In this document: positions 1-64,000 of the stretch, piece after piece | Layout of the letters: the number at the start of each line of letters is the position of its first letter | How positions within the stretch are numbered: position 1 is the stretch's first letter | Assembly (NCBI RefSeq): GCF_003019035.1 | Contig: NZ_CP027447.1 | Length of the DNA stretch: 64,000 nt | Direction: 5' to 3' (one strand) | DNA from: Escherichia coli | Lineage (GTDB): Bacteria > Pseudomonadota > Gammaproteobacteria > Enterobacterales > Enterobacteriaceae | Position numbers and translations under genes: made by a program | Notes under the pieces: generated by a model | The model's input: the letters and a program-made list of their open reading frames with translations, nothing else | What the model was told of the DNA's origin: nothing | Databases searched by the model: none

Positions 1-48
1 CGTAAACGCCTTATCCGCCCTACGGGGTAGTGCTGTTCGTATGAGGCG
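1..48. repeat. Partial REP-like (repetitive extragenic palindromic) element at window edge, 3' of fbaB
   Basis: GC-rich imperfect palindrome resembling E. coli REP units (..ACGCCTTATCCG..CCTACGG..) immediately downstream of the fbaB stop; truncated by window start. Confidence 0.45.
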
Positions 49-50
49 TA

Positions 51-1103
51 TCAGGCAATAGTAATTTTGCTATCGAGATAAACGTCCTGCACGGCGTTAA
101 TCAGTTTCACGCCGTCAGCCATCGATTTCTTGAACGCCTTACGTCCAAGAATCAGCCCCATTCCGCCAGCGCGTTTGTTGATAACCGCAGTACGCACTGC
201 ATCGCTGAGGTCAGTTTCACCGCCCGCAGCACCGCCGGAGTTTATCAACCCAGCCCGGCCCATATAGCAGTTAGCTAACTGATAACGCACCAGATCAATC
301 GGGTTTTCGCTGGTCAATTTGCTGTAGACGCGATCGTCGGTATAACCGTAATTAATCGCTTTATAGCCGCCGTTATTTTCCGCCATTTTTTGTTTAACGA
401 TATCTGCACCTATGGTCGCCGCCAGATGGTTTGCCTGACCGGTCAGGTCGGCGGAAACATGGTAATCAACGCCATCTTTCTTAAAGGCGGAGTTACGCAA
501 ATAGGCCCACAGCACTGTCACCATGCCCAGCTCGTGCGCACGTTCAAAAGCCGCAGAAATTTCTTCAATCTGGCGACGTGACTCTTCCGAGCCAAAATAG
601 ATAGTCGCCCCAACCGCCACCGCGCCCATATTGAACGCCTGCTCCACGCTGGCATACAGCGTTTGATCGTAGGTATTCGGGTAACTTAGCGTCTCGTTGT
701 GATTAAGTTTGACGAGGAATGGAATGCGATGCGCGTAACGCCGCGATACCGATGCCAGCACGCCGTAAGTTGACGCCACGCAGTTACAGCCCGCTTCGAT
801 CGCCAGTTCAACAATGTTTTTCGGGTCAAAGTAGAGCGGGTTAGCGGCAAATGAAGCTCCGGCAGAGTGCTCAACGCCCTGGTCAACCGGCAGAATAGAA
901 AGATATCCTGTGCCAGCCAGACGCCCGGTGTTGTACAACGTCTGCATATTACGTAACACCGCTGGCGGGCGATTATTGTCAATCATCACGCGGTCTACGT
1001 AGTCATGTCCGGGGAGATAAAGCTGGTCAGAAGGAATAGTCATACAACGGTGCTGTAAAAGGTTGTCGGCGTCTTTGCCAAGCAACTGCGCAATATCTGT
1101 CAT
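51..1103 (-). CDS. fbaB: Fructose-bisphosphate aldolase, class I (350 aa)
   Basis: ORF 51..1175(-); mature protein begins [20 protein letters not shown] as recalled for E. coli FbaB; internal ATG (1101-1103) chosen over the upstream in-frame ATG at 1175. Confidence 0.93.
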
Positions 1104-1359
1104 TACTATGCTCCCGTAAATTCCGATTGGATATCGGCTATGGATTGTCCTGGCCCGCCTTTTGCGGGCAATCATAATCCTGGTCGTTACGGGCGAGTTT
1201 TTCCATCTTTTGGATGTTTTTTCAGCGTTTTCTGTTGGCTCGATTCATCAGAAAAAATGTTACAGCGGTCAAGCTTTCACCGCAAAGGTATTTAAAAGGT
1301 ATTATTAAGTGGTATTGTCATCGCGTACCTTACATTACCTGTCATGAAGGAATTAAAAG

Positions 1360-2637
1360 ATGAAAACAACAGCAAAGCTGTCGTTCATGATGTTTGTTGA
1401 ATGGTTTATCTGGGGCGCGTGGTTTGTGCCATTGTGGTTGTGGTTAAGTAAAAGCGGTTTTAGTGCCGGAGAAATTGGCTGGTCGTATGCCTGTACCGCC
1501 ATTGCGGCGATCCTGTCGCCGATTCTGGTTGGCTCCATCACTGACCGCTTTTTCTCGGCACAGAAAGTGCTGGCGGTATTGATGTTCGCTGGTGCGGTGC
1601 TGATGTATTTCGCTGCGCAACAGACCACTTTTGCCGGCTTCTTCCCGTTACTGCTGGCCTACTCGCTAACCTATATGCCGACCATTGCGCTGACTAACAG
1701 TATCGCTTTTGCCAACGTGCCGGATGTGGAGCGTGATTTCCCGCGCATTCGTGTGATGGGCACTATCGGCTGGATTGCCTCTGGTCTGGCATGTGGATTC
1801 TTGCCGCAAATGCTGGGTTATGCCGATATCTCACCGACGAACATCCCGCTGCTGATTACCGCCGGAAGTTCTGCTCTGCTTGGTGTGTTTGCGTTTTTCC
1901 TGCCCGACACGCCACCAAAAAGCACCGGCAAAATGGATATTAAAGTCATGCTCGGCCTGGATGCGCTGATCCTGCTGCGCGATAAGAACTTCCTCGTCTT
2001 TTTCTTCTGTTCATTCCTGTTTGCGATGCCACTGGCGTTCTATTACATCTTTGCCAACGGTTATCTGACCGAAGTTGGCATGAAAAACGCCACTGGCTGG
2101 ATGACGCTCGGCCAGTTCTCTGAAATCTTCTTTATGCTGGCATTACCGTTTTTTACCAAACGCTTTGGTATCAAAAAGGTATTATTACTTGGTCTGGTCA
2201 CCGCTGCGATCCGCTATGGCTTCTTTATTTACGGTAGTGCGGATGAATATTTCACCTACGCGTTACTGTTCCTCGGCATTTTGCTGCACGGCGTAAGTTA
2301 CGATTTTTACTACGTTACCGCTTACATCTATGTCGATAAAAAAGCCCCCGTGCATATGCGTACCGCTGCGCAGGGGCTGATCACGCTCTGCTGCCAGGGC
2401 TTCGGCAGTTTGCTCGGCTATCGTCTTGGCGGTGTGATGATGGAAAAGATGTTCGCTTATCAGGAACCGGTAAACGGACTGACTTTCAACTGGGCCGGGA
2501 TGTGGACTTTCGGCGCGGTGATGATTGCCATTATCGCCGTGCTGTTCATGATTTTTTTCCGCGAATCCGACAACGAAATTACGGCTATCAAGGTCGATGA
2601 TCGCGATATTGCGTTGACACAAGGGGAAGTTAAATGA
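1360..2637 (+). CDS. yegT: Nucleoside:H+ symporter-family (NupG/XapB-like MFS) transporter, 425 aa
   Basis: Long hydrophobic polytopic ORF; GAAGGA RBS ~9 nt upstream of ATG; recalled as E. coli YegT. Confidence 0.9.
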   Translation: MKTTAKLSFMMFVEWFIWGAWFVPLWLWLSKSGFSAGEIGWSYACTAIAAILSPILVGSITDRFFSAQKVLAVLMFAGAVLMYFAAQQTTFAGFFPLLLAYSLTYMPTIALTNSIAFANVPDVERDFPRIRVMGTIGWIASGLACGFLPQMLGYADISPTNIPLLITAGSSALLGVFAFFLPDTPPKSTGKMDIKVMLGLDALILLRDKNFLVFFFCSFLFAMPLAFYYIFANGYLTEVGMKNATGWMTLGQFSEIFFMLALPFFTKRFGIKKVLLLGLVTAAIRYGFFIYGSADEYFTYALLFLGILLHGVSYDFYYVTAYIYVDKKAPVHMRTAAQGLITLCCQGFGSLLGYRLGGVMMEKMFAYQEPVNGLTFNWAGMWTFGAVMIAIIAVLFMIFFRESDNEITAIKVDDRDIALTQGEVK

Positions 2638-3638
2638 AAACAGAACGTATTCTCGGTGCTCTTTATGGGCAGGCGTTAGGGGATGCGATGGGGATGCCCT
2701 CCGAGCTTTGGCCGCGCAGTCGCGTCAAAGCACACTTTGGCTGGATTGACCGTTTTCTGCCTGGGCCAAAGGAGAATAACGCAGCCTGTTATTTTAACCG
2801 CGCCGAATTCACCGACGATACCTCGATGGCGCTGTGTCTGGCGGATGCGTTACTGGAACGTGAAGGCAAGATCGATCCGGATCTGATTGGGCGTAATATT
2901 CTCGACTGGGCGCTGCGTTTCGACGCCTTTAACAAAAACGTACTAGGTCCGACCTCGAAGATTGCGCTTAACGCCATTCGCGACGGTAAACCCGTTGCTG
3001 AACTGGAAAATAACGGCGTGACCAACGGCGCAGCGATGCGCGTCTCGCCATTAGGTTGTTTGCTTCCGGCGCGCGATATTGACTCTTTTATTGATGATGT
3101 GGCGCTGGCCTCCAGCCCGACACATAAATCCGATCTGGCGGTTGCGGGGGCGGTAGTCATCGCATGGGCGATTTCTCGTGCCATTGACGGAGAAAGCTGG
3201 TCAGCGATTGTTGATTCACTGCCTTCAATTGCGCGACATGCTCAACAAAAACGCATCACTACCTTCAGCGCCTCACTGGCAGCACGTCTGGAGATTGCGC
3301 TGAAAATTGTGCGCAATGCCGATGGCACCGAATCCGCCAGCGAACAGCTTTACCAGGTCGTTGGCGCAGGTACCAGCACTATTGAGTCCGTTCCGTGCGC
3401 CATTGCGCTGGTTGAACTGGCACAAACCGACCCGAACCGTTGCGCCGTCCTGTGCGCTAACCTTGGCGGCGACACAGACACCATCGGTGCTATGGCGACG
3501 GCAATTTGTGGCGCGTTGCATGGCGTTAACGCTATCGATCCTGCGTTAAAGGCGGAACTGGATGCAGTAAATCAGCTTGATTTCAACCGCTATGCCACGG
3601 CGCTGGCGAAATATCGTCAACAACGGGAGGCGGTATGA
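2634..3638 (+). CDS. yegU: ADP-ribosylglycohydrolase-family protein, 334 aa
   Basis: ATG overlaps yegT stop (ATGA, translational coupling); recalled as E. coli YegU (ADP-ribosylglycohydrolase family). Confidence 0.9.
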   Translation: MKTERILGALYGQALGDAMGMPSELWPRSRVKAHFGWIDRFLPGPKENNAACYFNRAEFTDDTSMALCLADALLEREGKIDPDLIGRNILDWALRFDAFNKNVLGPTSKIALNAIRDGKPVAELENNGVTNGAAMRVSPLGCLLPARDIDSFIDDVALASSPTHKSDLAVAGAVVIAWAISRAIDGESWSAIVDSLPSIARHAQQKRITTFSASLAARLEIALKIVRNADGTESASEQLYQVVGAGTSTIESVPCAIALVELAQTDPNRCAVLCANLGGDTDTIGAMATAICGALHGVNAIDPALKAELDAVNQLDFNRYATALAKYRQQREAV

Positions 3639-4600
3639 GCGGCGCGCGATTACACACGCTGCTGCCTGAATTAACCACGCGTCAGTCGGTGATGGTCGTC
3701 GGCGCGGCGGTCATTGACGTGATCGCCGACGCTTATGCCCTCCCCTGGCGTGGGTGCGATATCGAACTGAAACAGCAGAGCGTTAACGTTGGCGGCTGCG
3801 CACTGAATATTGCCGTGGCGTTAAAGCGCCTCGGCATCGAAGCGGGTAATGCCTTGCCGCTCGGTCAGGGCGTGTGGGCGGAGATTATTCGCAACCGGAT
3901 GGCAAAAGAGGGCTTAATCAGCCTGATCGATAACGCCGAAGGCGATAACGGCTGGTGTCTGGCGCTGGTTGAGCCGGATGGTGAACGCACGTTTATGTCG
4001 TTCAGCGGTGTGGAAAATCAATGGAATCGCCAATGGTTGGCGCGATTAACCGTTGCACCTGGCAGCCTGCTCTATTTTTCCGGTTATCAACTGGCCTCGC
4101 CCTGCGGCGAATTGTTAGTGGAATGGCTGGAAAAGCTGCAAGACGTGACGCCGTTTATCGATTTTGGCCCACGTATTGGCGATATCCCGGATGCATTACT
4201 GGCGCGGATCATGGCCTGTCGACCTTTAGTATCACTCAATCGTCAGGAGGCTGAGATTGCCGCCGAACGTTTTGCTTTATCCGCAGAGATAACAACACTT
4301 GGCAAGCAATGGCAGGAGAAATTTGCCGCGCCGTTGATCATTCGTCTCGATAAAGAGGGCGCATGGTATTTCAGCAACGACGCTTCTGGCTGCATTCCGG
4401 CATTTCCAACGCAAGTTGTAGACACCATTGGGGCGGGCGACAGTCATGCCGGCGGCGTACTTGCCGGGCTGGCCTCTGGTCTGCCACTGGCGGATGCCGT
4501 ATTACTGGGCAATGCAGTGGCGTCGTGGGTTGTCGGGCATCGGGGCGGTGATTGTGCGCCAACGCGCGAGGAACTACTCCTCGCACACAAAAACGTATAG
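3635..4600 (+). CDS. yegV: PfkB/ribokinase-family carbohydrate or nucleoside kinase, 321 aa
   Basis: ATGA overlap with yegU stop; C-terminal DTIGAGDSHAGG motif typical of PfkB kinases. Confidence 0.9.
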   Translation: MSGARLHTLLPELTTRQSVMVVGAAVIDVIADAYALPWRGCDIELKQQSVNVGGCALNIAVALKRLGIEAGNALPLGQGVWAEIIRNRMAKEGLISLIDNAEGDNGWCLALVEPDGERTFMSFSGVENQWNRQWLARLTVAPGSLLYFSGYQLASPCGELLVEWLEKLQDVTPFIDFGPRIGDIPDALLARIMACRPLVSLNRQEAEIAAERFALSAEITTLGKQWQEKFAAPLIIRLDKEGAWYFSNDASGCIPAFPTQVVDTIGAGDSHAGGVLAGLASGLPLADAVLLGNAVASWVVGHRGGDCAPTREELLLAHKNV

Positions 4601-5320
4601 ATCGCTGCGACAGTGGCTGATGCTGTACTCAATAGGCCGTTGCTGTTGGTCAAGCGCCACTTGCTTGATCACCAGCACCGGTATTTTGCTATCTAACTGA
4701 ATATGTGACTGAAACTCGGCATCCGGCATCCGGGCGCTAACGCGGGAACGCGTACGTTGTGGGTAAATGTGCTGGCTGCGGAAGTAGTCATAAAGAGAAA
4801 TCCCGATGGCATCAACATCATGAATTAAATGTGCCGGAACCCACGATTCCTCAATCGATACCGCTTCTTCATCGACATAGCGAATACGCTTAAGCAAAAA
4901 GACATCACTTCCCGCTTCGACCGCCAGCTGCTGCGCAACTTCTTCGGGACATTTCACGACACGCTTGTTAACCCATAGCGTATCGGGCTTTTTCCCGCGC
5001 AATACCACCTGCTGAGAAAAACCTCGCGCTTCTTTCAACGAGTATTCGAAGATGTTGTTGATCTGCGTACCGTAACCACGCGAACGCGTCACCACGCCCT
5101 CTTCTTCCAGCGCCTGCATCGCCTTGCGCACCGTAATGCGCGAAACGCCGGTTAACTGACTTAAATCACGCTCACCGGGCAAAATATTGCCATGCTCCAG
5201 CACCCCGCTGCGCACGGCATTTTTTACCGTTTCGGCAAACTTAATATAAAGCGGCGTGTTATCCGCCGCTAAAATACGTTCGTTCAGTTGGGCAATCAGC
5301 TGGGTATGCGCTTGTTCCAT
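4574..5320 (-). CDS. yegW: GntR-family (HutC-subfamily-like) transcriptional regulator, 248 aa
   Basis: N-terminal winged HTH (..LPGERDLSQLTGVSRITVRKAMQALEEEGVV..) plus C-terminal effector domain; 3' end overlaps the yegV 3' end by 27 nt (convergent). Confidence 0.9.
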   Translation of the reverse strand: MEQAHTQLIAQLNERILAADNTPLYIKFAETVKNAVRSGVLEHGNILPGERDLSQLTGVSRITVRKAMQALEEEGVVTRSRGYGTQINNIFEYSLKEARGFSQQVVLRGKKPDTLWVNKRVVKCPEEVAQQLAVEAGSDVFLLKRIRYVDEEAVSIEESWVPAHLIHDVDAIGISLYDYFRSQHIYPQRTRSRVSARMPDAEFQSHIQLDSKIPVLVIKQVALDQQQRPIEYSISHCRSDLYVFVCEE

Positions 5321-5371
5321 TTGTCTTTTTCCTGCCGGGGAGTCTGGTGGGAGTATATCACTGCTTCTTAT

Positions 5372-6190
5372 TTAAGGCGTTTCTTTAATCCCATCAACGA
5401 ATCCCTGCAACTCCTCCTCTGTGCCATTAAACACATTAAAATCCACCGGACCATTAATGCCATCTACCTGCCCACGGTCGGAATGCTGCCAGAAGCGCCA
5501 GGCCATGCCGTCATTGTCCGGACGACGTTGATAGTAGTGAGCCACCCACCACGGATATTCATTGAAATAGCCCGCCAGATTCGTGTGATAAAAAACGGCT
5601 CCTGAGTAAATAATCGGCTTTTTCCCCGTACTTTTTTCGACCATTTTTAGCCACTGACTTACCCGCTTGCGTAATTCTTTTGCCGATAATTTTCCCCGTT
5701 CTTCTACGTCCAGCACGGCAGGGAAATCGCCTTGTGAGAAATCCACCGTTTGCAGAAATAATCTCGCCTGAACTGAAGCGGATACCGACGGGGAAAAATA
5801 ATGATACGCCCCGCGCAGCAGGCCATTTTCGCGGCTTAGTTGCCAGTTACGCGAAAAATAGGGGTCCACCAGCTTTTCGCCTTCCGTCGCCTTAATAAAA
5901 GCAAACTGTAAGCGGATACCGTTGTCGCGCATTTTTGCCACCCGCTGCCAGTCGATCCGCTCCTGCCAGCGCGAAACATCTATTCCGTGAATGGTGTAAC
6001 TGGCAGGAATGCGAATAGCAAAAGATTTGACTGGACGATAACCGTAGAAGTGGATGTAGTCTTTAATCTGAATTGCTGTCGAGTAGAAAAAATTCACCGT
6101 CTGACGCGGATAAATTGCAACGATGGAAATTAGCCCAAGAGCGCATAATAAAGCGGTGAATTTTTTTCGACTGGTGATTCTCAGCTGCAT
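5372..6190 (-). CDS. yegX: Glycoside hydrolase family 25 (lysozyme-like) protein with N-terminal membrane anchor/signal
   Basis: ORF 5372..6199(-); GH25-like protein recalled as YegX (272 aa); start set at ATG 6188-6190, alternative in-frame ATG at 6197-6199 gives 275 aa. Confidence 0.85.
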   Translation of the reverse strand: MQLRITSRKKFTALLCALGLISIVAIYPRQTVNFFYSTAIQIKDYIHFYGYRPVKSFAIRIPASYTIHGIDVSRWQERIDWQRVAKMRDNGIRLQFAFIKATEGEKLVDPYFSRNWQLSRENGLLRGAYHYFSPSVSASVQARLFLQTVDFSQGDFPAVLDVEERGKLSAKELRKRVSQWLKMVEKSTGKKPIIYSGAVFYHTNLAGYFNEYPWWVAHYYQRRPDNDGMAWRFWQHSDRGQVDGINGPVDFNVFNGTEEELQGFVDGIKETP

Positions 6191-6254
6191 TGGTTTCATC
6201 CCTGAATGTCAGCGCCAAAGACTGACAATAACCAAAGCAGCTATAGTAAGGTGC

Positions 6255-7055
6255 TCACCACCACGCGTGGAAGTGGTGAACCGGACCAATACCGTGACCA
6301 ACTTCCAGCGTGTCGGCCTGGGCTAACGCCGATGAAAGCCAGCTTTTTGCCTCCTGTACGGTGTCAGCCCAGTTTGTATGGCGCGGGCGTAGTGCAGCCA
6401 ACGCCGCAGAGAGCGTACAACCAGTGCCGTGGGTGTTTTTGGTCATAATGCGCGGTGCAGTAAATCGTTGTTCCCCCTCACGAGTAAACAGCCAGTCCGG
6501 GCTTTGCTCATCATCCAGATGACCACCTTTCATTAGCACTGCGCCACAGCCCATCGCCAACAGCGATCGCCCTTGTTCCAGCATTTCCTGTTCGGTGCGC
6601 GCGTGTGGCGCGTCGAGCAAGGCGGCTGCTTCGGGCAAGTTTGGCGTTATTAATGAAACATGTGGCAATAATCGACTGCGTAGCGTGGCAACTGCCGAAG
6701 GTGAAAGCAGCGGGTCGCCGCTTTTTGCCAGCATAACGGTGTCGAGTACCACGTTTTGGATCTGATAACGTTGCAACCGTTCTGCCACCGCTTCAACAAT
6801 ATCGGTTTCCGCCAGCATACCGATTTTAGTGGTATCGATTCGCACATCGCTGAACACCGAATCGAGCTGGGCGGCGACAAAATCAGGCTCAATGCGATAC
6901 ACCAACTGTACGCCACGGGTATTTTGCGCCACCAGTGCAGTAATCACTGAGCAACCATAAGCGCCAAGTGCCGAGAAGGTTTTAAGATCGGCCTGAATCC
7001 CCGCACCACCACTCGGATCAGTACCGGCAATCGTCAGAGCGTTAATTCGTTTCAT
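6255..7055 (-). CDS. thiD: Hydroxymethylpyrimidine / phosphomethylpyrimidine kinase, 266 aa
   Basis: Ribokinase-fold protein ([25 protein letters not shown]..); start ATG overlaps thiM stop (ATGA); recalled as ThiD. Confidence 0.95.
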
Positions 7056-7840
7056 GCCTGCACCTCCTGCGTCAATTGCCAGAGCGCATCAAGGAAATGT
7101 GGAACAAAACTGCCTGGCCCCTCGCTTCTGGCGACTGCGCGTTCTCCAGCTTGTTTCATCCAGTGACAGGCAAATGCGATATTTTCCAGCGTATCGCCTG
7201 GTAGCGCACAACAGGCAGCGACAACCGCCGATAGTGCACAGCCAGTTCCTACCACTTTGGTCATTAACGGATCGCCACCGTGAATGCCAATGATACGATG
7301 TCCATCGGTAACATAATCCACCTCGCCAGTGACCACGACAATTGCGCCAGTTTCCCGTGCCAGTGTTTGTGCAGCAGGTATCGCGTTAGCTGCGGCATCA
7401 GTGGTATCCACTCCCCGTCCACCATTAGCAACGCCAGCTAATGCCATGATTTCCGAAGCATTACCACGTATGGCGGTTGGCTTATGGGACAGAAGTTCCA
7501 CACAAAAACGGCGGCGATAATCGAGCGCACCAACCGCAACCGGATCAAGCGTCCAGGGCATTTGTGATCGTGTTGCTTGCTCAACGGCAGCACTCATCGC
7601 TTGCGCTCGTGGCTGCGTCAGCGTGCCAACGTTAATCAACAAGGCACTGGCGATAGCCGCAAACTGACTGGCCTCTTCGGTTTCGATAACCATTGCTGGC
7701 GATGCACCGAGCGCCAGCAAGGTATTGGCAGTAAAGGTTTGCACCACATCGTTGGTCATACAGTGCACAAGAGGGGAATGTTGGTGAAAAAGGTGTAACG
7801 CGTGCGCAGATTGCGCTGAACTCAGCAGGTCGACTTGCAT
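7052..7840 (-). CDS. thiM: Hydroxyethylthiazole kinase, 262 aa
   Basis: 262-aa ORF with AGGAG RBS; preceded by a canonical TPP riboswitch; recalled as ThiM. Confidence 0.95.
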
Positions 7841-7975
7841 AGTTTGCTCCTGCCATAACGTGAAGAAGCAATGACCTGGTGGTCCGTGACTTCCCTACGC
7901 TGGCATTATCCAGATCAGGTGATACGGGTATTTCTCAGCCTTTACGCAGAAGGGCACCCCGAGTCGTTTGGTTGC
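7841..7975 (-). promoter_or_regulatory. thiM 5' leader containing TPP (THI-box) riboswitch
   Basis: Minus-strand leader reads ..GGGGUGCCCUUCUGCGU.AAGGCUGAGAAAUACCCGUAUCACCUGAUCUGGAUAAUGCCAGCGUAGGGAAGUCACGGACCACCAGGUCAUUGCUUCUUCACGUUAUGGCAGGAGCAAACUAUG, the well-known thiM TPP aptamer with CUGAGA box and SD-sequestering expression platform. Confidence 0.9.
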
Positions 7976-8062
7976 GATAATAAATCGCAGAGGAGGATGG
8001 TAATGTCCAGCGCACGCGTTGTAAACGGGGAAAAACGGCGGTATTACAATAACGTTGTGAAA

Positions 8063-8335
8063 TTATTTGATATAAGAATCCAGCACCTTCAGAACGACAT
8101 CCAGATCTTCTTCACGTTTTAGCTCATCCCCCTGGTGAACGATGTGTTCCGTCAGATGGCCTTTAATCACTTCCCGCATCAGACCGTTTACCGCGCCACG
8201 GATAGCAGCAATCTGTTGTAAAACTGCAGCGCATTCATGCGGTTCGTCGAGCATTTTCTTGAGCGCCACGACCTGGCCCTGAATCTTACTGGCACGCGCT
8301 TTCAGTTTCTGTTTATCACGGATGGTATGAGACAT
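8063..8335 (-). CDS. rcnR: Ni(II)/Co(II)-responsive transcriptional repressor (CsoR/RcnR family), 90 aa
   Basis: 90-aa all-helical ORF divergent from rcnA; recalled as RcnR. Confidence 0.93.
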
Positions 8336-8383
8336 GGCAACACCTGGTTAACAAGAATATGAAAAATCATAGCACTATTAATC

Positions 8384-8418
8384 TACTGGGGGGTAGTATC
8401 AGGTACTGGGGGGGAGTA
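8384..8418. promoter_or_regulatory. Two tandem RcnR operator sites (TACT-G6/7-N-AGTA) in the rcnR-rcnA divergent promoter region
   Basis: TACTGGGGGGTAGTA (8384-8398) and TACTGGGGGGGAGTA (8404-8418): G-tract flanked by TACT/AGTA inverted repeat, matching the described RcnR recognition motif. Confidence 0.8.
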
Positions 8419-8455
8419 GAATCAGATTGCCGAATTAATACTAAGAATTATTATC

Positions 8456-9280
8456 ATGACCGAATTTACAACACTTCTTCAGCAAGGAAACGCCTGGTTC
8501 TTCATCCCCAGCGCCATCTTACTTGGTGCGCTTCATGGCCTGGAACCGGGGCACTCAAAAACGATGATGGCGGCGTTTATCATCGCCATCAAAGGCACCA
8601 TTAAACAGGCGGTGATGCTCGGACTGGCAGCAACCATTTCGCATACCGCAGTGGTCTGGTTAATTGCCTTTGGCGGGATGGTGATCAGCAAACGCTTTAC
8701 TGCTCAATCAGCAGAACCGTGGCTCCAGTTGATTTCCGCAGTGATCATTATTAGCACCGCGTTCTGGATGTTCTGGCGTACCTGGCGCGGCGAACGCAAC
8801 TGGCTGGAGAATATGCACGAGCATGATCATGAGCATCATCACCACGATCACGAAGATCACCACGACCATGGACATCATCACCATCACGAACATGGCGAGT
8901 ATCAGGATGCCCATGCACGAGCCCATGCCAATGACATTAAACGACGCTTTGATGGTAGAGAGGTCACCAACTGGCAAATTTTGCTATTTGGCTTAACCGG
9001 TGGCCTTATCCCCTGCCCGGCAGCAATTACCGTGCTGTTGATTTGCATTCAGTTGAAAGCCCTGACACTGGGCGCAACACTGGTCGTCAGTTTCAGCCTC
9101 GGCCTGGCGTTAACGCTTGTCACCGTAGGCGTTGGCGCAGCAATCAGCGTTCAGCAGGTCGCAAAACGCTGGAGCGGATTTAACACTCTCGCTAAACGCG
9201 CTCCCTATTTTTCCAGTCTGTTGATTGGCTTAGTTGGTGTGTATATGGGCGTACATGGCTTCATGGGCATAATGCGATAA
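8456..9280 (+). CDS. rcnA: Nickel/cobalt efflux membrane protein with His-rich cytoplasmic loop, 274 aa
   Basis: Polytopic membrane ORF with central His-rich segment (HEHDHEHHHHDHEDHHDHGHHHHHEHG) encoded by CAT/CAC-rich DNA ~8820-8900. Confidence 0.95.
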   Translation: MTEFTTLLQQGNAWFFIPSAILLGALHGLEPGHSKTMMAAFIIAIKGTIKQAVMLGLAATISHTAVVWLIAFGGMVISKRFTAQSAEPWLQLISAVIIISTAFWMFWRTWRGERNWLENMHEHDHEHHHHDHEDHHDHGHHHHHEHGEYQDAHARAHANDIKRRFDGREVTNWQILLFGLTGGLIPCPAAITVLLICIQLKALTLGATLVVSFSLGLALTLVTVGVGAAISVQQVAKRWSGFNTLAKRAPYFSSLLIGLVGVYMGVHGFMGIMR

Positions 9281-9490
9281 CTCAATCCTTTAGGCTTGCA
9301 TGTTATCTTCAGGATTCTTAAATCAGCTATTTCCGCTGACTCTCTGCTCGCTAAGGATGCTTTTAGGGCATCCTTTCATTTACACTTTTTACGAAATCAT
9401 GGGATCACTAACAAAATATCGCTTGTCAGTTATATTGTATGGCAGGAAAGATATGCGACTGATATTACAGATCCCCAAAGTGGAGAGTTT

Positions 9491-9829
9491 ATGACCATTA
9501 AAAATAAGATGTTGCTGGGTGCGCTTTTGCTGGTTACCAGTGCCGCCTGGGCCGCACCAGCCACCGCGGGTTCGACCAATACCTCGGGAATTTCTAAGTA
9601 TGAGTTAAGCAGTTTCATTGCTGACTTTAAGCATTTCAAACCAGGTGACACCGTACCAGAAATGTACCGTACCGATGAGTACAACATTAAGCAGTGGCAG
9701 TTACGTAACCTGCCCGCGCCTGATGCCGGGACGCACTGGACCTATATGGGTGGCGCGTACGTGTTGATCAGCGACACCGACGGTAAAATCATTAAAGCCT
9801 ACGACGGTGAGATTTTTTATCATCGCTAA
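9491..9829 (+). CDS. rcnB: Periplasmic Ni/Co homeostasis protein (112 aa, signal peptide)
   Basis: ORF-track entry 9296..9829 is an N-terminal extension; real start ATG 9491 preceded by GTGGAGAG RBS; product MTIKNKMLLGALLLVTSAAWA.. has a signal peptide; recalled as RcnB/YohN. Confidence 0.9.
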   Translation: MTIKNKMLLGALLLVTSAAWAAPATAGSTNTSGISKYELSSFIADFKHFKPGDTVPEMYRTDEYNIKQWQLRNLPAPDAGTHWTYMGGAYVLISDTDGKIIKAYDGEIFYHR

Positions 9830-9855
9830 AAAAAGCCCCCTCGGAGAGAGGGGGA
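9830..9855. terminator. GC-rich hairpin (CCCCCTC-GGAGA-GAGGGGG) between convergent rcnB and yehA; likely rho-independent terminator, strongest for the minus-strand (yeh) transcript
   Basis: 7-bp G/C stem 9836-9842 / 9848-9854 with 5-nt loop; A-tract on plus strand 5' side gives U-tract after the hairpin on the minus strand. Confidence 0.6.
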
Positions 9856-9910
9856 AATGCAAACACCTTGTTATTTTTTATTATTAGCCACTTGCTCGTC
9901 TTGCTTATTA

Positions 9911-10945
9911 TTAGTCGTATTTCACATTGATTAATGCGGTTGCCTCCAGTGCGCCAGATTTAACTTTGTTTGTATCGTAAACGTAGTAACTGGCCGTTAT
10001 CGGAATTGAAACCGTTGTATCTGTAAGTTTTGACTTTGCCGCAATTTCTTTTAAATTTGTATATCCTTTACTGCTGTTAGTGATATTTAAAAGTGTGACT
10101 GGCGTACCATTACTTTCAAGAATAAATCCTACGCCATTATCTTCCGCACCTTTCAGGATCGTGTTGCTGTTGGTTAACAAGTCAGAACTTGATAAATACA
10201 CCTGCATTTTCCGTGATGTTTGATTTTGTTGACCTAATAAGTTTTTACAACGCAGAACAATATCCCCTTTGTTACTATTTATTGTTGCTTTGTTACCTGT
10301 AGCTGGTAATTGTGAAACGGGAATACTCTCTAAAGTAATTAATAAATCGTCCGGTTTGCAGGTTGTGGTTATCGGGTTGTATGACAATGTCAGATTAAAG
10401 GAATAGACACCTGCATTTTGTGCCAATGCATTTCTGTAGCTATTTACACATGCATCCCATGACTTACCACCTAATAAACACAGTAGAAATTGTACTGCGG
10501 CACTCCCGCGTGTCGATGATGAAGCACTGGATAATGTCGCAACTCCATTAATCATCACTGAACCACCGCCTCCCGCAGAAACATTCACTTTTGCATTACT
10601 GGCCGCAGGTGTCACCGTTACCGAATAACCACTGGTGAAACTGGTCTGATTATTTGACAACGTAATGTTGTTTTTATTGGTCCATTCAAAATGTAAATTT
10701 AATTTAATGGTATCGTTATAAAGTCCAACAATAATATCCGACGGGCTCATAGGGGTGATAGTATTTGTACTCACGCATGACGAATCATTAAAATTATGCT
10801 CATATGTCGCCATTTGTGTTTGAGTAAGTGAAAAATCCCCCTGAACAACCAAATTGTGCTGAACAGATAACTCACTATAACATGCCGCATAGCTCACAGG
10901 CATAACCATCATCATTACTATAAATAGCATTATGCGAATTTCCAT
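9911..10945 (-). CDS. yehA: Fimbrial adhesin-like / tip subunit of Yeh chaperone-usher fimbriae, 344 aa
   Basis: Signal peptide, Ser/Thr/Asn-rich, AT-rich codon usage; last gene of yehDCBA cluster; recalled as YehA. Confidence 0.88.
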   Translation of the reverse strand: MEIRIMLFIVMMMVMPVSYAACYSELSVQHNLVVQGDFSLTQTQMATYEHNFNDSSCVSTNTITPMSPSDIIVGLYNDTIKLNLHFEWTNKNNITLSNNQTSFTSGYSVTVTPAASNAKVNVSAGGGGSVMINGVATLSSASSSTRGSAAVQFLLCLLGGKSWDACVNSYRNALAQNAGVYSFNLTLSYNPITTTCKPDDLLITLESIPVSQLPATGNKATINSNKGDIVLRCKNLLGQQNQTSRKMQVYLSSSDLLTNSNTILKGAEDNGVGFILESNGTPVTLLNITNSSKGYTNLKEIAAKSKLTDTTVSIPITASYYVYDTNKVKSGALEATALINVKYD

Positions 10946-10960
10946 AGAACCACCTGACTA

Positions 10961-13441
10961 TTACTGGCAAATATAATTTCTACTTTCATCAATCTCTTTA
11001 CCGAAGGTGATTGTGCATGAAAGCCCTTGTTGCTTATCAATTGCCACATTAACCGATGGCGGTACTTCATTGGTGCGAATAAATAACTGGCTTCCCTGGC
11101 CGACAACACCAATATTATGACCATGGATATCATTGACTTCATAACCAAACGTTAATGGTTGCCCATCCGCTCTTAACGCTTTTATAAACCATGGCTTGCG
11201 CTGATCGGTATCAAAATTAACCAGTACAACCGCGCCGCGATAAGGGGCGGCAATTTTCCGGTTGCCACGTAATTCTGCTTCGCTATCGCTTTGTGACACA
11301 TCCAACATCAGGTAATTTTCCCGATAAGGTGTCATTCCGTCATATACCACCACTCCATTACGGTTTGTTGTGTGATATTTTTGCCCATTGACATAAGCAT
11401 CTTTAATTCCTGGCGCATTCATCACAGCAAACGTTTCAGAAAGACGGTTTGCCAGATTAACGCCACCCGACCAGGCGACAATGCCCCCTGAAACACTGGC
11501 TCCAGCCTGTCGATAAGCACTCGACTGACTATAACTGCCATTCACTGTCGCAACCGGCGCGTTCCAGGTTAAATTCGCCCCAGCTGTCGTTTCATTTCCC
11601 TGATACTGATAACTCAGGTTGACCCCATAGTTAAACTGATCCCGGCTTCCAACGGTTCCTGATAATCCCGTATTATTTGAGGCAACCCCCTGATCATCAA
11701 ACGTCGTTGAGTTAGACATATATATTTGCCGACGAGGCGTCGTAACGTCATCACCCCAATCAAAGGGAATCGATATAAAAATATTAAAACGTTTCTCTTC
11801 ATGATGATTCTCGTCATAAGCCTGGCTTGCCGCGAGGGTATAGCTTATCCGTCGTAGGTTGTTGGAATAACTCAACTGATAATCCTTACTACTGCCGCTA
11901 CGCCCCCAGTAATCTCGCCATAACGTACTTAATGACACAGAACCCCAGCCTTCTGGCAATGACTGGCTCATATTAGCAGAAAAGCTATTTTTACGGCCAA
12001 AATCGTTCTGGTAATAATCGGCAATGTCATAGATATCGTTTTCATCACGGCGATAATTATCTTTATTGTTTGCCCAAACGTGATCGTTAAATGTCCGGTA
12101 ATCACGCGACGAATAACGCCAGGCCGCCAGACCAAAACGCGTCGACGTTTGGCTCACAAATTTGTTGTAGGCAATTTGATAACTTTGCCCGTCAAACACA
12201 TCGCCGTTGTCTTGTTTACTATGCGACTTCGTGGCATCGACGGAAATGGCACCAATGCGTGTATTCCAGCCAGTCCCCAAAGTGAACGCGTAATAATTAT
12301 TCGCGACCATCGATCCGCCATACAGCGTCAATAAGTTATTAAAACCATACTGATAACCCGCCTGAACAAAATCACTTTGTTTGCTCGCCCCTTCAATATG
12401 GCTACGACCTGCCGCAAAATCATATTTCGACACGCCGGGTTGCAGCATATTCGGCACTGCTGCATAAGGCACCAGATAGGTGGTTACCGAACCGTCCGCC
12501 TCTTTCACGCTGACATCAAGATCTGCTCCACCACCGGCCAACTGCAAATCTGTAATCGCAAACGGGCCAGGAGGAACCTCTTTCTGATAAACCACAAAAC
12601 CGTTCTGTTCAATAGTTACCAGCGCGTTACTCTGAGCAATCCCCTGCACCCGTGGCGTAAAATTCTGTTTCGAGTTAGGCAACATCTGCATATCACGAAA
12701 CAACCGCACACCGCTGAAGCGAACAGAATCAAAAATATCGCTTGATGTGTACATATCACCCACGCGAAGCGTGCCGAGAAGTTGGGCAAATCCACGTTCC
12801 AGATACAGGGTATTGCTTTTCCACACCCCTGGATTGCTATTTGTTTTACTGAAACTGGCATCAGAATGCAGTTGCCACCCCAGTAAGTTTAACCCGCTGT
12901 TAAAACGTACATATGTACTCTTGCTATTACCCGACGCTTTATAGTCGCTGTAATACTGACTCACATAATAAGAGGTATAAAACGCATTAATACCCCGCTC
13001 CCAGTTTTCCGGTGGAACATAGCCACTTTCCAGTTCTTCCACCCACGCCTGCGGGACACTGAAATCGAGACGAAAAACTCCGATATCCCAGGTATAGCTC
13101 CCACCCTGAACAAGTTGCTCAAATGTTAAACATTGCTTACCGCTGGCAAAGTTATCGGTATTAATGCCTAACCGCTTGATAATTTCCCTTGATAAACATG
13201 TTTCTTGCGGGTTGTCTTTAACAATAATCTCATATTTCCCGCGCCATTGCTTATTGACATAAATATCGATGTCATACTGCCCCGGCAAGGGTTGATTATC
13301 ATCAAGACGAATATTTGCAACCTGCTGGTCTTTCATTCCACCTATCATAAAATGGGTATCAAAGGTTTCTTCAGCTGCATAAGCTTCAATGCCGAGCAAT
13401 AACGCTACGATTGCTGATGCAAGTGGGGTCATTCTCAACAT
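10961..13441 (-). CDS. yehB: Outer-membrane fimbrial usher protein, 826 aa
   Basis: ORF-track start (TTG at 13456) rejected; ATG at 13439-13441 gives MLRMTPLASAIVALLLGIEAYA.. signal peptide; large beta-barrel usher-type protein. Confidence 0.9.
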   Translation of the reverse strand: MLRMTPLASAIVALLLGIEAYAAEETFDTHFMIGGMKDQQVANIRLDDNQPLPGQYDIDIYVNKQWRGKYEIIVKDNPQETCLSREIIKRLGINTDNFASGKQCLTFEQLVQGGSYTWDIGVFRLDFSVPQAWVEELESGYVPPENWERGINAFYTSYYVSQYYSDYKASGNSKSTYVRFNSGLNLLGWQLHSDASFSKTNSNPGVWKSNTLYLERGFAQLLGTLRVGDMYTSSDIFDSVRFSGVRLFRDMQMLPNSKQNFTPRVQGIAQSNALVTIEQNGFVVYQKEVPPGPFAITDLQLAGGGADLDVSVKEADGSVTTYLVPYAAVPNMLQPGVSKYDFAAGRSHIEGASKQSDFVQAGYQYGFNNLLTLYGGSMVANNYYAFTLGTGWNTRIGAISVDATKSHSKQDNGDVFDGQSYQIAYNKFVSQTSTRFGLAAWRYSSRDYRTFNDHVWANNKDNYRRDENDIYDIADYYQNDFGRKNSFSANMSQSLPEGWGSVSLSTLWRDYWGRSGSSKDYQLSYSNNLRRISYTLAASQAYDENHHEEKRFNIFISIPFDWGDDVTTPRRQIYMSNSTTFDDQGVASNNTGLSGTVGSRDQFNYGVNLSYQYQGNETTAGANLTWNAPVATVNGSYSQSSAYRQAGASVSGGIVAWSGGVNLANRLSETFAVMNAPGIKDAYVNGQKYHTTNRNGVVVYDGMTPYRENYLMLDVSQSDSEAELRGNRKIAAPYRGAVVLVNFDTDQRKPWFIKALRADGQPLTFGYEVNDIHGHNIGVVGQGSQLFIRTNEVPPSVNVAIDKQQGLSCTITFGKEIDESRNYICQ

Positions 13442-13456
13442 AGGCAGCTCCTGCAA

Positions 13457-14131
13457 TTAAATTTTGTCACTAATATAGTTGCCATGGTCATCGATAATGG
13501 TCAGATGCCAGTTATTCGCATTATTACTTTTGACATTAATACTCTGACTTTCTAAGGGGGCAATCATAATAGTTTCATAATTGACTTTGACATTATTAGC
13601 TTTGACATCCGAAATCGTCACCCAATTTGCTGAGTCATTTTTTATCACCAATCCATTGCCACTGCGATTTACCCGTAACTTTTTAAATGTCGCTTTATTT
13701 ACCGGTGCAATACCCGCAGGCCGGTAAAACAATTTGATTCTGTTTTGCATTGCAAATTTCAGTGCATTCTTGCCCTCTTGCTCTGGACTATTTGGTGGAA
13801 TATCCAGAACATTCAGATAAAAAATGCTCTCTTTATTAGTGGGCAGTTTATTCGGCATAATTTTGATTTTTACTTGCTGCCCGGAATTTGCCCCTATTTT
13901 TGCCACTGGTGGCGTTAACATGAAAGGAACCTGAATTTTTTCTGGTGGTAACGACGTATCACCATCATCAATCCACGCCTGCAGCAGCGAAGAACGGTTT
14001 CCCTGATTCATCAACTGCACCATCACTTCTTTATTTTCTGCCGGGTAAATAATACGCGTCCCGTAGATAACAATACCGGCATGTGCAGGAAGGACCATAG
14101 AAGAAATGAGTAAAGCAAATAATCCTTTCAT
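13457..14131 (-). CDS. yehC: Periplasmic fimbrial chaperone (PapD-like), 224 aa
   Basis: Signal peptide MKGLFALLISSMVLPAHA followed by chaperone-like sequence; sits between major subunit and usher genes. Confidence 0.88.
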   Translation of the reverse strand: MKGLFALLISSMVLPAHAGIVIYGTRIIYPAENKEVMVQLMNQGNRSSLLQAWIDDGDTSLPPEKIQVPFMLTPPVAKIGANSGQQVKIKIMPNKLPTNKESIFYLNVLDIPPNSPEQEGKNALKFAMQNRIKLFYRPAGIAPVNKATFKKLRVNRSGNGLVIKNDSANWVTISDVKANNVKVNYETIMIAPLESQSINVKSNNANNWHLTIIDDHGNYISDKI

Positions 14132-14150
14132 CTTAATGCCTCTTAAATTA

Positions 14151-14180
14151 AAAGGCCGCCATGGGGATAGCGGCCATGTT
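14151..14180 (-). terminator. Putative intra-operon hairpin/attenuator between yehD and yehC
   Basis: GGCCGC..(9 nt)..GCGGCC hairpin (14155-14175); on the minus strand it is followed by a U-rich tract (plus-strand AAAA/TTAAATTAA); such partial terminators after the major pilin gene are common in fimbrial operons. Confidence 0.4.
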
Positions 14181-14211
14181 TATTACCTGGAGAAACTTGA
14201 AATTTTATTTA

Positions 14212-14754
14212 TTAATCCTGCGCCACACGCATAACCAGAGAAGATAACACATCACCTGATTGCACTGAATTATCTGTCAGCTTCAGGTATTTTGCTTTAA
14301 ACGGAATAGCATATTGACCTTCCGCTGTTTTATAACTCTCAATGTTAAAAGGTGCAGAAACATCCAGGACATCGCTGTTATCACCTAAATAGAGATAGTA
14401 CCCCACGGTATCGTTGCTACTGGCTATCGCCTTATCGTTTCCGGTTATTTTATCGTTGGTAATCAACGAGAGTTTTACACCAGCAACTTCTTTCGGACAG
14501 CTAATTTTTAACATGCTGCTGGTTACACCGACTGCATCATCATAGGTCGAGTATTTAGCTTTACCTTCAAAGACAGTGGTTGGTACAGTTGGCATATTAA
14601 TACTTACTGAATCGCCACCCGCTTCGAATTTACACGGAGATTCTGCAATATTCCCTTTAATGGTTAATGTTCCGGTATCAACGTCTGCGGCAAATACCCC
14701 AGCGCTCATAAAAAAAGAAGAAAAGACAGCGGCAGCAATAATTGAACGTTTCAT
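14212..14754 (-). CDS. yehD: Fimbrial major subunit-like protein, 180 aa
   Basis: Signal peptide MKRSIIAAAVFSSFFMSAGVFA, pilin-like size and conserved Cys pair; first gene of the cluster with long AT-rich upstream region. Confidence 0.9.
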   Translation of the reverse strand: MKRSIIAAAVFSSFFMSAGVFAADVDTGTLTIKGNIAESPCKFEAGGDSVSINMPTVPTTVFEGKAKYSTYDDAVGVTSSMLKISCPKEVAGVKLSLITNDKITGNDKAIASSNDTVGYYLYLGDNSDVLDVSAPFNIESYKTAEGQYAIPFKAKYLKLTDNSVQSGDVLSSLVMRVAQD

Positions 14755-15049
14755 AATATGTTCCTTAATAAAATTTATTTTTTGGTTGTTAAGAGTCTGT
14801 ATCTCTTGGAAACAAATTTCTCACATCAAAAAAGTTGCTGCAATGTAAACATATTGTTTTATTGATTTAAAACAAATTAACTATTGCAATATAAATACAA
14901 CAAATACTTAAGCATATTAAATATTTATCACATCTATTAATTAATGCGGATTTTTGTAAATGGTATTATTGATATCAATAAAAAAGCTGAAATCATTCAC
15001 ACGAATGATTTCAGCTTTCTAAATCCGATTAAAAAACCAGGGTGGCAAA

Positions 15050-15331
15050 TTAATCGTAGCGATTTAACACGATTCGACGTTTGCTATCGCTACCTGCAAC
15101 AACCACTTCTGTCGTTACACCTTTGACTGGCGAAGAAACCTGATGACGGGTATCAACATCATACGTTAACTGACCACAATGCTGTTGAGGTTGACCATTA
15201 ACCATAGCCATACTGCATGTTGGGGGACTGATCCTGCCATTAATCGTTAATGTGGCAGTCTGTGAAGAGAACGCGGGAGAAGCCATTCCATAGGCAAGAA
15301 AAATAATTCCTGACAGCCAGTACTTATTCAT
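15050..15331 (-). CDS. yehE: Small secreted protein of unknown function (93 aa) upstream of the yeh fimbrial genes
   Basis: Signal peptide MNKYWLSGIIFLAYGMASPAFS; recalled as YehE. Confidence 0.8.
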   Translation of the reverse strand: MNKYWLSGIIFLAYGMASPAFSSQTATLTINGRISPPTCSMAMVNGQPQQHCGQLTYDVDTRHQVSSPVKGVTTEVVVAGSDSKRRIVLNRYD

Positions 15332-15593
15332 TGAACGTTATCCCTGTAGTAAAGGTTATGCCTGGATAGAATGAGTGCATAACAAACTATAGCTGTACAT
15401 CCACTACACAGCCACGAAGGATGATAATGAAGCATTGCCTGTACGATCAATCGACTTTATAGAGTTTCGGACGAAGGTCCGCAGAATATTTGCAGCATTA
15501 AATAAGTGTTCATTAATGCGGCAAAAACAAATACACCGCATCAATGTAACATCTCTGCGGTGTATGAAAAACAACCAAAAAGGTTAATACGCG

Positions 15594-16703
15594 TTAGACC
15601 GCGCGGAAGGAAATCTCGCCAGGAATGACTTCTCCCTGCCAATAAAGCTGGGCTGCAACGCGGTCAGCCAGCTGGCGGTAGATAGCGGTAAATTCGCTCT
15701 CCGGACGGCTGATAACCGTTGGCGTGCCTTTATCGAGATCTTCACGTAAGGAGATGTGTAACGGCATCTGCCCCAGCAACTGCGTGTGGTATTTCTCGGC
15801 CAGTTTCTCTGCACCACCGGTACCGAAAATCGGTTCATGGTGACCACAGTTACTGCAAATATGCACACTCATGTTCTCGACAATACCGAGCACCGGAACC
15901 TCGACTTTCTCGAACATCACAATGCCTTTTTTCGCATCGATCAACGCAATGTCCTGCGGGGTGGTGACCACTACCGCGCCAGTTACTGGAATGTTTTGTG
16001 CCAGTGTCAATTGAATGTCACCGGTGCCTGGCGGCATATCAAGCACCAGATAGTCGAGATCCGGCCACAAGGTTTCCTGCAACATTTGCATTAACGCCTT
16101 GCTCGCCATCGGACCACGCCACACCATCGCATTGTCGTCAGTGACCAGATAACCAATTGAATTGGTTGCAAGGCCATGAGACATAATCGGTGCCATGTGG
16201 GTACCGTCCGGCGAAGTTGGACGCTGATTTTCTGCGCCCAGCATGGTGGGGATTGATGGGCCGTAGATATCGGCGTCCAGAATGCCGACTTTCGCCCCTT
16301 CCGCCGCCAGTGCCAACGCCAGGTTTACCGCCGTGGAAGATTTACCCACGCCGCCTTTACCGGAACTGACCGCAATGATGTTCTTCACGCCATTAATACC
16401 CGGCTGATTCTTCACGCGTTTTAAGGTGGCGATATTGTGCGACAGTTTCCAGTCGATAGCTTTCGCCCCGGTGATACGCAGCAGTTCGGCGCTACATTGC
16501 TCTTTTAACTCTTCGAACGCGCTATGCCAGACGAATGGCATAACCAGTTCCACATGCAACGTGTCGTCCATCCAGGCGACATGGTGCAACGCTTTCAGCG
16601 TGGTGAGGTTATGCTTCAGGGTTGGGTGCTGAAAATTGGCCAGTGTCCCGGCGACCATTGCGCGCAAGGCTTCTGGTGATTTGGCCTGGGATTGTTCGTT
16701 CAT
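15594..16703 (-). CDS. mrp: Fe-S cluster carrier P-loop ATPase (Mrp/ApbC/NBP35 family), 369 aa
   Basis: Deviant Walker A SSGKGGVGKSSTAVNLA and CxxC motif (CSNCGHH); divergent from metG. Confidence 0.95.
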   Translation of the reverse strand: MNEQSQAKSPEALRAMVAGTLANFQHPTLKHNLTTLKALHHVAWMDDTLHVELVMPFVWHSAFEELKEQCSAELLRITGAKAIDWKLSHNIATLKRVKNQPGINGVKNIIAVSSGKGGVGKSSTAVNLALALAAEGAKVGILDADIYGPSIPTMLGAENQRPTSPDGTHMAPIMSHGLATNSIGYLVTDDNAMVWRGPMASKALMQMLQETLWPDLDYLVLDMPPGTGDIQLTLAQNIPVTGAVVVTTPQDIALIDAKKGIVMFEKVEVPVLGIVENMSVHICSNCGHHEPIFGTGGAEKLAEKYHTQLLGQMPLHISLREDLDKGTPTVISRPESEFTAIYRQLADRVAAQLYWQGEVIPGEISFRAV

Positions 16704-16870
16704 CCCGACTCCTTATTTATAAAGATAACTTATCGCTATTAGTTTACCTGAAGTTAACAGCTAAGTACTTACCTAATAATGCATCATAAGATGCTTGCAC
16801 AGGACTTACGTAACCATGCCCCATTTGGTACTATCTAAGCCCTTTTCACTACAAAGAAGTAATGCCTACT

Positions 16871-18904
16871 ATGACTCAAGTCGCGAAGAAAATTCTGGTG
16901 ACGTGCGCACTGCCGTACGCTAACGGCTCAATCCACCTCGGCCATATGCTGGAGCACATCCAGGCTGATGTCTGGGTCCGTTACCAGCGAATGCGCGGCC
17001 ACGAGGTCAACTTCATCTGCGCCGACGATGCCCACGGTACACCGATCATGCTGAAAGCTCAGCAGCTCGGTATCACCCCGGAGCAGATGATTGGCGAAAT
17101 GAGTCAGGAGCATCAGACTGATTTCGCAGGCTTTAACATCAGCTATGACAACTATCACTCGACGCACAGCGAAGAGAACCGCCAGTTGTCAGAACTTATC
17201 TACTCTCGCCTGAAAGAAAACGGTTTTATTAAAAACCGCACTATTTCTCAGCTGTACGATCCGGAAAAAGGCATGTTCCTGCCGGACCGTTTTGTGAAAG
17301 GCACCTGCCCGAAATGTAAATCCCCGGATCAATACGGCGATAACTGCGAAGTCTGCGGCGCGACCTACAGCCCGACTGAATTGATCGAGCCGAAATCGGT
17401 GGTTTCTGGCGCTACGCCGGTAATGCGTGATTCTGAACACTTCTTCTTTGATCTGCCCTCTTTCAGCGAAATGTTGCAGGCATGGACCCGCAGCGGTGCG
17501 TTGCAGGAGCAGGTGGCAAATAAAATGCAGGAGTGGTTTGAATCCGGCCTGCAACAGTGGGATATCTCCCGCGACGCGCCGTACTTCGGTTTTGAAATTC
17601 CGAACGCGCCGGGTAAATATTTCTACGTCTGGCTGGATGCGCCGATTGGCTATATGGGTTCTTTCAAGAATCTGTGCGACAAGCGCGGCGACAGCGTAAG
17701 CTTCGATGAATACTGGAAGAAAGACTCCACCGCCGAGCTGTACCACTTCATCGGTAAAGATATTGTTTACTTCCACAGCCTGTTCTGGCCAGCAATGCTG
17801 GAAGGCAGCAACTTCCGCAAGCCGACCAACCTGTTTGTTCATGGCTATGTGACGGTGAACGGCGCGAAGATGTCTAAGTCTCGCGGTACCTTTATTAAGG
17901 CCAGCACCTGGCTGAATCATTTTGACGCCGACAGCCTGCGTTACTACTACACTGCGAAACTCTCTTCGCGCATTGATGATATCGATCTCAACCTGGAAGA
18001 TTTCGTTCAGCGCGTGAATGCCGATATCGTTAACAAAGTGGTTAACCTGGCCTCTCGTAATGCGGGCTTTATCAACAAGCGTTTTGACGGCGTGCTGGCA
18101 AGCGAACTGGCTGACCCGCAGTTGTACAAAACCTTCACGGATGCCGCTGAAGTGATTGGTGAAGCGTGGGAAAGCCGCGAATTTGGTAAAGCAGTGCGCG
18201 AAATCATGGCGCTGGCTGATCTGGCTAACCGCTATGTCGATGAACAGGCTCCGTGGGTGGTGGCAAAACAGGAAGGCCGCGATGCCGACCTGCAGGCAAT
18301 TTGCTCAATGGGCATAAACCTGTTCCGCGTGCTGATGACTTACCTGAAGCCGGTACTGCCGAAACTGACCGAGCGCGCAGAAGCATTCCTCAATACAGAA
18401 CTGACCTGGGATGGTATCCAGCAACCGCTGCTGGGCCACAAAGTGAATCCGTTCAAAGCGCTGTATAACCGCATCGATATGAAGCAGGTTGAAGCACTGG
18501 TGGAAGCGTCTAAAGAAGAAGTGAAAGCAGCTGCCGCGCCAGTTACTGGCCCACTGGCAGATGATCCGATTCAGGAAACCATCACCTTTGACGACTTCGC
18601 CAAAGTTGACCTGCGCGTGGCGCTGATCGAAAACGCAGAGTTTGTTGAAGGTTCTGACAAACTGCTGCGCCTGACGCTGGATCTCGGCGGTGAAAAACGC
18701 AATGTCTTCTCCGGCATTCGTTCTGCTTACCCGGATCCGCAGGCACTTATTGGTCGTCATACCATTATGGTGGCTAACCTGGCACCACGTAAAATGCGCT
18801 TCGGTATCTCCGAAGGCATGGTGATGGCTGCCGGTCCTGGCGGGAAAGATATCTTCCTGCTAAGCCCGGATGCTGGTGCTAAACCGGGTCATCAGGTGAA
18901 ATAA
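16871..18904 (+). CDS. metG: Methionine--tRNA ligase, 677 aa
   Basis: HIGH-type motif ([10 protein letters not shown]) and KMSKS motif ([10 protein letters not shown]); start set at ATG 16871 ([11 protein letters not shown]..) instead of upstream ATG 16862. Confidence 0.97.
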
Positions 18905-18913
18905 TCCCCCTTC

Positions 18914-18945
18914 AAGGCGCTGCATCGACAGCGCCTTTTCTTTAT
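18914..18945 (+). terminator. Rho-independent terminator of metG
   Basis: AAGGCGCTG-catcga-CAGCGCCTT hairpin (18914-18937) followed by TTCTTTAT. Confidence 0.8.
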
Positions 18946-19044
18946 AAATTCCTAAAGTTGTTTTCTTGCGATTTTGTCTCTCTCTAACCCGCATAAATAC
19001 TGGTAGCATCAGCATTCAACTGGATAAAATTACAGGGATGCAGA

Positions 19045-22000
19045 ATGAGACACTTTATCTATCAGGACGAAAAATCACATAAATTCTGGGCGGTGGAGCA
19101 GCAGGGAAACGAGTTGCATATCTGTTGGGGAAAAGTTGGCACCAAAGGGCAAAACCAAGTAAAAAGTTTTGCGGATGCTGCGGCAGCGGCAAAAGCGGAG
19201 CTTAAGCTGATCGCGGAGAAGGTGAAGAAGGGATATGTGGAGCAAGCGAAGGATAATTCTTTGCAACCTTCCCAAACGGTAACGGACTCTCTCAAGGTAG
19301 CGGACTTATCCACCATTATTCAGGAACAACCCTCTTTCGTAGCAGAAACCCGTGCGGCTGACAAAAATACAGATGCTGTTTTACCGTGGCTGGCAAAAGA
19401 TATTGCTGTCGTTTTTCCGCTTGAAGTCGTACCCACCACCTTAAGCCATCGCCGCTTTCCCGGAGATCCTGTTACACCTGTAGATAAATTAACCCAGTTA
19501 CGTCGCTTAGCCTGTGGCGTGTCGCAACGGGATAACAAAACAGCTACATTTGACTTCAGCGCCTGTACTTTAGAGTGGCAAAACTTCATCGCTCAGGCGA
19601 TCGATCTGATTAACAGCCCGAAAACGACAAAATTACCATCACCGGTAATGGCTGTACTCGCGGCACTTGAACTGCACTGCACGAGATATAAAGAGCGTGA
19701 GGATGTTATGGATCAGATTATTCAGGAAGGCGGTCTGGAATATGCTACTGATGTAATAATACATCTTCAACAAATATCTATTGAATGGGATTATGTCAAC
19801 AATAATATTGTTTTCCTGTCGTCTGGCATTTCACCTGATTACTTGCAGCAATATTCCAGCTTTGAATTACGCCTACGTAAACATTTATCACTGGCGGAAG
19901 AGTCTCTCTGGCAAAAATGTGCACAAAAACTTATTGCCGCAGTTCCACATATTCCAGAATGGCGGCAACCATTAATTGCTTTGTTATTACCCGAAAAACC
20001 AGAAATTGCACATGAAATTGCCCAGCGTCTACTGGGGCAAAAGAAATTACCCTCGCTTGAGTGGCTAAAAATAGTGGCGACTGATGAGCACATTCTTGCC
20101 TCATTAGAAAAATATCACGAGCCATATGCCATTTTTGATGATTACTATTGTGGTGCGATATGGTCAGCCACCGTATTACAGGAGCAAGGTGTTGCAGCCC
20201 TGCCCCGATTTGCACCCTATGTCGCAAGTGACTACTGCGCCGATGTGTTGAGTCATATCAATCATCCGTTCGCATTAACACTGCTTATACGTGTAGCCGG
20301 GCATACTAAACGCTGTCACGATCGAATGACGAAAGCCTGCGCTGCGTTCCCACACGCAGCACTGGCAGCACTGGCGGAACTTCTAGTGCAAAAAGAAGAG
20401 AATAGTTGGCGCATTATGCTAATGACGATGCTTATCTCGCAACCTACACTAGCAGAACAGGTCATTCCCTGGCTTTCGACACCCGCAGTTGCAGTGCTGA
20501 AATCATGCCAGCAACAACTGAAACAGCCCTCAAACCATGCCAGTGCCGATCTACTGCCGGCCATAGTAGTCTCCCCACCATGGCTTTCGAAAAAGAAAAA
20601 ATCGCCGATTCCGGTGCTTGATTTAGCACCGCTCAACCTCGAATCCATATGCACAATAACCGACACAGAAGCTAAAGAGTTTCAAACTCATTGGGACTGG
20701 GAACCGCATAAGCCAGGTGAAGGTGCTAAAGATTTCCTTTACTCGCTGGGGTATCGCCGCTGGGATTTTGACACATATAAATATATCGGCGCTTCTGACT
20801 CGGCAATTGACGCATGGGAACGTGAGGACTTCGCTACACTCATCCAAATGTTTAAAGCCCACCATGCACCGTATCAGGGGGAGTGGCATCTCAACTCACT
20901 TCCCTTTTTACCTATGCAAAAAGCGATTAAACTATGGGAATTTCTCAGCAAAGAGCCGCATACCGCGGTAAAACCTGTCATGCTTTATTTGCGACTGGCA
21001 GGTATGAGTGGTTTTCTACACTCGTTTTCACGCTACCCTCAAGAAGGTTTTGCGGTTGCTAATTATTTTGCCGCAACGGAACTGGCTCCTGCCGTCGCCC
21101 GCGCCTTTAACAAACTCAAAACTCTACGACAAGACGCCCGCACCTGGCTGCTGAAATATCCGGAACATGCCATTACCGGCCTGTTGCCTGCGGCACTCGG
21201 CAAAGCCGGTGAATCCCAGGATAACGCCCGTGCCGCTTTACGTATGTTGATTGAAAATGGTTATCCGTCATTACTGCAAGAAATCGCCCAGCGTTATAAC
21301 CAGCCGGAAGTAACCGATGCGGTGAACGCTCTACTTGCGCTCGATCCCTTAGATAATCACCCGACTAAAATCCCGACACTTCCGGCCTTTTATCAGCCAT
21401 CGCTCTGGACGCGCCCGGTATTAAAAGCAAACGCCCAATCACTGCCAGATAGCGCCCTCTTCCACCTCGGTGAAATGCTCCGCTTCCCTCAGGAAGATAC
21501 GCTGTATCCGGGGTTATTACAGGTGAAAGACGCCTGTACTGCCGACTCACTGGCTGAGTTTGCCTGGGATCTGTTTACCGCCTGGCAGACCGCTGGCGTG
21601 CCGTCGAAAGAGAGCTGGGCGTTCACTGCATTAGGTGTTCTTGGCAACGATGACACCGCCCGCAAACTGACGCCATTAATCCGCGCCTGGCCTGGCGAAT
21701 CTCAGCATAAACGTGCCACCGTTGGGTTGGATATTCTCGCTGCTATCGGCAGCGATATCGCCCTGATGCAGCTTAACGGCATCGCCCAGAAACTGAAATT
21801 CAAAGCCTTACAGGAGCGGGCGAAAGAAAAAATTGCCGACATTGCCGAAAGTCGCGAACTCACAGTGGCAGAACTTGAAGATCGGTTAGCACCGGATCTC
21901 GGTCTGGATGATAACGGTTCGCTGCTGCTGGATTTCGGGCCACGGCAGTTCACCGTCAGCTTTGATGAAACCTTAAAACCGTTTGTGCGTGATGCTTCCG

Positions 22001-22833
22001 GCAGCCGCCTGAAAGACTTGCCTAAACCGAACAAAAGCGATGATGAAACCCAAGCGAACGATGCAGTTAACCGCTACAAACTGTTGAAAAAAGATGCGCG
22101 TACCGTTGCCGCCCAGCAGGTAGCAAGGCTGGAATCCGCCATGTGCCTGCGCCGCCGCTGGTCGCCGGAAAACTTTCAGCTCTTCCTGGTTGAGCATCCG
22201 CTGGTTCGCCACTTAACCCGCCGTCTGATTTGGGGCGTTTATAGCACCGAAAACGAGCTACTGGCTTGCTTTCGCGTGGCGGAAGATAACAGCTACAGCA
22301 CCGCAGACGATGATCTTTTCACCCTGCCGGAAGGCGATATCTCTGTTGGCATTCCTCACGTTCTGGAAATATCACCCACGGATGCTGCCGCCTTTGGTCA
22401 ACTTTTTGCCGACTACGAACTGCTACCGCCGTTCCGCCAGCTCGACCGTAACAGTTACGCCCTGACAGAAGCCGAGCGCAACGCCAGCGAACTGACCCGC
22501 TGGGCAGGCAGAAAATGCCCGAGCGGTCGGGTAATGGGGCTGGCGAATAAAGGCTGGATAAAGGGCACCCCGCAGGATGGAGGCTGGATCGGCTGGATGA
22601 TCAAACCTCTCGGTCGCTGGTCGTTAATCATGGAAATCAATGAAGGATTTGCAGTTGGTATGTCGCCAGCCGAACTCAGTGCCGAGCAACTCTTAAGTAA
22701 GCTGTGGCTATGGGAAGGCAAAGCGGAAAGCTATGGCTGGGGGAGCAATTCAACACAGGAAGCGCAGTTCTCCGTACTCGATGCCATCACCGCCAGCGAG
22801 CTAATTAACGATATTGAAGCCCTTTTTGAATAA
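19045..22833 (+). CDS. molR: Giant WGR-like-domain protein (1262 aa); intact molR-type ORF (pseudogene fragments in K-12)
   Basis: N-terminus FWAVEQQGNELHICWGKVGTKGQ.. fits a WGR-like domain; paralogous to the adjacent yehI over most of its length; continuous 3789-nt ORF without frameshift. Confidence 0.85.
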   Translation: MRHFIYQDEKSHKFWAVEQQGNELHICWGKVGTKGQNQVKSFADAAAAAKAELKLIAEKVKKGYVEQAKDNSLQPSQTVTDSLKVADLSTIIQEQPSFVAETRAADKNTDAVLPWLAKDIAVVFPLEVVPTTLSHRRFPGDPVTPVDKLTQLRRLACGVSQRDNKTATFDFSACTLEWQNFIAQAIDLINSPKTTKLPSPVMAVLAALELHCTRYKEREDVMDQIIQEGGLEYATDVIIHLQQISIEWDYVNNNIVFLSSGISPDYLQQYSSFELRLRKHLSLAEESLWQKCAQKLIAAVPHIPEWRQPLIALLLPEKPEIAHEIAQRLLGQKKLPSLEWLKIVATDEHILASLEKYHEPYAIFDDYYCGAIWSATVLQEQGVAALPRFAPYVASDYCADVLSHINHPFALTLLIRVAGHTKRCHDRMTKACAAFPHAALAALAELLVQKEENSWRIMLMTMLISQPTLAEQVIPWLSTPAVAVLKSCQQQLKQPSNHASADLLPAIVVSPPWLSKKKKSPIPVLDLAPLNLESICTITDTEAKEFQTHWDWEPHKPGEGAKDFLYSLGYRRWDFDTYKYIGASDSAIDAWEREDFATLIQMFKAHHAPYQGEWHLNSLPFLPMQKAIKLWEFLSKEPHTAVKPVMLYLRLAGMSGFLHSFSRYPQEGFAVANYFAATELAPAVARAFNKLKTLRQDARTWLLKYPEHAITGLLPAALGKAGESQDNARAALRMLIENGYPSLLQEIAQRYNQPEVTDAVNALLALDPLDNHPTKIPTLPAFYQPSLWTRPVLKANAQSLPDSALFHLGEMLRFPQEDTLYPGLLQVKDACTADSLAEFAWDLFTAWQTAGVPSKESWAFTALGVLGNDDTARKLTPLIRAWPGESQHKRATVGLDILAAIGSDIALMQLNGIAQKLKFKALQERAKEKIADIAESRELTVAELEDRLAPDLGLDDNGSLLLDFGPRQFTVSFDETLKPFVRDASGSRLKDLPKPNKSDDETQANDAVNRYKLLKKDARTVAAQQVARLESAMCLRRRWSPENFQLFLVEHPLVRHLTRRLIWGVYSTENELLACFRVAEDNSYSTADDDLFTLPEGDISVGIPHVLEISPTDAAAFGQLFADYELLPPFRQLDRNSYALTEAERNASELTRWAGRKCPSGRVMGLANKGWIKGTPQDGGWIGWMIKPLGRWSLIMEINEGFAVGMSPAELSAEQLLSKLWLWEGKAESYGWGSNSTQEAQFSVLDAITASELINDIEALFE

Positions 22834-22842
22834 GGAAAGAGC

Positions 22843-25800
22843 ATGGACAAGGAATTACCGTGGCTGGCGGATAACGCGCAACTGGAACTGAAATATAAAA
22901 AGGGTAAAACACCACTCAGCCATCGCAATTGGCCGGGTGAACCGGTGCCTGTTATCACTGAAAGCATCATCCAGACACTGGGTGATGAATTGCTACACAT
23001 TGCTGAGAAGAAAAAAAACATTGTCTGGCGTTATGATAATTTTTCACTGGAGTGGCAGTCCGCCATCACGCAGGCCATCAACTTGATCGGCGAACACAAA
23101 CCCTCAATCCCGGCCCGGACAATGGCGGCGCTAGCCTGTATCGCGCAAAATGATAGCCAACAGTTACTCGACGAAATCGTCCAACAAGAGGGACTGGAAT
23201 ATGCGACTGAAGTGGTGATTGCACGCCAGTTTATTGTACGGTGTTATGAGAGTGATCCTCTGGTAGTAACATTGCAGTATCAGAAGGAGGACTATGGCTA
23301 TGGCTATGGCTATGGCTATGGCTATGGCTATGGTTATCGCTCAGAAACCTATAACGAATTCGATCTCCGACTGCGTAAGCATCTCTCTCTGGCAGAGGAA
23401 AGCTGCTGGCAGCGTTGCGCCGACAAACTCATTGCCGCACTGCCAGGACTACCCCAAGTTCGCCGTCCTTTTATTGCACTCATCCTCCCGGAAAAACCAG
23501 AAATCGCCAATGAGTTGGTAGGCCTTGAATGCCCGTGGACTCATTTTCATTCTAAGGAGTGGTTAAAAGTTGTTGCTACTGACCACAGGGCAGTGGGAAA
23601 ACTCGAACGCTACTGGAGCCAGGATATATTTAGCGATCGCGAAGCCAGCTACATGTCGCATGAAAACCACTTCGGCTACGCGGCCTGCGCCGCCCTTTTG
23701 CGCGAACAAGGAATTGCAGCCGTTCCACGCCTCGCGATGTATGCCCATAAAGAAGATTGCGGTAGCCTGCTGGTACAAATTAACCATCCGCAGGTCATCC
23801 GCACCCTGCTGTTAGTTGCTGATAAAAACAAACCCAGCCTGCAACGTGTGGCTAAATACAGTAAAAACTTCCCCCATGCGACGCTTGCCGCACTGGCAGA
23901 GCTTCTGGCGTTAAAAGAACCGCCTGCACGCCCTGGTTATCCAATCATCGAAGACAAAAAGCTGCCTGCACAGCAAAAAGCTCGAGATGAATACTGGCGT
24001 ACGCTGTTACAAACGCTGATGGCATCGCAGCCACAACTGGCAGAAGAGGTGATGCCGTGGTTAAGTACTCAAGCCCAGGCAGTGCTGAATAGTTATTTAT
24101 CGGCACCGCCCAAAACGGTTATTGATAGCACCGATAACATCCAAATGCCTGAAATCCTCGTTTCACCACCGTGGCGTAGTAAGAAAAAAATGACAGTTCC
24201 ACGTCTTGATTTGGCACCGTTCGAATTAACGCCGCAAGTTTACTGGCAACCAGGCGAACGAGAGAGGCTTGCCGCCACTGAGTCTGCCCGTTATTTCAGC
24301 ACGGAATCTCTTGCGGAACGCATGGAACAAAAAAGTGGACGAGTTGTATTACAGGAGCTGGGTTTTGGAGATGATGTATGGCTGTTTTTGAATTATATAC
24401 TCCCCGGAAAACTGGATGCTGCACGCAATTCACTCATTGTTCAGTGGCATTACTACCCAGGGCGGGTTGAAGAGATCATGAATGGCTGGAGCTCCCCGGA
24501 AGCTCAATTAGCAGAACAGGCGCTTCGCAACGGTCACGTAGAAGTGTTAATTAACATATGGGAAAATGACAGCTACTCACGCTATCGTCGGGAAAAGAGT
24601 ATCTGGAACCTGTATTTATTGGCGCAGTTGCCGCGTGAGATGGCTTTGACTTTCTGGCTACGTATCAATGAGAAAAAGCATCTGTCTGCGGGTGAGGACT
24701 ATTATCTCAGTATCTTCGGATTGGATGCTCTACCAGGTCTGCTGTTGGCTTTTTCACATCGTCCAAAAGAAACATTTCCATTAATTTTAAATTTCGGCGC
24801 AACAGAACTGGCCCTGCCCGTTGCCCGCGTCTGGCGACGTTTCGCGGCGCAGCGTGATCTGGCTCGCCAGTGGATTTTACATTGGCCGGAACATACAGCT
24901 ACTGCACTTATCCCTCTTGTCTTCACCAAATCCAGCGATAATAGCGAAGCTGCATTACTTGCCCTGCGTTTACTTTACGAACAGGGACATGGCGAGTTAC
25001 TGCAAACCGTGGCAAACCGCTGGCAGCGTACAGATGTGTGGCCTGCCCTGGAGCAATTACTTAAACAGAGTCCAATAGAGATTTACCCGACACGCATTCC
25101 AAAAGCCCCTGATTTCTGGCAGCCGGCAATGTGGTCCAGGCCGCGCCTTATCACGAATAATCAACCTGTTACCGATGACGCTCTGGAAATTATCGGCGAA
25201 ATGCTGTGCTTTACCCAGGGCGGACGTTTTTATAGCGGACTGGAACAACTGAAAACTTTCTGCCAGCCGCAAACGCTGGCAGCTTTTGCCTGGGATCTCT
25301 TCACCGCGTGGCAACAAGCTGGTGCTACCGCAAAAGACAACTGGGCATTTCTGGCGTTAAGTCTCTTTGGCGACGAAAGCACGGCACGGGATCTGACGAC
25401 ACAGATCCTTGCCTGGCCACAAGAGGGCAAATCTGCCCGTGCTGTCAGTGGTCTGAATATACTTACTCAGATGAATAATGATATGGCACTGATACAGCTG
25501 CATCATATATCGCAACGGGCGAAATCCCGCCCCTTACGTGATAACGCGGCGGAATTTCTTCAGGTGGTCGCAGAAAATCGTGGGCTAAGCCAGGAACAGT
25601 TAGCGGACAGATTAGTCCCAACACTGGGTCTTGATGATCCGCAGGCGTTGAGTTTTGATTTTGGTCCCCGGCAGTTTACCGTTCGCTTTGATGAAAACCT
25701 TAACCCGGTTATCTTTGATCAGCAAAACGTTCGCCAGAAAAGCGTTCCCCGGTTGCGCGCCGATGACGATCAACTGAAAGCGCCCGAGGCACTGGCCCGA

Positions 25801-26505
25801 CTAAAAGGGCTAAAAAAAGATGCCACTCAGGTGAGCAAAAACCTGCTCCCACGTCTTGAAACTGCCCTGCGCACCACCCGACGCTGGTCGCTGGCAGATT
25901 TTCATTCTCTGTTTGTTAATCATCCCTTTACCCGCCTGGTTACTCAGCGATTGATATGGGCGGTTTATCCGGCAAATGAACCGCGTCGTTTACTCAACGC
26001 CTTTCGTGTGGCCGCTGAGGGGGAGTTCTGCAATGAGCAAGATGAGCCAATTGACCTGCCTGCCGATGCTCTGATTGGCATTGCCCACCCGTTAGAAATG
26101 ACAGCAGAAATGCGCAGTGAATTTGCACAGCTTTTTGCCGATTACGAAATTATGCCGCCTTTTCGCCAGTTGACGCGGCGCACAGTGCTGCTCACGCCTG
26201 ACGAGTCAGCCAGTAATAGTTTGAATCGCTGGGAAGGTAAATCTGCTACCGTTGGGCAGCTTATGGGAATGCGATACAAAGGCTGGGAGTCAGGCTATGA
26301 GAACGCATTTGTCTATGACCTGGGCGAGTACCGGCTGGTCCTTAAGTTTTCATCCGGTTTTAACCACTACAATGTTGATAGCAAAGCGCTAATGAGCTTC
26401 CGTTCTCTTCATGTATACCGTGACAATAAATCTGTCACTTTTGCCGAACTTGATGTGTTTGATTTGAGTGAAGCGTTAAGCGCACCCGACGTCATTTTCC
26501 ATTAA
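22843..26505 (+). CDS. yehI: Giant uncharacterised protein (1220 aa), tandem paralog of molR; C-terminal region of the type annotated DUF4132
   Basis: AAGGAAAGA RBS; shares blocks with molR (..QEGLEYATEVVI.., ..DLRLRKHLSLAEES.., ..GPRQFTVRFDE.., ..LFADYEIMPPFRQL..); contains in-frame Tyr-Gly repeat. Confidence 0.88.
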   Translation: MDKELPWLADNAQLELKYKKGKTPLSHRNWPGEPVPVITESIIQTLGDELLHIAEKKKNIVWRYDNFSLEWQSAITQAINLIGEHKPSIPARTMAALACIAQNDSQQLLDEIVQQEGLEYATEVVIARQFIVRCYESDPLVVTLQYQKEDYGYGYGYGYGYGYGYRSETYNEFDLRLRKHLSLAEESCWQRCADKLIAALPGLPQVRRPFIALILPEKPEIANELVGLECPWTHFHSKEWLKVVATDHRAVGKLERYWSQDIFSDREASYMSHENHFGYAACAALLREQGIAAVPRLAMYAHKEDCGSLLVQINHPQVIRTLLLVADKNKPSLQRVAKYSKNFPHATLAALAELLALKEPPARPGYPIIEDKKLPAQQKARDEYWRTLLQTLMASQPQLAEEVMPWLSTQAQAVLNSYLSAPPKTVIDSTDNIQMPEILVSPPWRSKKKMTVPRLDLAPFELTPQVYWQPGERERLAATESARYFSTESLAERMEQKSGRVVLQELGFGDDVWLFLNYILPGKLDAARNSLIVQWHYYPGRVEEIMNGWSSPEAQLAEQALRNGHVEVLINIWENDSYSRYRREKSIWNLYLLAQLPREMALTFWLRINEKKHLSAGEDYYLSIFGLDALPGLLLAFSHRPKETFPLILNFGATELALPVARVWRRFAAQRDLARQWILHWPEHTATALIPLVFTKSSDNSEAALLALRLLYEQGHGELLQTVANRWQRTDVWPALEQLLKQSPIEIYPTRIPKAPDFWQPAMWSRPRLITNNQPVTDDALEIIGEMLCFTQGGRFYSGLEQLKTFCQPQTLAAFAWDLFTAWQQAGATAKDNWAFLALSLFGDESTARDLTTQILAWPQEGKSARAVSGLNILTQMNNDMALIQLHHISQRAKSRPLRDNAAEFLQVVAENRGLSQEQLADRLVPTLGLDDPQALSFDFGPRQFTVRFDENLNPVIFDQQNVRQKSVPRLRADDDQLKAPEALARLKGLKKDATQVSKNLLPRLETALRTTRRWSLADFHSLFVNHPFTRLVTQRLIWAVYPANEPRRLLNAFRVAAEGEFCNEQDEPIDLPADALIGIAHPLEMTAEMRSEFAQLFADYEIMPPFRQLTRRTVLLTPDESASNSLNRWEGKSATVGQLMGMRYKGWESGYENAFVYDLGEYRLVLKFSSGFNHYNVDSKALMSFRSLHVYRDNKSVTFAELDVFDLSEALSAPDVIFH
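23293..23334 (+). repeat. In-frame hexanucleotide microsatellite (TATGGC)6 + TATGGT encoding a (Tyr-Gly)n tract inside yehI
   Basis: Six perfect TATGGC units 23293-23328 plus one TATGGT, in the yehI reading frame; absent from the paralogous position in molR. Confidence 0.9.
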
Positions 26506-26510
26506 AACAC

Positions 26511-26542
26511 AGCGGGCAGTGATGCGACTGCCCGTTATTAAC
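26511..26542 (+). terminator. Hairpin downstream of yehI (possible terminator/attenuator)
   Basis: CGGGCAGT-gatgcg-ACTGCCCG stem-loop (26513-26534) followed by TTATTAAC. Confidence 0.5.
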
Positions 26543-26565
26543 ACGACCTGCCACCGGGGGAAGCG

Positions 26566-26886
26566 ATGATCGTGCAAAAAGAGCTGGTCACTATTTACGA
26601 TTATGAGGCCCCTGTACCTGAAGAGCCGTTTTCCTTCAGACTTGAGATCCATAAATGCTCTGAATTATTTACAGGTTCCATCTACCGGCTGGAGCGATTC
26701 CGGCTACATCCAACATTTCATCAACGTGATCGAGAGGATATCGACCCGCTAATAAATGATGCGTTGATTTATATAAGAGATGAGTTTATTGATGAGCGAA
26801 AATTACGGGGCGAATCACCAGAAACGGTAATAGCCATTTTTAATCGTGAACTACAGAATATATTCAACCAAGAAATAGAAAAATAG
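26566..26886 (+). CDS. yehK: Small acidic protein of unknown function, 106 aa
   Basis: ORF with GGGGGAAGCG upstream; no recognisable motif; recalled as YehK. Confidence 0.8.
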   Translation: MIVQKELVTIYDYEAPVPEEPFSFRLEIHKCSELFTGSIYRLERFRLHPTFHQRDREDIDPLINDALIYIRDEFIDERKLRGESPETVIAIFNRELQNIFNQEIEK

Positions 26887-26894
26887 CTTTATTA

Positions 26895-26920
26895 AAGGGG
26901 GGAAACGGTATTCCCCCTTA
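26895..26920. terminator. Bidirectional GC hairpin between convergent yehK and the small toxin-like gene
   Basis: GGGGGG-aaacggtatt-CCCCC stem-loop flanked by A/T; placed between the 3' ends of yehK (+) and the 29-codon ORF (-). Confidence 0.5.
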
Positions 26921-26940
26921 GATGCGTTTCAATTTGCCCG

Positions 26941-27030
26941 TTACTTCAACAAATCAATCAGCCGTAACAGAGCCACTAATAACTCCAGTACGGCAATGAG
27001 CACGGTTAACTTTTGTGTCAGCGTGTCCAT
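26941..27030 (-). CDS. zorO: 29-aa hydrophobic peptide, type I toxin-like (ZorO-like)
   Basis: Minus-strand ATG (27028-27030) with AAGGAGAG SD; translates to MDTLTQKLTVLIAVLELLVALLRLIDLLK, a single predicted TM helix; matches my recollection of ZorO from O157:H7; long structured 5' leader with an antisense target site. Confidence 0.65.
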   Translation of the reverse strand: MDTLTQKLTVLIAVLELLVALLRLIDLLK

Positions 27031-27211
27031 CCGCTCTCCTTATTAAGGAGCGCAACACCAGCATCTTACCCTTACACTGCCTGTCGATACTGGTTTACGT
27101 ATGTTGGACCACGATGTTGCACTCCGGATCAGGGCACTACCTGCGGCACCACCCGTCCGGTAGCCAGGACTTGAAATGGGTTCGATCCGGCGCAACGTCC
27201 CAACAGTCAGG

Positions 27212-27262
27212 ATTATAAATCTCATTATCTTAATTGCAACGGGGTCCACCGATGGTTATAAT
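27212..27262. promoter_or_regulatory. Back-to-back sigma70-like promoters sharing one palindromic -35 hexamer (TTGCAA): minus-strand promoter for the toxin mRNA and plus-strand promoter for the antisense sRNA
   Basis: Plus: TTGCAA (27234-27239) -17 nt- TATAAT (27257-27262); minus: TTGCAA -16 nt- TATAAT (complement of 27212-27217); the minus promoter predicts a ~170-nt 5' UTR for the toxin. Confidence 0.55.
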
Positions 27263-27268
27263 TCGTTC

Positions 27269-27352
27269 GTTGGAACACGATGTTGCACAGGCCGTGGTGT
27301 TAGGCCTGAAAGTAGTAAATAAAAGAACCTGCCTCACCAGCAGGTTTTTTTA
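27269..27352 (+). ncRNA. orzO: Candidate antitoxin sRNA (OrzO-like), ~80 nt, divergent from the toxin gene
   Basis: Starts ~7 nt after TATAAT; 5' seed GTTGGAACACGATGTTGCAC (27269-27288) is 19/20 identical to 27103-27122, so it is complementary to the toxin mRNA leader; internal hairpin CAGGCC..GGCCTG; ends in intrinsic terminator. Confidence 0.55.
27326..27352 (+). terminator. Rho-independent terminator of the candidate sRNA
   Basis: AACCTGC-ctcacca-GCAGGTT stem-loop followed by TTTTTTT. Confidence 0.8.
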
Positions 27353-27462
27353 TTTACTATGATCTGCTTTCCAGATATTTTCCGCTCAAACAACTAATGC
27401 GCCAAACATTTATTGCGCGTAAAATATCGTTTATTTCATTAATACATTTCAGGGATGAATAT

Positions 27463-28551
27463 ATGTCACCGCAGAATAATCATCTGCAGCGTCCGCCTGC
27501 CGCTGTGTTATACGCCGATGAACTGGCAAAATTAAAACAAAATGATCACGCACCTTGCCCGCCCGGTTGGCAGTTAAGTTTGCCTGCGGCCCGTGTTTTT
27601 ATCCTTGGCGACGAAGCACAAAATATTAGCCGTAAAGTCGTGATTAGCCCCTCCGCTGTCGAACGCATGTTAGTCACTCTCGCTACCGGGCGCGGTTTGA
27701 TGTTGGTGGGGGAACCTGGCACCGCAAAATCGCTCCTGTCTGAATTACTGGCAACCGCTATTAGCGGCGATGCCGGGTTAACCATCCAGGGCGGCGCATC
27801 TACTACTGAAGATCAAATCAAGTACGGCTGGAACTACGCCCTGCTTATCAACCATGGTCCGTCAACGGAAGCACTGGTCCCTGCCCCGCTTTACCAGGGA
27901 ATGCGCGACGGCAAAATCGTCCGTTTTGAAGAGATAACGCGTACACCGCTGGAAGTACAAGACTGTCTGTTAGGTATGCTTTCTGACAGGGTGATGACGG
28001 TGCCGGAGCTCACCGCTGAAGCCAGTCAGCTCTATGCGCGGGAAGGCTTTAATATTATTGCCACTGCCAATACCCGCGATCGCGGCGTCAATGAAATGAG
28101 TGCTGCGCTAAAGCGTCGTTTCGATTTTGAAACTGTCTTTCCGATTATGGATTTCGCTCAGGAGCTGGAGCTTGTCGCCAGTGCTTCGGCGCGTTTGCTG
28201 GCCCATAGCGGTATTCCGCATAAAGTGCCTGACGCGGTACTGGAGTTACTGGTCCGCACCTTCCGCGATCTGCGTGCCAACGGCGAAAAGAAAACGTCAA
28301 TGGATACACTAACAGCGATTATGTCCACCGCTGAAGCCGTGAACGTGGCCCACGCTGTGGGCGTCCGCGCCTGGTTTTTAGCGAATCGCGCAGGTGAGCC
28401 AGCCGATCTGGTGGACTGTATTGCCGGAACCATCGTCAAAGATAACGAAGAAGATCGCGCGCGTCTGCGCCGTTACTTCGAACAGCGAGTCGCCACACAT
28501 AATGAAGCTCACTGGCAGGCTTATTATCAAGCTCGCCACCGCCTGCCGTGA
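27463..28551 (+). CDS. yehL: MoxR-like AAA+ ATPase (CbbQ/NirQ/NorQ-type), 362 aa
   Basis: Walker A LMLVGEPGTAKS, Walker B-like KIVRFEEITR; start ATG 27463 (MSPQNNHLQRPP..) chosen over ORF-track 27397. Confidence 0.9.
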   Translation: MSPQNNHLQRPPAAVLYADELAKLKQNDHAPCPPGWQLSLPAARVFILGDEAQNISRKVVISPSAVERMLVTLATGRGLMLVGEPGTAKSLLSELLATAISGDAGLTIQGGASTTEDQIKYGWNYALLINHGPSTEALVPAPLYQGMRDGKIVRFEEITRTPLEVQDCLLGMLSDRVMTVPELTAEASQLYAREGFNIIATANTRDRGVNEMSAALKRRFDFETVFPIMDFAQELELVASASARLLAHSGIPHKVPDAVLELLVRTFRDLRANGEKKTSMDTLTAIMSTAEAVNVAHAVGVRAWFLANRAGEPADLVDCIAGTIVKDNEEDRARLRRYFEQRVATHNEAHWQAYYQARHRLP

Positions 28552-28561
28552 GGAAAGATGC

Positions 28562-30841
28562 ATGAGCGAGCCGTTAATTGTCGGCATCCGGCATCATAGT
28601 CCGGCCTGCGCCCGGCTGGTGAAATCGTTAATCGAAAGCCAGCGGCCACGATACGTGTTGATTGAAGGCCCGGCTGATTTTAATGACCGGGTAGACGAAC
28701 TGTTGTTAGCCCACCAGCTTCCGGTAGCTATTTACAGTTATTGCCAGTATCAGGATGGTGCGGCCCCCGGGCGTGGTGCCTGGACGCCATTTGCTGAATT
28801 TTCGCCGGAGTGGCAGGCGCTACAAGCCGCACGTCGTATTCAGGCACAAACTTACTTCATCGATTTGCCTTGCTGGGCACAAAGTGAAGAAGAGGACGAT
28901 TCGCCTGATACGCAAGAGGAAAGCCAGACCTTGCTGCTGCGTGCCACCCGCATGGATAACAGCGACACCCTGTGGGATCACTTGTTCGAAGATGAAAGCC
29001 AGCAAACTGCATTACCCTCTGCACTGGCGCACTATTTTGCCCAACTGCGGGGCGACGCCTCCGGCGATGCACTCAATCGTCAGCGCGAAGCCTTTATGGC
29101 CCGCTGGATTGCATGGGCGATGCAGCAAAATAATGGCGACGTATTAGTCGTCTGCGGAGGCTGGCACGCTCCGGCACTGGCAAAAATGTGGCGCGAATGC
29201 CCGCAAGAAATTAACACGCCAGAATTGCTCTTACTGGATGATGCCGTTACAGGTTGCTATCTCACGCCATACAGTGAAAAGCGCCTTGATGTGCTGGCAG
29301 GATACCTTTCAGGAATGCCTGCCCCGGTCTGGCAAAACTGGTGCTGGCGGTGGGGCTTGCAGCAGGCAGGTGAACAACTGCTGAAAACGGTTCTTACCCG
29401 TTTGCGCCAGCACCACTTGCCTGCTTCAACAGCGGATATGGCTGCCGCTCATCTGCATGCGATGGCACTGGCACAGTTGCGCGGTCATACACTACCGTTA
29501 CGCACTGACTGGCTGGATGCCATAGCAGGATCGCTGATTAAAGAAGCCCTGAATGCGCCGTTGCCGTGGAGCTATCGCGGCGTTATTCATCCCGATACCG
29601 ATCCGATTCTGCTAACGTTGATAGACACATTAGCGGGTGACGGATTCGGTAAACTTGCCCCTTCTACGCCACAACCGCCTCTGCCAAAAGATGTCACCTG
29701 CGAACTGGAACGTACCGCAATCTCTCTTCCGGCGGAGCTTACCTTAAATCGCTTTACCTCCGATGGACTGGCGCAAAGTCAGGTGTTACATCGGCTGGTA
29801 ATACTGGAGATCCCAGGGGTTGTGCGCCAGCAGGGAAGTACACTGACACTTGCAGGCAACGGTGAAGAACGCTGGAAATTAACCCGCCCGCTTAGCCAAC
29901 ATGCGGCATTAATTGAGGCCGCCTGCTTTGGTGCCACACTCCAGGAAGCCGCACGCCATAAATTAGAAGCCGATATGCTGGACGCGGGTGGAATCGGCAG
30001 TATCACCACATGTCTTAGCCAGGCGGCGTTAGCGGGTCTGGCGTCCTTCAGTCAACAATTACTGGAGCAACTTACATTATTAATCGCCCAGGAAAATCAG
30101 TTTGCCGAAATGGGCCAGGCGCTGGAAGTGCTATACGCCTTATGGCGGCTGGATGAAATTAGCGGTATGCAAGGCGCGCAGATATTACAGACGACGTTAT
30201 GCGCAGCTATCGATCGCACACTCTGGCTGTGTGAATCCAACGGCAGACCGGATGAAAAGGAGTTTCACGCTCACCTGCATAGCTGGCAAGCGCTTTGCCA
30301 TATCCTGCGCGATCTACATAGCGGCGTTAATTTACCCGGCGTTTCGCTTTCTGCGGCGGTAGCCTTACTGGAGCGCCGCAGTCAGGCGATTCATGCCCCG
30401 GCGCTGGATCGCGGCGCGGCTCTTGGCGCACTAATGCGTCTGGAACATCCCAACGCCAGTGCCGAAGCGGCGCTGACGATGCTGGCGCAGTTATCCCCGG
30501 CACAATCCGGCGAGGCGCTGCACGGTTTGCTGGCATTAGCCCGTCATCAACTGGCCTGTCAGCCGGCATTTATCGCCGGTTTCAGTAGTCATTTAAATCA
30601 ACTGAGTGACGACGATTTTATTAACGCCCTGCCCGATTTACGCGCGGCGATGGCCTGGCTACCACCACGAGAACGCGGGACGCTGGCGCATCAGGTGCTT
30701 GAGCATTACCAGCTCGCACAGCTTCCCATTTCAGCGCTGCAAATGCCGTTGCATTGTCCACCGCAAGCCATTGCACATCATCAACAACTCGAACAGCAGG
30801 CACTGGCATCGCTGCAACACTGGGGAGTTTTCCATGTCTGA
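28562..30841 (+). CDS. yehM: Large uncharacterised protein (759 aa), second gene of the yehLMPQ cassette
   Basis: ATG 10 nt after yehL stop with GAGGAAAGA RBS; Ala/Leu-rich, no motif I can recognise by eye; stop overlaps yehP start. Confidence 0.85.
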   Translation: MSEPLIVGIRHHSPACARLVKSLIESQRPRYVLIEGPADFNDRVDELLLAHQLPVAIYSYCQYQDGAAPGRGAWTPFAEFSPEWQALQAARRIQAQTYFIDLPCWAQSEEEDDSPDTQEESQTLLLRATRMDNSDTLWDHLFEDESQQTALPSALAHYFAQLRGDASGDALNRQREAFMARWIAWAMQQNNGDVLVVCGGWHAPALAKMWRECPQEINTPELLLLDDAVTGCYLTPYSEKRLDVLAGYLSGMPAPVWQNWCWRWGLQQAGEQLLKTVLTRLRQHHLPASTADMAAAHLHAMALAQLRGHTLPLRTDWLDAIAGSLIKEALNAPLPWSYRGVIHPDTDPILLTLIDTLAGDGFGKLAPSTPQPPLPKDVTCELERTAISLPAELTLNRFTSDGLAQSQVLHRLVILEIPGVVRQQGSTLTLAGNGEERWKLTRPLSQHAALIEAACFGATLQEAARHKLEADMLDAGGIGSITTCLSQAALAGLASFSQQLLEQLTLLIAQENQFAEMGQALEVLYALWRLDEISGMQGAQILQTTLCAAIDRTLWLCESNGRPDEKEFHAHLHSWQALCHILRDLHSGVNLPGVSLSAAVALLERRSQAIHAPALDRGAALGALMRLEHPNASAEAALTMLAQLSPAQSGEALHGLLALARHQLACQPAFIAGFSSHLNQLSDDDFINALPDLRAAMAWLPPRERGTLAHQVLEHYQLAQLPISALQMPLHCPPQAIAHHQQLEQQALASLQHWGVFHV

Positions 30842-31970
30842 ACTGAACGATCTTCTGACCACCCGTGAGCTACAACGCTGGCGATTAATTCTTGGCGAAG
30901 CGGCAGAAACGACGCTTTGTGGGCTGGATGACAACGCCCGGCAGATAGACCACGCGCTGGAGTGGCTGTACGGGCGCGATCCTGAACGGCTCCAGCGTGG
31001 TGAACGCTCTGGTGGATTAGGTGGCTCAAATCTCACCACCCCTGAGTGGATCAACAGTATTCACACGCTGTTTCCGCAACAGGTGATTGAGCGACTGGAA
31101 AGCGATGCCGTACTGCGCTACGGCATTGAAGATGTGGTGACGAATCTCGACGTGCTGGAACGTATGCAGCCTTCTGAAAGCCTGCTACGCGCCGTTTTGC
31201 ACACCAAACATCTGATGAATCCCGAAGTACTGGCTGCCGCCCGCCAGATAGTGCGCCAGGTTGTTGAAGAAATTATGGCTCGACTGGCAAAGGAAGTTCG
31301 TCAGGCTTTTTCTGGTGTCCGCGATCGCCGTCGCCGCTCATTTATTCCACTGGCGCGAAACTTTGATTTCAAAAGTACTCTGCGCGCCAACCTGCAACAC
31401 TGGCACCCGCAACACGGCAAGTTGTATATCGAATCCCCCCGCTTTAACAGCCGCATTAAACGCCAAAGCGAACAATGGCAACTGGTCTTACTGGTTGATC
31501 AAAGCGGATCAATGGTGGACTCGGTGATCCACTCAGCGGTGATGGCGGCCTGTTTATGGCAGTTACCCGGTATTCGTACCCATCTGGTGGCGTTTGACAC
31601 CAGCGTGGTTGATCTCACGGCAGACGTTGCCGATCCGGTAGAGTTATTAATGAAAGTGCAATTAGGCGGCGGAACCAATATCGCCAGTGCCATGGAATAT
31701 GGTCGGCAACTTATTGAACAACCAGCGAAAAGCGTCATTATCCTCGTGAGTGATTTTTATGAAGGGGGTTCATCATCATTGCTGACGCATCAGGTGAAAA
31801 AGTGTGTCCAGAGCGGCATCAAAGTGCTGGGGCTGGCAGCGCTCGACAGCACCGCAACGCCTTGCTATGACCGCGATATGGCCCAGGCGCTGGTTAATGT
31901 TGGCGCACAAATAGCCGCAATGACACCGGGTGAACTGGCTACCTGGCTTGCGGAGAATTTGCAGTCATGA
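30834..31970 (+). CDS. yehP: von Willebrand factor A (VWA) domain protein with MIDAS motif, 378 aa
   Basis: ATGTCTGA overlap with yehM stop; MIDAS-like LVLLVDQSGSM (DxSxS); ORF-track 5' extension rejected. Confidence 0.9.
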   Translation: MSELNDLLTTRELQRWRLILGEAAETTLCGLDDNARQIDHALEWLYGRDPERLQRGERSGGLGGSNLTTPEWINSIHTLFPQQVIERLESDAVLRYGIEDVVTNLDVLERMQPSESLLRAVLHTKHLMNPEVLAAARQIVRQVVEEIMARLAKEVRQAFSGVRDRRRRSFIPLARNFDFKSTLRANLQHWHPQHGKLYIESPRFNSRIKRQSEQWQLVLLVDQSGSMVDSVIHSAVMAACLWQLPGIRTHLVAFDTSVVDLTADVADPVELLMKVQLGGGTNIASAMEYGRQLIEQPAKSVIILVSDFYEGGSSSLLTHQVKKCVQSGIKVLGLAALDSTATPCYDRDMAQALVNVGAQIAAMTPGELATWLAENLQS

Positions 31971-33967
31971 ATTCACTACGTCCGGAATTATTAGAACTGA
32001 CGCCGCAGGCCCTGACGGCGTTAAGCAATGCCGGTTTTGTTAAGCGCAGTCTTAAGGAACTGGAAAATGGCAACGTCCCGGAAATCAGCCATGAGAACGG
32101 CGCTTTAATCGCCACCTTCAGTGACGGTGTCCGTACCCAACTGGCGAGCGGTCAGGCACTGAAAGAGGCCCGGTGCAGTTGCGGGGCCAGCGGCATGTGC
32201 CGCCATCGCGTGATGCTGGTGTTAAGTTATCAGCGACTTTGCGCCACCACTCAGCCCACGGAAAAAGAAGAAGAGTGGCAGCCTGCAATCTGGCTGGAAG
32301 AACTGGCTACCCTGCCCGATGCCACCCGCAAACGTGCACAGGCGCTGGTCGCTAAAGGCATCACCATTGAGTTATTCTGTGCGCCGGGCGAAATTCCCTC
32401 AGCCCGCTTACCGATGAGTGACGTGCGTTTTTATTCCCGCAGCAGCATTCGCTTCGCCCGCTGTGATTGCATTGAAGGAACGCTGTGTGAACATGTCGTA
32501 CTGGCGGTACAGGCCTTTGTCCAGGCCAAAACTCAGCAGGCGGAATTTACTCATTTAATCTGGCAGATGCGCAGCGAACACGTCACATCATCTGACGATC
32601 CGTTTGCCAGCGAAGAAGGCAACGCGTGTCGTCAATATGTTCAGCAATTAAGCCAGGCATTATGGCTTGGCGGCATCAGCCAGCCGCTTATTCACTACGA
32701 GGCCGCTTTCAGCCGCGCGCAGCAAGCGGCAGAGGCCTGCAACTGGCGCTGGGTGAGTGAGTCACTACGACAGCTACGGGCAAGCGTTGATGCCTTCCAC
32801 GCCCGCGCCAGTCACTATCATGCCGGAGAATGCTTACGTCAGCTTGCGGTATTAAACAGTCGATTAAATTGCGCACAAGAGATGGCGCGCCGCGACAGTA
32901 TCAGTGAAGTTCCTCCCATGCCGTGGCGAACGGTGGTTGGCGCAGGCATTGCTGGCGAAGCAAAGCTTGATCATTTGCGGCTGGTGTCGCTAGGTATGCG
33001 TTGCTGGCAGGATATTGAGCAGTATGGTTTACGCATCTGGTTTACCGATCCCGACACCGGCAGTATTTTGCACCTTTCGCGCAGTTGGCCGCGAAGTGAA
33101 CAGGAAAACTCACCGGCAGCGACGCGTCGGCTGTTGAGTTTTCAGGCAGGCGCGCTGGCGGGTGGACAAATTGTTTCACAGGCAGCGCGTCGCAGTGCCG
33201 AAGGCGAACTGCTATTCGCGACCCGCAACCGCTTAAGTAGCGTTGTGCCGCTGTCGCCAGACGCCTGGAAAATGCTGAGTGCGCCGCTGCGCCAGCCAGG
33301 CATTGTGGCTTTACGTGAATATTTACGCCAGCGTCCCCCCGCCTGCATACGACCACTCAACCAGGTCGATAACTTATTTATTCTGCCAGTCGCTGAGTGT
33401 ATTTCACTCGGTTGGGATAGCAGCCGCCAGACACTGGATGCGCAGGTAATCAGCGGCGAAGGTGAAGATAACGTGCTGACATTATCCCTACCAGCCTCTG
33501 CCTGTTCGCCCTTTGCTGTTGAACGCATGGCGGCGCTTTTGCAACAAACAGACGACCCCGTGAGTCTGGTTTCTGGCTTTGTCAGCTTTGTAGAGGGGCA
33601 ATTGACACTGGAACCACGGGTGATGATGACAAAAACCCGCGCCTGGGCGCTGGACGCAGAAACTGCGCCTGTAGCACCGCTACCTTCTGCCAGCGTTTTG
33701 CCTGTGCCGTCTACCGCTCATCAGTTGCTGATGCGCTGCCAGGCGTTACTTATTCAACTGCTCCATAACGGCTGGCGCTATCAGGAACAGAGTGCTATTG
33801 GTCAGGCAGAGTTGCTGGCGAATGACCTCACCGCGGTGGGTTTTTATCGGCTGGCACATGTGTTGGGACAATTTCGTAATACAGAAAGCGAGGCACGGGT
33901 AGAAGCAATGAATAACGGTGTTTTGCTTTGCGAACAATTATTCCCCATGCTTCAGCAACAAGGATGA
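31967..33967 (+). CDS. yehQ: SWIM zinc-finger protein, 666 aa
   Basis: ATGA overlap with yehP stop; two CxCxnCxH SWIM-type motifs (ARCSCGASGMCRHRV and ARCDCIEGTLCEHVV) in the N-terminal third. Confidence 0.88.
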   Translation: MNSLRPELLELTPQALTALSNAGFVKRSLKELENGNVPEISHENGALIATFSDGVRTQLASGQALKEARCSCGASGMCRHRVMLVLSYQRLCATTQPTEKEEEWQPAIWLEELATLPDATRKRAQALVAKGITIELFCAPGEIPSARLPMSDVRFYSRSSIRFARCDCIEGTLCEHVVLAVQAFVQAKTQQAEFTHLIWQMRSEHVTSSDDPFASEEGNACRQYVQQLSQALWLGGISQPLIHYEAAFSRAQQAAEACNWRWVSESLRQLRASVDAFHARASHYHAGECLRQLAVLNSRLNCAQEMARRDSISEVPPMPWRTVVGAGIAGEAKLDHLRLVSLGMRCWQDIEQYGLRIWFTDPDTGSILHLSRSWPRSEQENSPAATRRLLSFQAGALAGGQIVSQAARRSAEGELLFATRNRLSSVVPLSPDAWKMLSAPLRQPGIVALREYLRQRPPACIRPLNQVDNLFILPVAECISLGWDSSRQTLDAQVISGEGEDNVLTLSLPASACSPFAVERMAALLQQTDDPVSLVSGFVSFVEGQLTLEPRVMMTKTRAWALDAETAPVAPLPSASVLPVPSTAHQLLMRCQALLIQLLHNGWRYQEQSAIGQAELLANDLTAVGFYRLAHVLGQFRNTESEARVEAMNNGVLLCEQLFPMLQQQG

Positions 33968-34091
33968 AATAGTGCTTTTTATTAAGAGTTCTACTCCTGT
34001 TCCGGACTGCTCACGCCACAGTATTAGGCATATCCTATATAGCCCCTGGTGAGAGTCACCAGTTCCTTGATTAAATAAAATGGAGTTTTAC

Positions 34092-34553
34092 ATGAAGGCT
34101 TTCAATAAGCTGTTTTCCCTTGTTGTTGCATCTGTTCTGGTTTTCTCTCTTGCTGGCTGCGGTGACAAAGAAGAATCAAAGAAATTCAGCGCCAATCTGA
34201 ACGGCACTGAAATTGCCATTACCTATGTCTACAAAGGTGACAAGGTGCTTAAGCAATCTTCTGAAACCAAAATTCAATTTGCCTCCATTGGTGCAACCAC
34301 CAAAGAAGATGCCGCCAGGACACTTGAGCCGTTAAGCGCCAAATACAAAAACATCGCGGGTGTTGAAGAAAAATTAACCTATACCGATACCTACGCGCAG
34401 GAAAACGTGACTATTGATATGGAAAAAGTGGATTTTAAAGCCCTGCAGGGTATTTCAGGAATCAACGTTTCTGCTGAAGATGCCAAAAAAGGTATCACTA
34501 TGGCGCAAATGGAACTGGTGATGAAAGCCGCTGGTTTTAAAGAAGTGAAATAA
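34092..34553 (+). CDS. yehR: Lipoprotein of unknown function (DUF1307-type), 153 aa
   Basis: GGAG RBS 6 nt before ATG 34092; lipobox LAGC after signal peptide (MKAFNKLFSLVVASVLVFSLAGCGDKE). Confidence 0.88.
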   Translation: MKAFNKLFSLVVASVLVFSLAGCGDKEESKKFSANLNGTEIAITYVYKGDKVLKQSSETKIQFASIGATTKEDAARTLEPLSAKYKNIAGVEEKLTYTDTYAQENVTIDMEKVDFKALQGISGINVSAEDAKKGITMAQMELVMKAAGFKEVK

Positions 34554-34559
34554 TCTGTC

Positions 34560-34584
34560 GGCGGCCATGTTTCGCATGGCCGCC
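34560..34584. terminator. Bidirectional hairpin between convergent yehR and yehS
   Basis: Perfect 10-bp stem GGCGGCCATG / CATGGCCGCC with 5-nt loop TTTCG. Confidence 0.6.
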
Positions 34585-34593
34585 ATACCCGTC

Positions 34594-35064
34594 TTAGCTT
34601 TTCTTCACATGCTGGCGCGCTGCCAGTCCACGCAGAAAATAACGTAAAAATTGATCGCCGCATTCGCGGAAGTTTTTATGATCCGGTGCACGCATCATCG
34701 CCGTAATTTCCGGCATCGAAACGCGGAACTGCTGTTCGGTGAGGATCGCCAGAATGTCATCGGTTTTAAGCGAAAACGCGATGCGTAATTTTTTCAGCAC
34801 GATGTTGTTATTAATGCGACGTTCCGGCTCCAGTGCCGGAGCAGACTCATCCTTGCCGCGTTTTTCATAAATCAGGCCATTGAGGAATGAAGACAAAACA
34901 ATGTCCGGACAACGCTGAAAACCCTCTTCGTCTTCTTTACGTAGCCAGACGGCGATCTGTTCCGCGGTGGCTTCGACATTACCCAGCGCCAGAATACGCA
35001 CCAGGTCATTATTATTGGCTTTCAAAATGTAGCGCACGCTGCGCAGAATATCGTTACTTAGCAT
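34594..35064 (-). CDS. yehS: Cytoplasmic protein of unknown function (DUF1456-type), 156 aa
   Basis: Start at ATG 35062-35064 (MLSNDILRSVRYILK..) rather than ORF-track extension; recalled as YehS. Confidence 0.85.
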   Translation of the reverse strand: MLSNDILRSVRYILKANNNDLVRILALGNVEATAEQIAVWLRKEDEEGFQRCPDIVLSSFLNGLIYEKRGKDESAPALEPERRINNNIVLKKLRIAFSLKTDDILAILTEQQFRVSMPEITAMMRAPDHKNFRECGDQFLRYFLRGLAARQHVKKS

Positions 35065-35110
35065 GAGGCCTTCAGGTGTTGATGAGGCAAAAAGCCATTT
35101 TAGCAGTCTT

Positions 35111-35830
35111 TTACAGGCCAATCGCCTCTTTTAAGCTTTTCAGATAACGGCGGCTGACCGGCACGGTTAAGCCATTACGCAAAATCAACTCGGCCTGACC
35201 GTTATCTTCCAGACGAATCTCCTGTAAATGCGCGAGGTTAACCAGATACTGACGATGGCAGCGCAGTAGTGGTGTACGACTCTCCAGGGTACGTAATGTC
35301 AGTTCGGTAAAGCCCTCTTTCCCTTCGTGACTGGTAACGTAGACACCGCTCATCCGACTGCTGACAAATGCCACATCTTTCATTTGCAGCAAATAAATCC
35401 GACTATGCCCCGTACAAGGGATAAATTTCAGCGCCTGTTGATTTTCCGGTAACAACGAAACATCCTGCTTGCTGCGCTCCAGACGCAATCGCGCCAGCGT
35501 TTTCTCCAGTCGCGCTTCATCAATTGGCTTCAGCAGATAATCAAAGGCATGTTCTTCAAAGGCTTTAATGGCGTATTCATCAAACGCGGTGAGAAAAACA
35601 ATATACGGACGATGTTCCGGGTCGAGCATCCCCACCATTTCCAGACCACTGATGCGCGGCATCTGGATATCGAGGAACAGCACATCCGGGCGCAGTTTAT
35701 GCACCGCGCCGATCCCTTCCACGGCGTTTGAACACTCACCAACGATTTCAATATCGCTCTGCTCCTGCAAAAATACGCGCAGGTTCTCCCGTGCTAACGG
35801 TTCATCATCGACAATTAAGACTTTAATCAT
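35111..35830 (-). CDS. btsR: LytTR-family response regulator (pyruvate-responsive two-component system), 239 aa
   Basis: Receiver domain [17 protein letters not shown].. plus C-terminal LytTR DNA-binding domain; 4-nt overlap with btsS stop. Confidence 0.92.
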
Positions 35831-37512
35831 GCCTCGTCCCTCCATGGTAGTCGTAACGTTATTCGGGTGTAACTATCAGGCTCACAGGCGACGCTTATCC
35901 CATAGTCATCGCCAAACCGTTCACGTAAACGCTTATCCACCAGATTCATCCCCAGCCCACTGGCATTGGTTACCGGTTGATACAAACCGGCATTGTCTTC
36001 GATCTCCAGCATCAAATGTTGCCCCTCACGTCGGGCGCTGATTGCCACTCGCCCTGTATCCAGCAGTTGTGATGTCCCATGTTTAATGGCGTTTTCCACT
36101 ATCGGTTGCAGGGTAAACGCGGGCAATTGCTGCTGGGATAATTCTTGCGGAATAGCAATGTTGACCTGCAACCGCGACTGGAAGCGCGCCTTTTCAATTT
36201 GCAGATAAGCGTTCACATGTTCAATTTCGTCGGCGAGAGTAACAAACTCCGAAGGCCGCTTTAAGTTTTTGCGGAAAAAAGTGGAAAGATACTGCACCAG
36301 CTGGCTGGCCTGTTCGCTGTCGCGGCGGATCACCGCTTTAATGGTGTTAAGCGCATTAAACAAAAAATGGGGATTCACCTGGGCGTGAAGCAGTTTGATC
36401 TCTGACTGGGTGAGCATCGCTTTTTGCCGCTCATATTGCCCGGCGAGGATCTGCGCCGAAAGCAGTTGCGCAATCCCCTCACCCAGCGTGCGATTGATTG
36501 AACTGAATAAACGGTTTTTGGCTTCATACAATTTGATGGTACCCATCACTCGCTGATTTTCACCACGCAACGGAATGACCAGCGTCGACCCCAGTTTGCA
36601 TTGCGGATGCAAAGAGCAACGGTAAGGCACTTCGTTGCCATCAGCGTAGACCACTTCACCGGTTTCAATCGCTTTTAAGGTGTAAGTCGAAGAAATCGGT
36701 TTGCCGGGTAAATGGTGGTCGTCACCAATTCCGGTAAAGGCCAGCAATTTCTCTCGATCGGTAATCGCGACTGCACCAATATCCAGCTCCTGATACAGCA
36801 CCTGTGCCACTTTCATGCTGTTCACTTCGTTAAACCCCTGACGCAAAATGCCTTCCGTCGAGGCCGCCACTTTCAGCGCAGTGGCAGAAAAAGCTGAAGT
36901 GTATTTTTCAAACATCGCGCGTTTATCGAGCAATATACGCATAAACAGTGCCGCGCCGACGGTATTGGTGACCATCATTGGCGCAGCAATATTACTCACC
37001 AGACGCACCGCATCTTCATAAGGTCGGGCGATCGCCAGGATGATCAACATTTGCACCATTTCAGCGACGAACGTAACGGCACCGGCGGTAATGGGGTTAA
37101 AGACTTTATCAGTGCGCCCGCGACGGATCAGGATGCTGTGTACCAGGCCGCCGAGCAATCCTTCAACGATGGTCGAGATCATGCAACTTAGCGCGGTCAT
37201 GCCCCCCATCGAATATCGATGTAACCCGCCGGTCAGACCAACCAGCCCACCGACGACCGGACCGCCGAGTAAGCCGCCCATTACCGCGCCTATCGCACGG
37301 GTATTGGCAATAGAATCGTCAATGTGCAACCCAAACCAGGTGCCCATGATGCAGAAGATGGAAAAGACGATGTAGCAGAGAAATTTATGCGGCAGACGAA
37401 CCGTGACCTGCATTAACGGTATGAATAATGGCGTTTTACTCATTAACCACGCAATGACTAAAAAAACGCACATCTGCTGAAGCAGCAGCAACACCAGATT
37501 AAAATCGTACAT
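35827..37512 (-). CDS. btsS: LytS-type sensor histidine kinase (5TM Lyt-GAF-HisKA/HATPase), 561 aa
   Basis: N-terminal polytopic membrane domain, C-terminal kinase motifs (..[16 protein letters not shown].., ..[18 protein letters not shown]..); start ATG 37510-37512. Confidence 0.92.
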
Positions 37513-37733
37513 ACCCGCAAACCACACTTCCCTTTAAAACGCGTAACATACATTGCCTGCGTTTAACTTTCTTTGAACTCTTGCAGAAAAATGAGAATTC
37601 GTGAGTATGATCACTCAAAATCGCCTGGCAAAAATAAAATCACCCTATAGATGCACAAAAAACGGGCAAAACTACCTGGTTCGCAAAACTGCGTCTAAAG
37701 TTAAACCGGGACCTCGCGAGCAAGGGTGAGACG

Positions 37734-38465
37734 ATGGCGCTTTACACAATTGGTGAAGTGGCGTTGCTTTGTGATATTAACCCTGTCACGTTACGCGCGT
37801 GGCAGAGGCGTTACGGATTGCTGAAACCGCAACGGACAGACGGCGGTCATCGGCTGTTCAACGATGCCGATATTGACCGGATCCGCGAGATCAAACGCTG
37901 GATCGACAACGGCGTGCAGGTCAGCAAAGTTAAAATGCTGCTCAGTAATGAAAATGTTGATGTGCAGAACGGCTGGCGCGATCAGCAAGAAACATTACTG
38001 ACTTACCTGCAAAGCGGCAATCTGCATAGCCTGCGAACGTGGATCAAAGAGCGCGGTCAGGATTACCCCGCCCAGACACTCACCACGCACCTGTTTATTC
38101 CACTGCGCCGACGGCTTCAGTGCCAACAACCGACTCTCCAGGCGCTGCTGGCGATCCTCGACGGCGTACTGATCAACTACATCGCCATCTGTCTGGCTTC
38201 GGCGCGCAAAAAACAGGGTAAAGATGCACTGGTGGTTGGCTGGAATATTCAGGATACCACTCGTCTGTGGCTGGAGGGCTGGATTGCCAGTCAACAAGGA
38301 TGGCGCATTGATGTCCTCGCCCACTCGCTCAATCAACTACGCCCTGAACTGTTCGAAGGTCGTACATTGCTGGTGTGGTGCGGTGATAATCGAACCTCCG
38401 CCCAACAGCAGCAACTCACCAGTTGGCAGGAACAAGGCCATGATATTTTCCCACTCGGCATTTAA
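37734..38465 (+). CDS. mlrA: MerR-family transcriptional regulator (curli/csgD activator), 243 aa
   Basis: N-terminal MerR HTH YTIGEVALLCDINPVTLRAWQRRYGLL; recalled as MlrA/YehV. Confidence 0.92.
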   Translation: MALYTIGEVALLCDINPVTLRAWQRRYGLLKPQRTDGGHRLFNDADIDRIREIKRWIDNGVQVSKVKMLLSNENVDVQNGWRDQQETLLTYLQSGNLHSLRTWIKERGQDYPAQTLTTHLFIPLRRRLQCQQPTLQALLAILDGVLINYIAICLASARKKQGKDALVVGWNIQDTTRLWLEGWIASQQGWRIDVLAHSLNQLRPELFEGRTLLVWCGDNRTSAQQQQLTSWQEQGHDIFPLGI

Positions 38466-38524
38466 TGATTCGTTAACAAATGCGCTTTACTGTACAATCC
38501 TTTCGTTAACATAAGGAGTGCATT

Positions 38525-38632
38525 ATGCGCATAGCTAAAATTGGGGTCATCGCCCTGTTCCTGTTTATGGCGTTAGGCGGAATTGGTGGCGTCATGCTCG
38601 CAGGTTATACCTTTATTTTGCGTGCTGGCTGA
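38525..38632 (+). CDS. yohO: Small membrane protein, 35 aa
   Basis: AAGGAG RBS; translates [35 protein letters not shown] (single TM helix); 3' end overlaps the 3' end of yehW by 20 nt. Confidence 0.75.
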
Positions 38633-39344
38633 ACGCCTGCACCAGCCTTTCAAACAGGCGGTCTGCGATGATCGCCGCCAGTGCCACCAGTAATGCCCCC
38701 TGGATCACATACGCGGTATTAAATCCGCTAAGCCCGATGATGATCGGCGTACCCAGCGTGCTGGCCCCTACCGTTGAGGCGATCGTCGCCGTACCAATGT
38801 TGATAATCACCGAAGTTCGCACGCCCGCCAGAATCACCGGAGCCGCCAGCGGTAGCTCGACCTTACGCAGTCGCTGACCACGACTCATTCCCATACCTTT
38901 CGCAACTTCTGTCACGCTGGCATCAATCGCTCCCAGCCCGGCAAGTGTCGCCTGCAGGACGGGTAGCACACCGTAAAGGATCAAGGCGATAATCGCCGGT
39001 TGCAGGCCAAAGCCGATCACCGGAACGGCAATCGCCAGCACTGCAACGGGCGGAAAAGTCTGCCCAACGGCAGCAATAGTTTCCACCAGTGGGCGAAATT
39101 CCGCGCCCCACGGGCGAGTAACAATAATTCCTGCACCAGTGCCAATGATCACCGCAAACAAACTCGAAATTCCCACCAGCCAGAAATGAGCCAGTGCCAG
39201 AGCTGCAAAACTTTCTTGCTGATAAACGGGGCGTGGCAGTTGTGGGAACAAGGCAGCAAACAGCGGCTGGCTGTAAGGCAGCCAGAAAATCAGTGCCACA
39301 AACAAAGCAATGAGCCAGAACAGCGGATCGCGCAACATCTTCAT
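38613..39344 (-). CDS. yehW: Osmoprotectant ABC transporter permease, 243 aa
   Basis: Polytopic permease; operon yehZYXW on minus strand. Confidence 0.93.
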
Positions 39345-39348
39345 ACGC

Positions 39349-40275
39349 TTACGCCTCCACCAGCAGATCCTGAAAATGCAGCGTGCCGCAAGGCTGGCCC
39401 TGCGTGTTCATCACCGGCAGCACCTCGCATCCCCGCGCGACAAACAGGGAGAGCGCATCGCGTAGCGTCATCTCTTCTGCCAGTGCCTCACCTTCTGCAC
39501 GTTCTTCGCGACGCACGTAATCCGCCACACTACGTAACGAAAGCAGGCGCACACCCAGTTCACTACGTCCAAAAAACTGGCGAACAAAATCATTCGCCGG
39601 ACGAGTCAGCATCGTCAGCGGATTGCCCTGCTGCACCACTTCACCGTGATCCATCAATACCAGATGTTCTGCCAGCCGTAGCGCCTCATCAATATCATGA
39701 GTGACCAGCACAATAGTGCGCCCCAGCAAACGGTGAATGCGCGTCATCTCTTGTTGCAACGCGCCGCGCGTTACCGGGTCCAGTGCGCCAAAAGGTTCAT
39801 CCATCAGTAAGACTTGCGGATCGGCAGCCAGTGCGCGCGCCACTCCCACACGTTGCTGCTGACCACCGGAAAGCTGATGCGGATAACGCTCACGTAAATT
39901 TGACTCCAGCCCCAGTAGCGCCATTAATTCGTCGATACGATCGTCAATCCTCGCCCGCGACCATTTTTGTAATTGCGGCACGGTAGCGATGTTTTGCGCC
40001 ACGCTCCAGTGGGGAAACAGGCCAATAGATTGAATGGCATAGCCCATCCGGCGGCGCAACTCCAGCACTGGCAGCGAGCGAATTTCTTCTCCGGCAAAGC
40101 GGATCACGCCACTGTCATGCTCCACCAGGCGGTTAATCATTTTCAGAGTGGTGGATTTACCGGAGCCTGATGTACCAATCAGCACTGAAAAACTCCCCTC
40201 CTGAAAATTGAGATTGAGATCGTTAACGGCTTTTTGTGCGCCGAACAGTTTGCTGACATGGCTAAATTCAATCAT
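39349..40275 (-). CDS. yehX: Osmoprotectant ABC transporter ATP-binding protein with C-terminal CBS-like region, 308 aa
   Basis: Walker [13 protein letters not shown] signature LSGGQQQRV, Walker B LLMDEPF. Confidence 0.95.
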
Positions 40276-41425
40276 TACGTTTCACCTTCAGCAGTGCGAT
40301 AAGCAAATCGAACAGCGCGTCGGTAAGCACCGCCAGAACAATTACCGGGATCACCCCCAGCAACACTAAATCAATGGCACTGCTTAGCAGCCCCTGGAAA
40401 ACCAGCGCACCAAAACCGCCTGCGCCGATTAACGCTGCAATCACCGCCATACCTACAGTTTGCACCATCACCACCCGCAGGCTGCGCAGAAATACCGGTA
40501 ACGCCAGCGGTAACTGAACATGCAGGAATCGCTGCGCCCCGCTCATCCCCATCGCTCTGGCGCTCTCCAGCACATCGCGCGGGATCTGGTTCAAGCCGAC
40601 TACCACGCCGCGCACCAGCGGCAGCAAGGCATAGAGCACCAGCGCAATCAGTGCGGGTGTCATTCCGGTTCCTGCTATGCCCAGCTTACCCAGCCACGGA
40701 AAGGCCGTCACCAGCGCGGCAAGCGGCGCAATCAACAGGCCAAAGAGCGCCACCGAAGGCACGGTCTGAATGACATTGAGTAGCGAAAAAATCGCCCCCT
40801 GCCGCGCGGTGGAAAAGTAGCACCAGACGCCCAACGGCACACCAATCACTAACGCAGGCAGCACCGCACCAAACAGCAACGTCAGATGTTGCGCCAGCGC
40901 GTCATCAAACACATCCTGACGGTTGGCGTATTCTTTCATTAGCGAGAGATCGTTAAGCACGCCGGAATACAGCAACCACAGCGGAATGATGGCAATCTGC
41001 ATATGCAACAACCAGCGCCACAGCGGATGCGTGGAGATTCGTCGGATGGCATCGCTACAGGCAAGCAATGCCAGCGCCGCAGCCAGCCAGAAACCACTGC
41101 CGAGGCTGGTACGCGCCAGCGCACTGCCATTTTGCGCCAGTTGTGTCGCCGCCTTTCCAGCTCCCCACACCAGCAATACGAAGACGAATTGCGCCAGAAT
41201 GAGTGCAAAAATGCTGCCTTTTTTAGCGGGAATAACACAGGCTGTCAGCCAGGCGCAACCAACGCCCACCAGCATCCAGATCGTTTGCGGCCACAGCTGC
41301 CAGAGATGGCGCCCCTCACCCGAAACTAAACGATTAGGCGCGTAACTGATAAACGGCAGCGCCGCTGCGATTGCCGTCAGCAACAGCAGCAGCGCCAGAA
41401 CAGGATTAATACGTAGATAAGTCAC
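40268..41425 (-). CDS. yehY: Osmoprotectant ABC transporter permease, 385 aa
   Basis: Polytopic permease; 8-nt overlap with yehX start. Confidence 0.93.
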
Positions 41426-41431
41426 GGGAAA

Positions 41432-42349
41432 TTACTTCGTCCACCCTTTTTGTTTCAGGTAGTCGGCAGCCACTTTTTTGGCATCCAGTCCTTCAACTGC
41501 AATGCTGGCATTCAGTTGCTGCAATGTTTTTGCATCGAGGCTGGCGAAGACTGGCTGTAGCCACTGTGCCATTTGCGGATACTCCTTCAGCACCGACTCA
41601 CGCACCACTGGTGCAGGCGCGTAGATAGGCTGCACGCCTTGCGGATCGCTTAAGGTTTGCAACCCCAGTGCCGCGACCGGACCGTCAGTGCCGTAAGCCA
41701 TTGCGGCATTAACGCCAGAAGTTTGCTGGGCAGCGGCCTTGATCGTTACCGCCGTGTCGCCACCAGCCAGTGACAGCAACTGATCCTGACCGAGCTTAAA
41801 GCCATAGGCTTTTTCAAAGGCGGGTAACGCATCGGCGCGTTCGATAAACTCTGCTGAGGCAGCCAGTTTGAAGGTGCCACCCTCTTTCAGATAACGACTC
41901 AGGTCAGCAAGCGAAGTGAGTTTGTTTTTCTCTGCCACATCCTGACGCACGGCGATGGTCCAGGTGTTATTTGCAGGCGCGGGCGTCAGCCAGATTAACT
42001 TGTTTTGCTCTGCATCGAGTTTTTTGACTTTCTCATAGCCTTGCTGCGCGTTTTTCCATGCCGTATCGTTTTCATCTTTAAAGAAAAACGCGCCATTGCC
42101 AGTATATTCCGGATAGATATCCAGCTCACCAGAAGTGATCGCCCCGCGCACTACGGGAGTCGTTCCCAATTGCACTTTATTTACCGTAGGAACGCCGTGA
42201 CTTTCCAGCACCTGCAAAATGATATTGCCGAGCAGCGCGCCTTCGGTATCGATTTTTGAACCGACTTTAACGGGGGAAGCCGCGTGCAGCGGCAGGCTCA
42301 CGGCTGCCAACAAAACCAGTGAACCTGCCCAGACCTTTGAGAGTGGCAT
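41432..42349 (-). CDS. osmF: Periplasmic glycine betaine-binding protein of ABC transporter, 305 aa
   Basis: Signal peptide MPLSKVWAGSLVLLAAVSLPLHA; first gene of yehZYXW operon. Confidence 0.93.
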   Translation of the reverse strand: MPLSKVWAGSLVLLAAVSLPLHAASPVKVGSKIDTEGALLGNIILQVLESHGVPTVNKVQLGTTPVVRGAITSGELDIYPEYTGNGAFFFKDENDTAWKNAQQGYEKVKKLDAEQNKLIWLTPAPANNTWTIAVRQDVAEKNKLTSLADLSRYLKEGGTFKLAASAEFIERADALPAFEKAYGFKLGQDQLLSLAGGDTAVTIKAAAQQTSGVNAAMAYGTDGPVAALGLQTLSDPQGVQPIYAPAPVVRESVLKEYPQMAQWLQPVFASLDAKTLQQLNASIAVEGLDAKKVAADYLKQKGWTK

Positions 42350-42497
42350 GATGCTTTCCTCAATCTTTTACTGTTGTTTTCAGCGAATTAAGAGAAAAGC
42401 ATAGTTGATAATGGCGGGGTTAGCCTGAGCGGAAGGAATCAGTTGCAGAATCAGATAAATACTTAAAGGGCGCAAACGTCGCGCCCTTGCTAAAGCA

Positions 42498-44795
42498 TTA
42501 CAGCAACTCAAACTCGCCTTTCTTAACGCGTGCGGAATCAGTGCCGATAAAGACATTGAACTTGCCAGACTCGGCGTCATATTTCATCTGTTGATTCCAG
42601 AACTTCAGCGCCTCGATATCAATCGGGAAGCTGACGGTCTGGGTTTCGCCCGGTTTCAGGGTGATTTTCTCAAAGCCTTTCAGCTGTTTTACCGGGCGAC
42701 TCATGGAAGCCGTCACATCCTGCAGGTACATCTGAACTACCGTCGCCCCTTCGCGCTTACCGGTGTTCGTCACCTGCACGCTGGCGGTCACTTTGCCGTC
42801 ACGCTTCATGGTCGGCGCAGAAAGTTTCACATCAGAGACGGTGAAAGTGGTATAGCTCAGACCATAGCCGAACGGATAAAGCGCCCCGTTAGCTTCATCA
42901 AAATAACGCGAAGTGTATTTGTTCGGCTTGTCGGCATTATACGGGCGACCGGTATTCAGATGACTGTAGTACACCGGGATCTGCCCGACAGAACGCGGGA
43001 AGGACATCGGCAGCTTGCCGGACGGGTTGTAATCGCCAAACAATACATCGGCAATTGCATTACCGCCTTCAGTCCCCGCAAACCAGGTTTCCAGAATCGC
43101 ATCCGCCTGCTGATCTTCTTTCACCAGCGCCAGCGGACGCCCGTTCATCAGCACCAGCGCCAGCGGTTTACCGGTGGCTTTCAGCGCCGCAATCAAGTCA
43201 CGTTGGCTTTGCGGAATAGTGATATCGGTACGGCTGGAGGCCTCGTGCGCCATCCCCTGAGCTTCACCGACCACAGCCACCACCACATCAGATTGCTTCG
43301 CGGTTTGCACCGCTTCATCAATCATCTCTTGCGGCGAGCGCGGATCAACTTTGACCGCCTCTTCATACTGATTCAGGAAATCGATAATGCCTTTGTCACT
43401 GGTAACGTTCGCCCCTTTGGCATACAGCACTTTACCGTTTTCGCCGACGGCGTTTTTAATCCCGGTCAGTACGGTCACAGATTGATCGGCAACACCGGCT
43501 GCTGACCAGCTGCCCATCACGTCACGTTTGCTGTCCGCCAGTGGCCCTACCACCGCAATGGTTGCCGTTTTTTTCAGCGGCAGCGTTTCAAGACGGTTTT
43601 TCAGCAACACCAGGCTTTCGCGCGCCACTTCACGCGCTTCTTTGCGGTGCAGGCGGCTTTCGGCATTGGTATCCACCGGGTCAGACTCTTTCGGACCGAG
43701 ATGGCTGTACGGGTCGTTAAACAACCCCATATCATATTTAACGTTCAGTACATGACGGGCAGCGTCATCCAGCTCTTCCATCGTCACTTTGCCGGATTTG
43801 ATCAACCCAGGCAGATACTTCGAGTAATACTCGTCGCTCATACTCATGTTGATGCCGGATTTCAGCGCCACGCGCACCGCATCTTCCGGGTCTGCCGCCG
43901 TGCCATGTTTAATCAGCTCTTTGATTGCGCCGTGATCGGAAACGGTGATGCCTTTAAAGCCCCACTGGTCGCGCAGAACATCTTTCAGCAGCCAGGAGTC
44001 GGAGGTGGCTGGCGTGCCGTTCAGCGAGTTCAGCGCCACCATCACCGCGCCGCTGCCTGCGTCCAGCCCCGCTTTGTACGGCGGCATATAATCATTAAAC
44101 AGGCGCTGCGGACTCATATCGACGGTGTTGTACTCTTTACCGCCTTCTACCGCGCCGTATGCGGCAAAGTGTTTGACGCTGGTCATCACCGAGTAGCGAT
44201 CTGCCGGGCTTTTACCCTGCATCGCTTCCACCATGGTTTTGCCCATTATTGAGGTGAGATACGTATCTTCGCCAAAACCTTCGGAAGCACGTCCCCAGCG
44301 CGGATCGCGCGAGACATCGACCATCGGTGCCCAGGTCATGTTCAGGCCATCATCTGCCGCTTCATAAGCAGAGACACGCCCGACTGTTTTCACTGCATCG
44401 AGGTTAAAAGACGAGGCCAGACCGAGGCTAATCGGGAACACCGTGCGCTGACCGTGCAGCACGTCGTAAGCAAAGAAAAGAGGAATTTTCAGGCGGCTTA
44501 ATTCCATCACCTGATCCTGCATGGCGCGGATATCCTGACGGGTTACGGTGTTGAAAATCGCCCCAACCTGACCGTCTTTGATCATCTCGCGGATCGCCTC
44601 TTTCGGGTTATCCGGGCCGACGCTGATTAAGCGCAGCTGACCAATTTTCTCATCAACTGTCATTTTCTTAAGCAGTTCGGTGACGAACGCATCCCGCGCT
44701 TCGGGCGTTAATGGATGGTTGCCGAATAAATCATCCGCCAGTGCTGGCTGCAGGGCCAGACTCACCGCGATTCCTACTGAACATAGCCATTTCAT
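42498..44795 (-). CDS. bglX: Periplasmic beta-glucosidase (GH3), 765 aa
   Basis: Start at ATG 44793-44795 (MKWLCSVGIAVSLALQPALA signal peptide), ORF-track extension rejected; GH3 two-domain architecture. Confidence 0.95.
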   Translation of the reverse strand: MKWLCSVGIAVSLALQPALADDLFGNHPLTPEARDAFVTELLKKMTVDEKIGQLRLISVGPDNPKEAIREMIKDGQVGAIFNTVTRQDIRAMQDQVMELSRLKIPLFFAYDVLHGQRTVFPISLGLASSFNLDAVKTVGRVSAYEAADDGLNMTWAPMVDVSRDPRWGRASEGFGEDTYLTSIMGKTMVEAMQGKSPADRYSVMTSVKHFAAYGAVEGGKEYNTVDMSPQRLFNDYMPPYKAGLDAGSGAVMVALNSLNGTPATSDSWLLKDVLRDQWGFKGITVSDHGAIKELIKHGTAADPEDAVRVALKSGINMSMSDEYYSKYLPGLIKSGKVTMEELDDAARHVLNVKYDMGLFNDPYSHLGPKESDPVDTNAESRLHRKEAREVARESLVLLKNRLETLPLKKTATIAVVGPLADSKRDVMGSWSAAGVADQSVTVLTGIKNAVGENGKVLYAKGANVTSDKGIIDFLNQYEEAVKVDPRSPQEMIDEAVQTAKQSDVVVAVVGEAQGMAHEASSRTDITIPQSQRDLIAALKATGKPLALVLMNGRPLALVKEDQQADAILETWFAGTEGGNAIADVLFGDYNPSGKLPMSFPRSVGQIPVYYSHLNTGRPYNADKPNKYTSRYFDEANGALYPFGYGLSYTTFTVSDVKLSAPTMKRDGKVTASVQVTNTGKREGATVVQMYLQDVTASMSRPVKQLKGFEKITLKPGETQTVSFPIDIEALKFWNQQMKYDAESGKFNVFIGTDSARVKKGEFELL

Positions 44796-44990
44796 ATGGA
44801 TTTTTCTTCCTCTGTTGCCCGACGTGGCAGCGAAAATGGTGCAAAAACCGTAGTTTGCCATAAGCATGATGGAGAGAGAAAAAGAATGCTCAGTTTATTG
44901 TCTGAATTTTCAAAATATTCACTCGCTGAATTGTCATACAAGGCGCTATTCTAGTTTGTGATATTTTTTCGCCACCACAAGGAGTGGAAA

Positions 44991-46706
44991 ATGTCTTCCA
45001 TGACAACAACTGATAATAAAGCCTTTTTGAATGAACTTGCCCGTCTGGTCGGTCATTCACACCTGCTCACCGATCCCGCAAAAACGGCCCGCTATCGCAA
45101 GGGCTTCCGTTCTGGTCAGGGCGACGCGCTGGCTGTCGTTTTCCCTGGCTCACTACTGGAATTGTGGCGGGTGCTGAAAGCCTGCGTCACCGCCGACAAA
45201 ATTATTCTGATGCAGGCCGCTAATACAGGTCTGACCGAAGGATCGACGCCAAACGGTAACGACTATGATCGCGATATCGTGATCATCAGCACCCTGCGTC
45301 TCGACAAGCTGCACGTACTCGGTAAGGGCGAACAGGTGCTGGCCTATCCGGGCACCACGCTCTATTCACTGGAAAAAGCCCTCAAACCGCTGGGACGCGA
45401 ACCGCACTCGGTGATTGGATCATCGTGTATAGGCGCATCGGTCATCGGCGGTATTTGTAACAACTCCGGCGGCTCGCTGGTGCAGCGTGGCCCGGCGTAT
45501 ACCGAAATGTCGTTATTCGCGCGTATAAATGAAGATGGCAAACTGACGCTGGTGAACCATCTCGGGATTGATCTGGGCGAAACGCCGGAGCAGATCCTTA
45601 GCAAGCTGGATGACGATCGCATCAAAGATGACGATGTGCGTCACGATGGTCGTCACGCCCACGATTATGACTATGTCCACCGCGTTCGTGATATTGAAGC
45701 CGACACGCCCGCACGTTATAACGCCGATCCGGATCGGTTATTTGAATCTTCTGGTTGCGCCGGGAAGCTGGCCGTCTTTGCGGTACGTCTTGATACCTTC
45801 GAAGCGGAAAAAAATCAGCAGGTGTTTTATATCGGCACCAACCAGCCGGAAGTGCTGACCGAAATCCGCCGTCATATTCTGGCTAATTTCGAAAATTTGC
45901 CGGTTGCCGGGGAATATATGCACCGGGATATCTACGATATTGCGGAAAAATACGGCAAAGACACCTTCCTGATGATTGATAAGTTAGGCACCGACAAGAT
46001 GCCGTTCTTCTTTAATCTCAAGGGACGCACCGATGCGATGCTGGAGAAAGTGAAATTCTTCCGTCCGCATTTTACCGACCGTGCAATGCAAAAATTCGGT
46101 CACCTGTTCCCCAGCCATTTACCGCCACGCATGAAAAACTGGCGCGATAAATACGAGCATCATCTGCTGTTAAAAATGGCGGGCGATGGCGTCGGTGAAG
46201 CCAAATCGTGGCTGGTGGATTATTTCAAACAGGCCGAGGGCGATTTCTTTGTCTGTACGCCGGAGGAAGGCAGCAAAGCGTTTTTACACCGTTTCGCCGC
46301 TGCGGGCGCAGCAATTCGTTATCAGGCGGTGCATTCCGATGAAGTCGAAGACATTCTGGCGCTGGATATCGCTCTGCGGCGTAACGACACCGAATGGTAT
46401 GAGCATTTACCGCCGGAGATCGACAGCCAGCTGGTGCACAAGCTCTATTACGGCCATTTTATGTGCTATGTCTTCCATCAGGATTACATCGTGAAAAAAG
46501 GCGTGGATGTGCACGCGCTGAAAGAACAGATGCTGGAACTGCTGCAGCAGCGTGGCGCGCAATACCCTGCCGAACATAACGTCGGTCATTTGTATAAAGC
46601 ACCGGAGACGTTGCAGAAGTTTTATCGCGAGAACGATCCGACCAACAGTATGAATCCGGGGATCGGTAAAACCAGTAAGCGGAAAAACTGGCAGGAAGTG
46701 GAGTAA
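44991..46706 (+). CDS. dld: FAD-dependent D-lactate dehydrogenase (quinone), 571 aa
   Basis: AGGAG RBS before ATG 44991 (MSSMTTTDNKAFLNELARLVG..). Confidence 0.95.
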   Translation: MSSMTTTDNKAFLNELARLVGHSHLLTDPAKTARYRKGFRSGQGDALAVVFPGSLLELWRVLKACVTADKIILMQAANTGLTEGSTPNGNDYDRDIVIISTLRLDKLHVLGKGEQVLAYPGTTLYSLEKALKPLGREPHSVIGSSCIGASVIGGICNNSGGSLVQRGPAYTEMSLFARINEDGKLTLVNHLGIDLGETPEQILSKLDDDRIKDDDVRHDGRHAHDYDYVHRVRDIEADTPARYNADPDRLFESSGCAGKLAVFAVRLDTFEAEKNQQVFYIGTNQPEVLTEIRRHILANFENLPVAGEYMHRDIYDIAEKYGKDTFLMIDKLGTDKMPFFFNLKGRTDAMLEKVKFFRPHFTDRAMQKFGHLFPSHLPPRMKNWRDKYEHHLLLKMAGDGVGEAKSWLVDYFKQAEGDFFVCTPEEGSKAFLHRFAAAGAAIRYQAVHSDEVEDILALDIALRRNDTEWYEHLPPEIDSQLVHKLYYGHFMCYVFHQDYIVKKGVDVHALKEQMLELLQQRGAQYPAEHNVGHLYKAPETLQKFYRENDPTNSMNPGIGKTSKRKNWQEVE

Positions 46707-46711
46707 TAATT

Positions 46712-46737
46712 ACGGATGGCAGAGTATCGCCATCCGT
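46712..46737. terminator. Bidirectional terminator hairpin between convergent dld and pbpG
   Basis: ACGGATGGC-agagtatc-GCCATCCGT perfect 9-bp stem. Confidence 0.65.
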
Positions 46738-46744
46738 CATTCAT

Positions 46745-47677
46745 TTAATCGTTCTGTGCCGTCTGCCCCGCCGCCGCCATTTGGGCGGCTTTTTGTTTTT
46801 TATAGCTCAACGCTGCTGCCGGAACAGGCATCACTTTACCGGTTTCAATCCAGGTACGCAGGCGGCTGGCATCGGCAAAATGGGTATATTTGCCAAACGC
46901 GTCCATTACTACCAGCGCCACCGGTTTATTATTGATAACCGTACGCATCACCAGACAATGGCCCGCCGCATTGGTAAAGCCGGTTTTGGTTAACTGAATA
47001 TTCCAGTTATCGCGATACACCAGATGGTTAGTATTGCGGAACGGCAGCGTATACGTCGGGTTAGAGAAGGTTGCCATATCTTCCCGGGTGGTACTTAACT
47101 GCCCGATCAACGGATATTGTTTGCTGGCAATGAGCAGTTTGGTTAAGTCACGGGCAGTTGAAACGTTATGCACCGACAATCCGGTAGGTTCAACAAAGCG
47201 CGTGTTGTTCATTCCGAGCGATTTCGCTTTCGCATTCATTGCCTTAATAAAGGCTTTGTAACCACCGGGATAATGGTGCGCAAGGCTTGCCGCCGCGCGG
47301 TTTTCTGAAGACATCAGCGCCAGCAACAGCATATCTTTACGGCTGATTTCGCTGTTCAGTCGTACGCGCGAATAGACCCCTTTCATCTCCGGCGTCTGGC
47401 TGATATCCACTTTTAGTTTTTCATCCAGCGGCAGTCGTGCATCCAGCACAACCATCGCGGTCATTAATTTGCTGATAGACGCAATCGGACGCACCAGATC
47501 CGGGTGGTTCGAATAGATCACTTTGTTAGTATTCAGATCAACAATCATCGCGCTACCGGAAGCAATTTCCGGTTGTGACGCGGTGGTAGCGGCTGCCGTT
47601 TTCGCAACGGCCTGCGGTGCAAAAGGCACAGCCAGCATCAGGGCCAGGCTAAATAAAGAAACTCGAAATTTCGGCAT
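46745..47677 (-). CDS. pbpG: D-alanyl-D-alanine endopeptidase (PBP7), 310 aa
   Basis: Signal peptide [25 protein letters not shown]; SxxK active-site motif (ASISKLMT). Confidence 0.95.
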
Positions 47678-47850
47678 GATGAGCATTCAGATAGTGGTTC
47701 ACGCGCACGGGTTGCGCACCGCCGGAGTAAGGATTTACTGAGGCTAGCGACGCCATCATAACGAGCAAAAAGTGCGATCGTCAAAGAAGAATCGTGAGGA
47801 AATGCTGCATTGCTGACATTTACGCCAGCAATGCAGCGCAAAAGAACTTT

Positions 47851-48438
47851 CTAGAACAAACGATAACCGTAGCCCCATAGTATAACGGTAAGGGCGAGCA
47901 GCACTTCCAGCACCAGCACGCCTATCGCCAGTGTCGAACTGGAGAAGCTAAGTCCTTCCTCTTTGTTGATATTCAGGAAGCTCGGAATACCGAGATACAG
48001 CAGGTAGCCGGTGTAAAACAGCGCCACCGTGCCGACCAGCGCACACAACCAGACCAGCGGGTAAAGCGCCACCAGACCGCTTAAAAACAGCGGAGTTGCA
48101 ACGTAGCCCGCGAAGACCATGCAGTGCGCAAGTGACGGACGCTGCGGATAATTGCGCGCCATCCACCAGATGACCCGCCCCATCACCGCGACCCCAGCCA
48201 GCATAACGCCATAAAACAAGACAGCCAGCGCCAGTCCGGTAAACCAGGATAACTTCAGGATAGTGCCATCGCCAAAATTCCAGCCAATCTGTGTAGTGCC
48301 AATGAAGGCGCAAATCACCGGAATCGCCGCCATCAGCAAAACGTGGTGGGTGTAGTGATGAGAAATCGTTTCGTTTTCGCGATTAATCACCTGCATTTCA
48401 CGATCGGGATGGGAAAACAGTCCCCAGACATGGCTCAT
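47851..48438 (-). CDS. yohC: Inner-membrane protein (Yip1-like), 195 aa
   Basis: Polytopic membrane ORF; start at ATG 48436-48438 (MSHVWGLFSHPDREMQ..). Confidence 0.85.
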   Translation of the reverse strand: MSHVWGLFSHPDREMQVINRENETISHHYTHHVLLMAAIPVICAFIGTTQIGWNFGDGTILKLSWFTGLALAVLFYGVMLAGVAVMGRVIWWMARNYPQRPSLAHCMVFAGYVATPLFLSGLVALYPLVWLCALVGTVALFYTGYLLYLGIPSFLNINKEEGLSFSSSTLAIGVLVLEVLLALTVILWGYGYRLF

Positions 48439-48607
48439 ACCGCCCCCTTGTTGTGAGTTCATGAACCTGACAGTTCAAGTATAAGTCAGCTTGTGATTAT
48501 TTTTTGTTCGCTCATGTAATTTGCACCGTCTGATGTACGTCCTTTTTCAGCGTGAATGATTCACAGGGTGTATGCTTACAGGCAAGCAAAGGGAGACAGA
48601 CTGTCCT

Positions 48608-49186
48608 ATGGATCTCAATACACTCATCTCACAATATGGTTATGCCGCGCTGGTTATCGGTAGCCTGGCGGAAGGTGAAACCGTGACTTTGCTGGGAGGC
48701 GTTGCGGCACATCAGGGGCTATTAAAGTTCCCGCTGGTGGTACTTTCTGTGGCGCTTGGCGGCATGATTGGCGACCAGGTGCTTTATCTGTGCGGGCGGC
48801 GGTTTGGCGGCAAGCTGTTACGCCGTTTCTCGAAACATCAGGATAAAATTGAGCGGGCGCAGAAACTTATCCAACGCCATCCGTATCTGTTTGTCATTGG
48901 TACGCGTTTTATGTATGGCTTTCGGGTCATTGGCCCGACGCTGATTGGTGCCAGCCAGCTGCCGCCGAAAATCTTTCTGCCGCTGAATATTCTCGGCGCA
49001 TTTGCCTGGTCGCTGATTTTTACCACTATCGGTTACGCTGGTGGGCAGGTGATTGCGCCGTGGTTGCACAATCTCGACCAGCATTTGAAGCACTGGGTCT
49101 GGTTGATTCTGGTCGTGGTTCTGGTGGTAGGCGTGCGCTGGTGGCTGAAACGGCGCGGGAAGAAAAAGCCGGATCATCAGGCGTAA
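48608..49186 (+). CDS. yohD: DedA-family inner-membrane protein, 192 aa
   Basis: Start at ATG 48608 (MDLNTLISQYGYAALVIGSLAEGE..); DedA-type sequence. Confidence 0.88.
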   Translation: MDLNTLISQYGYAALVIGSLAEGETVTLLGGVAAHQGLLKFPLVVLSVALGGMIGDQVLYLCGRRFGGKLLRRFSKHQDKIERAQKLIQRHPYLFVIGTRFMYGFRVIGPTLIGASQLPPKIFLPLNILGAFAWSLIFTTIGYAGGQVIAPWLHNLDQHLKHWVWLILVVVLVVGVRWWLKRRGKKKPDHQA

Positions 49187-49194
49187 AACCATTG

Positions 49195-49285
49195 CCCTGG
49201 ATAAGGTGTTCGCGCCGCATCCGACATCCGGTGCACCATGCCTGATGCGACGCTGGCGTGTCTTATCTGGCCTAACCCATTGAAA
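49195..49285. repeat. BIME: two REP units in inverted orientation, between convergent yohD and yohF
   Basis: ..GGATAAGGTGTTCGCGCCGCATCCGACATCCGG.. and ..GCCTGATGCGACGCTGGCGTGTCTTATCTGGCCTAAC.. match the E. coli REP consensus. Confidence 0.8.
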
Positions 49286-49305
49286 TAACCACGCACCTCA
49301 CTGCG

Positions 49306-50067
49306 CTATTCTGGGTTGAACTGCGGATTCGCCAACATAAAGCCGCCATCCACTATCAACGACTGCCCGGTGGTGTAATTTGCGCCCTCCGAACAAAGCC
49401 ATACCACCAGGCTGGCAATCTCATGCGTTGTGCCAAAACGTCGCAAGGGAATCGAAGGCTCCGCGTCAGGCTTCACGTCGCCGCCATCCATGCCGTTCAT
49501 TGGCGTGGCGATCGCCCCAGGTGCGACTGCGTTCACCAAAATTTTATGCCTGACCAGCTCCAGCGCCATTGCTTTGGTTAACCCGCCGAGCGCATGTTTA
49601 GCGGCTGTGTAGGCGCTGGCATCCGGCAGCGGCGTATGTTCATGTACCGATGTAATGTTGATGATGCGACCGCCCTGCCCTTGTTTCACCATCTGACGAG
49701 CCGCAATTTGCGAGCATAAAAATGCGCCATCGACATCAACGGTAAAAATCTTGCGCCACTCATCGAAAGCCATATCAAGAAACGGCGCTTTGGTCATTGC
49801 GCCCGCATTATTCACCAGCACATCAATACGCCCCAGCCGTTGAATAAGTTTCTCCAGCGCCAGTGCCCCTTCTGGTAGATTGCCGAGATCCAGTTGCACG
49901 ATCTCCGCACGTACGCCGTAGCTAACTACCTCACGCGCGGTATCTTTTGCCCCTTCTTCATCTGAGTGCCAGGTAATGCCAATATCAAACCCCTGCTGCG
50001 CCAGTAATAACGCGCACTCTTTGCCGATCCCCGAATCGGAGGCGGTAATTATCGCGACCTGTGCCAT
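49306..50067 (-). CDS. yohF: Short-chain dehydrogenase/reductase (SDR), 253 aa
   Basis: Rossmann motif TASDSGIGKE; start ATG 50065-50067 (MAQVAIITASD..). Confidence 0.9.
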   Translation of the reverse strand: MAQVAIITASDSGIGKECALLLAQQGFDIGITWHSDEEGAKDTAREVVSYGVRAEIVQLDLGNLPEGALALEKLIQRLGRIDVLVNNAGAMTKAPFLDMAFDEWRKIFTVDVDGAFLCSQIAARQMVKQGQGGRIINITSVHEHTPLPDASAYTAAKHALGGLTKAMALELVRHKILVNAVAPGAIATPMNGMDGGDVKPDAEPSIPLRRFGTTHEIASLVVWLCSEGANYTTGQSLIVDGGFMLANPQFNPE

Positions 50068-50119
50068 CGAATTCTCCACTTAACGCTCAACAAACGTTAA
50101 GTATAGAAGGCGCATATCA

Positions 50120-51556
50120 TCAGCGTTTGTAACCCCCGCCCAGCGCACCGGTGAGTTGAATGGAAGCATCCAGCCACTGTCCCTGCAAGAGCAGACCATT
50201 GGCCCGCTCACGCAGCGCGGGGATTCTGGCTTCGCTGACGCGGGAACCAGCAATGATGCCCGCGTTAAAGCGCGCCTGCGCAAGACCTACCACACGCAAG
50301 GCATCGTGCTCAATTTGCGCCTGATGCTGGTTTTTCTCCGCCAGTGTCTGAACCTGGCTGGCCGCCCGCGCCACGTCATTTACCGCTTCAACCACCGCTT
50401 TGTTGTAGCTGGCGATAGACAAGTTGCTTTCGGCTTTTGCAATATCGAGGTTGGCGTTAAGACGACCACTATCGAAAATGGGTAGCGTCAGGCCTGCCGT
50501 AACGCCCATTTGCTGCGCGGAATGACGGAACAGATCGCTTAAGTGCAACGCATCCTGTTGCAGGAAGGCCATCAGGTTGATGTCAGGATAAAATGCCGCT
50601 TTTGCCGCATCAATAGTGCTTAACGATGACTCAACGTACCAGTGCGCCGCCTGCAAATCTGCCCGCCGGGCCAGTAAGGAGTACCCCAGTTCATCAGGAA
50701 GCTGGCTTGCCACTTTCGGCAACGCGACCGGATTAAGCTTCAATGCCTTTGTCTGGTGATTTGTAAGTGCGCTTAACCGTGCCTCAATAATTTTCATTTT
50801 CCCCGCGACATCGTTGAGCTGCTGCCGGGTTTTGCTGGCATTAATATCGGTTTCCACACCTTCAACTGCAGAAGTAATCCCGTTCTGATATAGCTGGCGA
50901 TCGGTGGCGATAATGGTGTTCTGCTCTTTTTCGATTTGCTGTAAGACCGTGTTTAACGCCGCCTGGGTTTGCCACTCCCAGTACAGGCGGGCTACGCTGC
51001 CAGCCAGCAATTGGCGGGTTTGCTCGCGTTCCGCCGCCCGTGCTTTAACCGTACCGAGGCGAGCAGTAACCTCCGCCCGATTCTTTCCCCAGATATCGAG
51101 ATGCCAGCCCGCCGTTAAGCCAAAAGTACCGTTGGTGTACCACGGACCGGTCGTACCTGCGGCAGGATCGTTCAGAGCAAACGGCCCCATTAACCCTTCT
51201 GCAGACATTTTTTGCCGCTCCATATCCGCAGAAAAGTCGATCTGCGGACCATCCTGAGTGGCAACTGCCTTCGCCTGGGCTTCAGCCAGCTGAATGCGCT
51301 GTTCAGCCACCTGCATATCCGGTGCGTTCTGTAGTGCGTTATTAATTAATGAGGTGAGTTGATTATCGTGATACTCCAGCCACCATTGGCTGTCTGGCCA
51401 ACCATTTTTCAGCGCCGTGGGTAATGCGGTGTCAACTTGTGTCGCGGGTGTTTGCTGGCTTAACGCCTGGCGGGTTTCATGCATAGGCGCACACCCGGCC
51501 AGCATCAGTAACAGCGGAAAACAGGCGATGGCTGGATAAAAAGAATCACGATTCAT
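50120..51556 (-). CDS. mdtQ: Outer-membrane efflux lipoprotein (OMF/NodT family), intact ~478 aa
   Basis: Continuous ORF; start at ATG 51554-51556 gives signal peptide with lipobox (..FPLLLMLAGC); recalled as a pseudogene in K-12 but uninterrupted here. Confidence 0.85.
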   Translation of the reverse strand: MNRDSFYPAIACFPLLLMLAGCAPMHETRQALSQQTPATQVDTALPTALKNGWPDSQWWLEYHDNQLTSLINNALQNAPDMQVAEQRIQLAEAQAKAVATQDGPQIDFSADMERQKMSAEGLMGPFALNDPAAGTTGPWYTNGTFGLTAGWHLDIWGKNRAEVTARLGTVKARAAEREQTRQLLAGSVARLYWEWQTQAALNTVLQQIEKEQNTIIATDRQLYQNGITSAVEGVETDINASKTRQQLNDVAGKMKIIEARLSALTNHQTKALKLNPVALPKVASQLPDELGYSLLARRADLQAAHWYVESSLSTIDAAKAAFYPDINLMAFLQQDALHLSDLFRHSAQQMGVTAGLTLPIFDSGRLNANLDIAKAESNLSIASYNKAVVEAVNDVARAASQVQTLAEKNQHQAQIEHDALRVVGLAQARFNAGIIAGSRVSEARIPALRERANGLLLQGQWLDASIQLTGALGGGYKR

Positions 51557-51779
51557 GGGGGAATAATCAGGTAAGAAAAGGTGCGCGGAGATTACCGTGT
51601 GTTGCGATATATTTTTTAGTTTCGCGTGGCAATACATCAGTGGCAATAAAACGACATATCCAGAAAAATATACACTAAGCGAATGATATCTTCCGATTTA
51701 TCTTAATCGTTTATGAATAGCGGCAAAGGGCTTCGTTTTTTCCTATACTTATTCAGCACTCACAAATAAAGGAACGCCA

Positions 51780-51863
51780 ATGAAAATTATACTCTGGGCT
51801 GTATTGATTATTTTCCTGATTGGGCTACTGGTGGTGACTGGCGTATTTAAGATGATATTTTAA
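51780..51863 (+). CDS. yohP: Small membrane protein, 27 aa
   Basis: AAGGAA RBS; translates MKIILWAVLIIFLIGLLVVTGVFKMIF (single TM helix). Confidence 0.8.
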   Translation: MKIILWAVLIIFLIGLLVVTGVFKMIF

Positions 51864-52230
51864 AAATCAGATATGGCATATAAGTTGTCAGGTCAGTAAC
51901 TCGATATTTTGTGTACTTGATTTACAAACAGCTCCGGTGTTGGTGGCGTCAAAATCGCTGAAGCGTTCCCCGAAGGCCGGGGCAGCCCACATGGATGTGG
52001 GCTGAGGGCGCGTCTTACAAGGACGTTACCTCGCGCCCGACCCGGTAGCCGAAGGGGATAAGCTGAAGGTACCGCGCAGCGGCGATTTTGTTCGCCAGAG
52101 CCCGGGGGTGCAGGGGGAGGAGGCGATTGTCCTCCCCCTGCGCGCTCCTTGCGCCAGTGGCAATATGTGGCTTAGCTCATGAAAGGAGCGCAACAAGATG
52201 ATGAAGCTAAATAAGCGATTCATTGTCTCA

Positions 52231-52265
52231 GATAAGCTGCGATTCCACTATTATCGCAGCTTATC
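52231..52265. repeat. Perfect 12-bp inverted repeat spanning the dusC stop codon
   Basis: GATAAGCTGCGA-ttccactatta-TCGCAGCTTATC; 3' arm lies inside the last codons of dusC; no flanking T-tract on either strand. Confidence 0.6.
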
Positions 52266-53201
52266 GATATCAATTGCCTGAATAGCCCTTGCAATATCAG
52301 GGGAATTATTCAACACCCGAACATGCTGAAATAATTCTGTTGCTTCATCGTATTCTTTACGCAAATAACTCAACCACTGTTTAATCCGCGCTACGTGATA
52401 TAACCCGGTATCGCCCTGCTTTTCCAGACGGGTATATTTTTGCAGCAAAGCAACCACCTCCGGCCACGGCATTCGCGGTTCGTTATATTTCACCACACGG
52501 CTCAGGTTGGGAATATTGAGCGCCCCGCGACCAATCATCACCGCGTCACAGCCGCTGATCGCCATACACTGTTGCGCGCTCTGCCAGTCCCAGATTTCAC
52601 CGTTGGCAATCACCGGAATATTCAGCCGTTGGCGAATCTCACCAATCGCCTGCCAATCAATATGCTCCGCGCGGTAACCCTGCTCTTTTGTCCGCCCATG
52701 CACCACCAGCTCCGTAGCGCCAGCCTGTTGAACCGCATCGGCGATTTCAAATTTCTTCTCACCGCTGTCCCAGCCCAGACGCACTTTCACACTGACGGGC
52801 AAATGCGCCGGTACAGCTTCGCGCATCGCTTTTGCACCCTGATAGATGAGTTCAGGATCTTTGAGTAACGTCGCCCCACCGCCGCTACCGTTAACCGTTT
52901 TCGACGGGCAGCCGCAATTGAGATCCACGCCCCAGGAACCTAACTCGACTGCACGGGCGGCGTTCTCTGCCAGCCATTGTGGGAACTGGCCTAACAACTG
53001 CACGCGCACCAGCGTACCGGATGGTGTCCGGCTGGCGTTTTGTAGCTCAGGGCAAATGCGATGAAAGACTTTTACCGGCAGCAGTTGATCCACCACGCGG
53101 ACAAACTCGGTGATGCACAGATCGTAGTCGTTAACTTCGGTCAGTAATTCCCGCACCAGAGAGTCAAGCACACCCTCCATCGGAGCCAGTAACACACGCA
53201 T
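52251..53201 (-). CDS. dusC: tRNA-dihydrouridine synthase C, 316 aa
   Basis: Start at ATG 53199-53201 ([33 protein letters not shown]..), ORF-track extension rejected; Dus-family TIM-barrel sequence. Confidence 0.93.
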
Positions 53202-53403
53202 ATCATCACCCGCCAAAAAATGAGGCGCTATGTTAGCGCCTATGGTCAGCGGATTAAAGGTCTGCAAAGAGGGATTGCTGCAAACTGCAATCCCTCTCTA
53301 TGCTTGATGTATGCCTGAGTTCGCTGCGCATTGTGTAATACCGGGGAGCGAAAAAATAAGCGCTGATTTCTTAATGTGATCGGTAGCACGTTTTACGAAT
53401 TAA

Positions 53404-54530
<1,127 letters not shown>

Positions 54531-54534
54531 AATT

Positions 54535-54600
54535 TGCGATGCGTCGCGCATTTTTGATGTAAGTTTCACGCGTTGCATAATTAATGAGATTCAGATCACA
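54535..54600 (+). promoter_or_regulatory. cdd promoter region with CRP-binding sites
   Basis: TGCGATGCGTCGCGCA (54535-54550) and TGAGATTCAGATCACA (54585-54600) fit the CRP half-site pattern TGTGA-N6-TCACA; the second is followed by TATAAA -10-like hexamer. Confidence 0.7.
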
Positions 54601-54659
54601 TATAAAGCCATAACGGGTTCGTAAACTGTTATCCCATTACATGATTATGAGGCAACGCC

Positions 54660-56655
<1,996 letters not shown>

Positions 56656-56848
56656 TATTTTCCCTTTTCTGTTAATTATTGAGAATAATTATTACTTCAC
56701 TTAATAAGCTGCGGATATAACATTCTGAACCGCAGCTATTTGTGAATCCTTTCACAGTTTAAATTTCCCCACGCGCATAGCCTTAATATCAGCACGCAAT
56801 ATTTATTTAGCGTTCGCCTTAATTACTCATAGCATTAAGGAAGATCAC

Positions 56849-58087
56849 ATGCCGCAACAAAATTATCTGGATGAACTCACTCCGGCTTTTACGCCTTTAC
56901 TGGCGATTAAAGAAGCCTCTCGCTGTTTATTATGTCATGACGCTCCCTGTAGTCAGGCTTGCCCGGCGCAAACTGACCCAGGGAAATTTATCCGCTCAAT
57001 TTATTTTCGTAATTTTAAAGGTGCTGCCGAGACAATTCGCGAAAATAATGCCCTCGGTGCCGTTTGTGCCAGAGTGTGCCCGACGGAGAAATTATGCCAA
57101 AGCGGTTGTACACGTGCCGGTGTTGATACTCCCATTGATATCGGTCGCTTACAGCGTTTTGTTACTGATTTTGAACAACAAACCGGGATGGAAATTTATC
57201 AGCCCGGTACTAAAACGCTCGGCAAAGTCGCGATTATTGGCGCGGGTCCTGCCGGATTGCAGGCCAGTGTGACACTGACAAACCAGGGTTATGACGTCAC
57301 GATCTATGAGAAAGAAGCACAACCCGGTGGCTGGTTGCGTAACGGCATTCCGCAATTCCGGTTACCGCAATCGGTGCTGGATGCAGAAATCGCCCGTATA
57401 GAAAAAATGGGCGTGACCATTAAATGCAATAACGAAATCGGTAACACACTCACCCTGGAGCAGCTGAAAGCGGAAAACCGCGCGGTACTGGTCACCGTGG
57501 GGTTATCGAGCGGTTCGGGGCTACCACTGTTTGAGCATAGCGACGTTGAGATTGCCGTCGACTTCCTGCAACGTGCACGACAGGCGCAAGGCGATATCAG
57601 CATTCCACAAAGCGCATTAATTATCGGCGGCGGTGATGTCGCGATGGACGTAGCCAGCACGCTGAAAGTTCTCGGCTGTCAGGCGGTAACCTGCGTAGCG
57701 CGTGAAGAGTTAGATGAGTTTCCGGCAAGCGAAAAAGAGTTTGCCAGCGCCCGGGAGTTGGGCGTTTCGATCATCGATGGATTTACACCTGTAGCCGTGG
57801 AAGGCAATAAAGTCACCTTTAAGCATGTTCGTTTACCAGGTGAACTAACGATAGCGGCGGACAAAATTATTCTCGCCGTCGGTCAGCATGCCAGACTGGA
57901 TGCCTTTGCGGAGTTAGAGCCGCAGCGTAACACCATCAATACACAAAATTACCAGACCCGCGATCCGCAAGTCTTTGCTGCTGGCGATATTGTTGAGGGT
58001 GACAAAACCGTGGTCTATGCCGTGAAAACCGGGAAAGAAGCCGCCGAGGCGATTCATCACTATTTAGAGGGAGCTTGCTCATGTTAA
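56849..58087 (+). CDS. preT: NAD-dependent dihydropyrimidine dehydrogenase subunit PreT, 412 aa
   Basis: AAGGAAGA RBS; N-terminal Cys cluster and GAGPAG dinucleotide-binding motif. Confidence 0.93.
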
Positions 58088-59316
58088 CGAAAGATCTTTC
58101 GATTACTTTTTGCGGCGTGAAGTTTCCCAACCCGTTCTGCCTCTCTTCTTCGCCTGTAGGCAACTGCTATGAGATGTGTGCCAAAGCCTACGACACAGGC
58201 TGGGGCGGCGTGGTGTTTAAAACGATCGGCTTTTTTATCGCCAACGAAGTCTCGCCGCGTTTTGATCATCTGGTGAAAGAAGATACCGGTTTTATCGGCT
58301 TCAAAAATATGGAGCAGATTGCTGAACATCCGTTGGAAGAGAATCTGGCCGCCCTGCGTCGGCTGAAAGAAGATTACCCGGACAAAGTATTGATCGCTTC
58401 AATCATGGGCGAAAATGAGCAGCAATGGGAAGAGCTGGCGCGTCTGGTGCAAGAAGCTGGCGCGGATATGATCGAGTGTAACTTCTCCTGTCCGCAAATG
58501 ACTTCTCATGCGATGGGTAGCGATGTCGGGCAAAGCCCGGAGCTGGTAGAAAAATATTGTCGGGCAGTAAAACGTGGTTCCACGCTGCCAATGCTGGCGA
58601 AGATGACGCCGAATATCGGTGATATGTGCGAAGTGGCGCTGGCGGCGAAGCGCGGCGGCGCAGATGGCATTGCGGCGATTAACACCGTTAAATCCATCAC
58701 CAATATCGATCTTAATCAGAAAATCGGTATGCCGATCGTTAACGGTAAATCGAGTATTTCCGGATATTCCGGTAAAGCGGTAAAACCGATCGCCCTGCGC
58801 TTCATTCAGCAAATGCGTACCCATCCAGAACTGCGCGATTTCCCGATCAGCGGTATCGGCGGCATTGAAACCTGGGAAGATGCGGCGGAGTTTTTATTGC
58901 TCGGTGCAGCGACGTTGCAGGTGACCACCGGCATTATGCAGTACGGGTATCGGATAGTGGAAGATATGGCAAGCGGGTTGTCGCATTATCTCGCCGATCA
59001 AGGGTTTGATTCGTTGCAGGAGATGGTAGGTCTGGCGAATCACAATATTGTCCCGGCGGAAGATTTAGACCGCAGTTATATTGTCTATCCCCATATCAAT
59101 CTTGATAAATGTGTTGGCTGTGGACGCTGTTATATTTCCTGTTACGACGGCGGTCACCAGGCGATGGAATGGAGCGAGAAAACCCGCACACCGCATTGTA
59201 ATACCGAGAAATGCGTGGGTTGTCTGCTTTGTGGTCACGTCTGCCCGGTGGGTTGTATTGATCTCGGAGAAGTGAAGTTTAAGAAAGGCGAGAAAGAACA
59301 CCCGGTAACGTTGTAG
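58081..59316 (+). CDS. preA: NAD-dependent dihydropyrimidine dehydrogenase subunit PreA, 411 aa
   Basis: Start ATG 58081 overlaps preT 3' end by 7 nt; DHOD-like barrel plus C-terminal 2x[4Fe-4S] motifs ([23 protein letters not shown]). Confidence 0.93.
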
Positions 59317-59319
59317 AAC

Positions 59320-59375
59320 CCGCGTCACATCCGGCATTTGGCACCGAATGCCGGATGCAGCGCATCCGGCAATAC
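59320..59375. repeat. REP-like paired hairpins between convergent preA and mglC
   Basis: CCGGCATT-tggcaccg-AATGCCGG and GCCGGATGC-agc-GCATCCGGC palindromes. Confidence 0.6.
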
Positions 59376-59386
59376 CCATATTCACA

Positions 59387-60397
59387 TCATTTCTTACGCG
59401 CGTATTTCAGTGAATCCAGCGCTACGGCGAAGATAATAATCGCCCCTTTGATGATGTACTGCCAGTATGGGTTTACGCCGATATACGTCAGGCCATAGTT
59501 GATGACGGTAAAAATAATTACCCCGGTCACCACGCCAATCACCGTCCCCACACCGCCGCTGAACGATACGCCGCCCACCACGCACGCTGCGATAGCATCC
59601 AGTTCATACATAAAGCCGAGGTTGTTGGTGGCAGAGCCGATACGTCCGGCTTCTAACATCCCGCCGAAGGCATAGAACACACCAGACAACGCGTAGATCA
59701 TCAGCAGGTTCAGGCCGACGTTGACACCAGATACTTTCGCCGCTTCCGGGTTACCGCCAATGGCAAAAATGTTCTTACCGAAGCGGGTTTTGTTCCACAA
59801 CACCCAGACGAACGCCACCGCAATCAACGCGTAGAAGGTGATGTAAGAGAGACGGAAACTCCCCAGTGCGACAAAGCCCTGAGCAAAGGTAGAGAAGCCA
59901 CTGTCAAAACCAGAAATTGGCGACGCCCCGACAAAGTCGTAATAGAGCGAGTTGATGCCATAGACGATGATCATCGTGCCGAGCGTGGTAATGAACGGCG
60001 TCACGTTGAGATAGGCGATAATCAGACCGTTGATCAAACCGATCACCGCACCAATGGCACAGACAATCAGAATAACCAGCACAATCGGCATCGTCGCCAT
60101 TTCCGGGAATACTTTGTTAGCGTTATCCATGGACTGCAATAACGTCGCTGCCACCACGGCTGCCAGCCCTACCTGACGTCCCGCAGAAAGGTCGGTCCCC
60201 TGGGTGACAATTAACCCTGCCACACCAAGCGCGATAATAATACGCACCGATGACTGGGTGAGAATATTACTTAAGTTCAACAGACTTAAAAATGTTGGGT
60301 CCTGGAAAATAATAATTGCCAGCAAAACTAAAAGAACGACGTAAATACCGCCTTCTTTCAGGTAAGTAAGAAAACTTTTCTTATTTAACGCACTCAT
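59387..60397 (-). CDS. mglC: Galactose/methyl-galactoside ABC transporter permease, 336 aa
   Basis: Polytopic permease at end of mglBAC operon. Confidence 0.96.
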   Translation of the reverse strand: MSALNKKSFLTYLKEGGIYVVLLVLLAIIIFQDPTFLSLLNLSNILTQSSVRIIIALGVAGLIVTQGTDLSAGRQVGLAAVVAATLLQSMDNANKVFPEMATMPIVLVILIVCAIGAVIGLINGLIIAYLNVTPFITTLGTMIIVYGINSLYYDFVGASPISGFDSGFSTFAQGFVALGSFRLSYITFYALIAVAFVWVLWNKTRFGKNIFAIGGNPEAAKVSGVNVGLNLLMIYALSGVFYAFGGMLEAGRIGSATNNLGFMYELDAIAACVVGGVSFSGGVGTVIGVVTGVIIFTVINYGLTYIGVNPYWQYIIKGAIIIFAVALDSLKYARKK

Positions 60398-60412
60398 GGG
60401 AAGCCCCTAATC

Positions 60413-61933
60413 TTAAAGGTGCAAAGACGCAAGACGCAGAATTTCGCTTTGCGTTGTTGTTTTTGTATCGACAATTCCGGAAACGAGACCATTGCTCATG
60501 ACCAGAATACGGTCTGTTATCCCTAACAACTCTGGCATTTCGGAGGAGATAATAATAATCCCCTTGCCTTTCTTCGCCAGTTCGGCAATTAACTGATAAA
60601 TCTCAAACTTAGCCCCAACGTCAATACCGCGCGTCGGTTCATCGAGCATTAATATTTCTGGTTGCGTTAACAGCCAGCGACCAATAATCACTTTTTGCTG
60701 ATTACCACCGGAGAGCGAACCTATTTGCGTCCGATGACCTGGCGTTTTTACCCGCATCGAATCAATGACCCACTGGGTATCGCTTTTCATCCGCGAATTA
60801 TCCAGCAAGCCAACTTTATTTTTGTAGTTGCGAATATTGGAAATTAACGAGTTAAAACCGATATCCAAATAGGCATAAATTCCCGTTGAGCGGCGCTCCT
60901 CAGTTACCAGAGCAAATCCGTGGTTTATGGCTTCATTGGCATTATGGTTATTGATCTTTTTGCCGTGCAACGTAATGGTGCCAGCCGATTTCTCGCGAAT
61001 ACCAAATAACGTCTCAACAATATCGGTACGTTTCGCCCCCACCAGCCCGGCAATACCGAGGATCTCCCCTTTATGCAGATCAAACGAGACATCACGGATC
61101 GACGGCTGGCGCAGTGACGTCAGGTTACGCACCTCGAGGATGACTTCGCCCGGCTTGTTTTCTTTGTCAGGGAAACGCTGGTTAAGAGAACGCCCAACCA
61201 TCATGGCGATGATCTTGTCCATCGTCAGCCCTGCCAGCGGTTCGGTGGCGATCCACTGACCGTCGCGCAATACGGTAACTTCATCACATAACTGGAAGAT
61301 TTCTTCCATTTTATGCGAGATATAAACAATACCGCAGCCGCGCTCTTTTAATTTACGAATAATAGTGAACAGATGATTGACCTCTTTTTCGGTCAACGAA
61401 GAAGTCGGTTCATCCATAATCACAATTTTCGCGTTATAGGAAAACGCTTTGGCGATTTCGATCATCTGCATTTGCGAAACGGATAATGTGCCGACGCGCG
61501 CACGCGGATCGATATCAATATCCAGTTCATCAAAAATCGCTTTGGTTTCGCGGTACATTTTGTCCTGATCGACAAACATGCCTTTGGTGGGATATCGCCC
61601 CAGCCACATGTTATCCATCACCGAACGTTGTAATACCAGATTTAACTCCTGGTGTACCATCGAAATACCATTTTCCAGCGCTTCTTTGGCAGAATGGAAA
61701 TCGATCTCTTTACCCTGGAATAAAATGGTGCCGGAGTCTTTTTGATAAATACCAAACAGGCATTTTAATAATGTTGATTTTCCTGCGCCGTTTTCCCCCA
61801 TTAATGCATGGATAGAATGTGGCCGGACTTTTAAATTAACGTTATCAAGTGCCTTAACACCGGGAAAAGACTTGTTGATACCGCTCATTTCCAACAAGTA
61901 TTCCCCGGAAGACGGAGTCGTTGAGCTGACCAT
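60413..61933 (-). CDS. mglA: Galactose/methyl-galactoside ABC transporter ATP-binding protein (duplicated ABC domains), 506 aa
   Basis: Walker [11 protein letters not shown], second nucleotide-binding domain with LSGGNQQKV signature. Confidence 0.96.
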
Positions 61934-61993
61934 ATAATTTTACCTTGTTGGCCATACAATAAGGGCGCAGTAAACGACTGCGCCCAATCAGTC

Positions 61994-62992
61994 TTATTTC
62001 TTGCTGAATTCAGCCAGGTTGTCTTTATCTACGCCAACATAAGGTACGCGGACCACTTTGTTGTCGATTTTCCAGTTGGTGCCATCAGCCGCACCTTTGC
62101 CATCGGCCAGGTTTTTCGCCAAATCAAAGGTCGCTTTCGCCTGGTTGTTAGCATCGTTCAGTACGGTGCCCGCCAGTGCACCGGATTTCACCAGCGCCAG
62201 CGCTTCTGGCAGCGCATCGACGCCAAACACCGGAATGCTGGACTTGTTGTGTGCTTTCAGTGCTTCTACCGCGCCCATTGCCATCGCATCGTTGTTGGCG
62301 ATAACCACTTCGATTTTGTTGGCGTTCGGGCCAGACAGCCAGGCGTCCATCTTATCTTTCGCCTGAGCGGTGTCCCACATAGCGGTATCTAACTGTAACT
62401 GTTCAGTTTTGATGCCTTTGTCGTTCAATTCTTTAATCACGTAAGTGGTACGTGCTTCTGCATCCGGATGGCCCGGCTCACCTTTCAGCAGTACGAACTG
62501 AATCTGACCGTCTTTGTTCAGATCCCAACCCTGATTCGCCGCCCAGTGTTTAGCAATCAAATCGCCCTGAATAATGCCGGACTCTTTGGAGTCAGTGCCA
62601 ACGTAGTAGGCTTTGTCGTAGCTATCCAGCGCCTTACGAGACGGTTCTTTGTTGAAGAAAACCACCGGCACGTTTTGCCCACGCGCTTTCTCAATCACCG
62701 TACCCGCAGCTGCCGGGTCAACCAGGTTGATTGCCAGTGCCTTCACCCCTTTCGCCAGCAATACGTCGATCTGATCGTTCTGCTTGGACTGGTCATTCTG
62801 AGAATCATTCATCAGCAGCTGAACATCTGGCGCGGCTTTCGCATCTTGCTCAATAGCCTTGCGCACCACAGACATAAAGTTATCGTCGTACTTGTAGATT
62901 GTTACACCAATGCGAGTATCAGCAGCGTGTGCAGCGGCACCGAATAACATGCTGGCCATCACAGCAGACAGGGTTAACACCTTCTTATTCAT
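61994..62992 (-). CDS. mglB: Periplasmic D-galactose/D-glucose-binding protein, 332 aa
   Basis: Signal peptide [23 protein letters not shown]; recalled as MglB. Confidence 0.96.
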
Positions 62993-63240
62993 GGTATCTC
63001 CGGTTTTTCTTATGCAGGGTAGTGCTTGAGATAAATGCTCGGCGGGGCAGTAGAGTTAATGAAGTGTTACTGAACGCCGAAGCTCACTTTTTAAAATTCG
63101 TTCTTCCATGCCCGGTAACGCTCCAGAAAACGGCTTTAATTGTTGTTATGACGCTATTACCTCGGTGAAAGTGATTATTCACTGTTACATACGGGTTACA
63201 ACGTTAAAACGGTGCAATCATAGCTATCACATTGTTAAGA

Positions 63241-63262
63241 TACTGTGAAATCACTCACAGAT
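63241..63262. promoter_or_regulatory. Near-perfect CRP-binding site between galS 3' end and mglB
   Basis: TGTGA-aatcac-TCACA (63244-63259), a perfect match to both CRP half-sites; mglBAC is known to be cAMP-CRP dependent. Confidence 0.7.
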
Positions 63263-63271
63263 TGAAAGCGG

Positions 63272-64000
63272 TTACATCGCCTGATTTGTTGAGTTAGTGA
63301 TCGCCGCCGCATTCTGGCGTGTTGCGACAGAATGGCGACGCACTAACGTCGGCATAAAACAGTGGCTGGCACGAGGATCAATATTGCCTGCTGCCCCCAG
63401 CAAGGCCAGTTCGGTGGCTAATTTCGCCATTGAAGCAATGGGATAACGCACGGTCGTTAATTGCGGGTCGGTGTAACGGGCGATGGGAATATCATCGAAA
63501 CCGATGATGGAGAGATGTAACGGAATCGCAATGCCATTATCTTTTAATGCTGTCAGTGCGCCAGCGGCCATATTGTCGTTATAAGCAAATACAGCGGTAA
63601 GTTGTAGATTGCGCCCCAGCAGTTCAACCATCGCCGCCTCACCGCCCGGCATGTCAGGCGTGCCAGTGCCAATCCAACTTTCCGGCGGAATAATATCCTG
63701 CTCTTTCAACGCACTCATCCAGCCTGCTTTACGCATGGCGTCATCTTCAATGCCGTGGCTGGAAGAAAGATAACCAATACGTTGATGGCCGTTATTCAGC
63801 AACATGCGCGTCGCCATTCGGGCACCACTGAGATTATCCAGGCAAACGCAACGATGGGCGTACCCCGGCACAACGCGGTTGATTAACACCATACCGGGAA
63901 TGTTATCCATAAATTGTGCCAGTTCATCATCACTCAATGCTTTTGAGTGAACAATCAACGCATTACAACGCTGGCGAATTAACACCTCAATGGCATGACG
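63272..64000 (-). CDS. galS: LacI/GalR-family galactose isorepressor, C-terminal part (5' end beyond window)
   Basis: ORF 63272..63985(-) continues past the window edge; periplasmic-binding-protein-like effector domain of the GalR/GalS type. Confidence 0.85.

What the first reader, a model, noticed from the sequence alone, without database searches (positions are those of the whole stretch)
27463..33967. yehLMPQ: translationally coupled MoxR-AAA+ / unknown giant / VWA-MIDAS / double-SWIM cassette of unknown function
Four co-directional genes are tightly coupled: yehM starts 10 nt after yehL, yehM/yehP overlap by 8 nt (ATGTCTGA) and yehP/yehQ by 4 nt (ATGA), which points to stoichiometric co-expression. 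YehL carries Walker A GEPGTAKS and a MoxR-like Walker B. YehP has a MIDAS-type DQSGSM motif. YehQ has two CxCxnCxH SWIM zinc-finger motifs. YehM (759 aa) has no motif I can recognise. MoxR ATPases usually act with a cognate VWA partner as remodelling chaperones; adding a SWIM protein (a nucleic-acid or protein-interaction Zn module) and a large unknown subunit suggests a dedicated multi-protein machine. To my knowledge no function has been assigned. Stress sensing or anti-phage conflict are hypotheses only.
Basis: partly seen in the sequence, partly recalled or inferred. Interest (0 to 1): 0.8.

Follow-up and report, generated by a model that had tools for sequence, protein, structure and literature searches.

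The report
MoxR–VWA machine with WGR and SWIM partners
The E. coli yehLMPQ genes are real and tightly packed, but they are only part of a five-family ATP-driven protein machine, conserved from E. coli to actinomycetes, whose job is still unknown and whose parts point to recognition of DNA or a DNA-bound target.

Summary
In detail: all four genes, their junctions and their motifs are as described. Pfam confirms AAA_5/MoxR for YehL, DUF5682 for YehM and CoxE-type VWA with a full MIDAS for YehP. SWIM support for YehQ is weak.

The cassette is larger than reported. In 80 loci from four phyla the order is DUF4132 protein(s), then L-M-P-Q, and in 52 loci a DUF4132 protein carries an N-terminal WGR domain. 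The upstream molR-like gene and yehI therefore probably belong to the system.

YehM is not featureless. Its model (pLDDT 94) has an N-terminal TraB/ChaN/erythromycin-esterase-like fold with conserved His and Glu residues, and a HEAT-like tail. It is fused to YehP in some lineages. YehQ has one universal SWIM, a second that is lineage-specific, and OB-like barrels.

No function is published and no PADLOC model matches. The locus is in 99.6% of complete E. coli genomes, yet 5 of 9 sampled strains, K-12 included, carry pseudogenes in it.

Best reading: a MoxR–VWA remodelling complex directed at a nucleic-acid-linked target, accessory and possibly conflict-related. It is a new variant of a known kind, and its function remains inferred.

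The parts
19020..19035 (+). LexA-box-like site CTGGATAAAATTACAG, 10 nt upstream of the molR-like start codon. It is a possible SOS operator and its membership in the system is uncertain.
   Evidence: It has one mismatch to CTGT-N8-ACAG. That is not significant on its own: 22 such sites in the window against 17.6 expected. A preprint states that E. coli molR was described as part of the LexA regulon. Equivalent boxes are not enriched upstream of homologous loci in other taxa.
19045..22833 (+). molR-like gene: 1262-aa protein with an N-terminal WGR domain, an ARM/HEAT-like helical middle and a C-terminal DUF4132 domain. Proposed target-recognition subunit.
   Evidence: Pfam gives WGR at aa 6-69 (E 3.7e-17) and DUF4132 at aa 986-1171 (E 1.8e-51). 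WGR-DUF4132 proteins lie upstream of the MoxR gene in 52 of 80 loci. The family profile hits the WGR protein 2ra8 and designed ARM/HEAT repeat proteins in the PDB.
22843..26505 (+). yehI: 1220-aa DUF4132 paralogue without WGR. It contains a (YG)n tract.
   Evidence: Pfam DUF4132, E 1.2e-46. YehI-like ORFs occur in 74 of 80 loci, usually as 1-3 tandem copies on the same strand just upstream of the MoxR gene. E. coli strains carry 2 or 3 copies.
27463..28551 (+). yehL: MoxR-class AAA+ ATPase (YehL subfamily), the motor.
   Evidence: Pfam AAA_5, E 6.6e-34. It is present in 80 of 80 loci and is 58-90% identical across phyla. Walker A, the FEE Walker B, N203, R205 and K217-R218-R219 are invariant. 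The nearest solved relatives by sequence are midasin AAA modules (E 5e-15) and the MoxR protein 2r44.
27709..27732 (+). Walker A motif GEPGTAKS (YehL aa 83-90).
   Evidence: Read from the translation. Invariant in 40 of 40 homologues.
27919..27933 (+). Walker B variant VRFEE (YehL aa 153-157).
   Evidence: Read from the translation. V153, R154, F155, E156 and E157 are invariant.
28562..30841 (+). yehM: DUF5682 protein, proposed scaffold and possible hydrolase. It has an N-terminal TraB/ChaN/erythromycin-esterase-like alpha/beta domain (about aa 1-260), a middle alpha/beta region and a C-terminal HEAT-like solenoid.
30834..31970 (+). yehP: CoxE-type VWA protein with a complete MIDAS, proposed adaptor between the motor and its client.
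   Evidence: Pfam VWA_CoxE, E 1.1e-71. It is present in 78 of 80 loci. D222, S224, S226, T256, T281 and D307 are invariant. Its length is constant at 376-398 aa in 77 homologues, so there is no appended effector domain.
31497..31511 (+). MIDAS motif DQSGS (YehP aa 222-226).
   Evidence: Read from the translation. Invariant.
31967..33967 (+). yehQ: SWIM protein with a helical bundle, OB-like beta barrels and a C-terminal helical bundle. Proposed second recognition subunit.
32174..32206 (+). SWIM motif 1, CSCGASGMCRH (YehQ aa 70-80).
   Evidence: C70, C72, C78 and H80 are invariant in 61 of 61 homologues. Pfam SWIM, E 0.0056.
32462..32494 (+). SWIM motif 2, CDCIEGTLCEH (YehQ aa 166-176), lineage-specific.
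   Evidence: All four ligands are present in 29 of 61 homologues and all four are absent in the other 32, mostly actinobacterial. Pfam SWIM, E 0.21.

Best explanation
The locus encodes a multi-subunit, ATP-driven MoxR–VWA remodelling machine built from five protein families, not four.

Proposed roles of the parts:
- YehL forms the AAA+ ring (inferred from the family).
- YehP is the CoxE-type VWA adaptor. Its MIDAS site grips an acidic residue of a partner (inferred from the family).
- YehM is bound to YehP, which is supported by natural M-P fusions. It contributes a HEAT-like scaffold and an N-terminal TraB/TIKI/erythromycin-esterase-like domain. The conserved His and Glu residues of that domain suggest a latent hydrolase, either a peptidase or an esterase (inferred from fold and conservation).
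- YehQ (SWIM plus OB-like barrels) and the WGR-HEAT-DUF4132 proteins (MolR-like, YehI) are the fast-evolving subunits. The DUF4132 proteins also vary in copy number. Together they select the target, most likely DNA or a DNA-bound protein (inferred from domain types).

Proposed action: ATP hydrolysis by YehL, passed on through YehP, would reshape or release this assembly and so switch the YehM domain or the recognition subunits on or off.

Proposed biological role: an accessory, horizontally moving system used in stress or genetic conflict, such as foreign DNA or DNA damage. It does not look like a housekeeping chaperone.

My rough probabilities:
- The five families work together as one MoxR-VWA machine: about 0.7.
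- The target is nucleic-acid-linked: about 0.4.
- The role is conflict or defence: about 0.3.
For: Conserved five-family synteny across four phyla:
- L is in 80 of 80 loci, P in 78, Q in 76 and DUF4132 proteins in 74. WGR is found in 52 loci.
- Junctions are tight throughout. Median gaps are +2 nt (L-M), -16 nt (M-P) and -7 nt (P-Q).
- No other gene family recurs in the flanks.

The catalytic and binding sites are intact:
- The ATPase motifs of YehL are invariant.
- The MIDAS of YehP is complete.

YehM and YehP are linked directly:
- Full-length M-P fusions define at least four separate 50%-identity clusters.
- One of them sits in the canonical gene context.

YehM has an enzyme-like domain:
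- The conserved residues lie at the ends of strands.

Several domains point to nucleic acid:
- WGR, E 3.7e-17, plus a PDB hit to a WGR protein.
- One universal SWIM motif.
- OB-fold matches.

The motor is conserved and the recognition subunits are variable:
- Identity to the E. coli protein is 58-90% for L and 52-85% for P, against 29-69% for M, 24-91% for Q and 23-63% for I.
- Window versus K-12 dN/dS is 0.04 (yehL), 0.05 (yehP), 0.10 (yehM) and 0.19 (yehI).

The system behaves as accessory:
- The locus is in 5403 of 5426 E. coli genomes.
- Yet 5 of 9 sampled strains have independent pseudogenes in it. The flanking chromosomal genes (yehR to osmF) show none.
- E. coli strains carry 2 or 3 DUF4132 copies.
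- yehL and yehM are upregulated in an hns/stpA mutant.
- Copies occur on plasmids and chromids of Rhizobium, Streptomyces and Iodobacter.
Against: - There is no experimental datum on any subunit. Complex formation, ATPase activity, zinc binding and DNA binding are all inferred.
- None of the six proteins matches a PADLOC model.
- There is no classical toxic effector, and YehP carries no appended effector domain.
- The locus sits at a fixed chromosomal site in almost all E. coli, unlike typical defence islands.
- The 80 loci are the best tblastn matches to YehM, so more distant DUF5682 systems may have other partners. One does: a HEAT_2 protein replaces DUF4132 in a second set in L083.
Confidence: 0.45

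Rival explanations
1. It is a dedicated maturation chaperone, like CoxD/CoxE, NorQ/NorD, CbbQ/CbbO or the CobS/CobT/CobN chelatase. In this reading the MoxR-VWA pair inserts a metal or cofactor into a client enzyme or activates it. The large DUF4132 or DUF5682 proteins would be the client or carrier.
Against: No enzyme or cofactor gene recurs next to the system in 80 loci. The partner proteins carry WGR, SWIM and OB-type modules rather than cofactor-binding ones. Core subunits are pseudogenes in 5 of 9 sampled E. coli strains, which fits poorly with a housekeeping maturation factor.
Confidence: 0.15
2. It is a DNA-damage-response remodeller. After SOS induction it is recruited by WGR and OB modules to broken or single-stranded DNA, where it removes or reshapes stalled protein-DNA complexes.
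For: The domains are WGR, which in PARPs reads DNA breaks (established knowledge), SWIM and RPA-like OB folds. A LexA-box-like site lies 10 nt before the molR-like start codon. A preprint reports that molR was described in the LexA regulon. The same preprint reports that Deinococcus WGR and DUF4132 genes are strongly induced when the DdrO repressor is depleted.
Against: LexA or Cheo boxes are not enriched upstream of the homologous loci. They occur in 1 of 24 proteobacterial loci and 0 of 19 actinobacterial loci for the exact motif. The E. coli box is not significant by itself and lies 8.4 kb upstream of yehL, beyond a type I toxin-antitoxin locus and terminators. Repair factors are rarely lost as often as seen here.
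Confidence: 0.15
3. It is a decaying relic in E. coli with no present function. It would be a horizontally acquired cassette that is silenced by H-NS and kept only by drift.
For: yehL and yehM are upregulated in an hns/stpA mutant. Independent frameshifts, stop codons and IS insertions occur in many strains, including K-12 and EDL933. A resistance transposon sits in the DUF4132 region in an ST131 sublineage.
Against: All genes are intact in this window and in 3 further sampled strains. dN/dS is 0.04-0.19. The locus is retained in 99.6% of genomes. Order, motifs and junctions are conserved across four phyla.
Confidence: 0.1

Closest known systems
MoxR AAA+ / VWA chaperone pairs (RavA-ViaA, CoxD-CoxE, NorQ-NorD, CbbQ-CbbO); YehL subfamily of MoxR
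   Same: An AAA_5 MoxR-class ATPase is encoded next to a VWA protein with a MIDAS site, and YehP is of the CoxE type. YehL is the named type of one of the seven MoxR subfamilies.
   Different: No client enzyme is linked. Three further large families always accompany the pair: DUF5682, the SWIM protein and WGR-DUF4132. No member of the YehL subfamily has a solved structure or a described function in the papers searched.
MoxR-vWA-centric ternary conflict systems (VMAP, iSTAND, FtsH and beta-propeller classes; Kaur et al. 2020, PMC7159879)
   Same: There is a MoxR-vWA core plus additional conserved large subunits, one of them mostly helical. The iSTAND class likewise has the CoxE-type N-terminal domain on its vWA protein. 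The extra subunits are variable or paralogous. The system is common in actinomycetes and myxobacteria.
   Different: None of the four defining third components is present. The vWA protein has no variable C-terminal effector domains. That paper does not mention SWIM, WGR, DUF4132, TraB or YehL. The only link is a weak Pfam bpMoxR hit (E 0.0024).
Midasin (Rea1/Mdn1)
   Same: By sequence, YehL is closest to midasin AAA modules among solved structures (E 5e-15). The overall parts list, an AAA_5 ring plus a long helical element plus a terminal MIDAS domain, is mirrored by L plus the M-P fusion proteins.
TIKI / TraB / PrgY / GumN / erythromycin esterase / ChaN / RRSP / HopBA1 fold group
   Different: Identity is only 9-13%. 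There is no sequence-profile match and no Foldseek hit at E <= 0.001. The domain has a roughly 80-residue helical insert and is fused to a 500-residue scaffold. Catalysis is untested.

Membership tests
MoxR AAA+ ATPases (YehL subfamily) | AAA_5-type AAA+ domain | tested here: met
   Pfam AAA_5, E 6.6e-34, aa 79-220.
MoxR AAA+ ATPases (YehL subfamily) | Intact Walker A, Walker B, sensor and arginine residues | tested here: met
   GEPGTAKS, VRFEE, N203, R205 and K217-R218-R219 are invariant in 40 homologues. Walker B is FEE rather than the usual DE.
MoxR AAA+ ATPases (YehL subfamily) | Gene adjacent to a VWA-domain gene | tested here: met
   A VWA_CoxE gene lies two genes downstream in 78 of 80 loci.
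MoxR AAA+ ATPases (YehL subfamily) | Hexameric ring and ATPase activity stimulated by the VWA partner | not testable with these tools
   This needs biochemistry or multimer modelling.
VWA / MIDAS proteins, CoxE type | VWA fold with the CoxE-type N-terminal region | tested here: met
   Pfam VWA_CoxE, E 1.1e-71 over aa 151-372 (full model length), and VWA_2, E 2.6e-8.
VWA / MIDAS proteins, CoxE type | Complete MIDAS (DxSxS ... T ... D) | tested here: met
   D222, S224, S226, T256/T281 and D307 are invariant in 39 homologues.
SWIM zinc finger | CxCxnCxH signature | tested here: met
   Motif 1 is invariant in 61 of 61 homologues. Motif 2 is complete in 29 of 61 and wholly lost in the other 32.
SWIM zinc finger | Significant match to the family profile | tested here: inconclusive
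SWIM zinc finger | Zinc binding | not testable with these tools
   This needs metal analysis.
MoxR-vWA ternary conflict systems (Kaur et al. 2020) | MoxR plus vWA core pair | tested here: met
MoxR-vWA ternary conflict systems (Kaur et al. 2020) | Third component of VMAP, iSTAND, FtsH or beta-propeller type | tested here: not met
   The partners are DUF5682, a SWIM protein and WGR-DUF4132. That paper names none of them. VMAP-C itself could not be searched directly.
MoxR-vWA ternary conflict systems (Kaur et al. 2020) | Variable effector domains fused C-terminal to the vWA domain | tested here: not met
   YehP homologues are uniformly 376-398 aa and end with the VWA domain.
Catalogued anti-phage defence systems (PADLOC-DB 2.0) | Match of any subunit to a defence-system model | tested here: not met
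   There were 0 families at E <= 0.01 for all six proteins.
TIKI/TraB/EreA/ChaN fold group (YehM N-terminal domain) | Shared three-dimensional fold | tested here: met
TIKI/TraB/EreA/ChaN fold group (YehM N-terminal domain) | Equivalent catalytic His/Glu constellation | tested here: inconclusive
   H11, H12, E35, E83, E176 and H202 are conserved and lie at strand ends. No superposition on a known active site was possible.
TIKI/TraB/EreA/ChaN fold group (YehM N-terminal domain) | Sequence-profile relationship | tested here: not met
   The Pfam scan hit only DUF5682. PDB profile searches gave no such hit.
WGR domain proteins | WGR domain profile match | tested here: met
   Pfam WGR, E 3.7e-17 in the molR-like protein. 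YehI has none. WGR is present in 65 ORFs of 52 loci.
LexA (SOS) regulon | Functional LexA operator at the promoter | tested here: inconclusive
   There is a one-mismatch box at 19020-19035 and a literature statement for molR. The box is not conserved in other taxa.

The most novel reading that the evidence does not exclude
The WGR-DUF4132 / MoxR / DUF5682 / VWA / SWIM cassette is a so far uncatalogued, widespread immune-like system against foreign or damaged DNA. WGR, SWIM and OB modules would detect the nucleic acid. The MoxR-VWA motor would set the threshold. A TraB/TIKI-like hydrolase in YehM would be the effector. It would be present in nearly every E. coli but broken in K-12, which would explain why it was missed.
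Probability: 0.2. Interest if true: 0.85.

Novelty: new variant of a known kind. Interest (0 to 1): 0.6.

Why it matters
This is one of only two MoxR systems in E. coli and is present in 99.6% of complete genomes, yet it has no function, no structure and almost no literature.

- Showing that the unit has five families redefines what has to be studied together.
- Showing that YehM has an enzyme-like domain gives a concrete catalytic hypothesis to test.
- Showing that K-12 carries a broken copy explains why the standard model strain is unlikely to have been informative.
- If the system targets nucleic acids, it would link the MoxR-VWA motor class to DNA-directed functions. To my knowledge that class is so far associated with enzyme maturation and with predicted conflict systems.
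- It would also offer a bacterial, split counterpart of the midasin design.

Tried and rejected
- PADLOC and NCBIfam scans of all six proteins gave no defence hit and only far-below-cutoff NCBIfam hits to GvpN, MadB, McrB and a cobaltochelatase subunit.
- Literature searches for yehL/M/P/Q, DUF5682, DUF4132, and WGR+SWIM+MoxR+vWA found nothing functional. One broad search was wasted on unrelated 'ternary' and 'swim' papers. Many 'yehL' hits are the author name Yehl.
- The Snider & Houry 2006 paper is not held, so what it says about gene neighbours rests on my memory and on PMC3893208.
- PDB sequence-profile searches for YehM, its N-terminal domain, YehP and YehQ gave no meaningful hit.
- Foldseek of YehM against the PDB gave only weak solenoid matches.
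- I tested whether SOS control is conserved by scanning for LexA or Cheo boxes upstream of the first DUF4132 gene. They are not enriched, so I demoted the SOS idea to a rival.
- I searched for a sixth conserved neighbour family and found none. YehK is restricted to Escherichia, so I left it out of the system.
- The phage collection gave one partial 27% hit, so the system is not phage-borne.
- E. coli singleton 'fusions' (P0001, P0003, P0010, P0013) were set aside as likely assembly or frameshift artefacts.
- The apparent M-Q fusion P0225 was not followed up.

Full report
**1. The observation**

- yehL is 27463-28551.
- yehM is 28562-30841.
- yehP is 30834-31970.
- yehQ is 31967-33967.

The junctions are a 10-nt spacer, an 8-nt overlap (ATGTCTGA) and a 4-nt overlap (ATGA).

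The quoted motifs are present: GEPGTAKS, a VRFEE Walker B, DQSGS and two CxCx5CxH motifs.

Pfam results:
- AAA_5, E 6.6e-34.
- VWA_CoxE, E 1.1e-71.
- DUF5682 for YehM, E 4.8e-97.
- SWIM only weakly, E 0.0056 and 0.21.

The window is E. coli. The region is 100% identical to strain SCU-301 and about 95% identical to K-12. The locus is present in 5403 of 5426 complete genomes.

**2. The unit is larger than four genes**

I built a YehM alignment (A1) and used it to fetch 80 loci from species-representative genomes. The loci come from gamma- and beta-proteobacteria, Myxococcota, Actinobacteria and Acidobacteriota.

Iterative HMM searches of all ORFs in these loci gave the following:
- YehL relatives in 80 of 80 loci.
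- YehP relatives in 78.
- YehQ relatives in 76.
- YehI-like DUF4132 proteins in 74, typically as one to three tandem copies on the same strand directly upstream of L.

The commonest order is I-L-M-P-Q (32 loci), followed by III-L-M-P-Q (16 loci) and II-L-M-P-Q (7 loci).

In 52 loci a DUF4132 protein carries an N-terminal WGR domain. Where only one DUF4132 gene was detected, it usually carries WGR.

In the window the two upstream genes fit this pattern.
- The molR-like gene (19045-22833) is WGR plus DUF4132.
- yehI (22843-26505) is DUF4132 only.

Junctions are tight throughout. Median gaps are +2 nt (L-M), -16 nt (M-P) and -7 nt (P-Q).

No other gene family recurs in the flanks. yehK is confined to Escherichia.

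In E. coli the DUF4132 genes are separated from yehL by yehK and a 577-bp spacer that holds a zor-orz toxin-antitoxin locus. Co-transcription of the DUF4132 genes with yehLMPQ is therefore unlikely here. In most other genomes the DUF4132 gene lies close to L (median gap 35 nt).

Caveat: the 80 loci are the best matches to YehM. One more distant system has a HEAT_2 protein in place of DUF4132.

**3. What the parts are**

*YehL.*
- It is 58-90% identical between E. coli and the other phyla, and every ATPase motif is invariant.
- Its nearest solved relatives by sequence are midasin AAA modules and a MoxR protein.

*YehP.*
- It has an invariant, complete MIDAS and a highly conserved N-terminal region.
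- It never carries extra domains. Its length is 376-398 aa in 77 homologues.

*YehM.*
- The family comprises 2259 clusters at 50% identity.
- The model is confident, with pLDDT 94.2 and pTM 0.89.
- The residues conserved in 122 homologues are H11, H12, E35, E83, D101, E143, R175, E176 and H202. They lie at strand ends, as expected for an active site.
- Full-length M-P fusion proteins form at least four separate clusters. One lies in the canonical context. This argues that M and P interact physically.

*YehQ.*
- The model has pLDDT 90.7.
- It has one SWIM motif that is invariant in 61 of 61 homologues.
- The second SWIM motif is all-present in 29 homologues and all-absent in 32.
- It also has helical bundles and beta barrels that match OB folds of the RPA, Stn1 and Teb1 type, and a 160-residue match to ZSWIM8.

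*The DUF4132 family.*
- It is best conserved in its C-terminal third, where several Asp, His and Arg residues are invariant.
- Its N-terminal region matches WGR proteins, and a helical stretch (about aa 320-470) matches ARM/HEAT repeats.
- I could not fold it.

**4. How it evolves**

The motor pair is far more conserved than the other three families.

Between this strain and K-12, dN/dS is 0.04 (yehL), 0.05 (yehP), 0.10 (yehM) and 0.19 (yehI and yehK). All are under purifying selection.

Yet five of the nine E. coli genomes I inspected carry independent inactivating lesions.
- K-12: molR and yehQ.
- NRZ104446: yehL and yehM.
- EDL933: two DUF4132 genes, yehM, and yehQ cut by IS1203.
- NRG857C: yehI.
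- EC9: yehI.

The chromosomal neighbours from yehR to osmF carry none. Nine genomes is a small sample.

Other observations on evolution and expression:
- The DUF4132 array has two or three copies, depending on the strain.
- yehL and yehM are upregulated in an hns/stpA mutant.
- An ST131 sublineage carries a resistance transposon in the DUF4132 region.
- Relatives occur on plasmids or chromids of Rhizobium, Streptomyces and Iodobacter, and hardly at all in phages.

**5. Mechanism**

Shown:
- Five-family synteny.
- Intact ATPase and MIDAS sites.
- M-P fusions.
- The predicted folds.

Inferred:
- YehL forms a ring and YehP couples it to YehM.
- YehQ and the WGR-DUF4132 proteins choose the target, probably DNA or a DNA-bound protein.
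- ATP hydrolysis remodels the assembly and controls a possible hydrolase in YehM.

The pattern of a conserved motor with variable recognition subunits (of which the DUF4132 proteins are also multi-copy) fits an accessory, conflict- or stress-related role better than a housekeeping chaperone. So do frequent loss, the de-repression of yehL and yehM in an hns/stpA mutant, and horizontal spread. This is indirect evidence.

An SOS link is possible. There is a LexA-like box at 19020-19035 and there are literature statements. But the link is not conserved in other taxa.

**6. Comparison with what is known**

The system is a member of the MoxR family (YehL subfamily) and of the CoxE-type VWA family.

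It resembles the MoxR-vWA ternary conflict systems of Kaur et al. However, it fails two of their defining features: the type of the third component, and effector domains on the vWA protein. I therefore do not file it there.

It is absent from PADLOC.

The resemblance to midasin is an analogy supported only by AAA-module similarity.

**7. Verdict**

The function is still unknown, and I found no paper that assigns one.

I rate it a new variant of a known kind and give it interest 0.6. It is a near-universal E. coli system with a clear, testable architecture, but with no direct functional evidence so far.

Noticed in passing
window 26941-27351: The yehK-yehL spacer holds a zor-orz type I toxin-antitoxin locus. 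There is a 29-aa hydrophobic toxin ORF on the minus strand (26941-27030, MDTLTQKLTVLIAVLELLVALLRLIDLLK). There is an OrzO-P antitoxin RNA on the plus strand (27276-27351, Rfam 98.9 bits) with its terminator. Divergent sigma-70-like promoters lie at 27212-27262. A 19-nt near-repeat (27104-27122 and 27271-27289) would give the sRNA/5'-UTR pairing. The locus is known from O157:H7 and absent in K-12. It is present here as a single copy.
   Followed up: yes
window 23292-23341: A (CTATGG)x8.3 microsatellite inside yehI encodes a (YG)n tract. The K-12 alignment breaks at this point, and yehI length differs between strains, so the tract is probably polymorphic.
   Followed up: partly
window 31692-31707: [quoted passage not shown] The slippery part is kept, but the Shine-Dalgarno-like stimulator is weakened.
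   Followed up: partly
window 26566-26886 (yehK): yehK (106 aa) has no Pfam, NCBIfam or PADLOC match. Among 80 loci it was found only in the two Escherichia loci. It is frameshifted in two of the nine sampled E. coli strains. It looks like an orphan gene inserted between the DUF4132 genes and yehL.
   Followed up: partly
L082 (K-12 MG1655) 3569-7364 and 16195-18195: In K-12 the WGR-DUF4132 gene (molR) is frameshifted and yehQ has an internal stop. The standard laboratory strain therefore lacks an intact system, and K-12 knockout data for these genes are hard to interpret.
   Followed up: yes
L083 9001-21543: One genome (GCA_022841245.1) has a DUF5682-VWA fusion gene in the canonical context. 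Directly downstream lies a second AAA_5 / DUF5682 / VWA_CoxE set, preceded by a 501-aa protein with no domain hit and a HEAT_2 protein instead of DUF4132. This suggests that the recognition modules are exchangeable.
   Followed up: no
P0225 (1185 aa): This protein matches YehM (model positions 79-720) followed by YehQ (positions 91-543) with no YehP part. It is either an M-Q fusion or a gene-calling artefact.
   Followed up: no
window 19020-19035: A LexA-box-like palindrome (CTGGATAAAATTACAG) lies 10 nt before the molR-like start codon. Its AT-rich spacer fits an SOS operator, but the match is not significant alone and is not conserved in other taxa.
   Followed up: partly

Follow-up and report, generated by a model that had tools for sequence, protein, structure and literature searches.

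The closest described relative of the locus considered here is the BtsS/BtsR (YehU/YehT) system of Escherichia coli K-12. According to the literature, the K-12 BtsS orthologue binds pyruvate and btsT (yjiY) is induced; one study gives Arg72, Arg99, Cys110 and Ser113 as the pyruvate-binding residues of BtsS (PMC10653868). A 4-bp overlap between the two genes has also been reported in Salmonella (PMC3875573). Other parts of the locus can be set beside three further kinds of element. These are the internal promoters that lie in the 3' end of the gene upstream and give nested transcription units in closely packed co-directional gene pairs, the bidirectional intrinsic terminators that separate convergent genes of E. 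coli, in which a GC hairpin is flanked by an A-tract and a U-tract, and the λ-repressor-like (Cro/C1, XRE) HTH domains.

The locus spans positions 34092-37512 of a 64,000-nucleotide stretch of E. coli contig NZ_CP027447.1, which is called the window below. It consists of yehR on the plus strand and yehS, btsR and btsS on the minus strand, and it is part of the E. coli core, being found in 5425 of 5426 complete genomes. The gene calls have exactly the boundaries of the RefSeq CDSs in SCU-301, a strain with 100% identity, and the locus diverges from K-12 by ~2% at the nucleotide level. This is an ordinary, near-universal stretch of the E. coli chromosome, and it is already known: it is annotated throughout the genomes of the species, and its sensor is well characterized. 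The gene identities and orientations given in the initial annotation agree with the RefSeq CDSs and with the Pfam domains.

BtsS carries, in order, 5TMR_LYT (the 5TM-5TMR_LYT membrane input), GAF, His_kinase (PF06580) and HATPase_c domains, with Pfam E-values from 7e-59 to 3e-6. R72, R99, C110 and S113 are all kept, and the phospho-accepting H382 lies within NPHFLFN in the translation. BtsR matches Response_reg (E = 3e-26) and LytTR (E = 7e-26) in Pfam, and its D54 lies within LFLDIQMP. The domain order and the retained pyruvate-site residues bear out the identification of the pair as a LytS/LytTR pyruvate sensor. Nothing of substance separates these genes from their K-12 counterparts, with which they share domain order, the ATGA overlap, the four pyruvate residues and the divergent neighbor mlrA. 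In RefSeq, the BtsS protein accession of the 100%-identical strain is that of a K-12-like strain. The 4-nt overlap described earlier is indeed present (Table 1), and 30 of the 34 loci in which the genes adjoin show the same overlap. Translation of btsS and btsR would be coupled through this ATGA, and their products constitute the characterized pyruvate-sensing two-component system.

The account that probably holds for the locus as a whole is that btsS and btsR are coupled, that yehS is a separate unit with its own promoter and a 3' end at a hairpin, and that YehS is not a dedicated accessory of BtsS/BtsR. The finding is an ordinary one, because a conserved promoter belongs to yehS itself and neither neighbor is tied to the sensor by the evidence presented here. 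The locus matters little for discovery, and both the promoter and the 3' end of yehS already appear in published high-throughput tables.

Table 1. Positions of the genes and regulatory features of the locus within the window
Feature	Position	Strand	Description
yehR	34092-34553	+	DUF1307 (YehR-family) lipoprotein, 153 aa; lipobox LAG|C, Cys23
Convergent spacer between yehR and yehS stop codons	34554-34593	.	40 nt
GC-rich hairpin GGCGGCCATG-TTTCG-CATGGCCGCC	34560-34584	.	Candidate yehS mRNA 3'-end determinant, possible weak terminator
yehS	34594-35064	-	156-aa cytoplasmic protein; two DUF1456 repeats, each a four-helix unit
btsR-yehS spacer	35065-35110	-	46 nt; yehS promoter and GAAGG ribosome-binding site, without terminator-like structure
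yehS promoter, extended -10 box TGCTAAAAT	35097-35105	-	Reg-Seq, RACE and conservation; inferred TSS near 35094
btsR (yehT)	35111-35830	-	LytTR-type response regulator, 239 aa, receiver Asp54; Pfam, RefSeq name
ATGA overlap, btsS stop/btsR start	35827-35830	-	tcat on the plus strand; translational coupling
btsS (yehU)	35827-37512	-	LytS-type histidine kinase, high-affinity pyruvate receptor, 561 aa; Pfam

As initially described, yehS is co-directional with btsR and begins 46 nt downstream of it. All of the transcript evidence available for the locus comes from K-12, and of the two spacers that flank yehS, only the one between btsR and yehS is identical in K-12 and the window. The extended -10 box TGCTAAAAT in this spacer fits a transcription start site mapped by RACE in K-12 (placed through NC_000913.3 coordinates). 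Footprints of RNA polymerase and the -10 element occur at the box in every one of the nine K-12 conditions covered by Reg-Seq, a plasmid reporter assay. Among 34 Enterobacteriaceae btsR-yehS spacers, 32 retain the form TG(n)TAnnnT, compared with ~2.3 of 33 expected by shuffling. The box is located 29-35 nt ahead of the yehS ATG and takes the TGn form at 28 of the 34 loci. In the window it starts 5 nt past the btsR stop codon, and the -35 region, which is poor, falls within btsR. A scan for sigma-70 consensus promoters finds none in the spacer because it demands a -35 match; recognition of the box depends entirely on the Reg-Seq data and cross-species comparison.

Together, the extended -10 box and the poor -35 region would start transcription ~30 nt before the yehS ATG, within the first 15 nt past the btsR stop, and this promoter is expected to behave in the window strain as it does in K-12. 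It resembles other internal promoters at the 3' ends of upstream genes in that its -35 region lies inside btsR, an arrangement that would give independent yehS expression plus read-through. It differs from them in having no known regulator, the nearest candidate being a single activator-like site that Reg-Seq labels at -4 to +5 of the footprint and to which no factor is assigned. The spacer shows no significant structure (fold z = -0.87) and nothing that resembles a terminator, so read-through from btsSR is possible and may add to yehS transcription.

The proposal that yehS is co-transcribed with btsSR therefore stands in part: no terminator intervenes, but yehS is preceded by its own conserved promoter, with a start site and footprints in K-12. 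Independent transcription, which the initial annotation had named as evidence against its proposal, is at least half established because RACE, Reg-Seq and conservation all indicate this promoter. The three genes btsS, btsR and yehS have the shared direction, short gap and absence of an intervening terminator that mark a single operon. However, such an operon should also lack an independent promoter for its distal gene and yield a transcript that spans the junction. The SMRT-Cappable-seq supplements list no yehS, yehT or yehR entry, and no transcript spanning btsR and yehS was found in them. The operon picture is thus corrected to one in which yehS would be its own transcription unit, close behind btsR, with an extended -10 promoter that is conserved family-wide.

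YehS contains two PF07308 (DUF1456) stretches (E = 1.6e-51), and its halves are recognized singly with E-values of 4e-26 and 1e-24. A confident structure model predicts two four-helix repeats that bear some resemblance to λ repressor, and YehS is probably a soluble protein built from these repeats. Sequence and profile searches of the PDB with YehS return no match. A Foldseek search of the PDB gives no significant full-length match, and calmodulin-like two-lobe matches are found at a TM of ~0.2. A high-confidence fold without an assigned function poses a modest question. Because the family is widespread without neighboring LytS/LytTR genes, because many YehS relatives carry basic, lysine-rich tails, and because a DEAD-box helicase fusion occurs in one family member, YehS is more likely to have a general role, possibly in association with nucleic acids, than to serve BtsS/BtsR as a dedicated accessory. 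A second fusion in the family involves GNAT; each of the two fusions is a single cluster representative.

Another possibility is that YehS regulates targets unrelated to BtsSR by binding DNA or RNA, with two λ-repressor-like HTH units per chain arranged as a pseudo-dimer. This is rather unlikely. At the sequence level YehS is not linked to any HTH family, and the Foldseek comparison is not significant. Cro/C1 and XRE domains differ from YehS further in that the latter has two repeats in one chain, a longer turn of 6 residues between helices 2 and 3, and a third helix that is acidic and variable. Conserved positions are found instead in helices 1 and 4 and in a loop with Cys, His and Asp; conserved residues include the basic R8, R11, K92 and R125 as well as Cys52, Cys135 and His129. 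A search for experimental binding data found none. A broader possibility is that DUF1456 proteins form an unrecognized nucleic-acid-binding class, in which two λ-repressor-like four-helix units are often joined to a histone-H1-like lysine-rich tail. In the Enterobacteriaceae, such a protein would have come to be encoded behind btsSR with a constitutive promoter for itself, and it might couple pyruvate or nutrient signaling to a process at the DNA or RNA level. This idea is speculative and seems improbable.

At its other end, yehS converges on yehR, and the stop codons of the two genes are 40 nt apart, in keeping with the original description. The perfect 10-bp stem reported in this spacer is also there: its arms (34560-34569 and 34575-34584) are complementary at 10 of 10 positions and enclose a 5-nt loop. 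The hairpin has a predicted dG of -22.5 kcal/mol (z = -4 to -5), and none of 200 shuffled sequences folds equally well. In the minus-strand RNA it can extend to 13 pairs with one bulge. The window and K-12 alleles of the hairpin differ by one compensatory pair, C-G to T-A. Convergent yehS/yehR pairs with a hairpin in a spacer of ~46 nt are found in Citrobacter, Pseudescherichia and Phytobacter, and the GC-rich hairpins of other genera occupy the same spot with unrelated sequences. Rfam lists no RNA family within 33900-37800 at E <= 1, and the hairpin therefore matches no known structured RNA. A chance palindrome or REP element is ruled out by the compensatory substitution, the presence of hairpins across genera and the mapped 3' ends.

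These 3' ends come from two independent K-12 datasets, which place the end of the yehS mRNA at 2211688 and at 2211684-87, or 3-8 nt past the stem; they were obtained with a spacer allele that differs from that of the window. The spacer is dimorphic in E. coli, with ~4000 genomes of the window type and 1422 of the K-12 type. In the K-12 allele the hairpin is preceded by A6 and followed by T6. On the yehR side, the stem of the window allele is followed by ATACCCGTCTT, which has no T run, and the plus-strand sequence after the stem, AUACCCGU, has no immediate U-rich tract. The minus-strand tail, GACAGAUUAUUU, is marginal only when the bulged extension of the stem is allowed; the U-rich tract on the yehS side (UUAUUU) starts 2-6 nt past the stem.

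The initial annotation regarded the hairpin as a bidirectional terminator. If it were a true intrinsic (Rho-independent) terminator for both genes, the perfect GC-rich stem, its retention in the convergent pairs of three other genera and the classic A6/T6 layout of K-12, whose minus strand is flagged by a terminator scan, would all be expected, as would yehS 3' ends just past the stem. In the window, however, the stable GC-rich stem-loop is not followed directly by a U-rich tract on both strands, and the same scan reports the hairpin on neither strand. K-12 also has a significant Rho-dependent region at 2211443(-) (score 4.6, p = 8e-13), 245 nt downstream on the yehS strand, and there must therefore be appreciable read-through past the hairpin. 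A bidirectional intrinsic terminator is thus unlikely. The yehS half of the claim fits the K-12 3' ends, even though Rho-dependent termination still follows. The yehR half is unproven, because the window allele lacks a T run on that side and neither K-12 dataset lists a yehR 3' end.

It appears instead that yehS transcripts have their 3' end at the GC-rich hairpin of the spacer that yehS and yehR have in common, and that for yehS the hairpin acts as a weak intrinsic terminator, as a stop for 3' exonucleases, or as both. Rho-dependent termination inside the antisense of yehR would back it up, and the 3' end in the window strain is expected to form in the same way. For yehR, the hairpin would be a canonical terminator solely in the K-12 allele with its T6 tail. 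The locus is thus similar to the bidirectional intrinsic terminators of E. coli in having a GC hairpin centered in a convergent spacer, K-12 A and T tracts and a mapped yehS 3' end, and unlike them in the yehR-side tail of the window allele and in the Rho-dependent region downstream. Whether a GC hairpin between convergent genes merits the label 'bidirectional terminator' depends on the allele, and in about three-quarters of E. coli genomes, this one included, the yehR side is without a T run.

The remaining proposal was that the accessory genes are uncharacterized and could modulate the sensor. The first part is accurate, in that the literature that names yehS calls it so. The second part relies on adjacency, and this was examined in 80 yehS-homologue loci gathered using a 9-sequence alignment, with LytS/LytTR neighbors scored within 7 kb. 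The genes btsS, btsR and yehS occur together in 34 of these loci, all in Enterobacteriaceae, and no BtsS/BtsR match lies within 7 kb in the other 46. An accessory protein should be linked to its system wherever the family occurs, and this is not the pattern observed. For example, Siccibacter keeps mlrA-yehS without btsSR, and the yehS neighbors in Erwiniaceae are metR and metE. The range of hypotheses for the two y-genes is narrowed accordingly, since adjacency to btsSR is lineage-specific.

Even so, one could suppose that btsS, btsR and yehS form one operon and that YehS, perhaps with YehR acting across the envelope, tunes the BtsS/BtsR pyruvate response. The co-directional yehS follows btsR at 45-55 nt in 33 of the 34 linked loci (125 nt in the remaining one), and such close spacing, kept throughout a family, may in itself point to a functional connection. 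The two genes are not separated by a terminator, and the defined hairpin at the yehS 3' end means that a btsSR-yehS transcript would be well bounded. Against this stand the conserved promoter that belongs to yehS, the loci described above that lack btsSR within 7 kb, and the inconstancy of yehR, which is missing beside yehS in 15 of the 34 linked loci and is frameshifted in one E. coli strain. The direct-repeat motif of BtsR, which we take to be ACCRCTYA-N13-ACCRCTYA, has no match in the window with fewer than three mismatches. Its seven three-mismatch matches compare with 3.7 ± 2.1 expected and therefore provide no evidence that BtsR controls yehS or yehR. In the papers on BtsS/BtsR signaling that were examined, the pathway is described without any mention of YehS. 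An operon with accessory functions is accordingly quite improbable, and modulation of the sensor by either gene does not follow from an adjacency that is confined to Enterobacteriaceae for yehS and inconstant for yehR. The preferred account, with yehS as a separate unit, is retained.

YehR itself has the features of its lipoprotein family, namely a signal peptide with a lipobox cysteine (LAG-C23, read from the translation) and a DUF1307 domain (PF06998, Pfam E = 5e-45). Its presence beside yehS is patchy across genera, and it is best viewed as a sporadically present lipoprotein of solved structure with no role yet assigned. That structure, PDB 2JOE, is a structural-genomics NMR structure of E. 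coli YehR, and residues 24-153 of the protein encoded in the window match its chain (E = 2e-77).

The segment 33900-37750, which encloses the four genes lying between the start codons of yehR and btsS (34092-37512), was found by megablast in 5,425 of 5,426 complete E. coli genomes, almost always as a single chromosomal copy. Strain SCU-301 is 100% identical to the window over this segment, and its RefSeq CDS coordinates convert exactly to the four gene intervals in the table. K-12 has the same gene order: yehLMPQ and yehR, then yehS-btsR-btsS on the opposite strand, followed by the divergent mlrA, yohO and yehWXY-osmF. The genes are annotated, the sensor is characterised, and the promoter and 3' end of yehS are present in public tables. 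Three points are added here: conservation of the yehS promoter extends across the family, whether the terminator label applies varies with the allele, and the link of yehS and yehR to btsSR is positional and lineage-specific. The observations of the initial annotation are confirmed, and its interpretation is partly supported.

Genes and transcription signals at the yehR-btsS locus of the window
Feature	Coordinates	Strand	Basis or remark
yehR	34092-34553	+	ORF listing and sequence reading
Inverted repeat	34560-34569 / 34575-34584		10/10 complementary, 5-nt loop
yehS	34594-35064	-	ORF listing and sequence reading
yehS extended -10 box, TGCTAAAAT	35105-35097	-	K-12 footprint carried over via identical spacer
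btsR	35111-35830	-	ORF listing and sequence reading
btsS	35827-37512	-	ORF listing and sequence reading

Two neighbouring genes deserve brief mention. In the window, yehQ (31967-33967, +) is an intact 666-aa SWIM zinc-finger ORF; in a K-12-like strain it is a RefSeq pseudogene with an internal stop, and the MG1655 CDS is shorter. The 35-aa yohO ORF, placed by K-12 homology at about 38525-38632 (+), runs about 20 nt into the 3' end of yehW (38613-39344, -), which converges on it, and K-12 Term-seq locates the yohO 3' end within yehW, in antisense.

The two-component system itself is complete. BtsS carries 5TMR_LYT, GAF, His_kinase and HATPase_c domains and BtsR carries Response_reg and LytTR (Pfam). 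R72, R99, C110 and S113, which PMC10653868 gives as the pyruvate site of BtsS, are all present together with the His box, as is D54 of BtsR. The proposed 4-nt overlap was read directly from the sequence as ATGA at 35827-35830, which combines the btsS stop and the btsR start; an identical 4-bp overlap is reported in Salmonella (PMC3875573). YehR is a DUF1307 protein (Pfam) whose lipobox is LAG-C23 and whose mature part corresponds to the solved structure 2JOE. In E. coli UC4224 (L002 3016-3475; 83.5% identity over the locus), yehR is frameshifted, and yehS, btsR and btsS are intact.

As the initial annotation stated, yehS is co-directional with btsR and directly downstream of it. The spacer between them is 46 nt long and contains no terminator-like structure (fold z = -0.87; terminator scan), so read-through from btsR into yehS is possible. 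However, yehS has its own promoter. Reg-Seq supplements list separate RACE start sites for yehU (btsS), yehT (btsR) and yehS, and, for yehS, a footprint assigned to RNAP or the -10 element that spans +5 to +12/17 relative to the reference position in 9/9 growth conditions listed (PMC7567609). With the reference position 15 bp upstream of the RACE start site, the footprint maps on NC_000913.3 to TGCTAAAAT, an extended -10 box that starts 5 nt past the btsR stop codon. Because the spacer is identical in the window and K-12, the box can be carried over, and transcription is inferred to start near 35094, about 30 nt upstream of the ATG. A generic promoter scan of the window made no call at this box because its -35 element is poor.

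Conservation of the box was examined in 80 loci encoding YehS relatives, one genome per species, in 34 of which btsR precedes yehS. These 34 spacers diverge widely in sequence, but 32 retain TG(n)TAnnnT, the sole conserved island. Where the box has the TGn form (28 loci), its distance from the ATG is fixed at 29-35 nt, and a GAAGG ribosome-binding site comes after it. As estimated by shuffling, about 2.3 of the 33 distinct spacers would carry such a box by chance, although the loci are related and no formal probability is attached to this figure. The datasets examined contain no transcript spanning the btsR-yehS junction, and the SMRT-Cappable-seq supplements have no entry for yehS, yehT or yehR. 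Thus, yehS is an independent transcription unit, to which read-through from btsSR may add. In Citrobacter sp. R56 (L010 6873-7000), the spacer is 125 nt long versus the usual 46 or so, and a palindromic element, GTTGCAGC...GCTGCAAC, is inserted after the -10-like box.

At its 3' end, yehS is met by yehR across a 40-nt spacer (34554-34593) that contains the perfect 10-bp stem described initially. RNA from either strand folds at -22.5 kcal/mol (z -4 to -5), and 0 of 200 shuffled sequences were as stable. The further claim that this hairpin is a bidirectional terminator is supported on the yehS side only. In K-12, the primary yehS 3' end lies at the hairpin in two independent datasets: at 2211688(-) by Term-seq (bioRxiv 10.1101/2020.07.18.207399, supplementary file 1) and at 2211684-2211687(-), with the same predicted stem, by TRS (PMC10687069). 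Neither lists a 3' end for yehR. DirectRNA-seq of K-12 (NC_000913.3) with and without bicyclomycin places a Rho-termination region at 2211443(-), with a Rho score of 4.6 and p 8e-13 (bioRxiv 10.1101/2020.07.18.207399). This corresponds to about 34311 in the window, inside yehR and downstream of the hairpin; therefore, a good share of polymerases get past the hairpin, and yehS transcription invades yehR in antisense. Our reading is that the hairpin determines the yehS 3' end as a weak intrinsic terminator, an exonuclease barrier or both, with Rho as back-up. A second terminator-like hairpin with a T-rich tail, shared with K-12, lies between the yehS hairpin and the Rho coordinate (34185-34211, -), antisense within yehR. 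It may be a chance occurrence, since the total of scan sites is no higher than in shuffled sequences.

Two types of this spacer occur in E. coli, with almost no intermediates seen. The window type, which is also that of E. albertii, is the commoner, at about 4,000 genomes versus 1,422 with the K-12 type. The K-12 type differs by one compensatory stem pair (C-G to T-A), by its loop of 7 nt and by its flanks, with a T6 run towards yehR, where the tail after the stem reads AATTTTTT versus ATACCCGTCTT in the window. A terminator scan flagged the minus strand of the K-12 allele and reported no site on either strand at the window hairpin. On our reading, the hairpin of this strain does not serve yehR as a canonical terminator. 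In other genera where yehS and yehR converge, the spacer measures about 46 nt and also holds a GC hairpin, unrelated in sequence; this and the compensatory pair speak for a terminator.

The initial annotation also suggested that yehS and yehR could modulate the sensor. Adjacency is the only argument for such a putative accessory role, and it is lineage-bound. When window proteins were compared by tblastn with the 80 YehS-relative loci, the btsS-btsR-yehS arrangement appeared in 34, all Enterobacteriaceae in the narrow sense, and the other 46 had no BtsS or BtsR match within 7 kb. The latter include Cedecea, Mixta, Hafnia, Erwinia, Pantoea, Providencia, Budvicia and Rahnella, as well as Stenotrophomonas, Crenobacter, Deefgea, a Colwellia relative and a Nitrospirota MAG. 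Siccibacter retains mlrA-yehS without btsSR. Among the 34 btsSR-yehS loci, yehR adjoins yehS in 15, is more distant in 4 and was undetected in 15. The BtsR repeat motif has no match with fewer than 3 mismatches anywhere in the window. YehS is absent from the BtsS/BtsR papers examined, and publications that do name the gene term it uncharacterised.

YehS consists of two DUF1456 repeats (Pfam), and a library-wide HMMER search with it returned 904 cluster representatives at E <= 0.001. An AlphaFold2 model built from a 26-sequence alignment is very confident (pLDDT 96.8, pTM 0.90) and shows two repeats of four helices each. Foldseek gave no significant match; per-domain matches were to CI and Aca1 (TM 0.6 on target). 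Sequence and profile searches connected YehS with no HTH family and with no solved structure. According to the same alignment, it is helix 1 (NDxLRxxRY), helix 4 and a Cys/His/Asp loop that carry the conserved residues, and not the would-be recognition helix. The protein is basic (pI 9.2). C-terminal tails of at least 35 residues, mostly lysine-rich with pI of at least 9.7, occur in 34 of about 116 full-length representatives, and fusions to a DEAD-box helicase and to a GNAT acetyltransferase are each seen in one representative. Taken together, these features would make a nucleic-acid-associated role a reasonable guess, albeit a low-confidence one. Long tails are found in roughly a quarter of DUF1456 representatives (P0229, P0182, P0139, P0161, P0163 and P0239 among others), and some carry KPAA-like repeats.

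Outside the btsSR setting, yehS has another conserved and distinct neighbourhood. In Erwinia and Pantoea, yehS is preceded by the gene of a MetR-like regulator, transcribed divergently from metE. In loci L050-L054, L056-L060, L063, L065, L066, L070, L074 and L079 of the cross-species set, mainly from Erwinia, Pantoea and their relatives, a MetR-like LysR gene in the same orientation precedes the yehS homologue at a distance of about 50-220 nt, and metE was detected in 12 of them, always divergent from the MetR-like gene.

Follow-up and report, generated by a model that had tools for sequence, protein, structure and literature searches.

Our analysis of the spacer between mlrA and yohO indicates that the decamer TTCGTTAACA, which occurs there twice as an exact direct repeat, is not the scar of a duplication and reads, by its sequence, as two copies of the ArcA-P recognition element. 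One copy falls within a published ArcA box, while the other is a second, predicted element, as strong as the published one and placed over the transcription start site (TSS), and it is this element that is new. The window throughout is the whole stretch of Escherichia coli DNA that was analysed, 64,000 nucleotides of contig NZ_CP027447.1. Since the gene, its tail-to-tail overlap with yehW and the binding of ArcA at its promoter are all in the literature, the finding is real but largely ordinary; the main gain is that the repeat acquires a concrete identity as ArcA-P elements, which matters little beyond the tidying of annotation. Promoter coordinates are also now given for this small-protein gene, on whose regulation the main-text literature is otherwise silent.

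How could such elements act? We consider it probable that yohO is transcribed from a sigma-70 promoter which ArcA-P represses by occlusion under anaerobiosis, and that its Rho-ended transcript runs antisense into yehW. At low oxygen ArcB would phosphorylate ArcA, and ArcA-P would bind the yohO elements, probably spreading from one outermost element to the other, over ~54 bp that include the -10 hexamer; with the -10 covered, RNA polymerase would be excluded and yohO would be off. In air the promoter would be free, and a transcript of ~177 nt would run antisense into at least the last 69 nt of yehW, be stopped by Rho and then have its 3' end trimmed back to the stem at 38681.

The repeated decamer and the ArcA-P element

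The preliminary description had already noticed a direct repeat in the mlrA-yohO spacer, and the repeat exists; its copies, however, had been placed at 38463-38472 and 38500-38509, off by 6 and 2 nt from the positions given in Table 1. The two copies were also said to bracket the promoter and the Shine-Dalgarno (SD) sequence. This holds for the -10 hexamer and the TSS but not for the SD, which lies downstream of copy 2. The rest of that description, namely the genes, their overlap and the antisense 3' ends, stands. It assigned the repeats no function.

Table 1. Coordinates of the features discussed, in window positions
Feature	Coordinates	Strand	Relative to TSS	Basis and remarks
mlrA CDS	37734..38465	+		upstream neighbour; ORF list, RefSeq annotation of identical DNA
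ArcA DR2 (TCATTAAATG), weak half of published box	38459..38468	-	-46 to -37	1.56 bits in Park 2013 Table S4, 2.6 bits with rebuilt PWM
Decamer copy 1, TTCGTTAACA	38469..38478	+	-36 to -27	minus strand reads as ArcA DR1, 10-mer TTGTTAACGA at 38470-38479
Conserved spacer block GCGCTT(T/C)AC	38482..38490	+	-23 to -15	alignment, 0.75 mean identity; unexplained
-10 hexamer TACAAT (TATAAT in most genera)	38493..38498	+	-12 to -7	alignment; position fits published TSS
Decamer copy 2, TTCGTTAACA	38502..38511	+	-3 to +7	minus strand reads as a predicted further ArcA DR, 10-mer ATGTTAACGA at 38503-38512
yohO TSS (G), 5' UTR of 20 nt	38505	+		Kim 2012 TSS table
Shine-Dalgarno AAGGAG	38513..38518	+		sequence; 0.93 identity across genera
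yohO CDS, 35 aa	38525..38632	+		ORF; NCBIfam NF010225 equivalog; translation in the literature
yohO/yehW CDS overlap, 20 nt, both stop codons within	38613..38632	both		ORF list
yehW, final gene of osmF-yehYXW betaine ABC transporter operon	38613..39344	-		ORF and annotation
yohO 3' UTR, antisense to yehW	38633..38681	+		ends just after GGCGG...CCGCC stem; Adams 2021 Term-seq, fold
Rho termination region, yohO strand, inside yehW	38863	+		Adams 2021 Supplementary file 2

On the minus strand both decamers read TGTTAACGAA, a perfect ArcA-P direct-repeat (DR) element of ~10 bits. With a DR matrix rebuilt from 241 published elements, from which yohO was excluded, both score 10.1 bits on that strand and stand among the 16 best of the 127,982 10-mers of the window (copy 1 in the top 0.0125%, copy 2 in the top 0.01%). 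The published ArcA box of yohO, TTGTTAACGAATCATTAAATG, with a DR1 of 10.0 bits and a DR2 of 1.56 bits (Park 2013, Tables S3 and S4; PLoS Genet 9:e1003839), is identical to window positions 38459-38479, and copy 1 supplies its DR1. The element at copy 2 is absent from Table S4, where yohO is entered as a two-DR site. The last codons and stop of mlrA (ATT TAA) overlap the weak DR2.

The arrangement is that of an ArcA-P operator, with at least two TGTTAA-like direct repeats in one orientation and in 11-bp phase, DR2 being weak: DR1 and DR2 are 11 bp apart, and DR1 and the copy-2 element 33 bp (3 x 11). Given a TSS at 38505, the elements cover -46 to -26 and -2 to +8, overlapping the region bound by RNA polymerase. 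With the rebuilt matrix, the second strong element has no good partner at +/-11 bp. Because GTTAAC is palindromic, the orientation of the elements is ambiguous in E. coli alone, and it is only the other genera that favour TGTTAA on the minus strand.

The YohO protein and the overlap with yehW

The genes themselves are as first named: the DNA of E. coli LF82 is identical to our 501-nt query, and RefSeq there and in K-12 gives yohO and yehW with mlrA upstream. YohO matches the NCBIfam equivalog NF010225 over residues 1-35 of 35 at 80.1 bits (cut-off 57) and is thus a UPF0387 small membrane protein, with a single hydrophobic helix; Pfam PF27791 is given for its orthologues. Ribosome profiling or tagging had been proposed as a check on translation, and the protein has in fact already been detected, by top-down mass spectrometry (PMC12529367) and by ribosome profiling (bioRxiv 2020.05.05.079178, with Hemm 2008 cited there). 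Among 69 genome loci gathered with a degenerate DNA pattern for the core motif, besides a phmmer search of the full library, the frame is intact to the stop codon in all 69, and 67 of them are complete, with 34-37 aa; the remaining two are shortened at the N terminus, L053 by the edge of the locus and L067 because its ATG is out of frame with the core. Since the search pattern selected for the core, its invariance is not to be inferred from these loci, and variants do occur in the library clusters, for example GGISGV (P0004). A PDB sequence search with YohO gave no match, and a Pfam search only a sub-threshold one to B12D (E 0.36), a transmembrane-helix resemblance to B12D/MLRQ. We conclude that yohO is a genuine gene, that it is translated, and that it is transcribed from a compact sigma-70 promoter of its own with a 20-nt leader; the analysis also suggests that its product is a membrane protein expressed aerobically.

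At its 3' end yohO shares exactly 20 nt with the convergent yehW, as had been described, and the mRNAs are indeed antisense there. The 3' end mapped by Term-seq, at K-12 2215813 or window 38681, lies 49 nt past the yohO stop and inside yehW, and is classed as primary for yohO and antisense for yehW (Adams 2021); the pair also figures on a published E. coli list of 165 convergent excludons (ExcludonFinder, NAR 2025). Termination is Rho-dependent, with a Rho score of 5.6 (p 9e-16) at K-12 2215995 (+), 231 nt past the yohO stop (Adams 2021, Supplementary file 2). Our scan for intrinsic terminators found none on the minus strand and, on the plus strand, one weak site, inside yohO, and a shared bidirectional terminator, that is a GC-rich hairpin with A- and T-tracts in the overlap, was not found. 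None of the folds computed for either strand or for the 177-nt mRNA was significant (z -1.9, -0.7 and -1.0), and an Rfam covariance-model scan of 37500-39500 gave no match at E <=1.

In 65 of the 66 loci with yehW adjacent, the two coding sequences overlap by 17-26 nt, always 2 mod 3, and the promoter and its boxes stay with yohO whether it stands behind mlrA, btsS, metG or fepA. That yohO, its promoter and the yehW overlap move as one conserved unit across Enterobacteriaceae is a new point.

Does the overlap do anything? One possible reading, which we hold only tentatively and think somewhat doubtful, is that it works as a convergent excludon and couples the betaine transporter to redox state: transcription of yohO, which is high in air, would lower or process the osmF-yehYXW mRNA, through collision of polymerases or through cleavage of the duplex by RNase III. 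Documented overlapping transcripts speak for it, as does the retention of a one-phase overlap of 17-26 nt across many genera and four different upstream neighbours. However, the yohO transcript is scarce, with Term-seq scores of ~900-1100 where other 3' ends reach tens of thousands. Moreover, mutual constraint between the two tails may be enough for the overlap to persist, Sodalis does without it, and Erwinia and the locus L065 keep yohO with no yeh operon adjacent. The last of these also weakens the idea, which we had entertained separately, of YohO as an obligatory partner of YehW. If the overlap were regulatory, it would offer a clean case, amenable to genetics, of one mRNA that both encodes a small protein and serves as a cis-antisense RNA, but any antisense effect on yehW is so far a presumed one.

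A more elaborate version would make the whole locus, with its obligatory same-phase overlap of 17-26 nt, a redox-to-osmoprotection switch, in which ArcA-P bridges 33 bp across the -10 to gate the promoter of the 35-codon gene, and in which, once ArcA lets go of yohO in air, the Rho-ended antisense RNA and/or YohO itself modulates osmF-yehYXW. We regard this as speculative and rather unlikely. Bridging between elements so spaced belongs to a class not described for ArcA.

Promoter conservation, ArcA occupancy and alternative readings

The TSS of yohO is taken from the Kim 2012 TSS table (U00096.2 2213659, 5' UTR of 20 nt, 2 reads) and was converted to window 38505 by means of an offset that we calibrated against the sequence of the ArcA box. 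That the TSS is supported by 2 reads weakens the positional argument. The promoter is not detected by a consensus scan because its canonical -35 is poor (TCGTTA, 3/6). The conserved block in the spacer does not share the phase of the DR elements. The -10 sequence of E. coli (TGTACAATCCTT) and the stretch around its SD (AAGGAGTGCA) are complementary, and we considered whether this pairing might hide the SD in read-through transcripts; RNAalifold on 24 genera gave no consensus pair, and the idea was dropped.

The three DR cores have identities of 0.89-0.95 over 22 genus-level promoters (DR2 ATTTAA 0.93, DR1 0.95, copy 2 0.89), comparable to the -10 (0.94) and the SD (0.93), while the intervening columns fall to 0.47-0.59. 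At least one DR of at least 6 bits is kept in 57 of 64 distinct orthologous promoters, and 31 of these promoters have two exactly 33 bp apart.

ArcA is present at this promoter in vivo. The yohO peak in ArcA ChIP-seq and ChIP-chip, seen in both ChIP-seq replicates and centred at window 38493, is weak, with heights of 2.5 and 1.9 (Park 2013, Tables S1, S3, S4 and S8). Peak-to-motif offsets in the same table amount to tens of bp, so the centre cannot show which element is occupied, and we have dropped it as an argument for occupancy of both; the occupancy of the second element and repression by occlusion are what we infer. Both would be in keeping with what is known of ArcA, whose sites overlap the polymerase site at 52 of 66 repressed promoters and whose footprints of 57-60 bp span distal DRs (Park 2013). 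As to expression, yohO is classed there as lowly expressed with no called ArcA effect, its log2 level being slightly higher in the arcA deletion (7.77) than in the wild type (7.17), and in Shigella flexneri it falls by 2.96 log2 units (~8-fold) without oxygen, with no effect of FNR. In the parts of the supplements of the Federowicz 2014 ArcA study available to us, yohO, mlrA and yehW all go unmentioned.

The same conservation could be read otherwise. Although we think it unlikely, the TTAACA blocks might be conserved for promoter or leader reasons, the first as a contact near the -35 region and the second as initial transcribed sequence or an A-rich translation leader, so that the ArcA match and the weak ChIP signal would carry no functional consequence. 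Nearly all genera do keep each box at a fixed distance from the -10, 14 bp for the first and 7 bp for the second, and for this reason the 33-bp spacing could reflect promoter geometry rather than ArcA phasing; with so poor a -35, other upstream contacts may matter; and the absence of a called ArcA-dependent change in expression would be as expected. However, a TTAACA at 14 bp from the -10 is too close to be a -35 hexamer, and in most aligned genera the TTAACA of box 2 is followed by A or T, as position 1 of the DR prefers. Both the ArcA found at the promoter in vivo and the anaerobic, FNR-independent repression also argue for ArcA-P repression rather than for promoter geometry alone.

It is quite improbable that the repeat is the operator of some other regulator, one reading GTTAAC or the palindrome TTAATG-N3-CATTAA of box 1. 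In most genera box 1 does hold a perfect 6-3-6 palindrome, TTAATGnTTCATTAA, but in E. coli this is degenerate (CGTTAA), box 2 is without such a dyad, and we found no known operator consensus to match it; to our knowledge none of the MlrA, Fur, FNR, TrpR, PurR and Cra consensus sequences, compared by eye, fits the palindrome. An MlrA operator was looked for in its own right and rejected, since a single half-site, TGTACAAT, lies over the -10 with no second half, and only in Escherichia, Citrobacter and Intestinirhabdus.

Finally, coincidence in an AT-rich spacer has next to nothing left in its favour. The decamer is expected 0.09 times in the window and found 3 times. The third copy, at 58082-58091 (-), was set aside, as a coding ORF has its start-codon region there. 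Exact 10-mers repeated at short range are no rarity in the window, with ~13 distinct pairs within 60 bp against ~3 in Markov simulations, so that the repeat by itself is only modestly above chance, and such pairs are nothing extraordinary; what makes it significant is that it is conserved between genera and matches a known operator. The coincidence reading is already contradicted by the conservation data, with both cores as well kept in 22 genera as the -10 and the SD, and with the 76-nt promoter present in 5423 of 5426 E. coli genomes and at least 99% identical in 4089 of 5425 matching records. ArcA-P repression is the preferred reading.

Relation to known systems

As a convergent excludon, yohO-yehW resembles the other pairs listed by ExcludonFinder in that the plus-strand transcript ends inside the partner gene. 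It differs in that the overlap extends to the coding sequences, which share 20 nt, and in that one of the two genes has just 35 codons; the portion of the ExcludonFinder text we could consult reports neither reciprocal expression nor RNase III dependence for the pair.

As a protein, YohO is akin to the small (<50 aa) single-helix inner-membrane proteins of E. coli, such as CydX, AcrZ and MgtS, in its size and single helix, in having its own promoter and a strong SD, and in being detected only by tagging, ribosome profiling or top-down mass spectrometry. A set of small inner-membrane proteins of this organism was reportedly assembled by Hemm and colleagues in 2008. Unlike CydX, AcrZ and MgtS, YohO is without a known partner complex, phenotype or solved structure.

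The closest comparison for the promoter is with the ArcA-P operators of multiple direct repeats, such as those of paaA, phoH, trxC and dctA (Park et al. 2013, PLoS Genet 9:e1003839). The strong elements of yohO differ from these in that 33 bp separate them and no element can be recognised at the 11- and 22-bp positions, a spacing class not in Table S4 of that study, where the yohO entry comprises only DR1 and a DR2 of 1.6 bits. In other respects yohO is like them: it has TGTTAA-type elements in one orientation and in 11-bp phase, which overlap both +1 and the -35 region, its promoter is occupied by ArcA in vivo, and the gene is on in air and low without oxygen. Moreover, at paaA, phoH (22 bp) and dctA the distal elements are split by non-matching DNA, just as they are at yohO.

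The direct repeat and the yohO promoter

The window is Escherichia coli DNA. A 501-nt query around yohO is 100% identical to several genomes, LF82 among them, and has matches in 5423 of 5426 complete E. coli genomes; the RefSeq gene order is btsS (-), mlrA (+), yohO (+), followed by yehW, yehX, yehY and osmF (all -). The 76-nt yohO promoter is likewise found in 5423 of 5426 E. coli genomes, at 99% identity or better in 4089 of 5425 matching records. Over 221 aligned positions there are only 2 mismatches to K-12, both at or just past the stop codon of yohO, which is TGA in the window and TAA in K-12; the mlrA-yohO spacer shows no difference.

The preliminary description had placed a direct repeat around the promoter and Shine-Dalgarno (SD) region of yohO. 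An exact decamer repeat is indeed present, its two copies lying 6 and 2 nt higher than had been given; from the mapped positions it follows that the decamers flank the -10 hexamer and the transcription start, not the SD. The published start, supported by 2 reads only, is U00096.2 2213659 and gives a 20-nt leader; the listed promoter sequence ends ...TACAATCCTTTCG (Kim et al. 2012, PLoS Genet 8:e1002867). With the offset derived from the ArcA box sequence (window = U00096.2 - 2175154), this start is the G at 38505, 7 nt past TACAAT. The canonical -35 matches poorly (TCGTTA with a 17-bp spacer, 3/6), which is why a consensus promoter scan misses this promoter, while TTAACA, only 14 bp from the -10, is too close to serve as the -35 hexamer. 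In other genera the region upstream of yohO is a compact conserved promoter that reads ATTTAATGnTTCATTAACA - 14 bp - TATAAT - 7 bp - (G)TTAACA - 1-2 nt - AAGGAG - about 6 nt - ATG.

Features of the yohO locus and copies of the decamer; mean identity is to the consensus of 22 genus-level yohO promoter sequences
Feature	Window position	Strand	Position from yohO start	Mean identity	Remark
Decamer copy 1, TTCGTTAACA	38469-38478	+	-36 to -27	0.95 (TTAACA core, box 1)	exact direct repeat
Decamer copy 2, TTCGTTAACA	38502-38511	+	-3 to +7	0.89 (TTAACA core, box 2)	exact direct repeat
Third decamer copy, in start-codon region ATGTTAACGAA	58082-58091	-			coding sequence
ArcA DR2			-46 to -37
ATTTAA				0.93	11 bp upstream of box 1
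GCGCTT(C/T)AC block	38482-38490		-23 to -15	0.75	between box 1 and -10
-10 hexamer TACAAT	38493-38498	+	-12 to -7	0.94
yohO Shine-Dalgarno			+9 to +14	0.93
Columns between conserved promoter blocks				0.47-0.59
yohO	38525-38632	+			ORF list, 35 aa
yehW	38613-39344	-			ORF list

Three further observations concern transcription here. A second weak start assigned to yohO (2 reads; Kim 2012) lies within mlrA at U00096.2 2213369, window 38215 (+), 310 nt ahead of the yohO start codon. A minor sigma factor, probably RpoE, gave a weak genomic SELEX peak of intensity 4.0 at U00096.2 2214150, between yohO and yehX, which is about 38996 in the window and inside yehW (Shimada 2017). Over 38491-38522 in E. 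coli, the sequences of the -10 (TGTACAATCCTT) and SD (AAGGAGTGCA) regions are complementary; that such pairing hides the SD in read-through RNA was rejected, no conserved pairing being found across 24 genera.

Taken alone, the repeat is weak evidence, since exact 10-mers repeated at short distance are, as a class, not rare: about 13 pairs no more than 60 bp apart occur in the window, counted outside one hexamer tandem array, versus about 3 in first-order Markov simulations. The decamer itself is found 3 times versus 0.09 expected, and its significance is decided by conservation and identity rather than by repetition. The third copy, unrelated to yohO, falls in the start-codon region of a coding ORF that begins near 58081 (+) and overlaps the end of ORF 56849-58087. 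Elsewhere, a (CTATGG) x 8.3 tandem repeat at 23292-23341, possibly variable in length, codes for a (YG)8 run within a 1220-aa yehI-like ORF (22843-26505, +), and a sequence of about 15 nt (CACCAGCGCC...) recurs locally as a direct repeat 30 bp apart at 43122-43167.

ArcA elements at the yohO promoter

Read on the other strand, TTAACA is TGTTAA, the core motif of the direct-repeat (DR) elements recognised by ArcA-P, and this identification was checked against published data. Both ChIP-seq replicates of Park et al. (2013, PLoS Genet 9:e1003839, Tables S1, S3, S4) have an ArcA binding region at yohO, and the ArcA box predicted under the peak, TTGTTAACGAATCATTAAATG on the minus strand, maps exactly onto window 38459-38479, so that copy 1 is the published DR1 (10.0 bits); its weak partner, DR2 (1.56 bits), lies over the last codons of mlrA. 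A 10-bp matrix was rebuilt from 241 published DR elements, yohO excluded. With it copy 1 scores 10.1 bits, which reproduces the published value, and copy 2 (ATGTTAACGA at 38503-38512 on the minus strand) likewise reaches 10.1 bits, the two ranking in the best 16 of the window's 127,982 10-mers. Copy 2 is absent from Table S4, which files yohO as a two-DR site and whose spacing classes are 10-12 and 22 bp; it lies 33 bp from DR1, that is, three 11-bp phases, and has no good DR partner at +/-11 bp. The window's top-scoring DRs also include several at 13100-15600 (e.g. 14505-14514 and 13215-13224), which agrees with the yehB-intragenic and yehD ArcA sites of Park 2013.

At least one minus-strand DR of at least 6 bits occurs in 57 of 64 distinct orthologous yohO upstream sequences. 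Two such elements stand exactly 33 bp apart in 31 of the 64, one pair (Enterobacter sp. Bisph1, -86/-53) sitting off the box 1 and box 2 positions. Promoter geometry, and not ArcA phasing, could account for this fixed spacing. It is kept in one locus (L006) despite an altered distance to the ATG; in the Citrobacter freundii group (L003, L009, L017, L018, L032 and others) the phase is lost through a deletion of 8 bp between box 1 and the -10. A canonical ArcA box with 11-bp spacing is made up there by elements at -55 and -44, and the element nearest the start has often degenerated to TTCACA. No recognisable ArcA elements lie upstream of yohO in Siccibacter, Erwinia and Sodalis. The GCGCTT(C/T)AC block does not share the phase of the ArcA elements and matched no operator that we recognised.

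The best-supported mechanism, and the one we favour, is that under micro-aerobic or anaerobic conditions ArcA-P would occlude the yohO promoter. ArcA is mainly a repressor, with sites overlapping the polymerase binding region at 52 of 66 repressed promoters, and sigma-70 occupancy drops anaerobically at 56 of 65 ArcA-repressed, polymerase-overlapping promoters (Park et al. 2013). Its footprints reach the outermost DRs even over 22 bp or more of non-matching DNA, covering 57-60 bp at paaA and phoH and likewise spanning the distal DRs at dctA (Park et al. 2013); at yohO the outermost elements cover a stretch of about 54 bp (-46 to +8). The direction of the expression data fits this mechanism: yohO of Shigella flexneri is 2.96 log2 units lower without oxygen, with no significant FNR effect, and in anaerobically grown E. 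coli yohO is slightly higher in an arcA deletion strain than in wild type, log2 7.77 versus 7.17 (Park et al. data), yohO being placed among lowly expressed operons with no called ArcA effect (Park et al. 2013). The ArcA ChIP signal at yohO is weak, with peak heights of 2.5 and 1.9, and the searched supplements of a second ArcA study do not mention the locus. The peak centre (38493) falls between the two decamers and cannot tell which is bound, because peak-motif offsets in that table amount to tens of bp.

YohO and its overlap with yehW

Along its entire length YohO matches the NCBIfam equivalog 'protein YohO' (80.1 bits, cut-off 57). Whether it is translated, a check proposed in the preliminary description, is already answered by published top-down mass spectrometry (PMC12529367), which bears out yohO as a translated small protein gene; none of the solved structures searched contains it. 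With phmmer the full library yielded only 17 representative clusters, all with the YohO core or its variants; several of them evidently result from frameshifts or fusions. A search of 100,044 species genomes with a degenerate DNA pattern for the 11-residue core found 69 loci, nearly all in Enterobacteriaceae, plus Erwinia and Sodalis. The ORF is in frame to its stop codon in all 69 and complete at 34-37 aa in 67, the exceptions being cut by the locus edge (L053) or having an ATG out of frame with the conserved core (L067). A contig labelled Chryseobacterium sp. 18061 (L066) carries an enterobacterial btsS-mlrA-yohO-yehW locus with YohO identical to that of Citrobacter sp. 18056 (L069), and is probably contamination or mislabelled.

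The ORF list confirms the convergent overlap with yehW proposed earlier, 20 nt including both stop codons, and the antisense 3' ends of the two mRNAs are already published, yohO-yehW being one of 165 convergent excludons in E. coli MG1655 (ExcludonFinder, NAR 2025). Term-seq places a 3' end, primary for yohO and antisense to yehW, at K-12 2215813 (+), and a Rho termination region is listed in the same study at 2215995 (+; Rho score 5.6, p 9e-16) (Adams et al. 2021, eLife 10:e62438); these are window 38681, right behind a GGCGG...CCGCC stem, and 38863. Therefore the yohO mRNA is about 177 nt long and is antisense to 69 nt or more at the 3' end of the yehW coding region; before termination by Rho, nascent transcripts extend about 250 nt into yehW. 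Neither yohO nor yehW has a predicted intrinsic terminator, and no Rfam family matches at the locus.

Where yehW adjoins, the overlap is 20 nt (40 loci), 26 nt (17), 23 nt (7) or 17 nt (1), always 2 mod 3; the sole non-overlapping case among 66 such loci is Sodalis, with a 10-nt gap. We consider a regulatory role for the overlap rather unlikely; alternatively, mutual constraint simply freezes it. The upstream gene varies (mlrA, btsS, metG or fepA), which indicates that yohO, its promoter and the yeh operon travel together and that mlrA is incidental. Two arrangements have no adjacent yeh operon: in Erwinia (L014, L029, L061) a CMAS-type methyltransferase and a DUF3833 lipoprotein precede yohO and an MFS sugar-type transporter follows, and in one further locus (L065) yohO is flanked by a roxA-like gene and bglX. 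Since yohO is retained there, the function of YohO is not strictly dependent on YehW.

Relation to published work

Published work already covers yohO and its translation, the overlap with yehW, the transcription antisense to it and the binding of ArcA to the promoter, the last in supplementary tables only, and our findings would not surprise a specialist. What is new is modest: the direct repeat represents two equally strong ArcA elements, the second previously untabulated; these can be placed relative to the published start; they are conserved across genera to the level of the -10 and SD; and the same-phase yohO/yehW overlap is deeply conserved.

Follow-up and report, generated by a model that had tools for sequence, protein, structure and literature searches.

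REP and BIME elements at gene junctions in the fbaB–mglB region of an Escherichia coli chromosome

Gene layout and location of the repeats

The window, i.e., the whole 64,000 nt stretch of DNA that was analyzed, is E. coli chromosome and extends from fbaB to mglB. The gene order is fbaB, yegT ... yohC, yohD, yohF, mdtQ ... cdd, sanA ... preA, mglC, mglA, mglB. REP/BIME elements are short intergenic repeats that form hairpins and are built from palindromic units (PUs); they have been in the literature since the 1980s. Sequences of this kind are found here next to the 3' ends of fbaB, yohD, cdd and preA. The gene ends that border them are:

53–51, − strand, stop codon of fbaB
49186, + strand, end of yohD (stop codon 49184–49186)
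49306, − strand, end of yohF
55544, + strand, end of cdd (stop codon 55542–55544)
55694, + strand, start of sanA
59316, + strand, end of preA (stop codon 59314–59316)
59387, − strand, end of mglC

Only the pairs yohD/yohF and preA/mglC are convergent; cdd/sanA and fbaB/gatY are co-directional. An earlier note on this DNA had assigned all four sites to convergent gene junctions, which is correct for the yohD and preA sites and not for the cdd and fbaB sites. PU-derived sequence is present at two of the eight convergent junctions counted within the window. REPs are split genome-wide into about 60% convergent and about 40% tandem (Harris et al. 2026 preprint), and the two plus two junctions found here are close to that ratio.

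A 2.5 kb piece around the yohD element matches 5425 of 5426 complete E. coli genomes with 90–100% identity by megablast, and the match in strain SCU-301 is 100% identical. The yohD–yohF junction segment that carries the BIME and the 251 bp cdd–sanA junction segment are each present in 5417 of the 5426 genomes, the latter with every best match at least 95% identical. Together with the K-12 orthologs REP154 and REP156, this bears out the earlier description of the elements as typical of the E. coli core chromosome. As support for the taxonomic assignment they are weak, in that the same Y/Z1/Z2 consensus is abundant in Escherichia albertii, which also has RayT homologs and BIMEs at orthologous junctions. 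The PU families therefore mark Escherichia rather than E. coli; it is the megablast identity of 95–100% to E. coli genomes that assigns the species.

The window has additional features. The gene mdtQ (50120–51556) is annotated as intact in the closest relative of the window strain and is a pseudogene in K-12. Between yehK and yehL, in a gap with no annotation, the OrzO-P antitoxin RNA of Rfam is matched over its full length (27276–27351, + strand, 98.9 bits), which suggests a candidate zor/orz type I toxin-antitoxin locus. The coding region of yehI/DUF4132 has a hexanucleotide tandem repeat, (CTATGG) x 8.3, at 23292–23341; the tract is 30 bp (5 units) longer in the otherwise near-identical SCU-301 record. 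Two other RNA motifs are above the Rfam gathering threshold, a Peptidase-S11 motif upstream of pbpG (47682–47762, − strand) and a TPP riboswitch upstream of thiM (7875–7971, − strand).

PU families and their detection in the window

The PU families were rebuilt from data by scanning public genomes for both conserved ends of the PU with a gapped pattern. The training set consists of at least 120 loci (1.06 Mb), all from one E. albertii assembly, and the consensus sequences are derived from 193 exact-pattern PU copies in E. albertii. These copies form three length classes: Y, with the consensus TGCCGGATGCGGCGTnAACGCCTTATCCGGCCTAC, a 37 nt class, TGCCTGATGCGACGCTGgCGCGTCTTATCAGGCCTAC, and a 30 nt class, TGCCTGATGCGCTACGCTTATCAGGCCTAC. 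The 37 nt class is taken as Z2 because Y is paired with it in the BIME located upstream of K-12 rayT ('y REP + z2 iREP', Ton-Hoang et al., PMC3333891), and because it alternates with Y in K-12 REP325, which Harris et al. 2026 call alternating Z2 and Y.

Analysis of the window by nhmmer with the three E. albertii PU profiles shows exactly four significant PUs, i.e., the Z2 and Y units at yohD, the Y unit at cdd and the Y unit at positions 1–23. The next best match anywhere in the window (E = 0.02) is a cross-match of the cdd Y unit. There are no further PUs in the window beyond the sites flagged in the earlier note, and no significant unit of the Z1 (30 nt) class (best E = 0.083). The tail motif CTTATCMGGCCTAC, with up to 2 mismatches, has 3 matches versus 0.40 expected, all of which are within the flagged sites. 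Local alignment scores of 31–32 and 22 exceed the null maxima of 16–18 from dinucleotide shuffles. Shuffled or unrelated genomes are not matched by the PU profiles to the same degree. A 38 nt 'Stern' consensus with fixed spacing gives 0 matches in the window at up to 3 mismatches; the spacing used fits none of the three PU length classes.

The sequences are high-copy, dispersed and extragenic. All units are intergenic except for the 27–57 unit, whose head overlaps the fbaB stop codon, and the 101 bp yohD element is multi-copy and not single-copy, with a median of at least 40 places per E. coli genome (lowest 16). An imperfect palindrome with an internal mismatch is displayed by the folds of the cdd Y and yohD Z2 units. 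The GTAG/CTAC foot is retained in the fbaB pair only and is mutated at yohD and cdd, which are therefore degenerate members and not canonical RayT substrates. The flagged sequences belong, with near certainty, to the Escherichia REP/PU family, whose Y, Z1 and Z2 units are assembled into BIMEs. The elements are already catalogued and offer no novelty; two of the loci carry K-12 REP numbers, REP154 and REP156 being the K-12 names at the orthologous spots (preprint supplement).

The earlier note had listed REP-like palindromes at the four sites, and these are present at coordinates close to those given there, except that the preA sequence fails the consensus search (E 0.15–1.3) and the 27–57 unit is not significant by profile (nhmmer E = 9.2). 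The boundaries change from 1–48 to 1–23 plus 27–57 at fbaB, from 49195–49285 to 49191–49276 at yohD, from 55546–55590 to 55551–55585 at cdd and from 59320–59375 to 59326–59375 at preA. As REP/BIME elements, three of the sites are far beyond chance, and preA can be kept by descent only, as a degraded remnant.

The yohD–yohF element

The element at positions 49191–49276 occupies most of the 119 nt gap between the convergent genes yohD and yohF. It consists of a degenerate inverted Y PU, an S-type linker and a Z2 PU:

49191–49226, − strand, degenerate Y PU; nhmmer E = 9.5e-8 over 49199–49226, 29/35 identical to the Y consensus with one indel
49227–49238, no strand, S-type linker TCCGGTGCACCA, 12 nt, between the two PU heads
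49239–49276, + strand, Z2 PU TGCCTGATGCGACGCTGGCGTGTCTTATCTGGCCTAAC; nhmmer E = 1.7e-11 over 49239–49274, 35/37 identical to the consensus

The Y unit begins 4 nt past the yohD stop codon and the Z2 unit ends 29 nt short of the yohF stop. On the − strand the Y unit reads TGTCGGATGCGGCGCGAACACCTTATCCAGGGCAAT; on the + strand its orientation is that of a 'REP', and the GTAG foot has become ATTG. The foot of the Z2 unit is disrupted as well, from CTAC to CTAAC (GTAG to GTTAG). A spacing of 12 nt is the second commonest between head-to-head Y and 37 nt class units in E. albertii (16 of 62). The element is a single unit of the BIME-2 type and the ortholog of K-12 REP154. Assignment to BIME-1 was rejected: BIME-1 needs a 30 nt Z1 unit and a linker of about 35 nt, and in the window no Z1 unit reaches significance and no pair has such a linker. 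There is no tandem array with s/l/r outer motifs at yohD–yohF, and every allele examined has a single unit.

Secondary structure modeling shows that the Z2 unit forms an RNA hairpin of -14.9 kcal/mol (z = -3.5). The Y unit gives only a weak hairpin of -10.4 kcal/mol, no better than shuffled sequences (z = -0.23). Pairing of Y with Z2 is possible as well, and the BIME as a whole is only marginally more stable than shuffled sequences (z about -1.65). No U-tract follows the BIME on either strand; a terminator scan places a weak hairpin with a T-rich tail directly after yohF (49306–49291).

By length, alleles of the junction are mainly of a 301 bp type (the window) or a 311 bp type (K-12). Alleles at least 95% identical to that of the window are found in about 8% of genomes, and the Z2 unit of the window is identical across three otherwise diverged alleles. 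In E. coli MRE162 an IS1 is inserted inside the 12 nt linker (locus L125, 3133–3900, orthologous to window position 49231), together with a loss of yohF and mdtQ that extends to yohP, which illustrates how a BIME can be the site of an IS-mediated rearrangement.

The last codons of yohD, GCCGGATCATCAGGCG (49173–49183), represent a small near-palindrome that resembles a PU head, and CATCAGGC (49175–49182) is exactly complementary to the Z2 head at 49240–49247, 57 nt downstream. The near-palindrome could be due to chance, or it could be an older PU remnant that was absorbed into the coding end. An E. albertii locus (L026, whose position 1 is orthologous to window position 49160) stops 25 nt before the yohD stop codon, which may be an assembly break at a repeat.

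The cdd and fbaB sites

The cdd–sanA junction has one PU and one separate hairpin:

55551–55585, + strand, single Y PU in the cdd 3' UTR; nhmmer E = 7e-12 over 55551–55581, 33/35 identical
55612–55634, + strand, separate hairpin CGGCAAAC-A-GTTTGCCG followed by TTTCTT, from the fold

The Y unit is 6 nt past the cdd stop codon, and its CTAC foot is mutated to TTGC (GTAG to GCAA). It is highly stable thermodynamically, with a hairpin of -24.2 kcal/mol (z = -5.1). Two different PUs are at the same spot in E. albertii. The hairpin at 55612–55634 is 26 nt downstream of the PU and is conserved in K-12 and E. albertii. It looks like the cdd intrinsic terminator. The hairpin is not a REP; it is absent from the list of a simple terminator scan, and the call is based on the fold. 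The presence of this terminator-like hairpin downstream of the PU places the PU inside the cdd 3' UTR.

At fbaB the sequences are at the edge of the window:

1–23, + strand, Y PU, 3' two-thirds; nhmmer E = 1.1e-4, model positions 13–35, cut by the window start
27–57, − strand, degenerate PU-like remnant; GTAG at 27–30, head TGCCTGATACG at 57–47

The Y unit has an intact CTAC, and the full copy in SCU-301 is 31/35 identical. The fbaB stop codon, TGA (53–51), is inside the head of the 27–57 unit. This unit is 23/30 identical to z1, with gaps, and a shorter version of it is found in E. albertii. The pair keeps CTAC-ggg-GTAG on the + strand; read along fbaB, it is CTAC-ccc-GTAG and then the inverted Y unit. 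Past the edge of the window, the fbaB BIME is followed by a strong hairpin with a run of eight Ts and then by gatY in the same direction. Alleles of fbaB–gatY that are about 80 bp longer are common.

The preA–mglC site

The preA element is 9 nt past the preA stop codon, in a preA–mglC gap that is 70 nt in the window:

59326–59375, no strand, REP-derived remnant in three pieces, with sub-significant PU head matches
59326–59336, piece 1, inverted PU head-end fragment CACATCCGGCA
59337–59348, piece 2, S-like 12 nt linker
59349–59375, piece 3, miniature perfect palindrome TGCCGGATGC-AGC-GCATCCGGCA-ATAC

The PU match at this site is limited to a head of 10–16 nt (local score < 14). The element has no GTAG and no internal stem mismatch; the mini-palindrome is perfect and thus without the conserved mismatch of the stem. 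Two mutually exclusive strong hairpins can form, with -28.7 and -18.4 kcal/mol. The remnant has orthologs in K-12 (REP156) and in E. albertii (a BIME). Judged by position, it is a shrunken allele of REP156, a REP-derived remnant and not a canonical REP.

The short allele, which is that of the window, is present in 2552 genomes, about 47% of E. coli; the long allele, which is the K-12 form (Y, inverted Z2, Y), is present in 2876. Further forms are a one-unit form and an E. albertii form. Differences between the alleles amount to entire repeat units or to deletions with short direct repeats at their ends, and the mid-length allele represents the simple loss of one repeat unit.

The mini-palindrome, GCCGGATGC-N3-GCATCCGGC (59349–59371), is derived from a REP and has a low copy number (median of 2 places per genome). 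Similar copies are near phoE in E. coli and in E. albertii (locus L106, 3477–3497).

The osmF–bglX and dld–pbpG junctions

The osmF–bglX gap of the window (42464–42472) is a clean empty site. In K-12 there is a 62 nt insert with a full Y unit (REP152), and in E. albertii a Y unit, a 35 nt linker and Z1. The 7 bp sequence AAAGGGC is in a single copy in the window and is duplicated around the insert in E. albertii. The K-12-like insert is absent from up to 588 genomes (11%).

The convergent gap between dld and pbpG (46712–46737) contains a strong 9 bp hairpin, ACGGATGGC-N8-GCCATCCGT, of -16.2 kcal/mol, with no match to any of the PU profiles. Its K-12 ortholog is REP153, which is listed among bidirectional terminators (preprint supplement). 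In E. albertii this junction has a Y/Z2 BIME array of about 466 bp. BIME-2 arrays thus exist at K-12 preA–mglC and at E. albertii dld–pbpG, and there are none in the window.

Several length alleles are present at preA–mglC, osmF–bglX, fbaB–gatY and yohD–yohF. Strains are known to differ in the number and content of BIMEs at a given locus (PMC3333891), and the same pattern is seen here. The window strain differs from K-12 in REP content at yohD–yohF, preA–mglC and osmF–bglX, and the natural alleles at these three junctions could serve for testing the current idea of local tuning by REPs in 3' UTRs.

Origin, mobility and possible function

The reading that best accounts for the observations, and that is very probably correct as a whole, is that these are REP/BIME units that were spread by RayT and are now immobile hairpins in 3' UTRs. 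According to the literature, the units would have spread in trans, as single-stranded DNA, by one chromosomal RayT/TnpA-REP transposase that is encoded elsewhere. The earlier statement that the window has no RAYT gene is confirmed: none is annotated, and in a tblastn search with K-12 RayT the best match in the window has E = 2.7, versus 1e-112 for the K-12 control and 1e-76 to 1e-81 for the E. albertii loci. This absence is expected and uninformative because E. coli has a single tnpA-REP gene at yafL–fhiA, which is thought to act in trans (PMC3333891). The yohD and cdd copies are fixed in the species and lack the GTAG foot that RayT needs, and are therefore most likely immobile fossils. BIME content at these junctions turns over by small deletions and by gain and loss of units, which accounts for the shrunken preA–mglC allele and the empty osmF–bglX site of the window strain.

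The elements begin 0–9 nt past a stop codon and would thus be transcribed as part of the 3' UTR. The gaps from stop codon to element are 4, 6 and 9 nt for yohD, cdd and preA, and the fbaB unit overlaps the stop codon. As 3' UTR hairpins they may dampen read-through, partly via Rho, and block exonucleases. For yohD and yohF, the BIME between them would act in both directions as an at most modest 3' UTR brake and barrier to exonucleases; the cdd unit would be a 3' UTR hairpin upstream of the true terminator, and the preA remnant a sequence that may keep the hairpin function without REP identity. This functional reading, drawn from other REPs or from in vitro data on K-12, has roughly even chances of being right. 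In K-12, regions of the yohD-sense strand that bind Rho in vitro, both in the presence and in the absence of NusG, overlap REP154, and one Rho-binding region ends 3 nt from REP156 (preprint supplement). REP325 is a partial Rho-dependent terminator and a stabilizer of upstream mRNA; its 2–4-hairpin fragments show no Rho dependence (Harris et al. 2026 preprint). The effects of REPs are context-dependent; the presence of a REP between two convergent genes correlates with elevated expression of the pair, and across the genome mRNA half-lives are not prolonged by terminal REPs (Harris et al. 2026 preprint). REPs less than 16 nt from a stop codon down-regulate translation, as reported second-hand in PMC12306157 from the original work of Liang et al. 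2015. The RepRanger supplements contain nothing on these genes.

The main rival to a function is that the sequences are REP-derived but now functionless, and persist as harmless short intergenic hairpins downstream of genes. Decay of the PUs is consistent with this, e.g., the yohD Y unit with 29/35 identities and a weak fold, the badly mutated Z2 of K-12 and the remnants at preA and fbaB, as is the division of preA–mglC into long and short alleles of about half each and the lack of a K-12-like REP152 insert at osmF–bglX in up to 11% of genomes. The missing genome-wide effect of REPs on mRNA half-life (Harris et al. 2026 preprint) points the same way. However, the cdd Y unit is nearly invariant in 5417 genomes and folds strongly, the yohD Z2 unit is unchanged in alleles that are otherwise diverged, K-12 REP154 binds Rho in vitro, and placement of REPs right after stop codons or 3' ends is strongly non-random genome-wide. 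Loss of all function is possible and deserves weight, but it is a tentative reading. Another proposal is that the preA mini-palindrome and the empty osmF–bglX site are footprints of BIME contraction in vivo that set lineage-specific expression 'dials' for preA/mglC and bglX/osmF, the mini-palindrome being a selected two-strand replacement hairpin and not debris; this is speculative and unlikely.

The BIMEs might also be still mobile, in the manner of REPINs, with RayT excising, copying and expanding them, so that the length polymorphisms are RayT footprints. Both fbaB units retain GTAG/CTAC, unit number is polymorphic at preA–mglC and fbaB–gatY, and RayT recombines BIMEs in vitro (PMC3333891). 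Against this, GTAG is mutated in the yohD and cdd units, the elements are at the same site in > 99% of genomes, the mid-length preA–mglC allele has simply lost one unit, and REPs are stable on plasmids (literature). The deletion end-points have short direct repeats (AAAGGGC; ACCACA), which fits replication slippage. Current mobility is for these reasons quite improbable. Less probable again is that the hairpins are ordinary Rho-independent, bidirectional terminators that merely resemble REPs, a reading suggested by GC-rich hairpins at gene 3' ends and by the listing of the nearby dld–pbpG hairpin (K-12 REP153) as a bidirectional terminator. It is very hard to reconcile with the significant homology of four units to a dispersed PU family, with the lack of a U-tract after any PU on either strand, and with the hairpin-plus-T-run terminators that cdd and fbaB have downstream of their PUs. 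RayT-spread REP/BIME units that are now immobile in 3' UTRs are thus the preferred interpretation. The elements matter little alone; their value is in correct annotation, i.e., the unit types, the exact boundaries, which junctions are convergent and which copies resemble RayT substrates.

Comparison with known systems

K-12 REP154 (yohD–yohF, 2226386–2226469) is at the same junction as the yohD element and has the same layout of Y, 12 nt linker and Z2. Both have identical flanks, and there is a single difference in the Y unit. The K-12 Z2 has about 8 substitutions and a 10 bp insert at the foot, whereas the window Z2, with 35/37 identities, is closer to the consensus. The heavily mutated K-12 Z2 with its insert argues for weak constraint. 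K-12 REP156 (preA–mglC, 2236535–2236684) is at the same junction as the preA remnant and shares with it the left edge, the inverted PU head-end fragment and the S-like linker. REP156 continues with Y, an inverted Z2, a second Y and a 57 nt right flank in a gap of 242 nt, whereas the window has a 70 nt gap and only the mini-palindrome.

The BIME-2 that flanks K-12 rayT (REPtron) and REP325 likewise have Y and a 37 nt Z2 head-to-head with an S linker of 11–12 nt. The linkers of the y-z2 BIMEs flanking K-12 rayT are 12 nt, as at yohD, and one of them is GTTGTGCACCAA. The REPtron and REP325 copies keep GTAG/CTAC and form tandem arrays (12 PUs in REP325), and REPtron adjoins the transposase gene; in contrast, there is only one unit at yohD, the feet of its two PUs are mutated, and RayT is not encoded nearby. 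RayT binds single-stranded REPs; binding and cleavage need GTAG and the stem mismatch, and cleavage occurs at the inverted partner and in linkers (PMC3333891). BIME-1 (Y, an L linker with an IHF site, and Z1) also pairs a Y with an inverted Z-type unit, but it needs the 30 nt Z1 and, on the CTAC side, a long linker of about 35 nt, an arrangement that is seen in E. albertii osmF–bglX and nowhere in the window.

The Pseudomonas REPINs (Bertels and Rainey, PMC3116915) resemble the yohD BIME in three respects: two inverted REPs are separated by a short spacer, the element is non-autonomous, and it is associated with a single-copy RAYT that acts in trans. The sequence family of the REPINs and the clade of their RAYT differ from those of the yohD BIME. 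The arms of the yohD BIME are of different PU types, Y and Z2, which are only about 81% complementary over 16 nt.

Follow-up and report, generated by a model that had tools for sequence, protein, structure and literature searches.

Each protomer of an outer-membrane factor (OMF) contributes strands to a 12-stranded trimeric barrel and long alpha-hairpins that form a periplasmic tunnel. The genes of the OMFs VceC, OprM and CusC/SilC each lie in an operon with the cognate pump, and both MdtP (mdtNOP) and VceC (vceCAB) work with EmrA-type adaptors. A 2025 review counts three TolC homologues in Escherichia coli (CusC, MdtP and MdtQ), gives 12% identity between MdtQ and TolC, and describes mdtQ as a conserved member of the E. 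coli core genome that is encoded alone and whose function has not been elucidated (PMC11762307). Its pseudogene status in K-12 is, like this core-genome conservation, already known in the literature (PMC11762307), and since RefSeq and EcoCyc-style annotation already flag the K-12 pseudogene, it carries little weight as a discovery.

Here we describe mdtQ as it occurs in a 64,000-nucleotide stretch of E. coli DNA (NZ_CP027447.1; hereafter the window), and add the exact lesion in K-12, its frequency in the population, and the evidence from selection and synteny. The gene in the window is very probably an ordinary wild-type mdtQ (yohG) allele, encoding one of four E. coli TolC-type outer-membrane factors.

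An uninterrupted mdtQ gene of the NodT subfamily

The mdtQ frame runs unbroken from an ATG at 51556 to a stop codon at 50120-50122 and comprises 478 codons and the stop in 1437 nt. A preliminary description of this DNA had reported a continuous frame with exact coordinates, leaving unstated that it lies on the minus strand. In a mechanically made list of open reading frames the mdtQ frame reaches an upstream TTG at 51646 (508 aa); we prefer the ATG as the start, since it fits the NCBIfam MdtQ model from position 1 and is common to all orthologues.

Table 1. Coordinates of mdtQ, its sequence features and its neighbours in the window.
Feature	Coordinates	Strand	Remarks
mdtQ (formerly yohG) CDS	50120..51556	-	478 aa + stop; OMF lipoprotein, NodT subfamily
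Lipoprotein signal peptide	51491..51556	-	Codons 1-22, MNRDSFYPAIACFPLLLMLAGC
Lipobox LAGC (L19-A20-G21-C22)	51491-51502	-	Read from the translation, after the hydrophobic stretch
A5 run (A4 in K-12)	51405..51409	-	Gene nt 148-152, codons 49-51 CTG AAA AAT; TTTTT on the + strand
First OEP repeat	50759..51352	-	Residues 69-266 against PF02321 profile 3-187/187; best stretch
Second OEP stretch	C-terminal half of MdtQ	-	PF02321
yohF, SDR oxidoreductase	49306..50067	-	52 bp downstream of mdtQ; SCU-301 annotation; no efflux component
mdtQ-yohP divergent intergenic region	51557..51779		223 bp; presumed site of the mdtQ promoter
yohP, 27-aa small membrane protein	51780..51863	+	Divergent from mdtQ; neighbour, no channel part; from annotation

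The NCBIfam equivalog model for MdtQ (NF008524) matches residues 1-478 along the whole of its profile (1-478/478) with 1020.1 bits against a cut-off of 650, and the gene matches the mdtQ annotated in E. coli SCU-301 (WP_096986566.1) at 100% identity. This score, the RefSeq annotation of the identical gene and the conserved dusC-yohP-mdtQ-yohF synteny together identify the gene as mdtQ, the name that the preliminary description had given it. The protein also covers positions 4-460/460 of the profile for the NodT-type OMF subfamily (TIGR01845; 274.1 bits, cut-off 210.05), and the Pfam OEP family (PF02321) matches it in two stretches (E 6e-30). With its OEP repeats, its TIGR01845 match and its lipobox, MdtQ belongs to the NodT lipoprotein subfamily of the OMF class (TC 1.B.17). 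Other memberships were considered and rejected. The MdtP model (NF007390) gives 352.8 bits, below its cut-off of 597, which makes MdtQ a paralogue and not an orthologue of MdtP; the TolC type I secretion model (TIGR01844) gives 53.7 bits against a cut-off of 225.15, and the CusC-type, AdeK/AdeC and TdeA models each score MdtQ under their cut-offs.

The lipoprotein signal peptide and lipobox noted in the preliminary description are borne out by the translation. The N-terminus reads MNRDSFYPAIACFPLLLMLAGC-APM and is common to all orthologues aligned; the LAGC motif fits the pattern [LVI][ASTVI][GAS]C closing an N-terminal signal peptide, and Gly21, Cys22 and Ala23 are invariant in an alignment of E. 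coli, E. albertii, Salmonella and Citrobacter. By the lipobox rule, Cys22 is predicted to be the acylated first residue of mature MdtQ. Under the established Lol-sorting rules an alanine at position +2 leads to the outer membrane, and the alanine found at this position in MdtQ predicts such sorting here.

An AlphaFold2 model of MdtQ, computed from an alignment of eight orthologues that are all at least 80% identical, has a mean pLDDT of 41 and a pTM of 0.35. As this is too poor for a fold search, the fold assignment rests on homology to solved OMFs and on the published model. Sequence matches in the PDB extend over nearly the whole of the mature protein and comprise VceC (1yc9, E 2.4e-39), OprM, SilC, CusC, CmeC, OprN, MtrE and OprJ; for VceC, OprM and CusC/SilC the E-values range from 2.4e-39 to 1e-21.

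A one-nucleotide deletion inactivates mdtQ in K-12

The preliminary description had called mdtQ a pseudogene in K-12, and this is correct. In MG1655 (NC_000913.3) the gene, b2139 (2227323-2228758), has a length of 1436 bp, carries a pseudogene annotation and is frameshifted, not intact; PGAP likewise labels mdtQ 'frameshifted' in K-12 derivatives. Pairwise alignment of the window gene with b2139 shows 40 substitutions and exactly one gap, with no further indel or stop, and thereby locates the lesion at codon 49/50, where K-12 reads GCTGAAAATGG and the window reads GCTGAAAAATGG: a 1-bp deletion has taken one A from the A5 run. The window retains A5 and the open frame, and the K-12-type pseudogene allele is not present in it. 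With A4, the K-12 frame is shifted after codon 49; the frame that carries the signal peptide terminates about 20 codons past the deletion, while the frame of the channel body is open up to the normal stop but is without a signal peptide. The function of mdtQ is thus lost in the K-12 laboratory lineage by a one-A deletion that parts the signal peptide from the channel body. Since b2139 has acquired no second stop or indel, this inactivation looks recent. Slippage, either ribosomal (-1, at G-AAA-AUG) or transcriptional, might in principle rescue the K-12 frame, but appears unlikely, as the A4 run is too short and there is no canonical slippery heptamer.

Sequencing errors typically arise in homopolymer runs, and the lesion sits in a run of A; the K-12 pseudogene could on these grounds be taken for an artefact of sequencing or annotation, with mdtQ equally intact in K-12. 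The A4 allele is found exactly in 355 independently assembled genomes, which refutes this reading and leaves it with virtually no chance of being correct. It is further opposed by the agreement of the RefSeq MG1655 record and PGAP, which call the gene a pseudogene and frameshifted, respectively, and by the nature of the genomes that carry the allele: all 60 of those listed are K-12 laboratory derivatives (among them MG1655, C600, DH5alpha, DH1, J53, AG100, NCM3722 and ER strains).

Intact mdtQ is the norm in E. coli

The lesion survey comprised the count of the K-12 allele, the count of the intact allele and the coverage classes across 5426 complete E. coli genomes. In 5390 of the 5426, mdtQ is covered to at least 80%, always on the chromosome, and about 36 genomes have coverage below 80% or no match. 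An exact 66-mer of the window form, with A5, has a match in 4585 of 5407 genomes, and an exact K-12 65-mer spanning the deletion in 355 of 5403; the remaining ~470 genomes have a substitution or another change within the probe. PJ-T13 (4.9 Mb genome, 1436-bp mdtQ) carries an allele identical to that of K-12. At the nucleotide level, the window mdtQ is 95-99% identical to the gene in the other complete E. coli genomes (96.7-98.1% among those listed). An intact mdtQ is the norm in E. coli and K-12 is the exception.

Lesions of mdtQ outside K-12 exist but are rare. STEC379 (NZ_CP091024.1; 2248-3573 of the locus examined) lacks the 5' 60% of mdtQ and has an IS1A at the junction, a loss that is independent of the K-12 lesion. 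Independent truncations of mdtQ have also been reported in some S. Typhi and Paratyphi A isolates (PMC9241588). This repeated loss, through the K-12 frameshift, the IS1-associated deletion in STEC379 and the truncations in Typhi and Paratyphi A, suggests that mdtQ is dispensable in some niches.

Conservation of sequence and gene order

Seven lineages were compared (the window, a repaired K-12, H22, an ST131, an O157:H7, an O26:H11 and TUM14697), with dN/dS (Nei-Gojobori) of 0.035-0.21 at dS of 0.02-0.12; these values point to strong purifying selection on mdtQ. The window protein differs from those of the other six lineages by 4-20 amino acids, and Thr39, in the variable linker after the lipobox, is unique to the window allele among the seven. 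Full-length orthologues are 95% identical in E. albertii, 82% in Salmonella and 80-82% in Citrobacter; among the best 120 homologues, all are enterobacterial orthologues with at least 80% identity.

The gene order dusC-yohP-mdtQ-yohF-yohD-yohC-pbpG is common to the window and SCU-301, K-12 and Salmonella, and to Citrobacter except that yohF is missing there; the order kept in both Salmonella and Citrobacter, dusC-(yohP)-mdtQ-(yohF)-yohD-yohC-pbpG-dld, includes dld. The E. albertii gene is syntenic as well and likewise has no pump or adaptor gene beside it. No adaptor or pump gene lies within ~5 kb of mdtQ in E. coli, Salmonella or Citrobacter. From the sequences compared, MdtQ is an old, conserved, orphan OMF. 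The preliminary description had called it a potentially functional outer-membrane factor, and dN/dS of 0.04-0.21 together with conservation across genera support that wording.

A Peptidase-S11 RNA motif (RF03039, 72.8 bits) lies at 47682-47762 on the minus strand, upstream of pbpG, and is an expected cis-regulatory element.

Flanking regions and expression

The divergent region between mdtQ and yohP has only three substitutions relative to K-12. No Shine-Dalgarno-like sequence stands ahead of the mdtQ start codon (..CTGATTATTCCCCC-ATG), and no sigma-70 site was found directly upstream by a simple consensus scan, which does not exclude a promoter; a promoter has been described as being without experimental confirmation (PMC11762307). 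Given the lack of a Shine-Dalgarno sequence and of a consensus sigma-70 promoter upstream, expression of mdtQ may be low or conditional. On the downstream side, the scan placed a terminator-like site after yohF, at 49306-49291, and none in the interval that separates the mdtQ stop from the yohF start. Co-transcription of mdtQ and yohF is possible, since the two genes share a strand, are 52 bp apart and have no terminator-like site between them; the pairing is not obligatory, as Citrobacter lacks yohF beside mdtQ.

Some evidence of expression comes from the proteomics of a porcine E. coli isolate, where MdtQ is among the up-regulated proteins (PMC12584432); we regard this as weak evidence that the protein is made. 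On the other side of the intergenic region, the Salmonella YohP is matched by PF25659, and 'the mdtQ pseudogene' adjoining yohP in K-12 has been mentioned in the literature (PMC12719787). The interval between yohP and dusC contains a TRIP1c repeat, as described previously (PMC10888264), at 51866-52257 of the window (core 51940-52201), which is inverted relative to K-12: positions 51940-52201 match K-12 2229376-2229115 on the opposite strand with 89.7% identity, and the flanks are collinear.

These features of the locus bear on whether the intact gene is cryptic, a partnerless orphan channel with negligible expression that is heading for decay, with K-12 merely the first well-known case. The lack of an adjoining adaptor or pump gene, the lack of a Shine-Dalgarno sequence and of a recognizable consensus promoter, and independent inactivation in K-12, STEC379 and Typhi/Paratyphi A are all in line with such silence, as are the reported mdtQ phenotypes, which are weak at most. 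The range of dN/dS between E. coli lineages (0.04-0.2) is however not expected of neutral sequence, the gene keeps its full length and 80-82% protein identity over Escherichia, Salmonella and Citrobacter, the A5 form is exact in 4585/5407 genomes, and MdtQ has been reported in a proteome. Weighing both sides, we consider it improbable that mdtQ is silent and decaying, and favor the view that it is an ordinary wild-type gene.

The lineage of the window and other differences from K-12

The window had been attributed to a non-K-12 lineage, and comparison with complete genomes agrees. Relative to MG1655 it is collinear from K-12 position 2177462 on, at 93-97.7% identity block by block and ~97% overall. 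E. coli SCU-301 (NZ_CP051751.1), isolated by rectal swab from a healthy student, matches the segment 40000-64000 at 100% identity, and the next best complete genome reaches 98.6%; the run of 100% identity to SCU-301 extends over 40.7 kb, and the window as a whole departs from the SCU-301 record in just four substitutions, all within its left 23 kb, and in the copy number of a hexamer, which accounts for 30 bp. This hexamer is a CTATGG tandem repeat of 8.3 copies at 23292-23341, inside yehI, and is 30 bp (5 units) shorter than in the SCU-301 record, with yehI encoding 1220 aa in the window, 1230 aa in SCU-301 and 1210 aa in K-12. Among the 5426 complete E. coli genomes, SCU-301 alone has at least 99% identity to window 40000-64000; the strain lineage is therefore sparsely represented among complete genomes.

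The preliminary description had pointed to an intact molR and an extra toxin locus as further marks of this lineage, and both are present. An intact DUF4132 frame of 1262 aa occupies 19045-22833 (+), where K-12 has yehF and the yehH pseudogene (former molR); its part at 20628-21060 has no K-12 alignment at megablast level. Between yehK and yehL, a segment of 285 bp (26886-27170) that is absent in K-12 carries an open frame for a 29-aa ZorO-like type I toxin at 26941-27030 on the minus strand (MDTLTQKLTVLIAVLELLVALLRLIDLLK). Just beyond this segment, the OrzO-P antitoxin RNA (RF02083, 98.9 bits) lies at 27276-27351 on the plus strand; the RNA is kept in K-12 at 2204409-2204484 with 97.4% identity, and K-12 seems to retain an orphan OrzO-P antitoxin sRNA after loss of the toxin. 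The gene for the SWIM zinc finger protein YehQ is intact at 31967-33967 (+) and encodes 666 aa, whereas in K-12 codon 615 has changed from GAG to an in-frame amber TAG, which shortens the product to 614 aa. The window thus places several K-12-specific lesions side by side, namely the mdtQ frameshift, the yehQ amber stop, the yehH/molR pseudogene and the loss of zorO. A TPP riboswitch (RF00059, 72 bits) lies upstream of thiM at 7875-7971 (-), an expected cis-regulatory element.

A model for the role of MdtQ

Homology to solved OMFs, coupled with general knowledge of tripartite efflux, suggests a model for the path and function of MdtQ. The precursor would be exported by Sec and would receive its lipid on Cys22, within the LAGC lipobox, after which the Lol system would transfer the lipidated protein to the outer membrane. 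There MdtQ may trimerize, giving a beta-barrel pore and, in the periplasm, a long alpha-helical tunnel; this tunnel would be the exit duct of an inner-membrane transporter and periplasmic adaptor encoded elsewhere in the genome. By analogy with its closest relatives, MdtP and VceC, the most likely partner class would be an EmrA-type adaptor with an MFS or PET-type pump.

The substrate of such a duct need not be a drug. MdtQ could be a functional outer-membrane channel whose role lies in the export of an endogenous metabolite, a siderophore or a peptide, or in envelope stress; the 'multidrug resistance' name rests on small susceptibility shifts only, and the conserved neighbors yohP, yohF, yohD and pbpG are genes of the envelope and metabolism, with no pumps among them. 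Against this, its closest characterized relatives, VceC, OprM, MdtP and AdeK, are drug-efflux ducts, and we hold a role outside drug efflux to be possible, with the odds against it. Such a role would refine the best explanation, an intact wild-type OMF gene, and nothing observed contradicts it.

The deletion phenotype of yohG (Sulavik et al. 2001) was reportedly measured in K-12, where mdtQ is already frameshifted, and for this reason the published phenotype would say little about intact MdtQ. More generally, as K-12 is the exception, efflux studies restricted to K-12 cannot tell what MdtQ does. We tentatively put forward, as a conjecture, that MdtQ of natural E. coli is an active orphan duct for one or more pumps that have been assumed to use TolC only (EmrAB-, EmrKY- or MdtNO-like), perhaps exporting an endogenous compound, and that it has been overlooked through the K-12 frameshift; the K-12 'yohG deletion' phenotype would then come from the neighboring genes (yohP, yohF) and not from MdtQ.

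Comparison with related channels

The K-12 conceptual translation (P33369) and the O157:H7 protein (Q8X659), both MdtQ/YohG, represent the same gene in the same position between yohP/dusC and yohF. The window differs from K-12 MdtQ in having the fifth A, and with it the open frame, and in seven amino acids. The closest paralogue family is that of MdtP (YjcP), the OMF of the mdtNOP operon and likewise a NodT-type lipoprotein, to which residues 17-477 of MdtQ align (NF007390, E 2.8e-105); MdtP is encoded with its own adaptor and transporter, whereas mdtQ stands alone. TolC differs in being no lipoprotein, while MdtQ has a lipobox. VceC of Vibrio cholerae (1yc9), OprM and CusC/SilC are homologous but distant OMFs, solved as trimers, which provide the template of a beta-barrel and a periplasmic alpha-tunnel docking the adaptor; unlike these channels, MdtQ is an orphan with no pump gene beside it.
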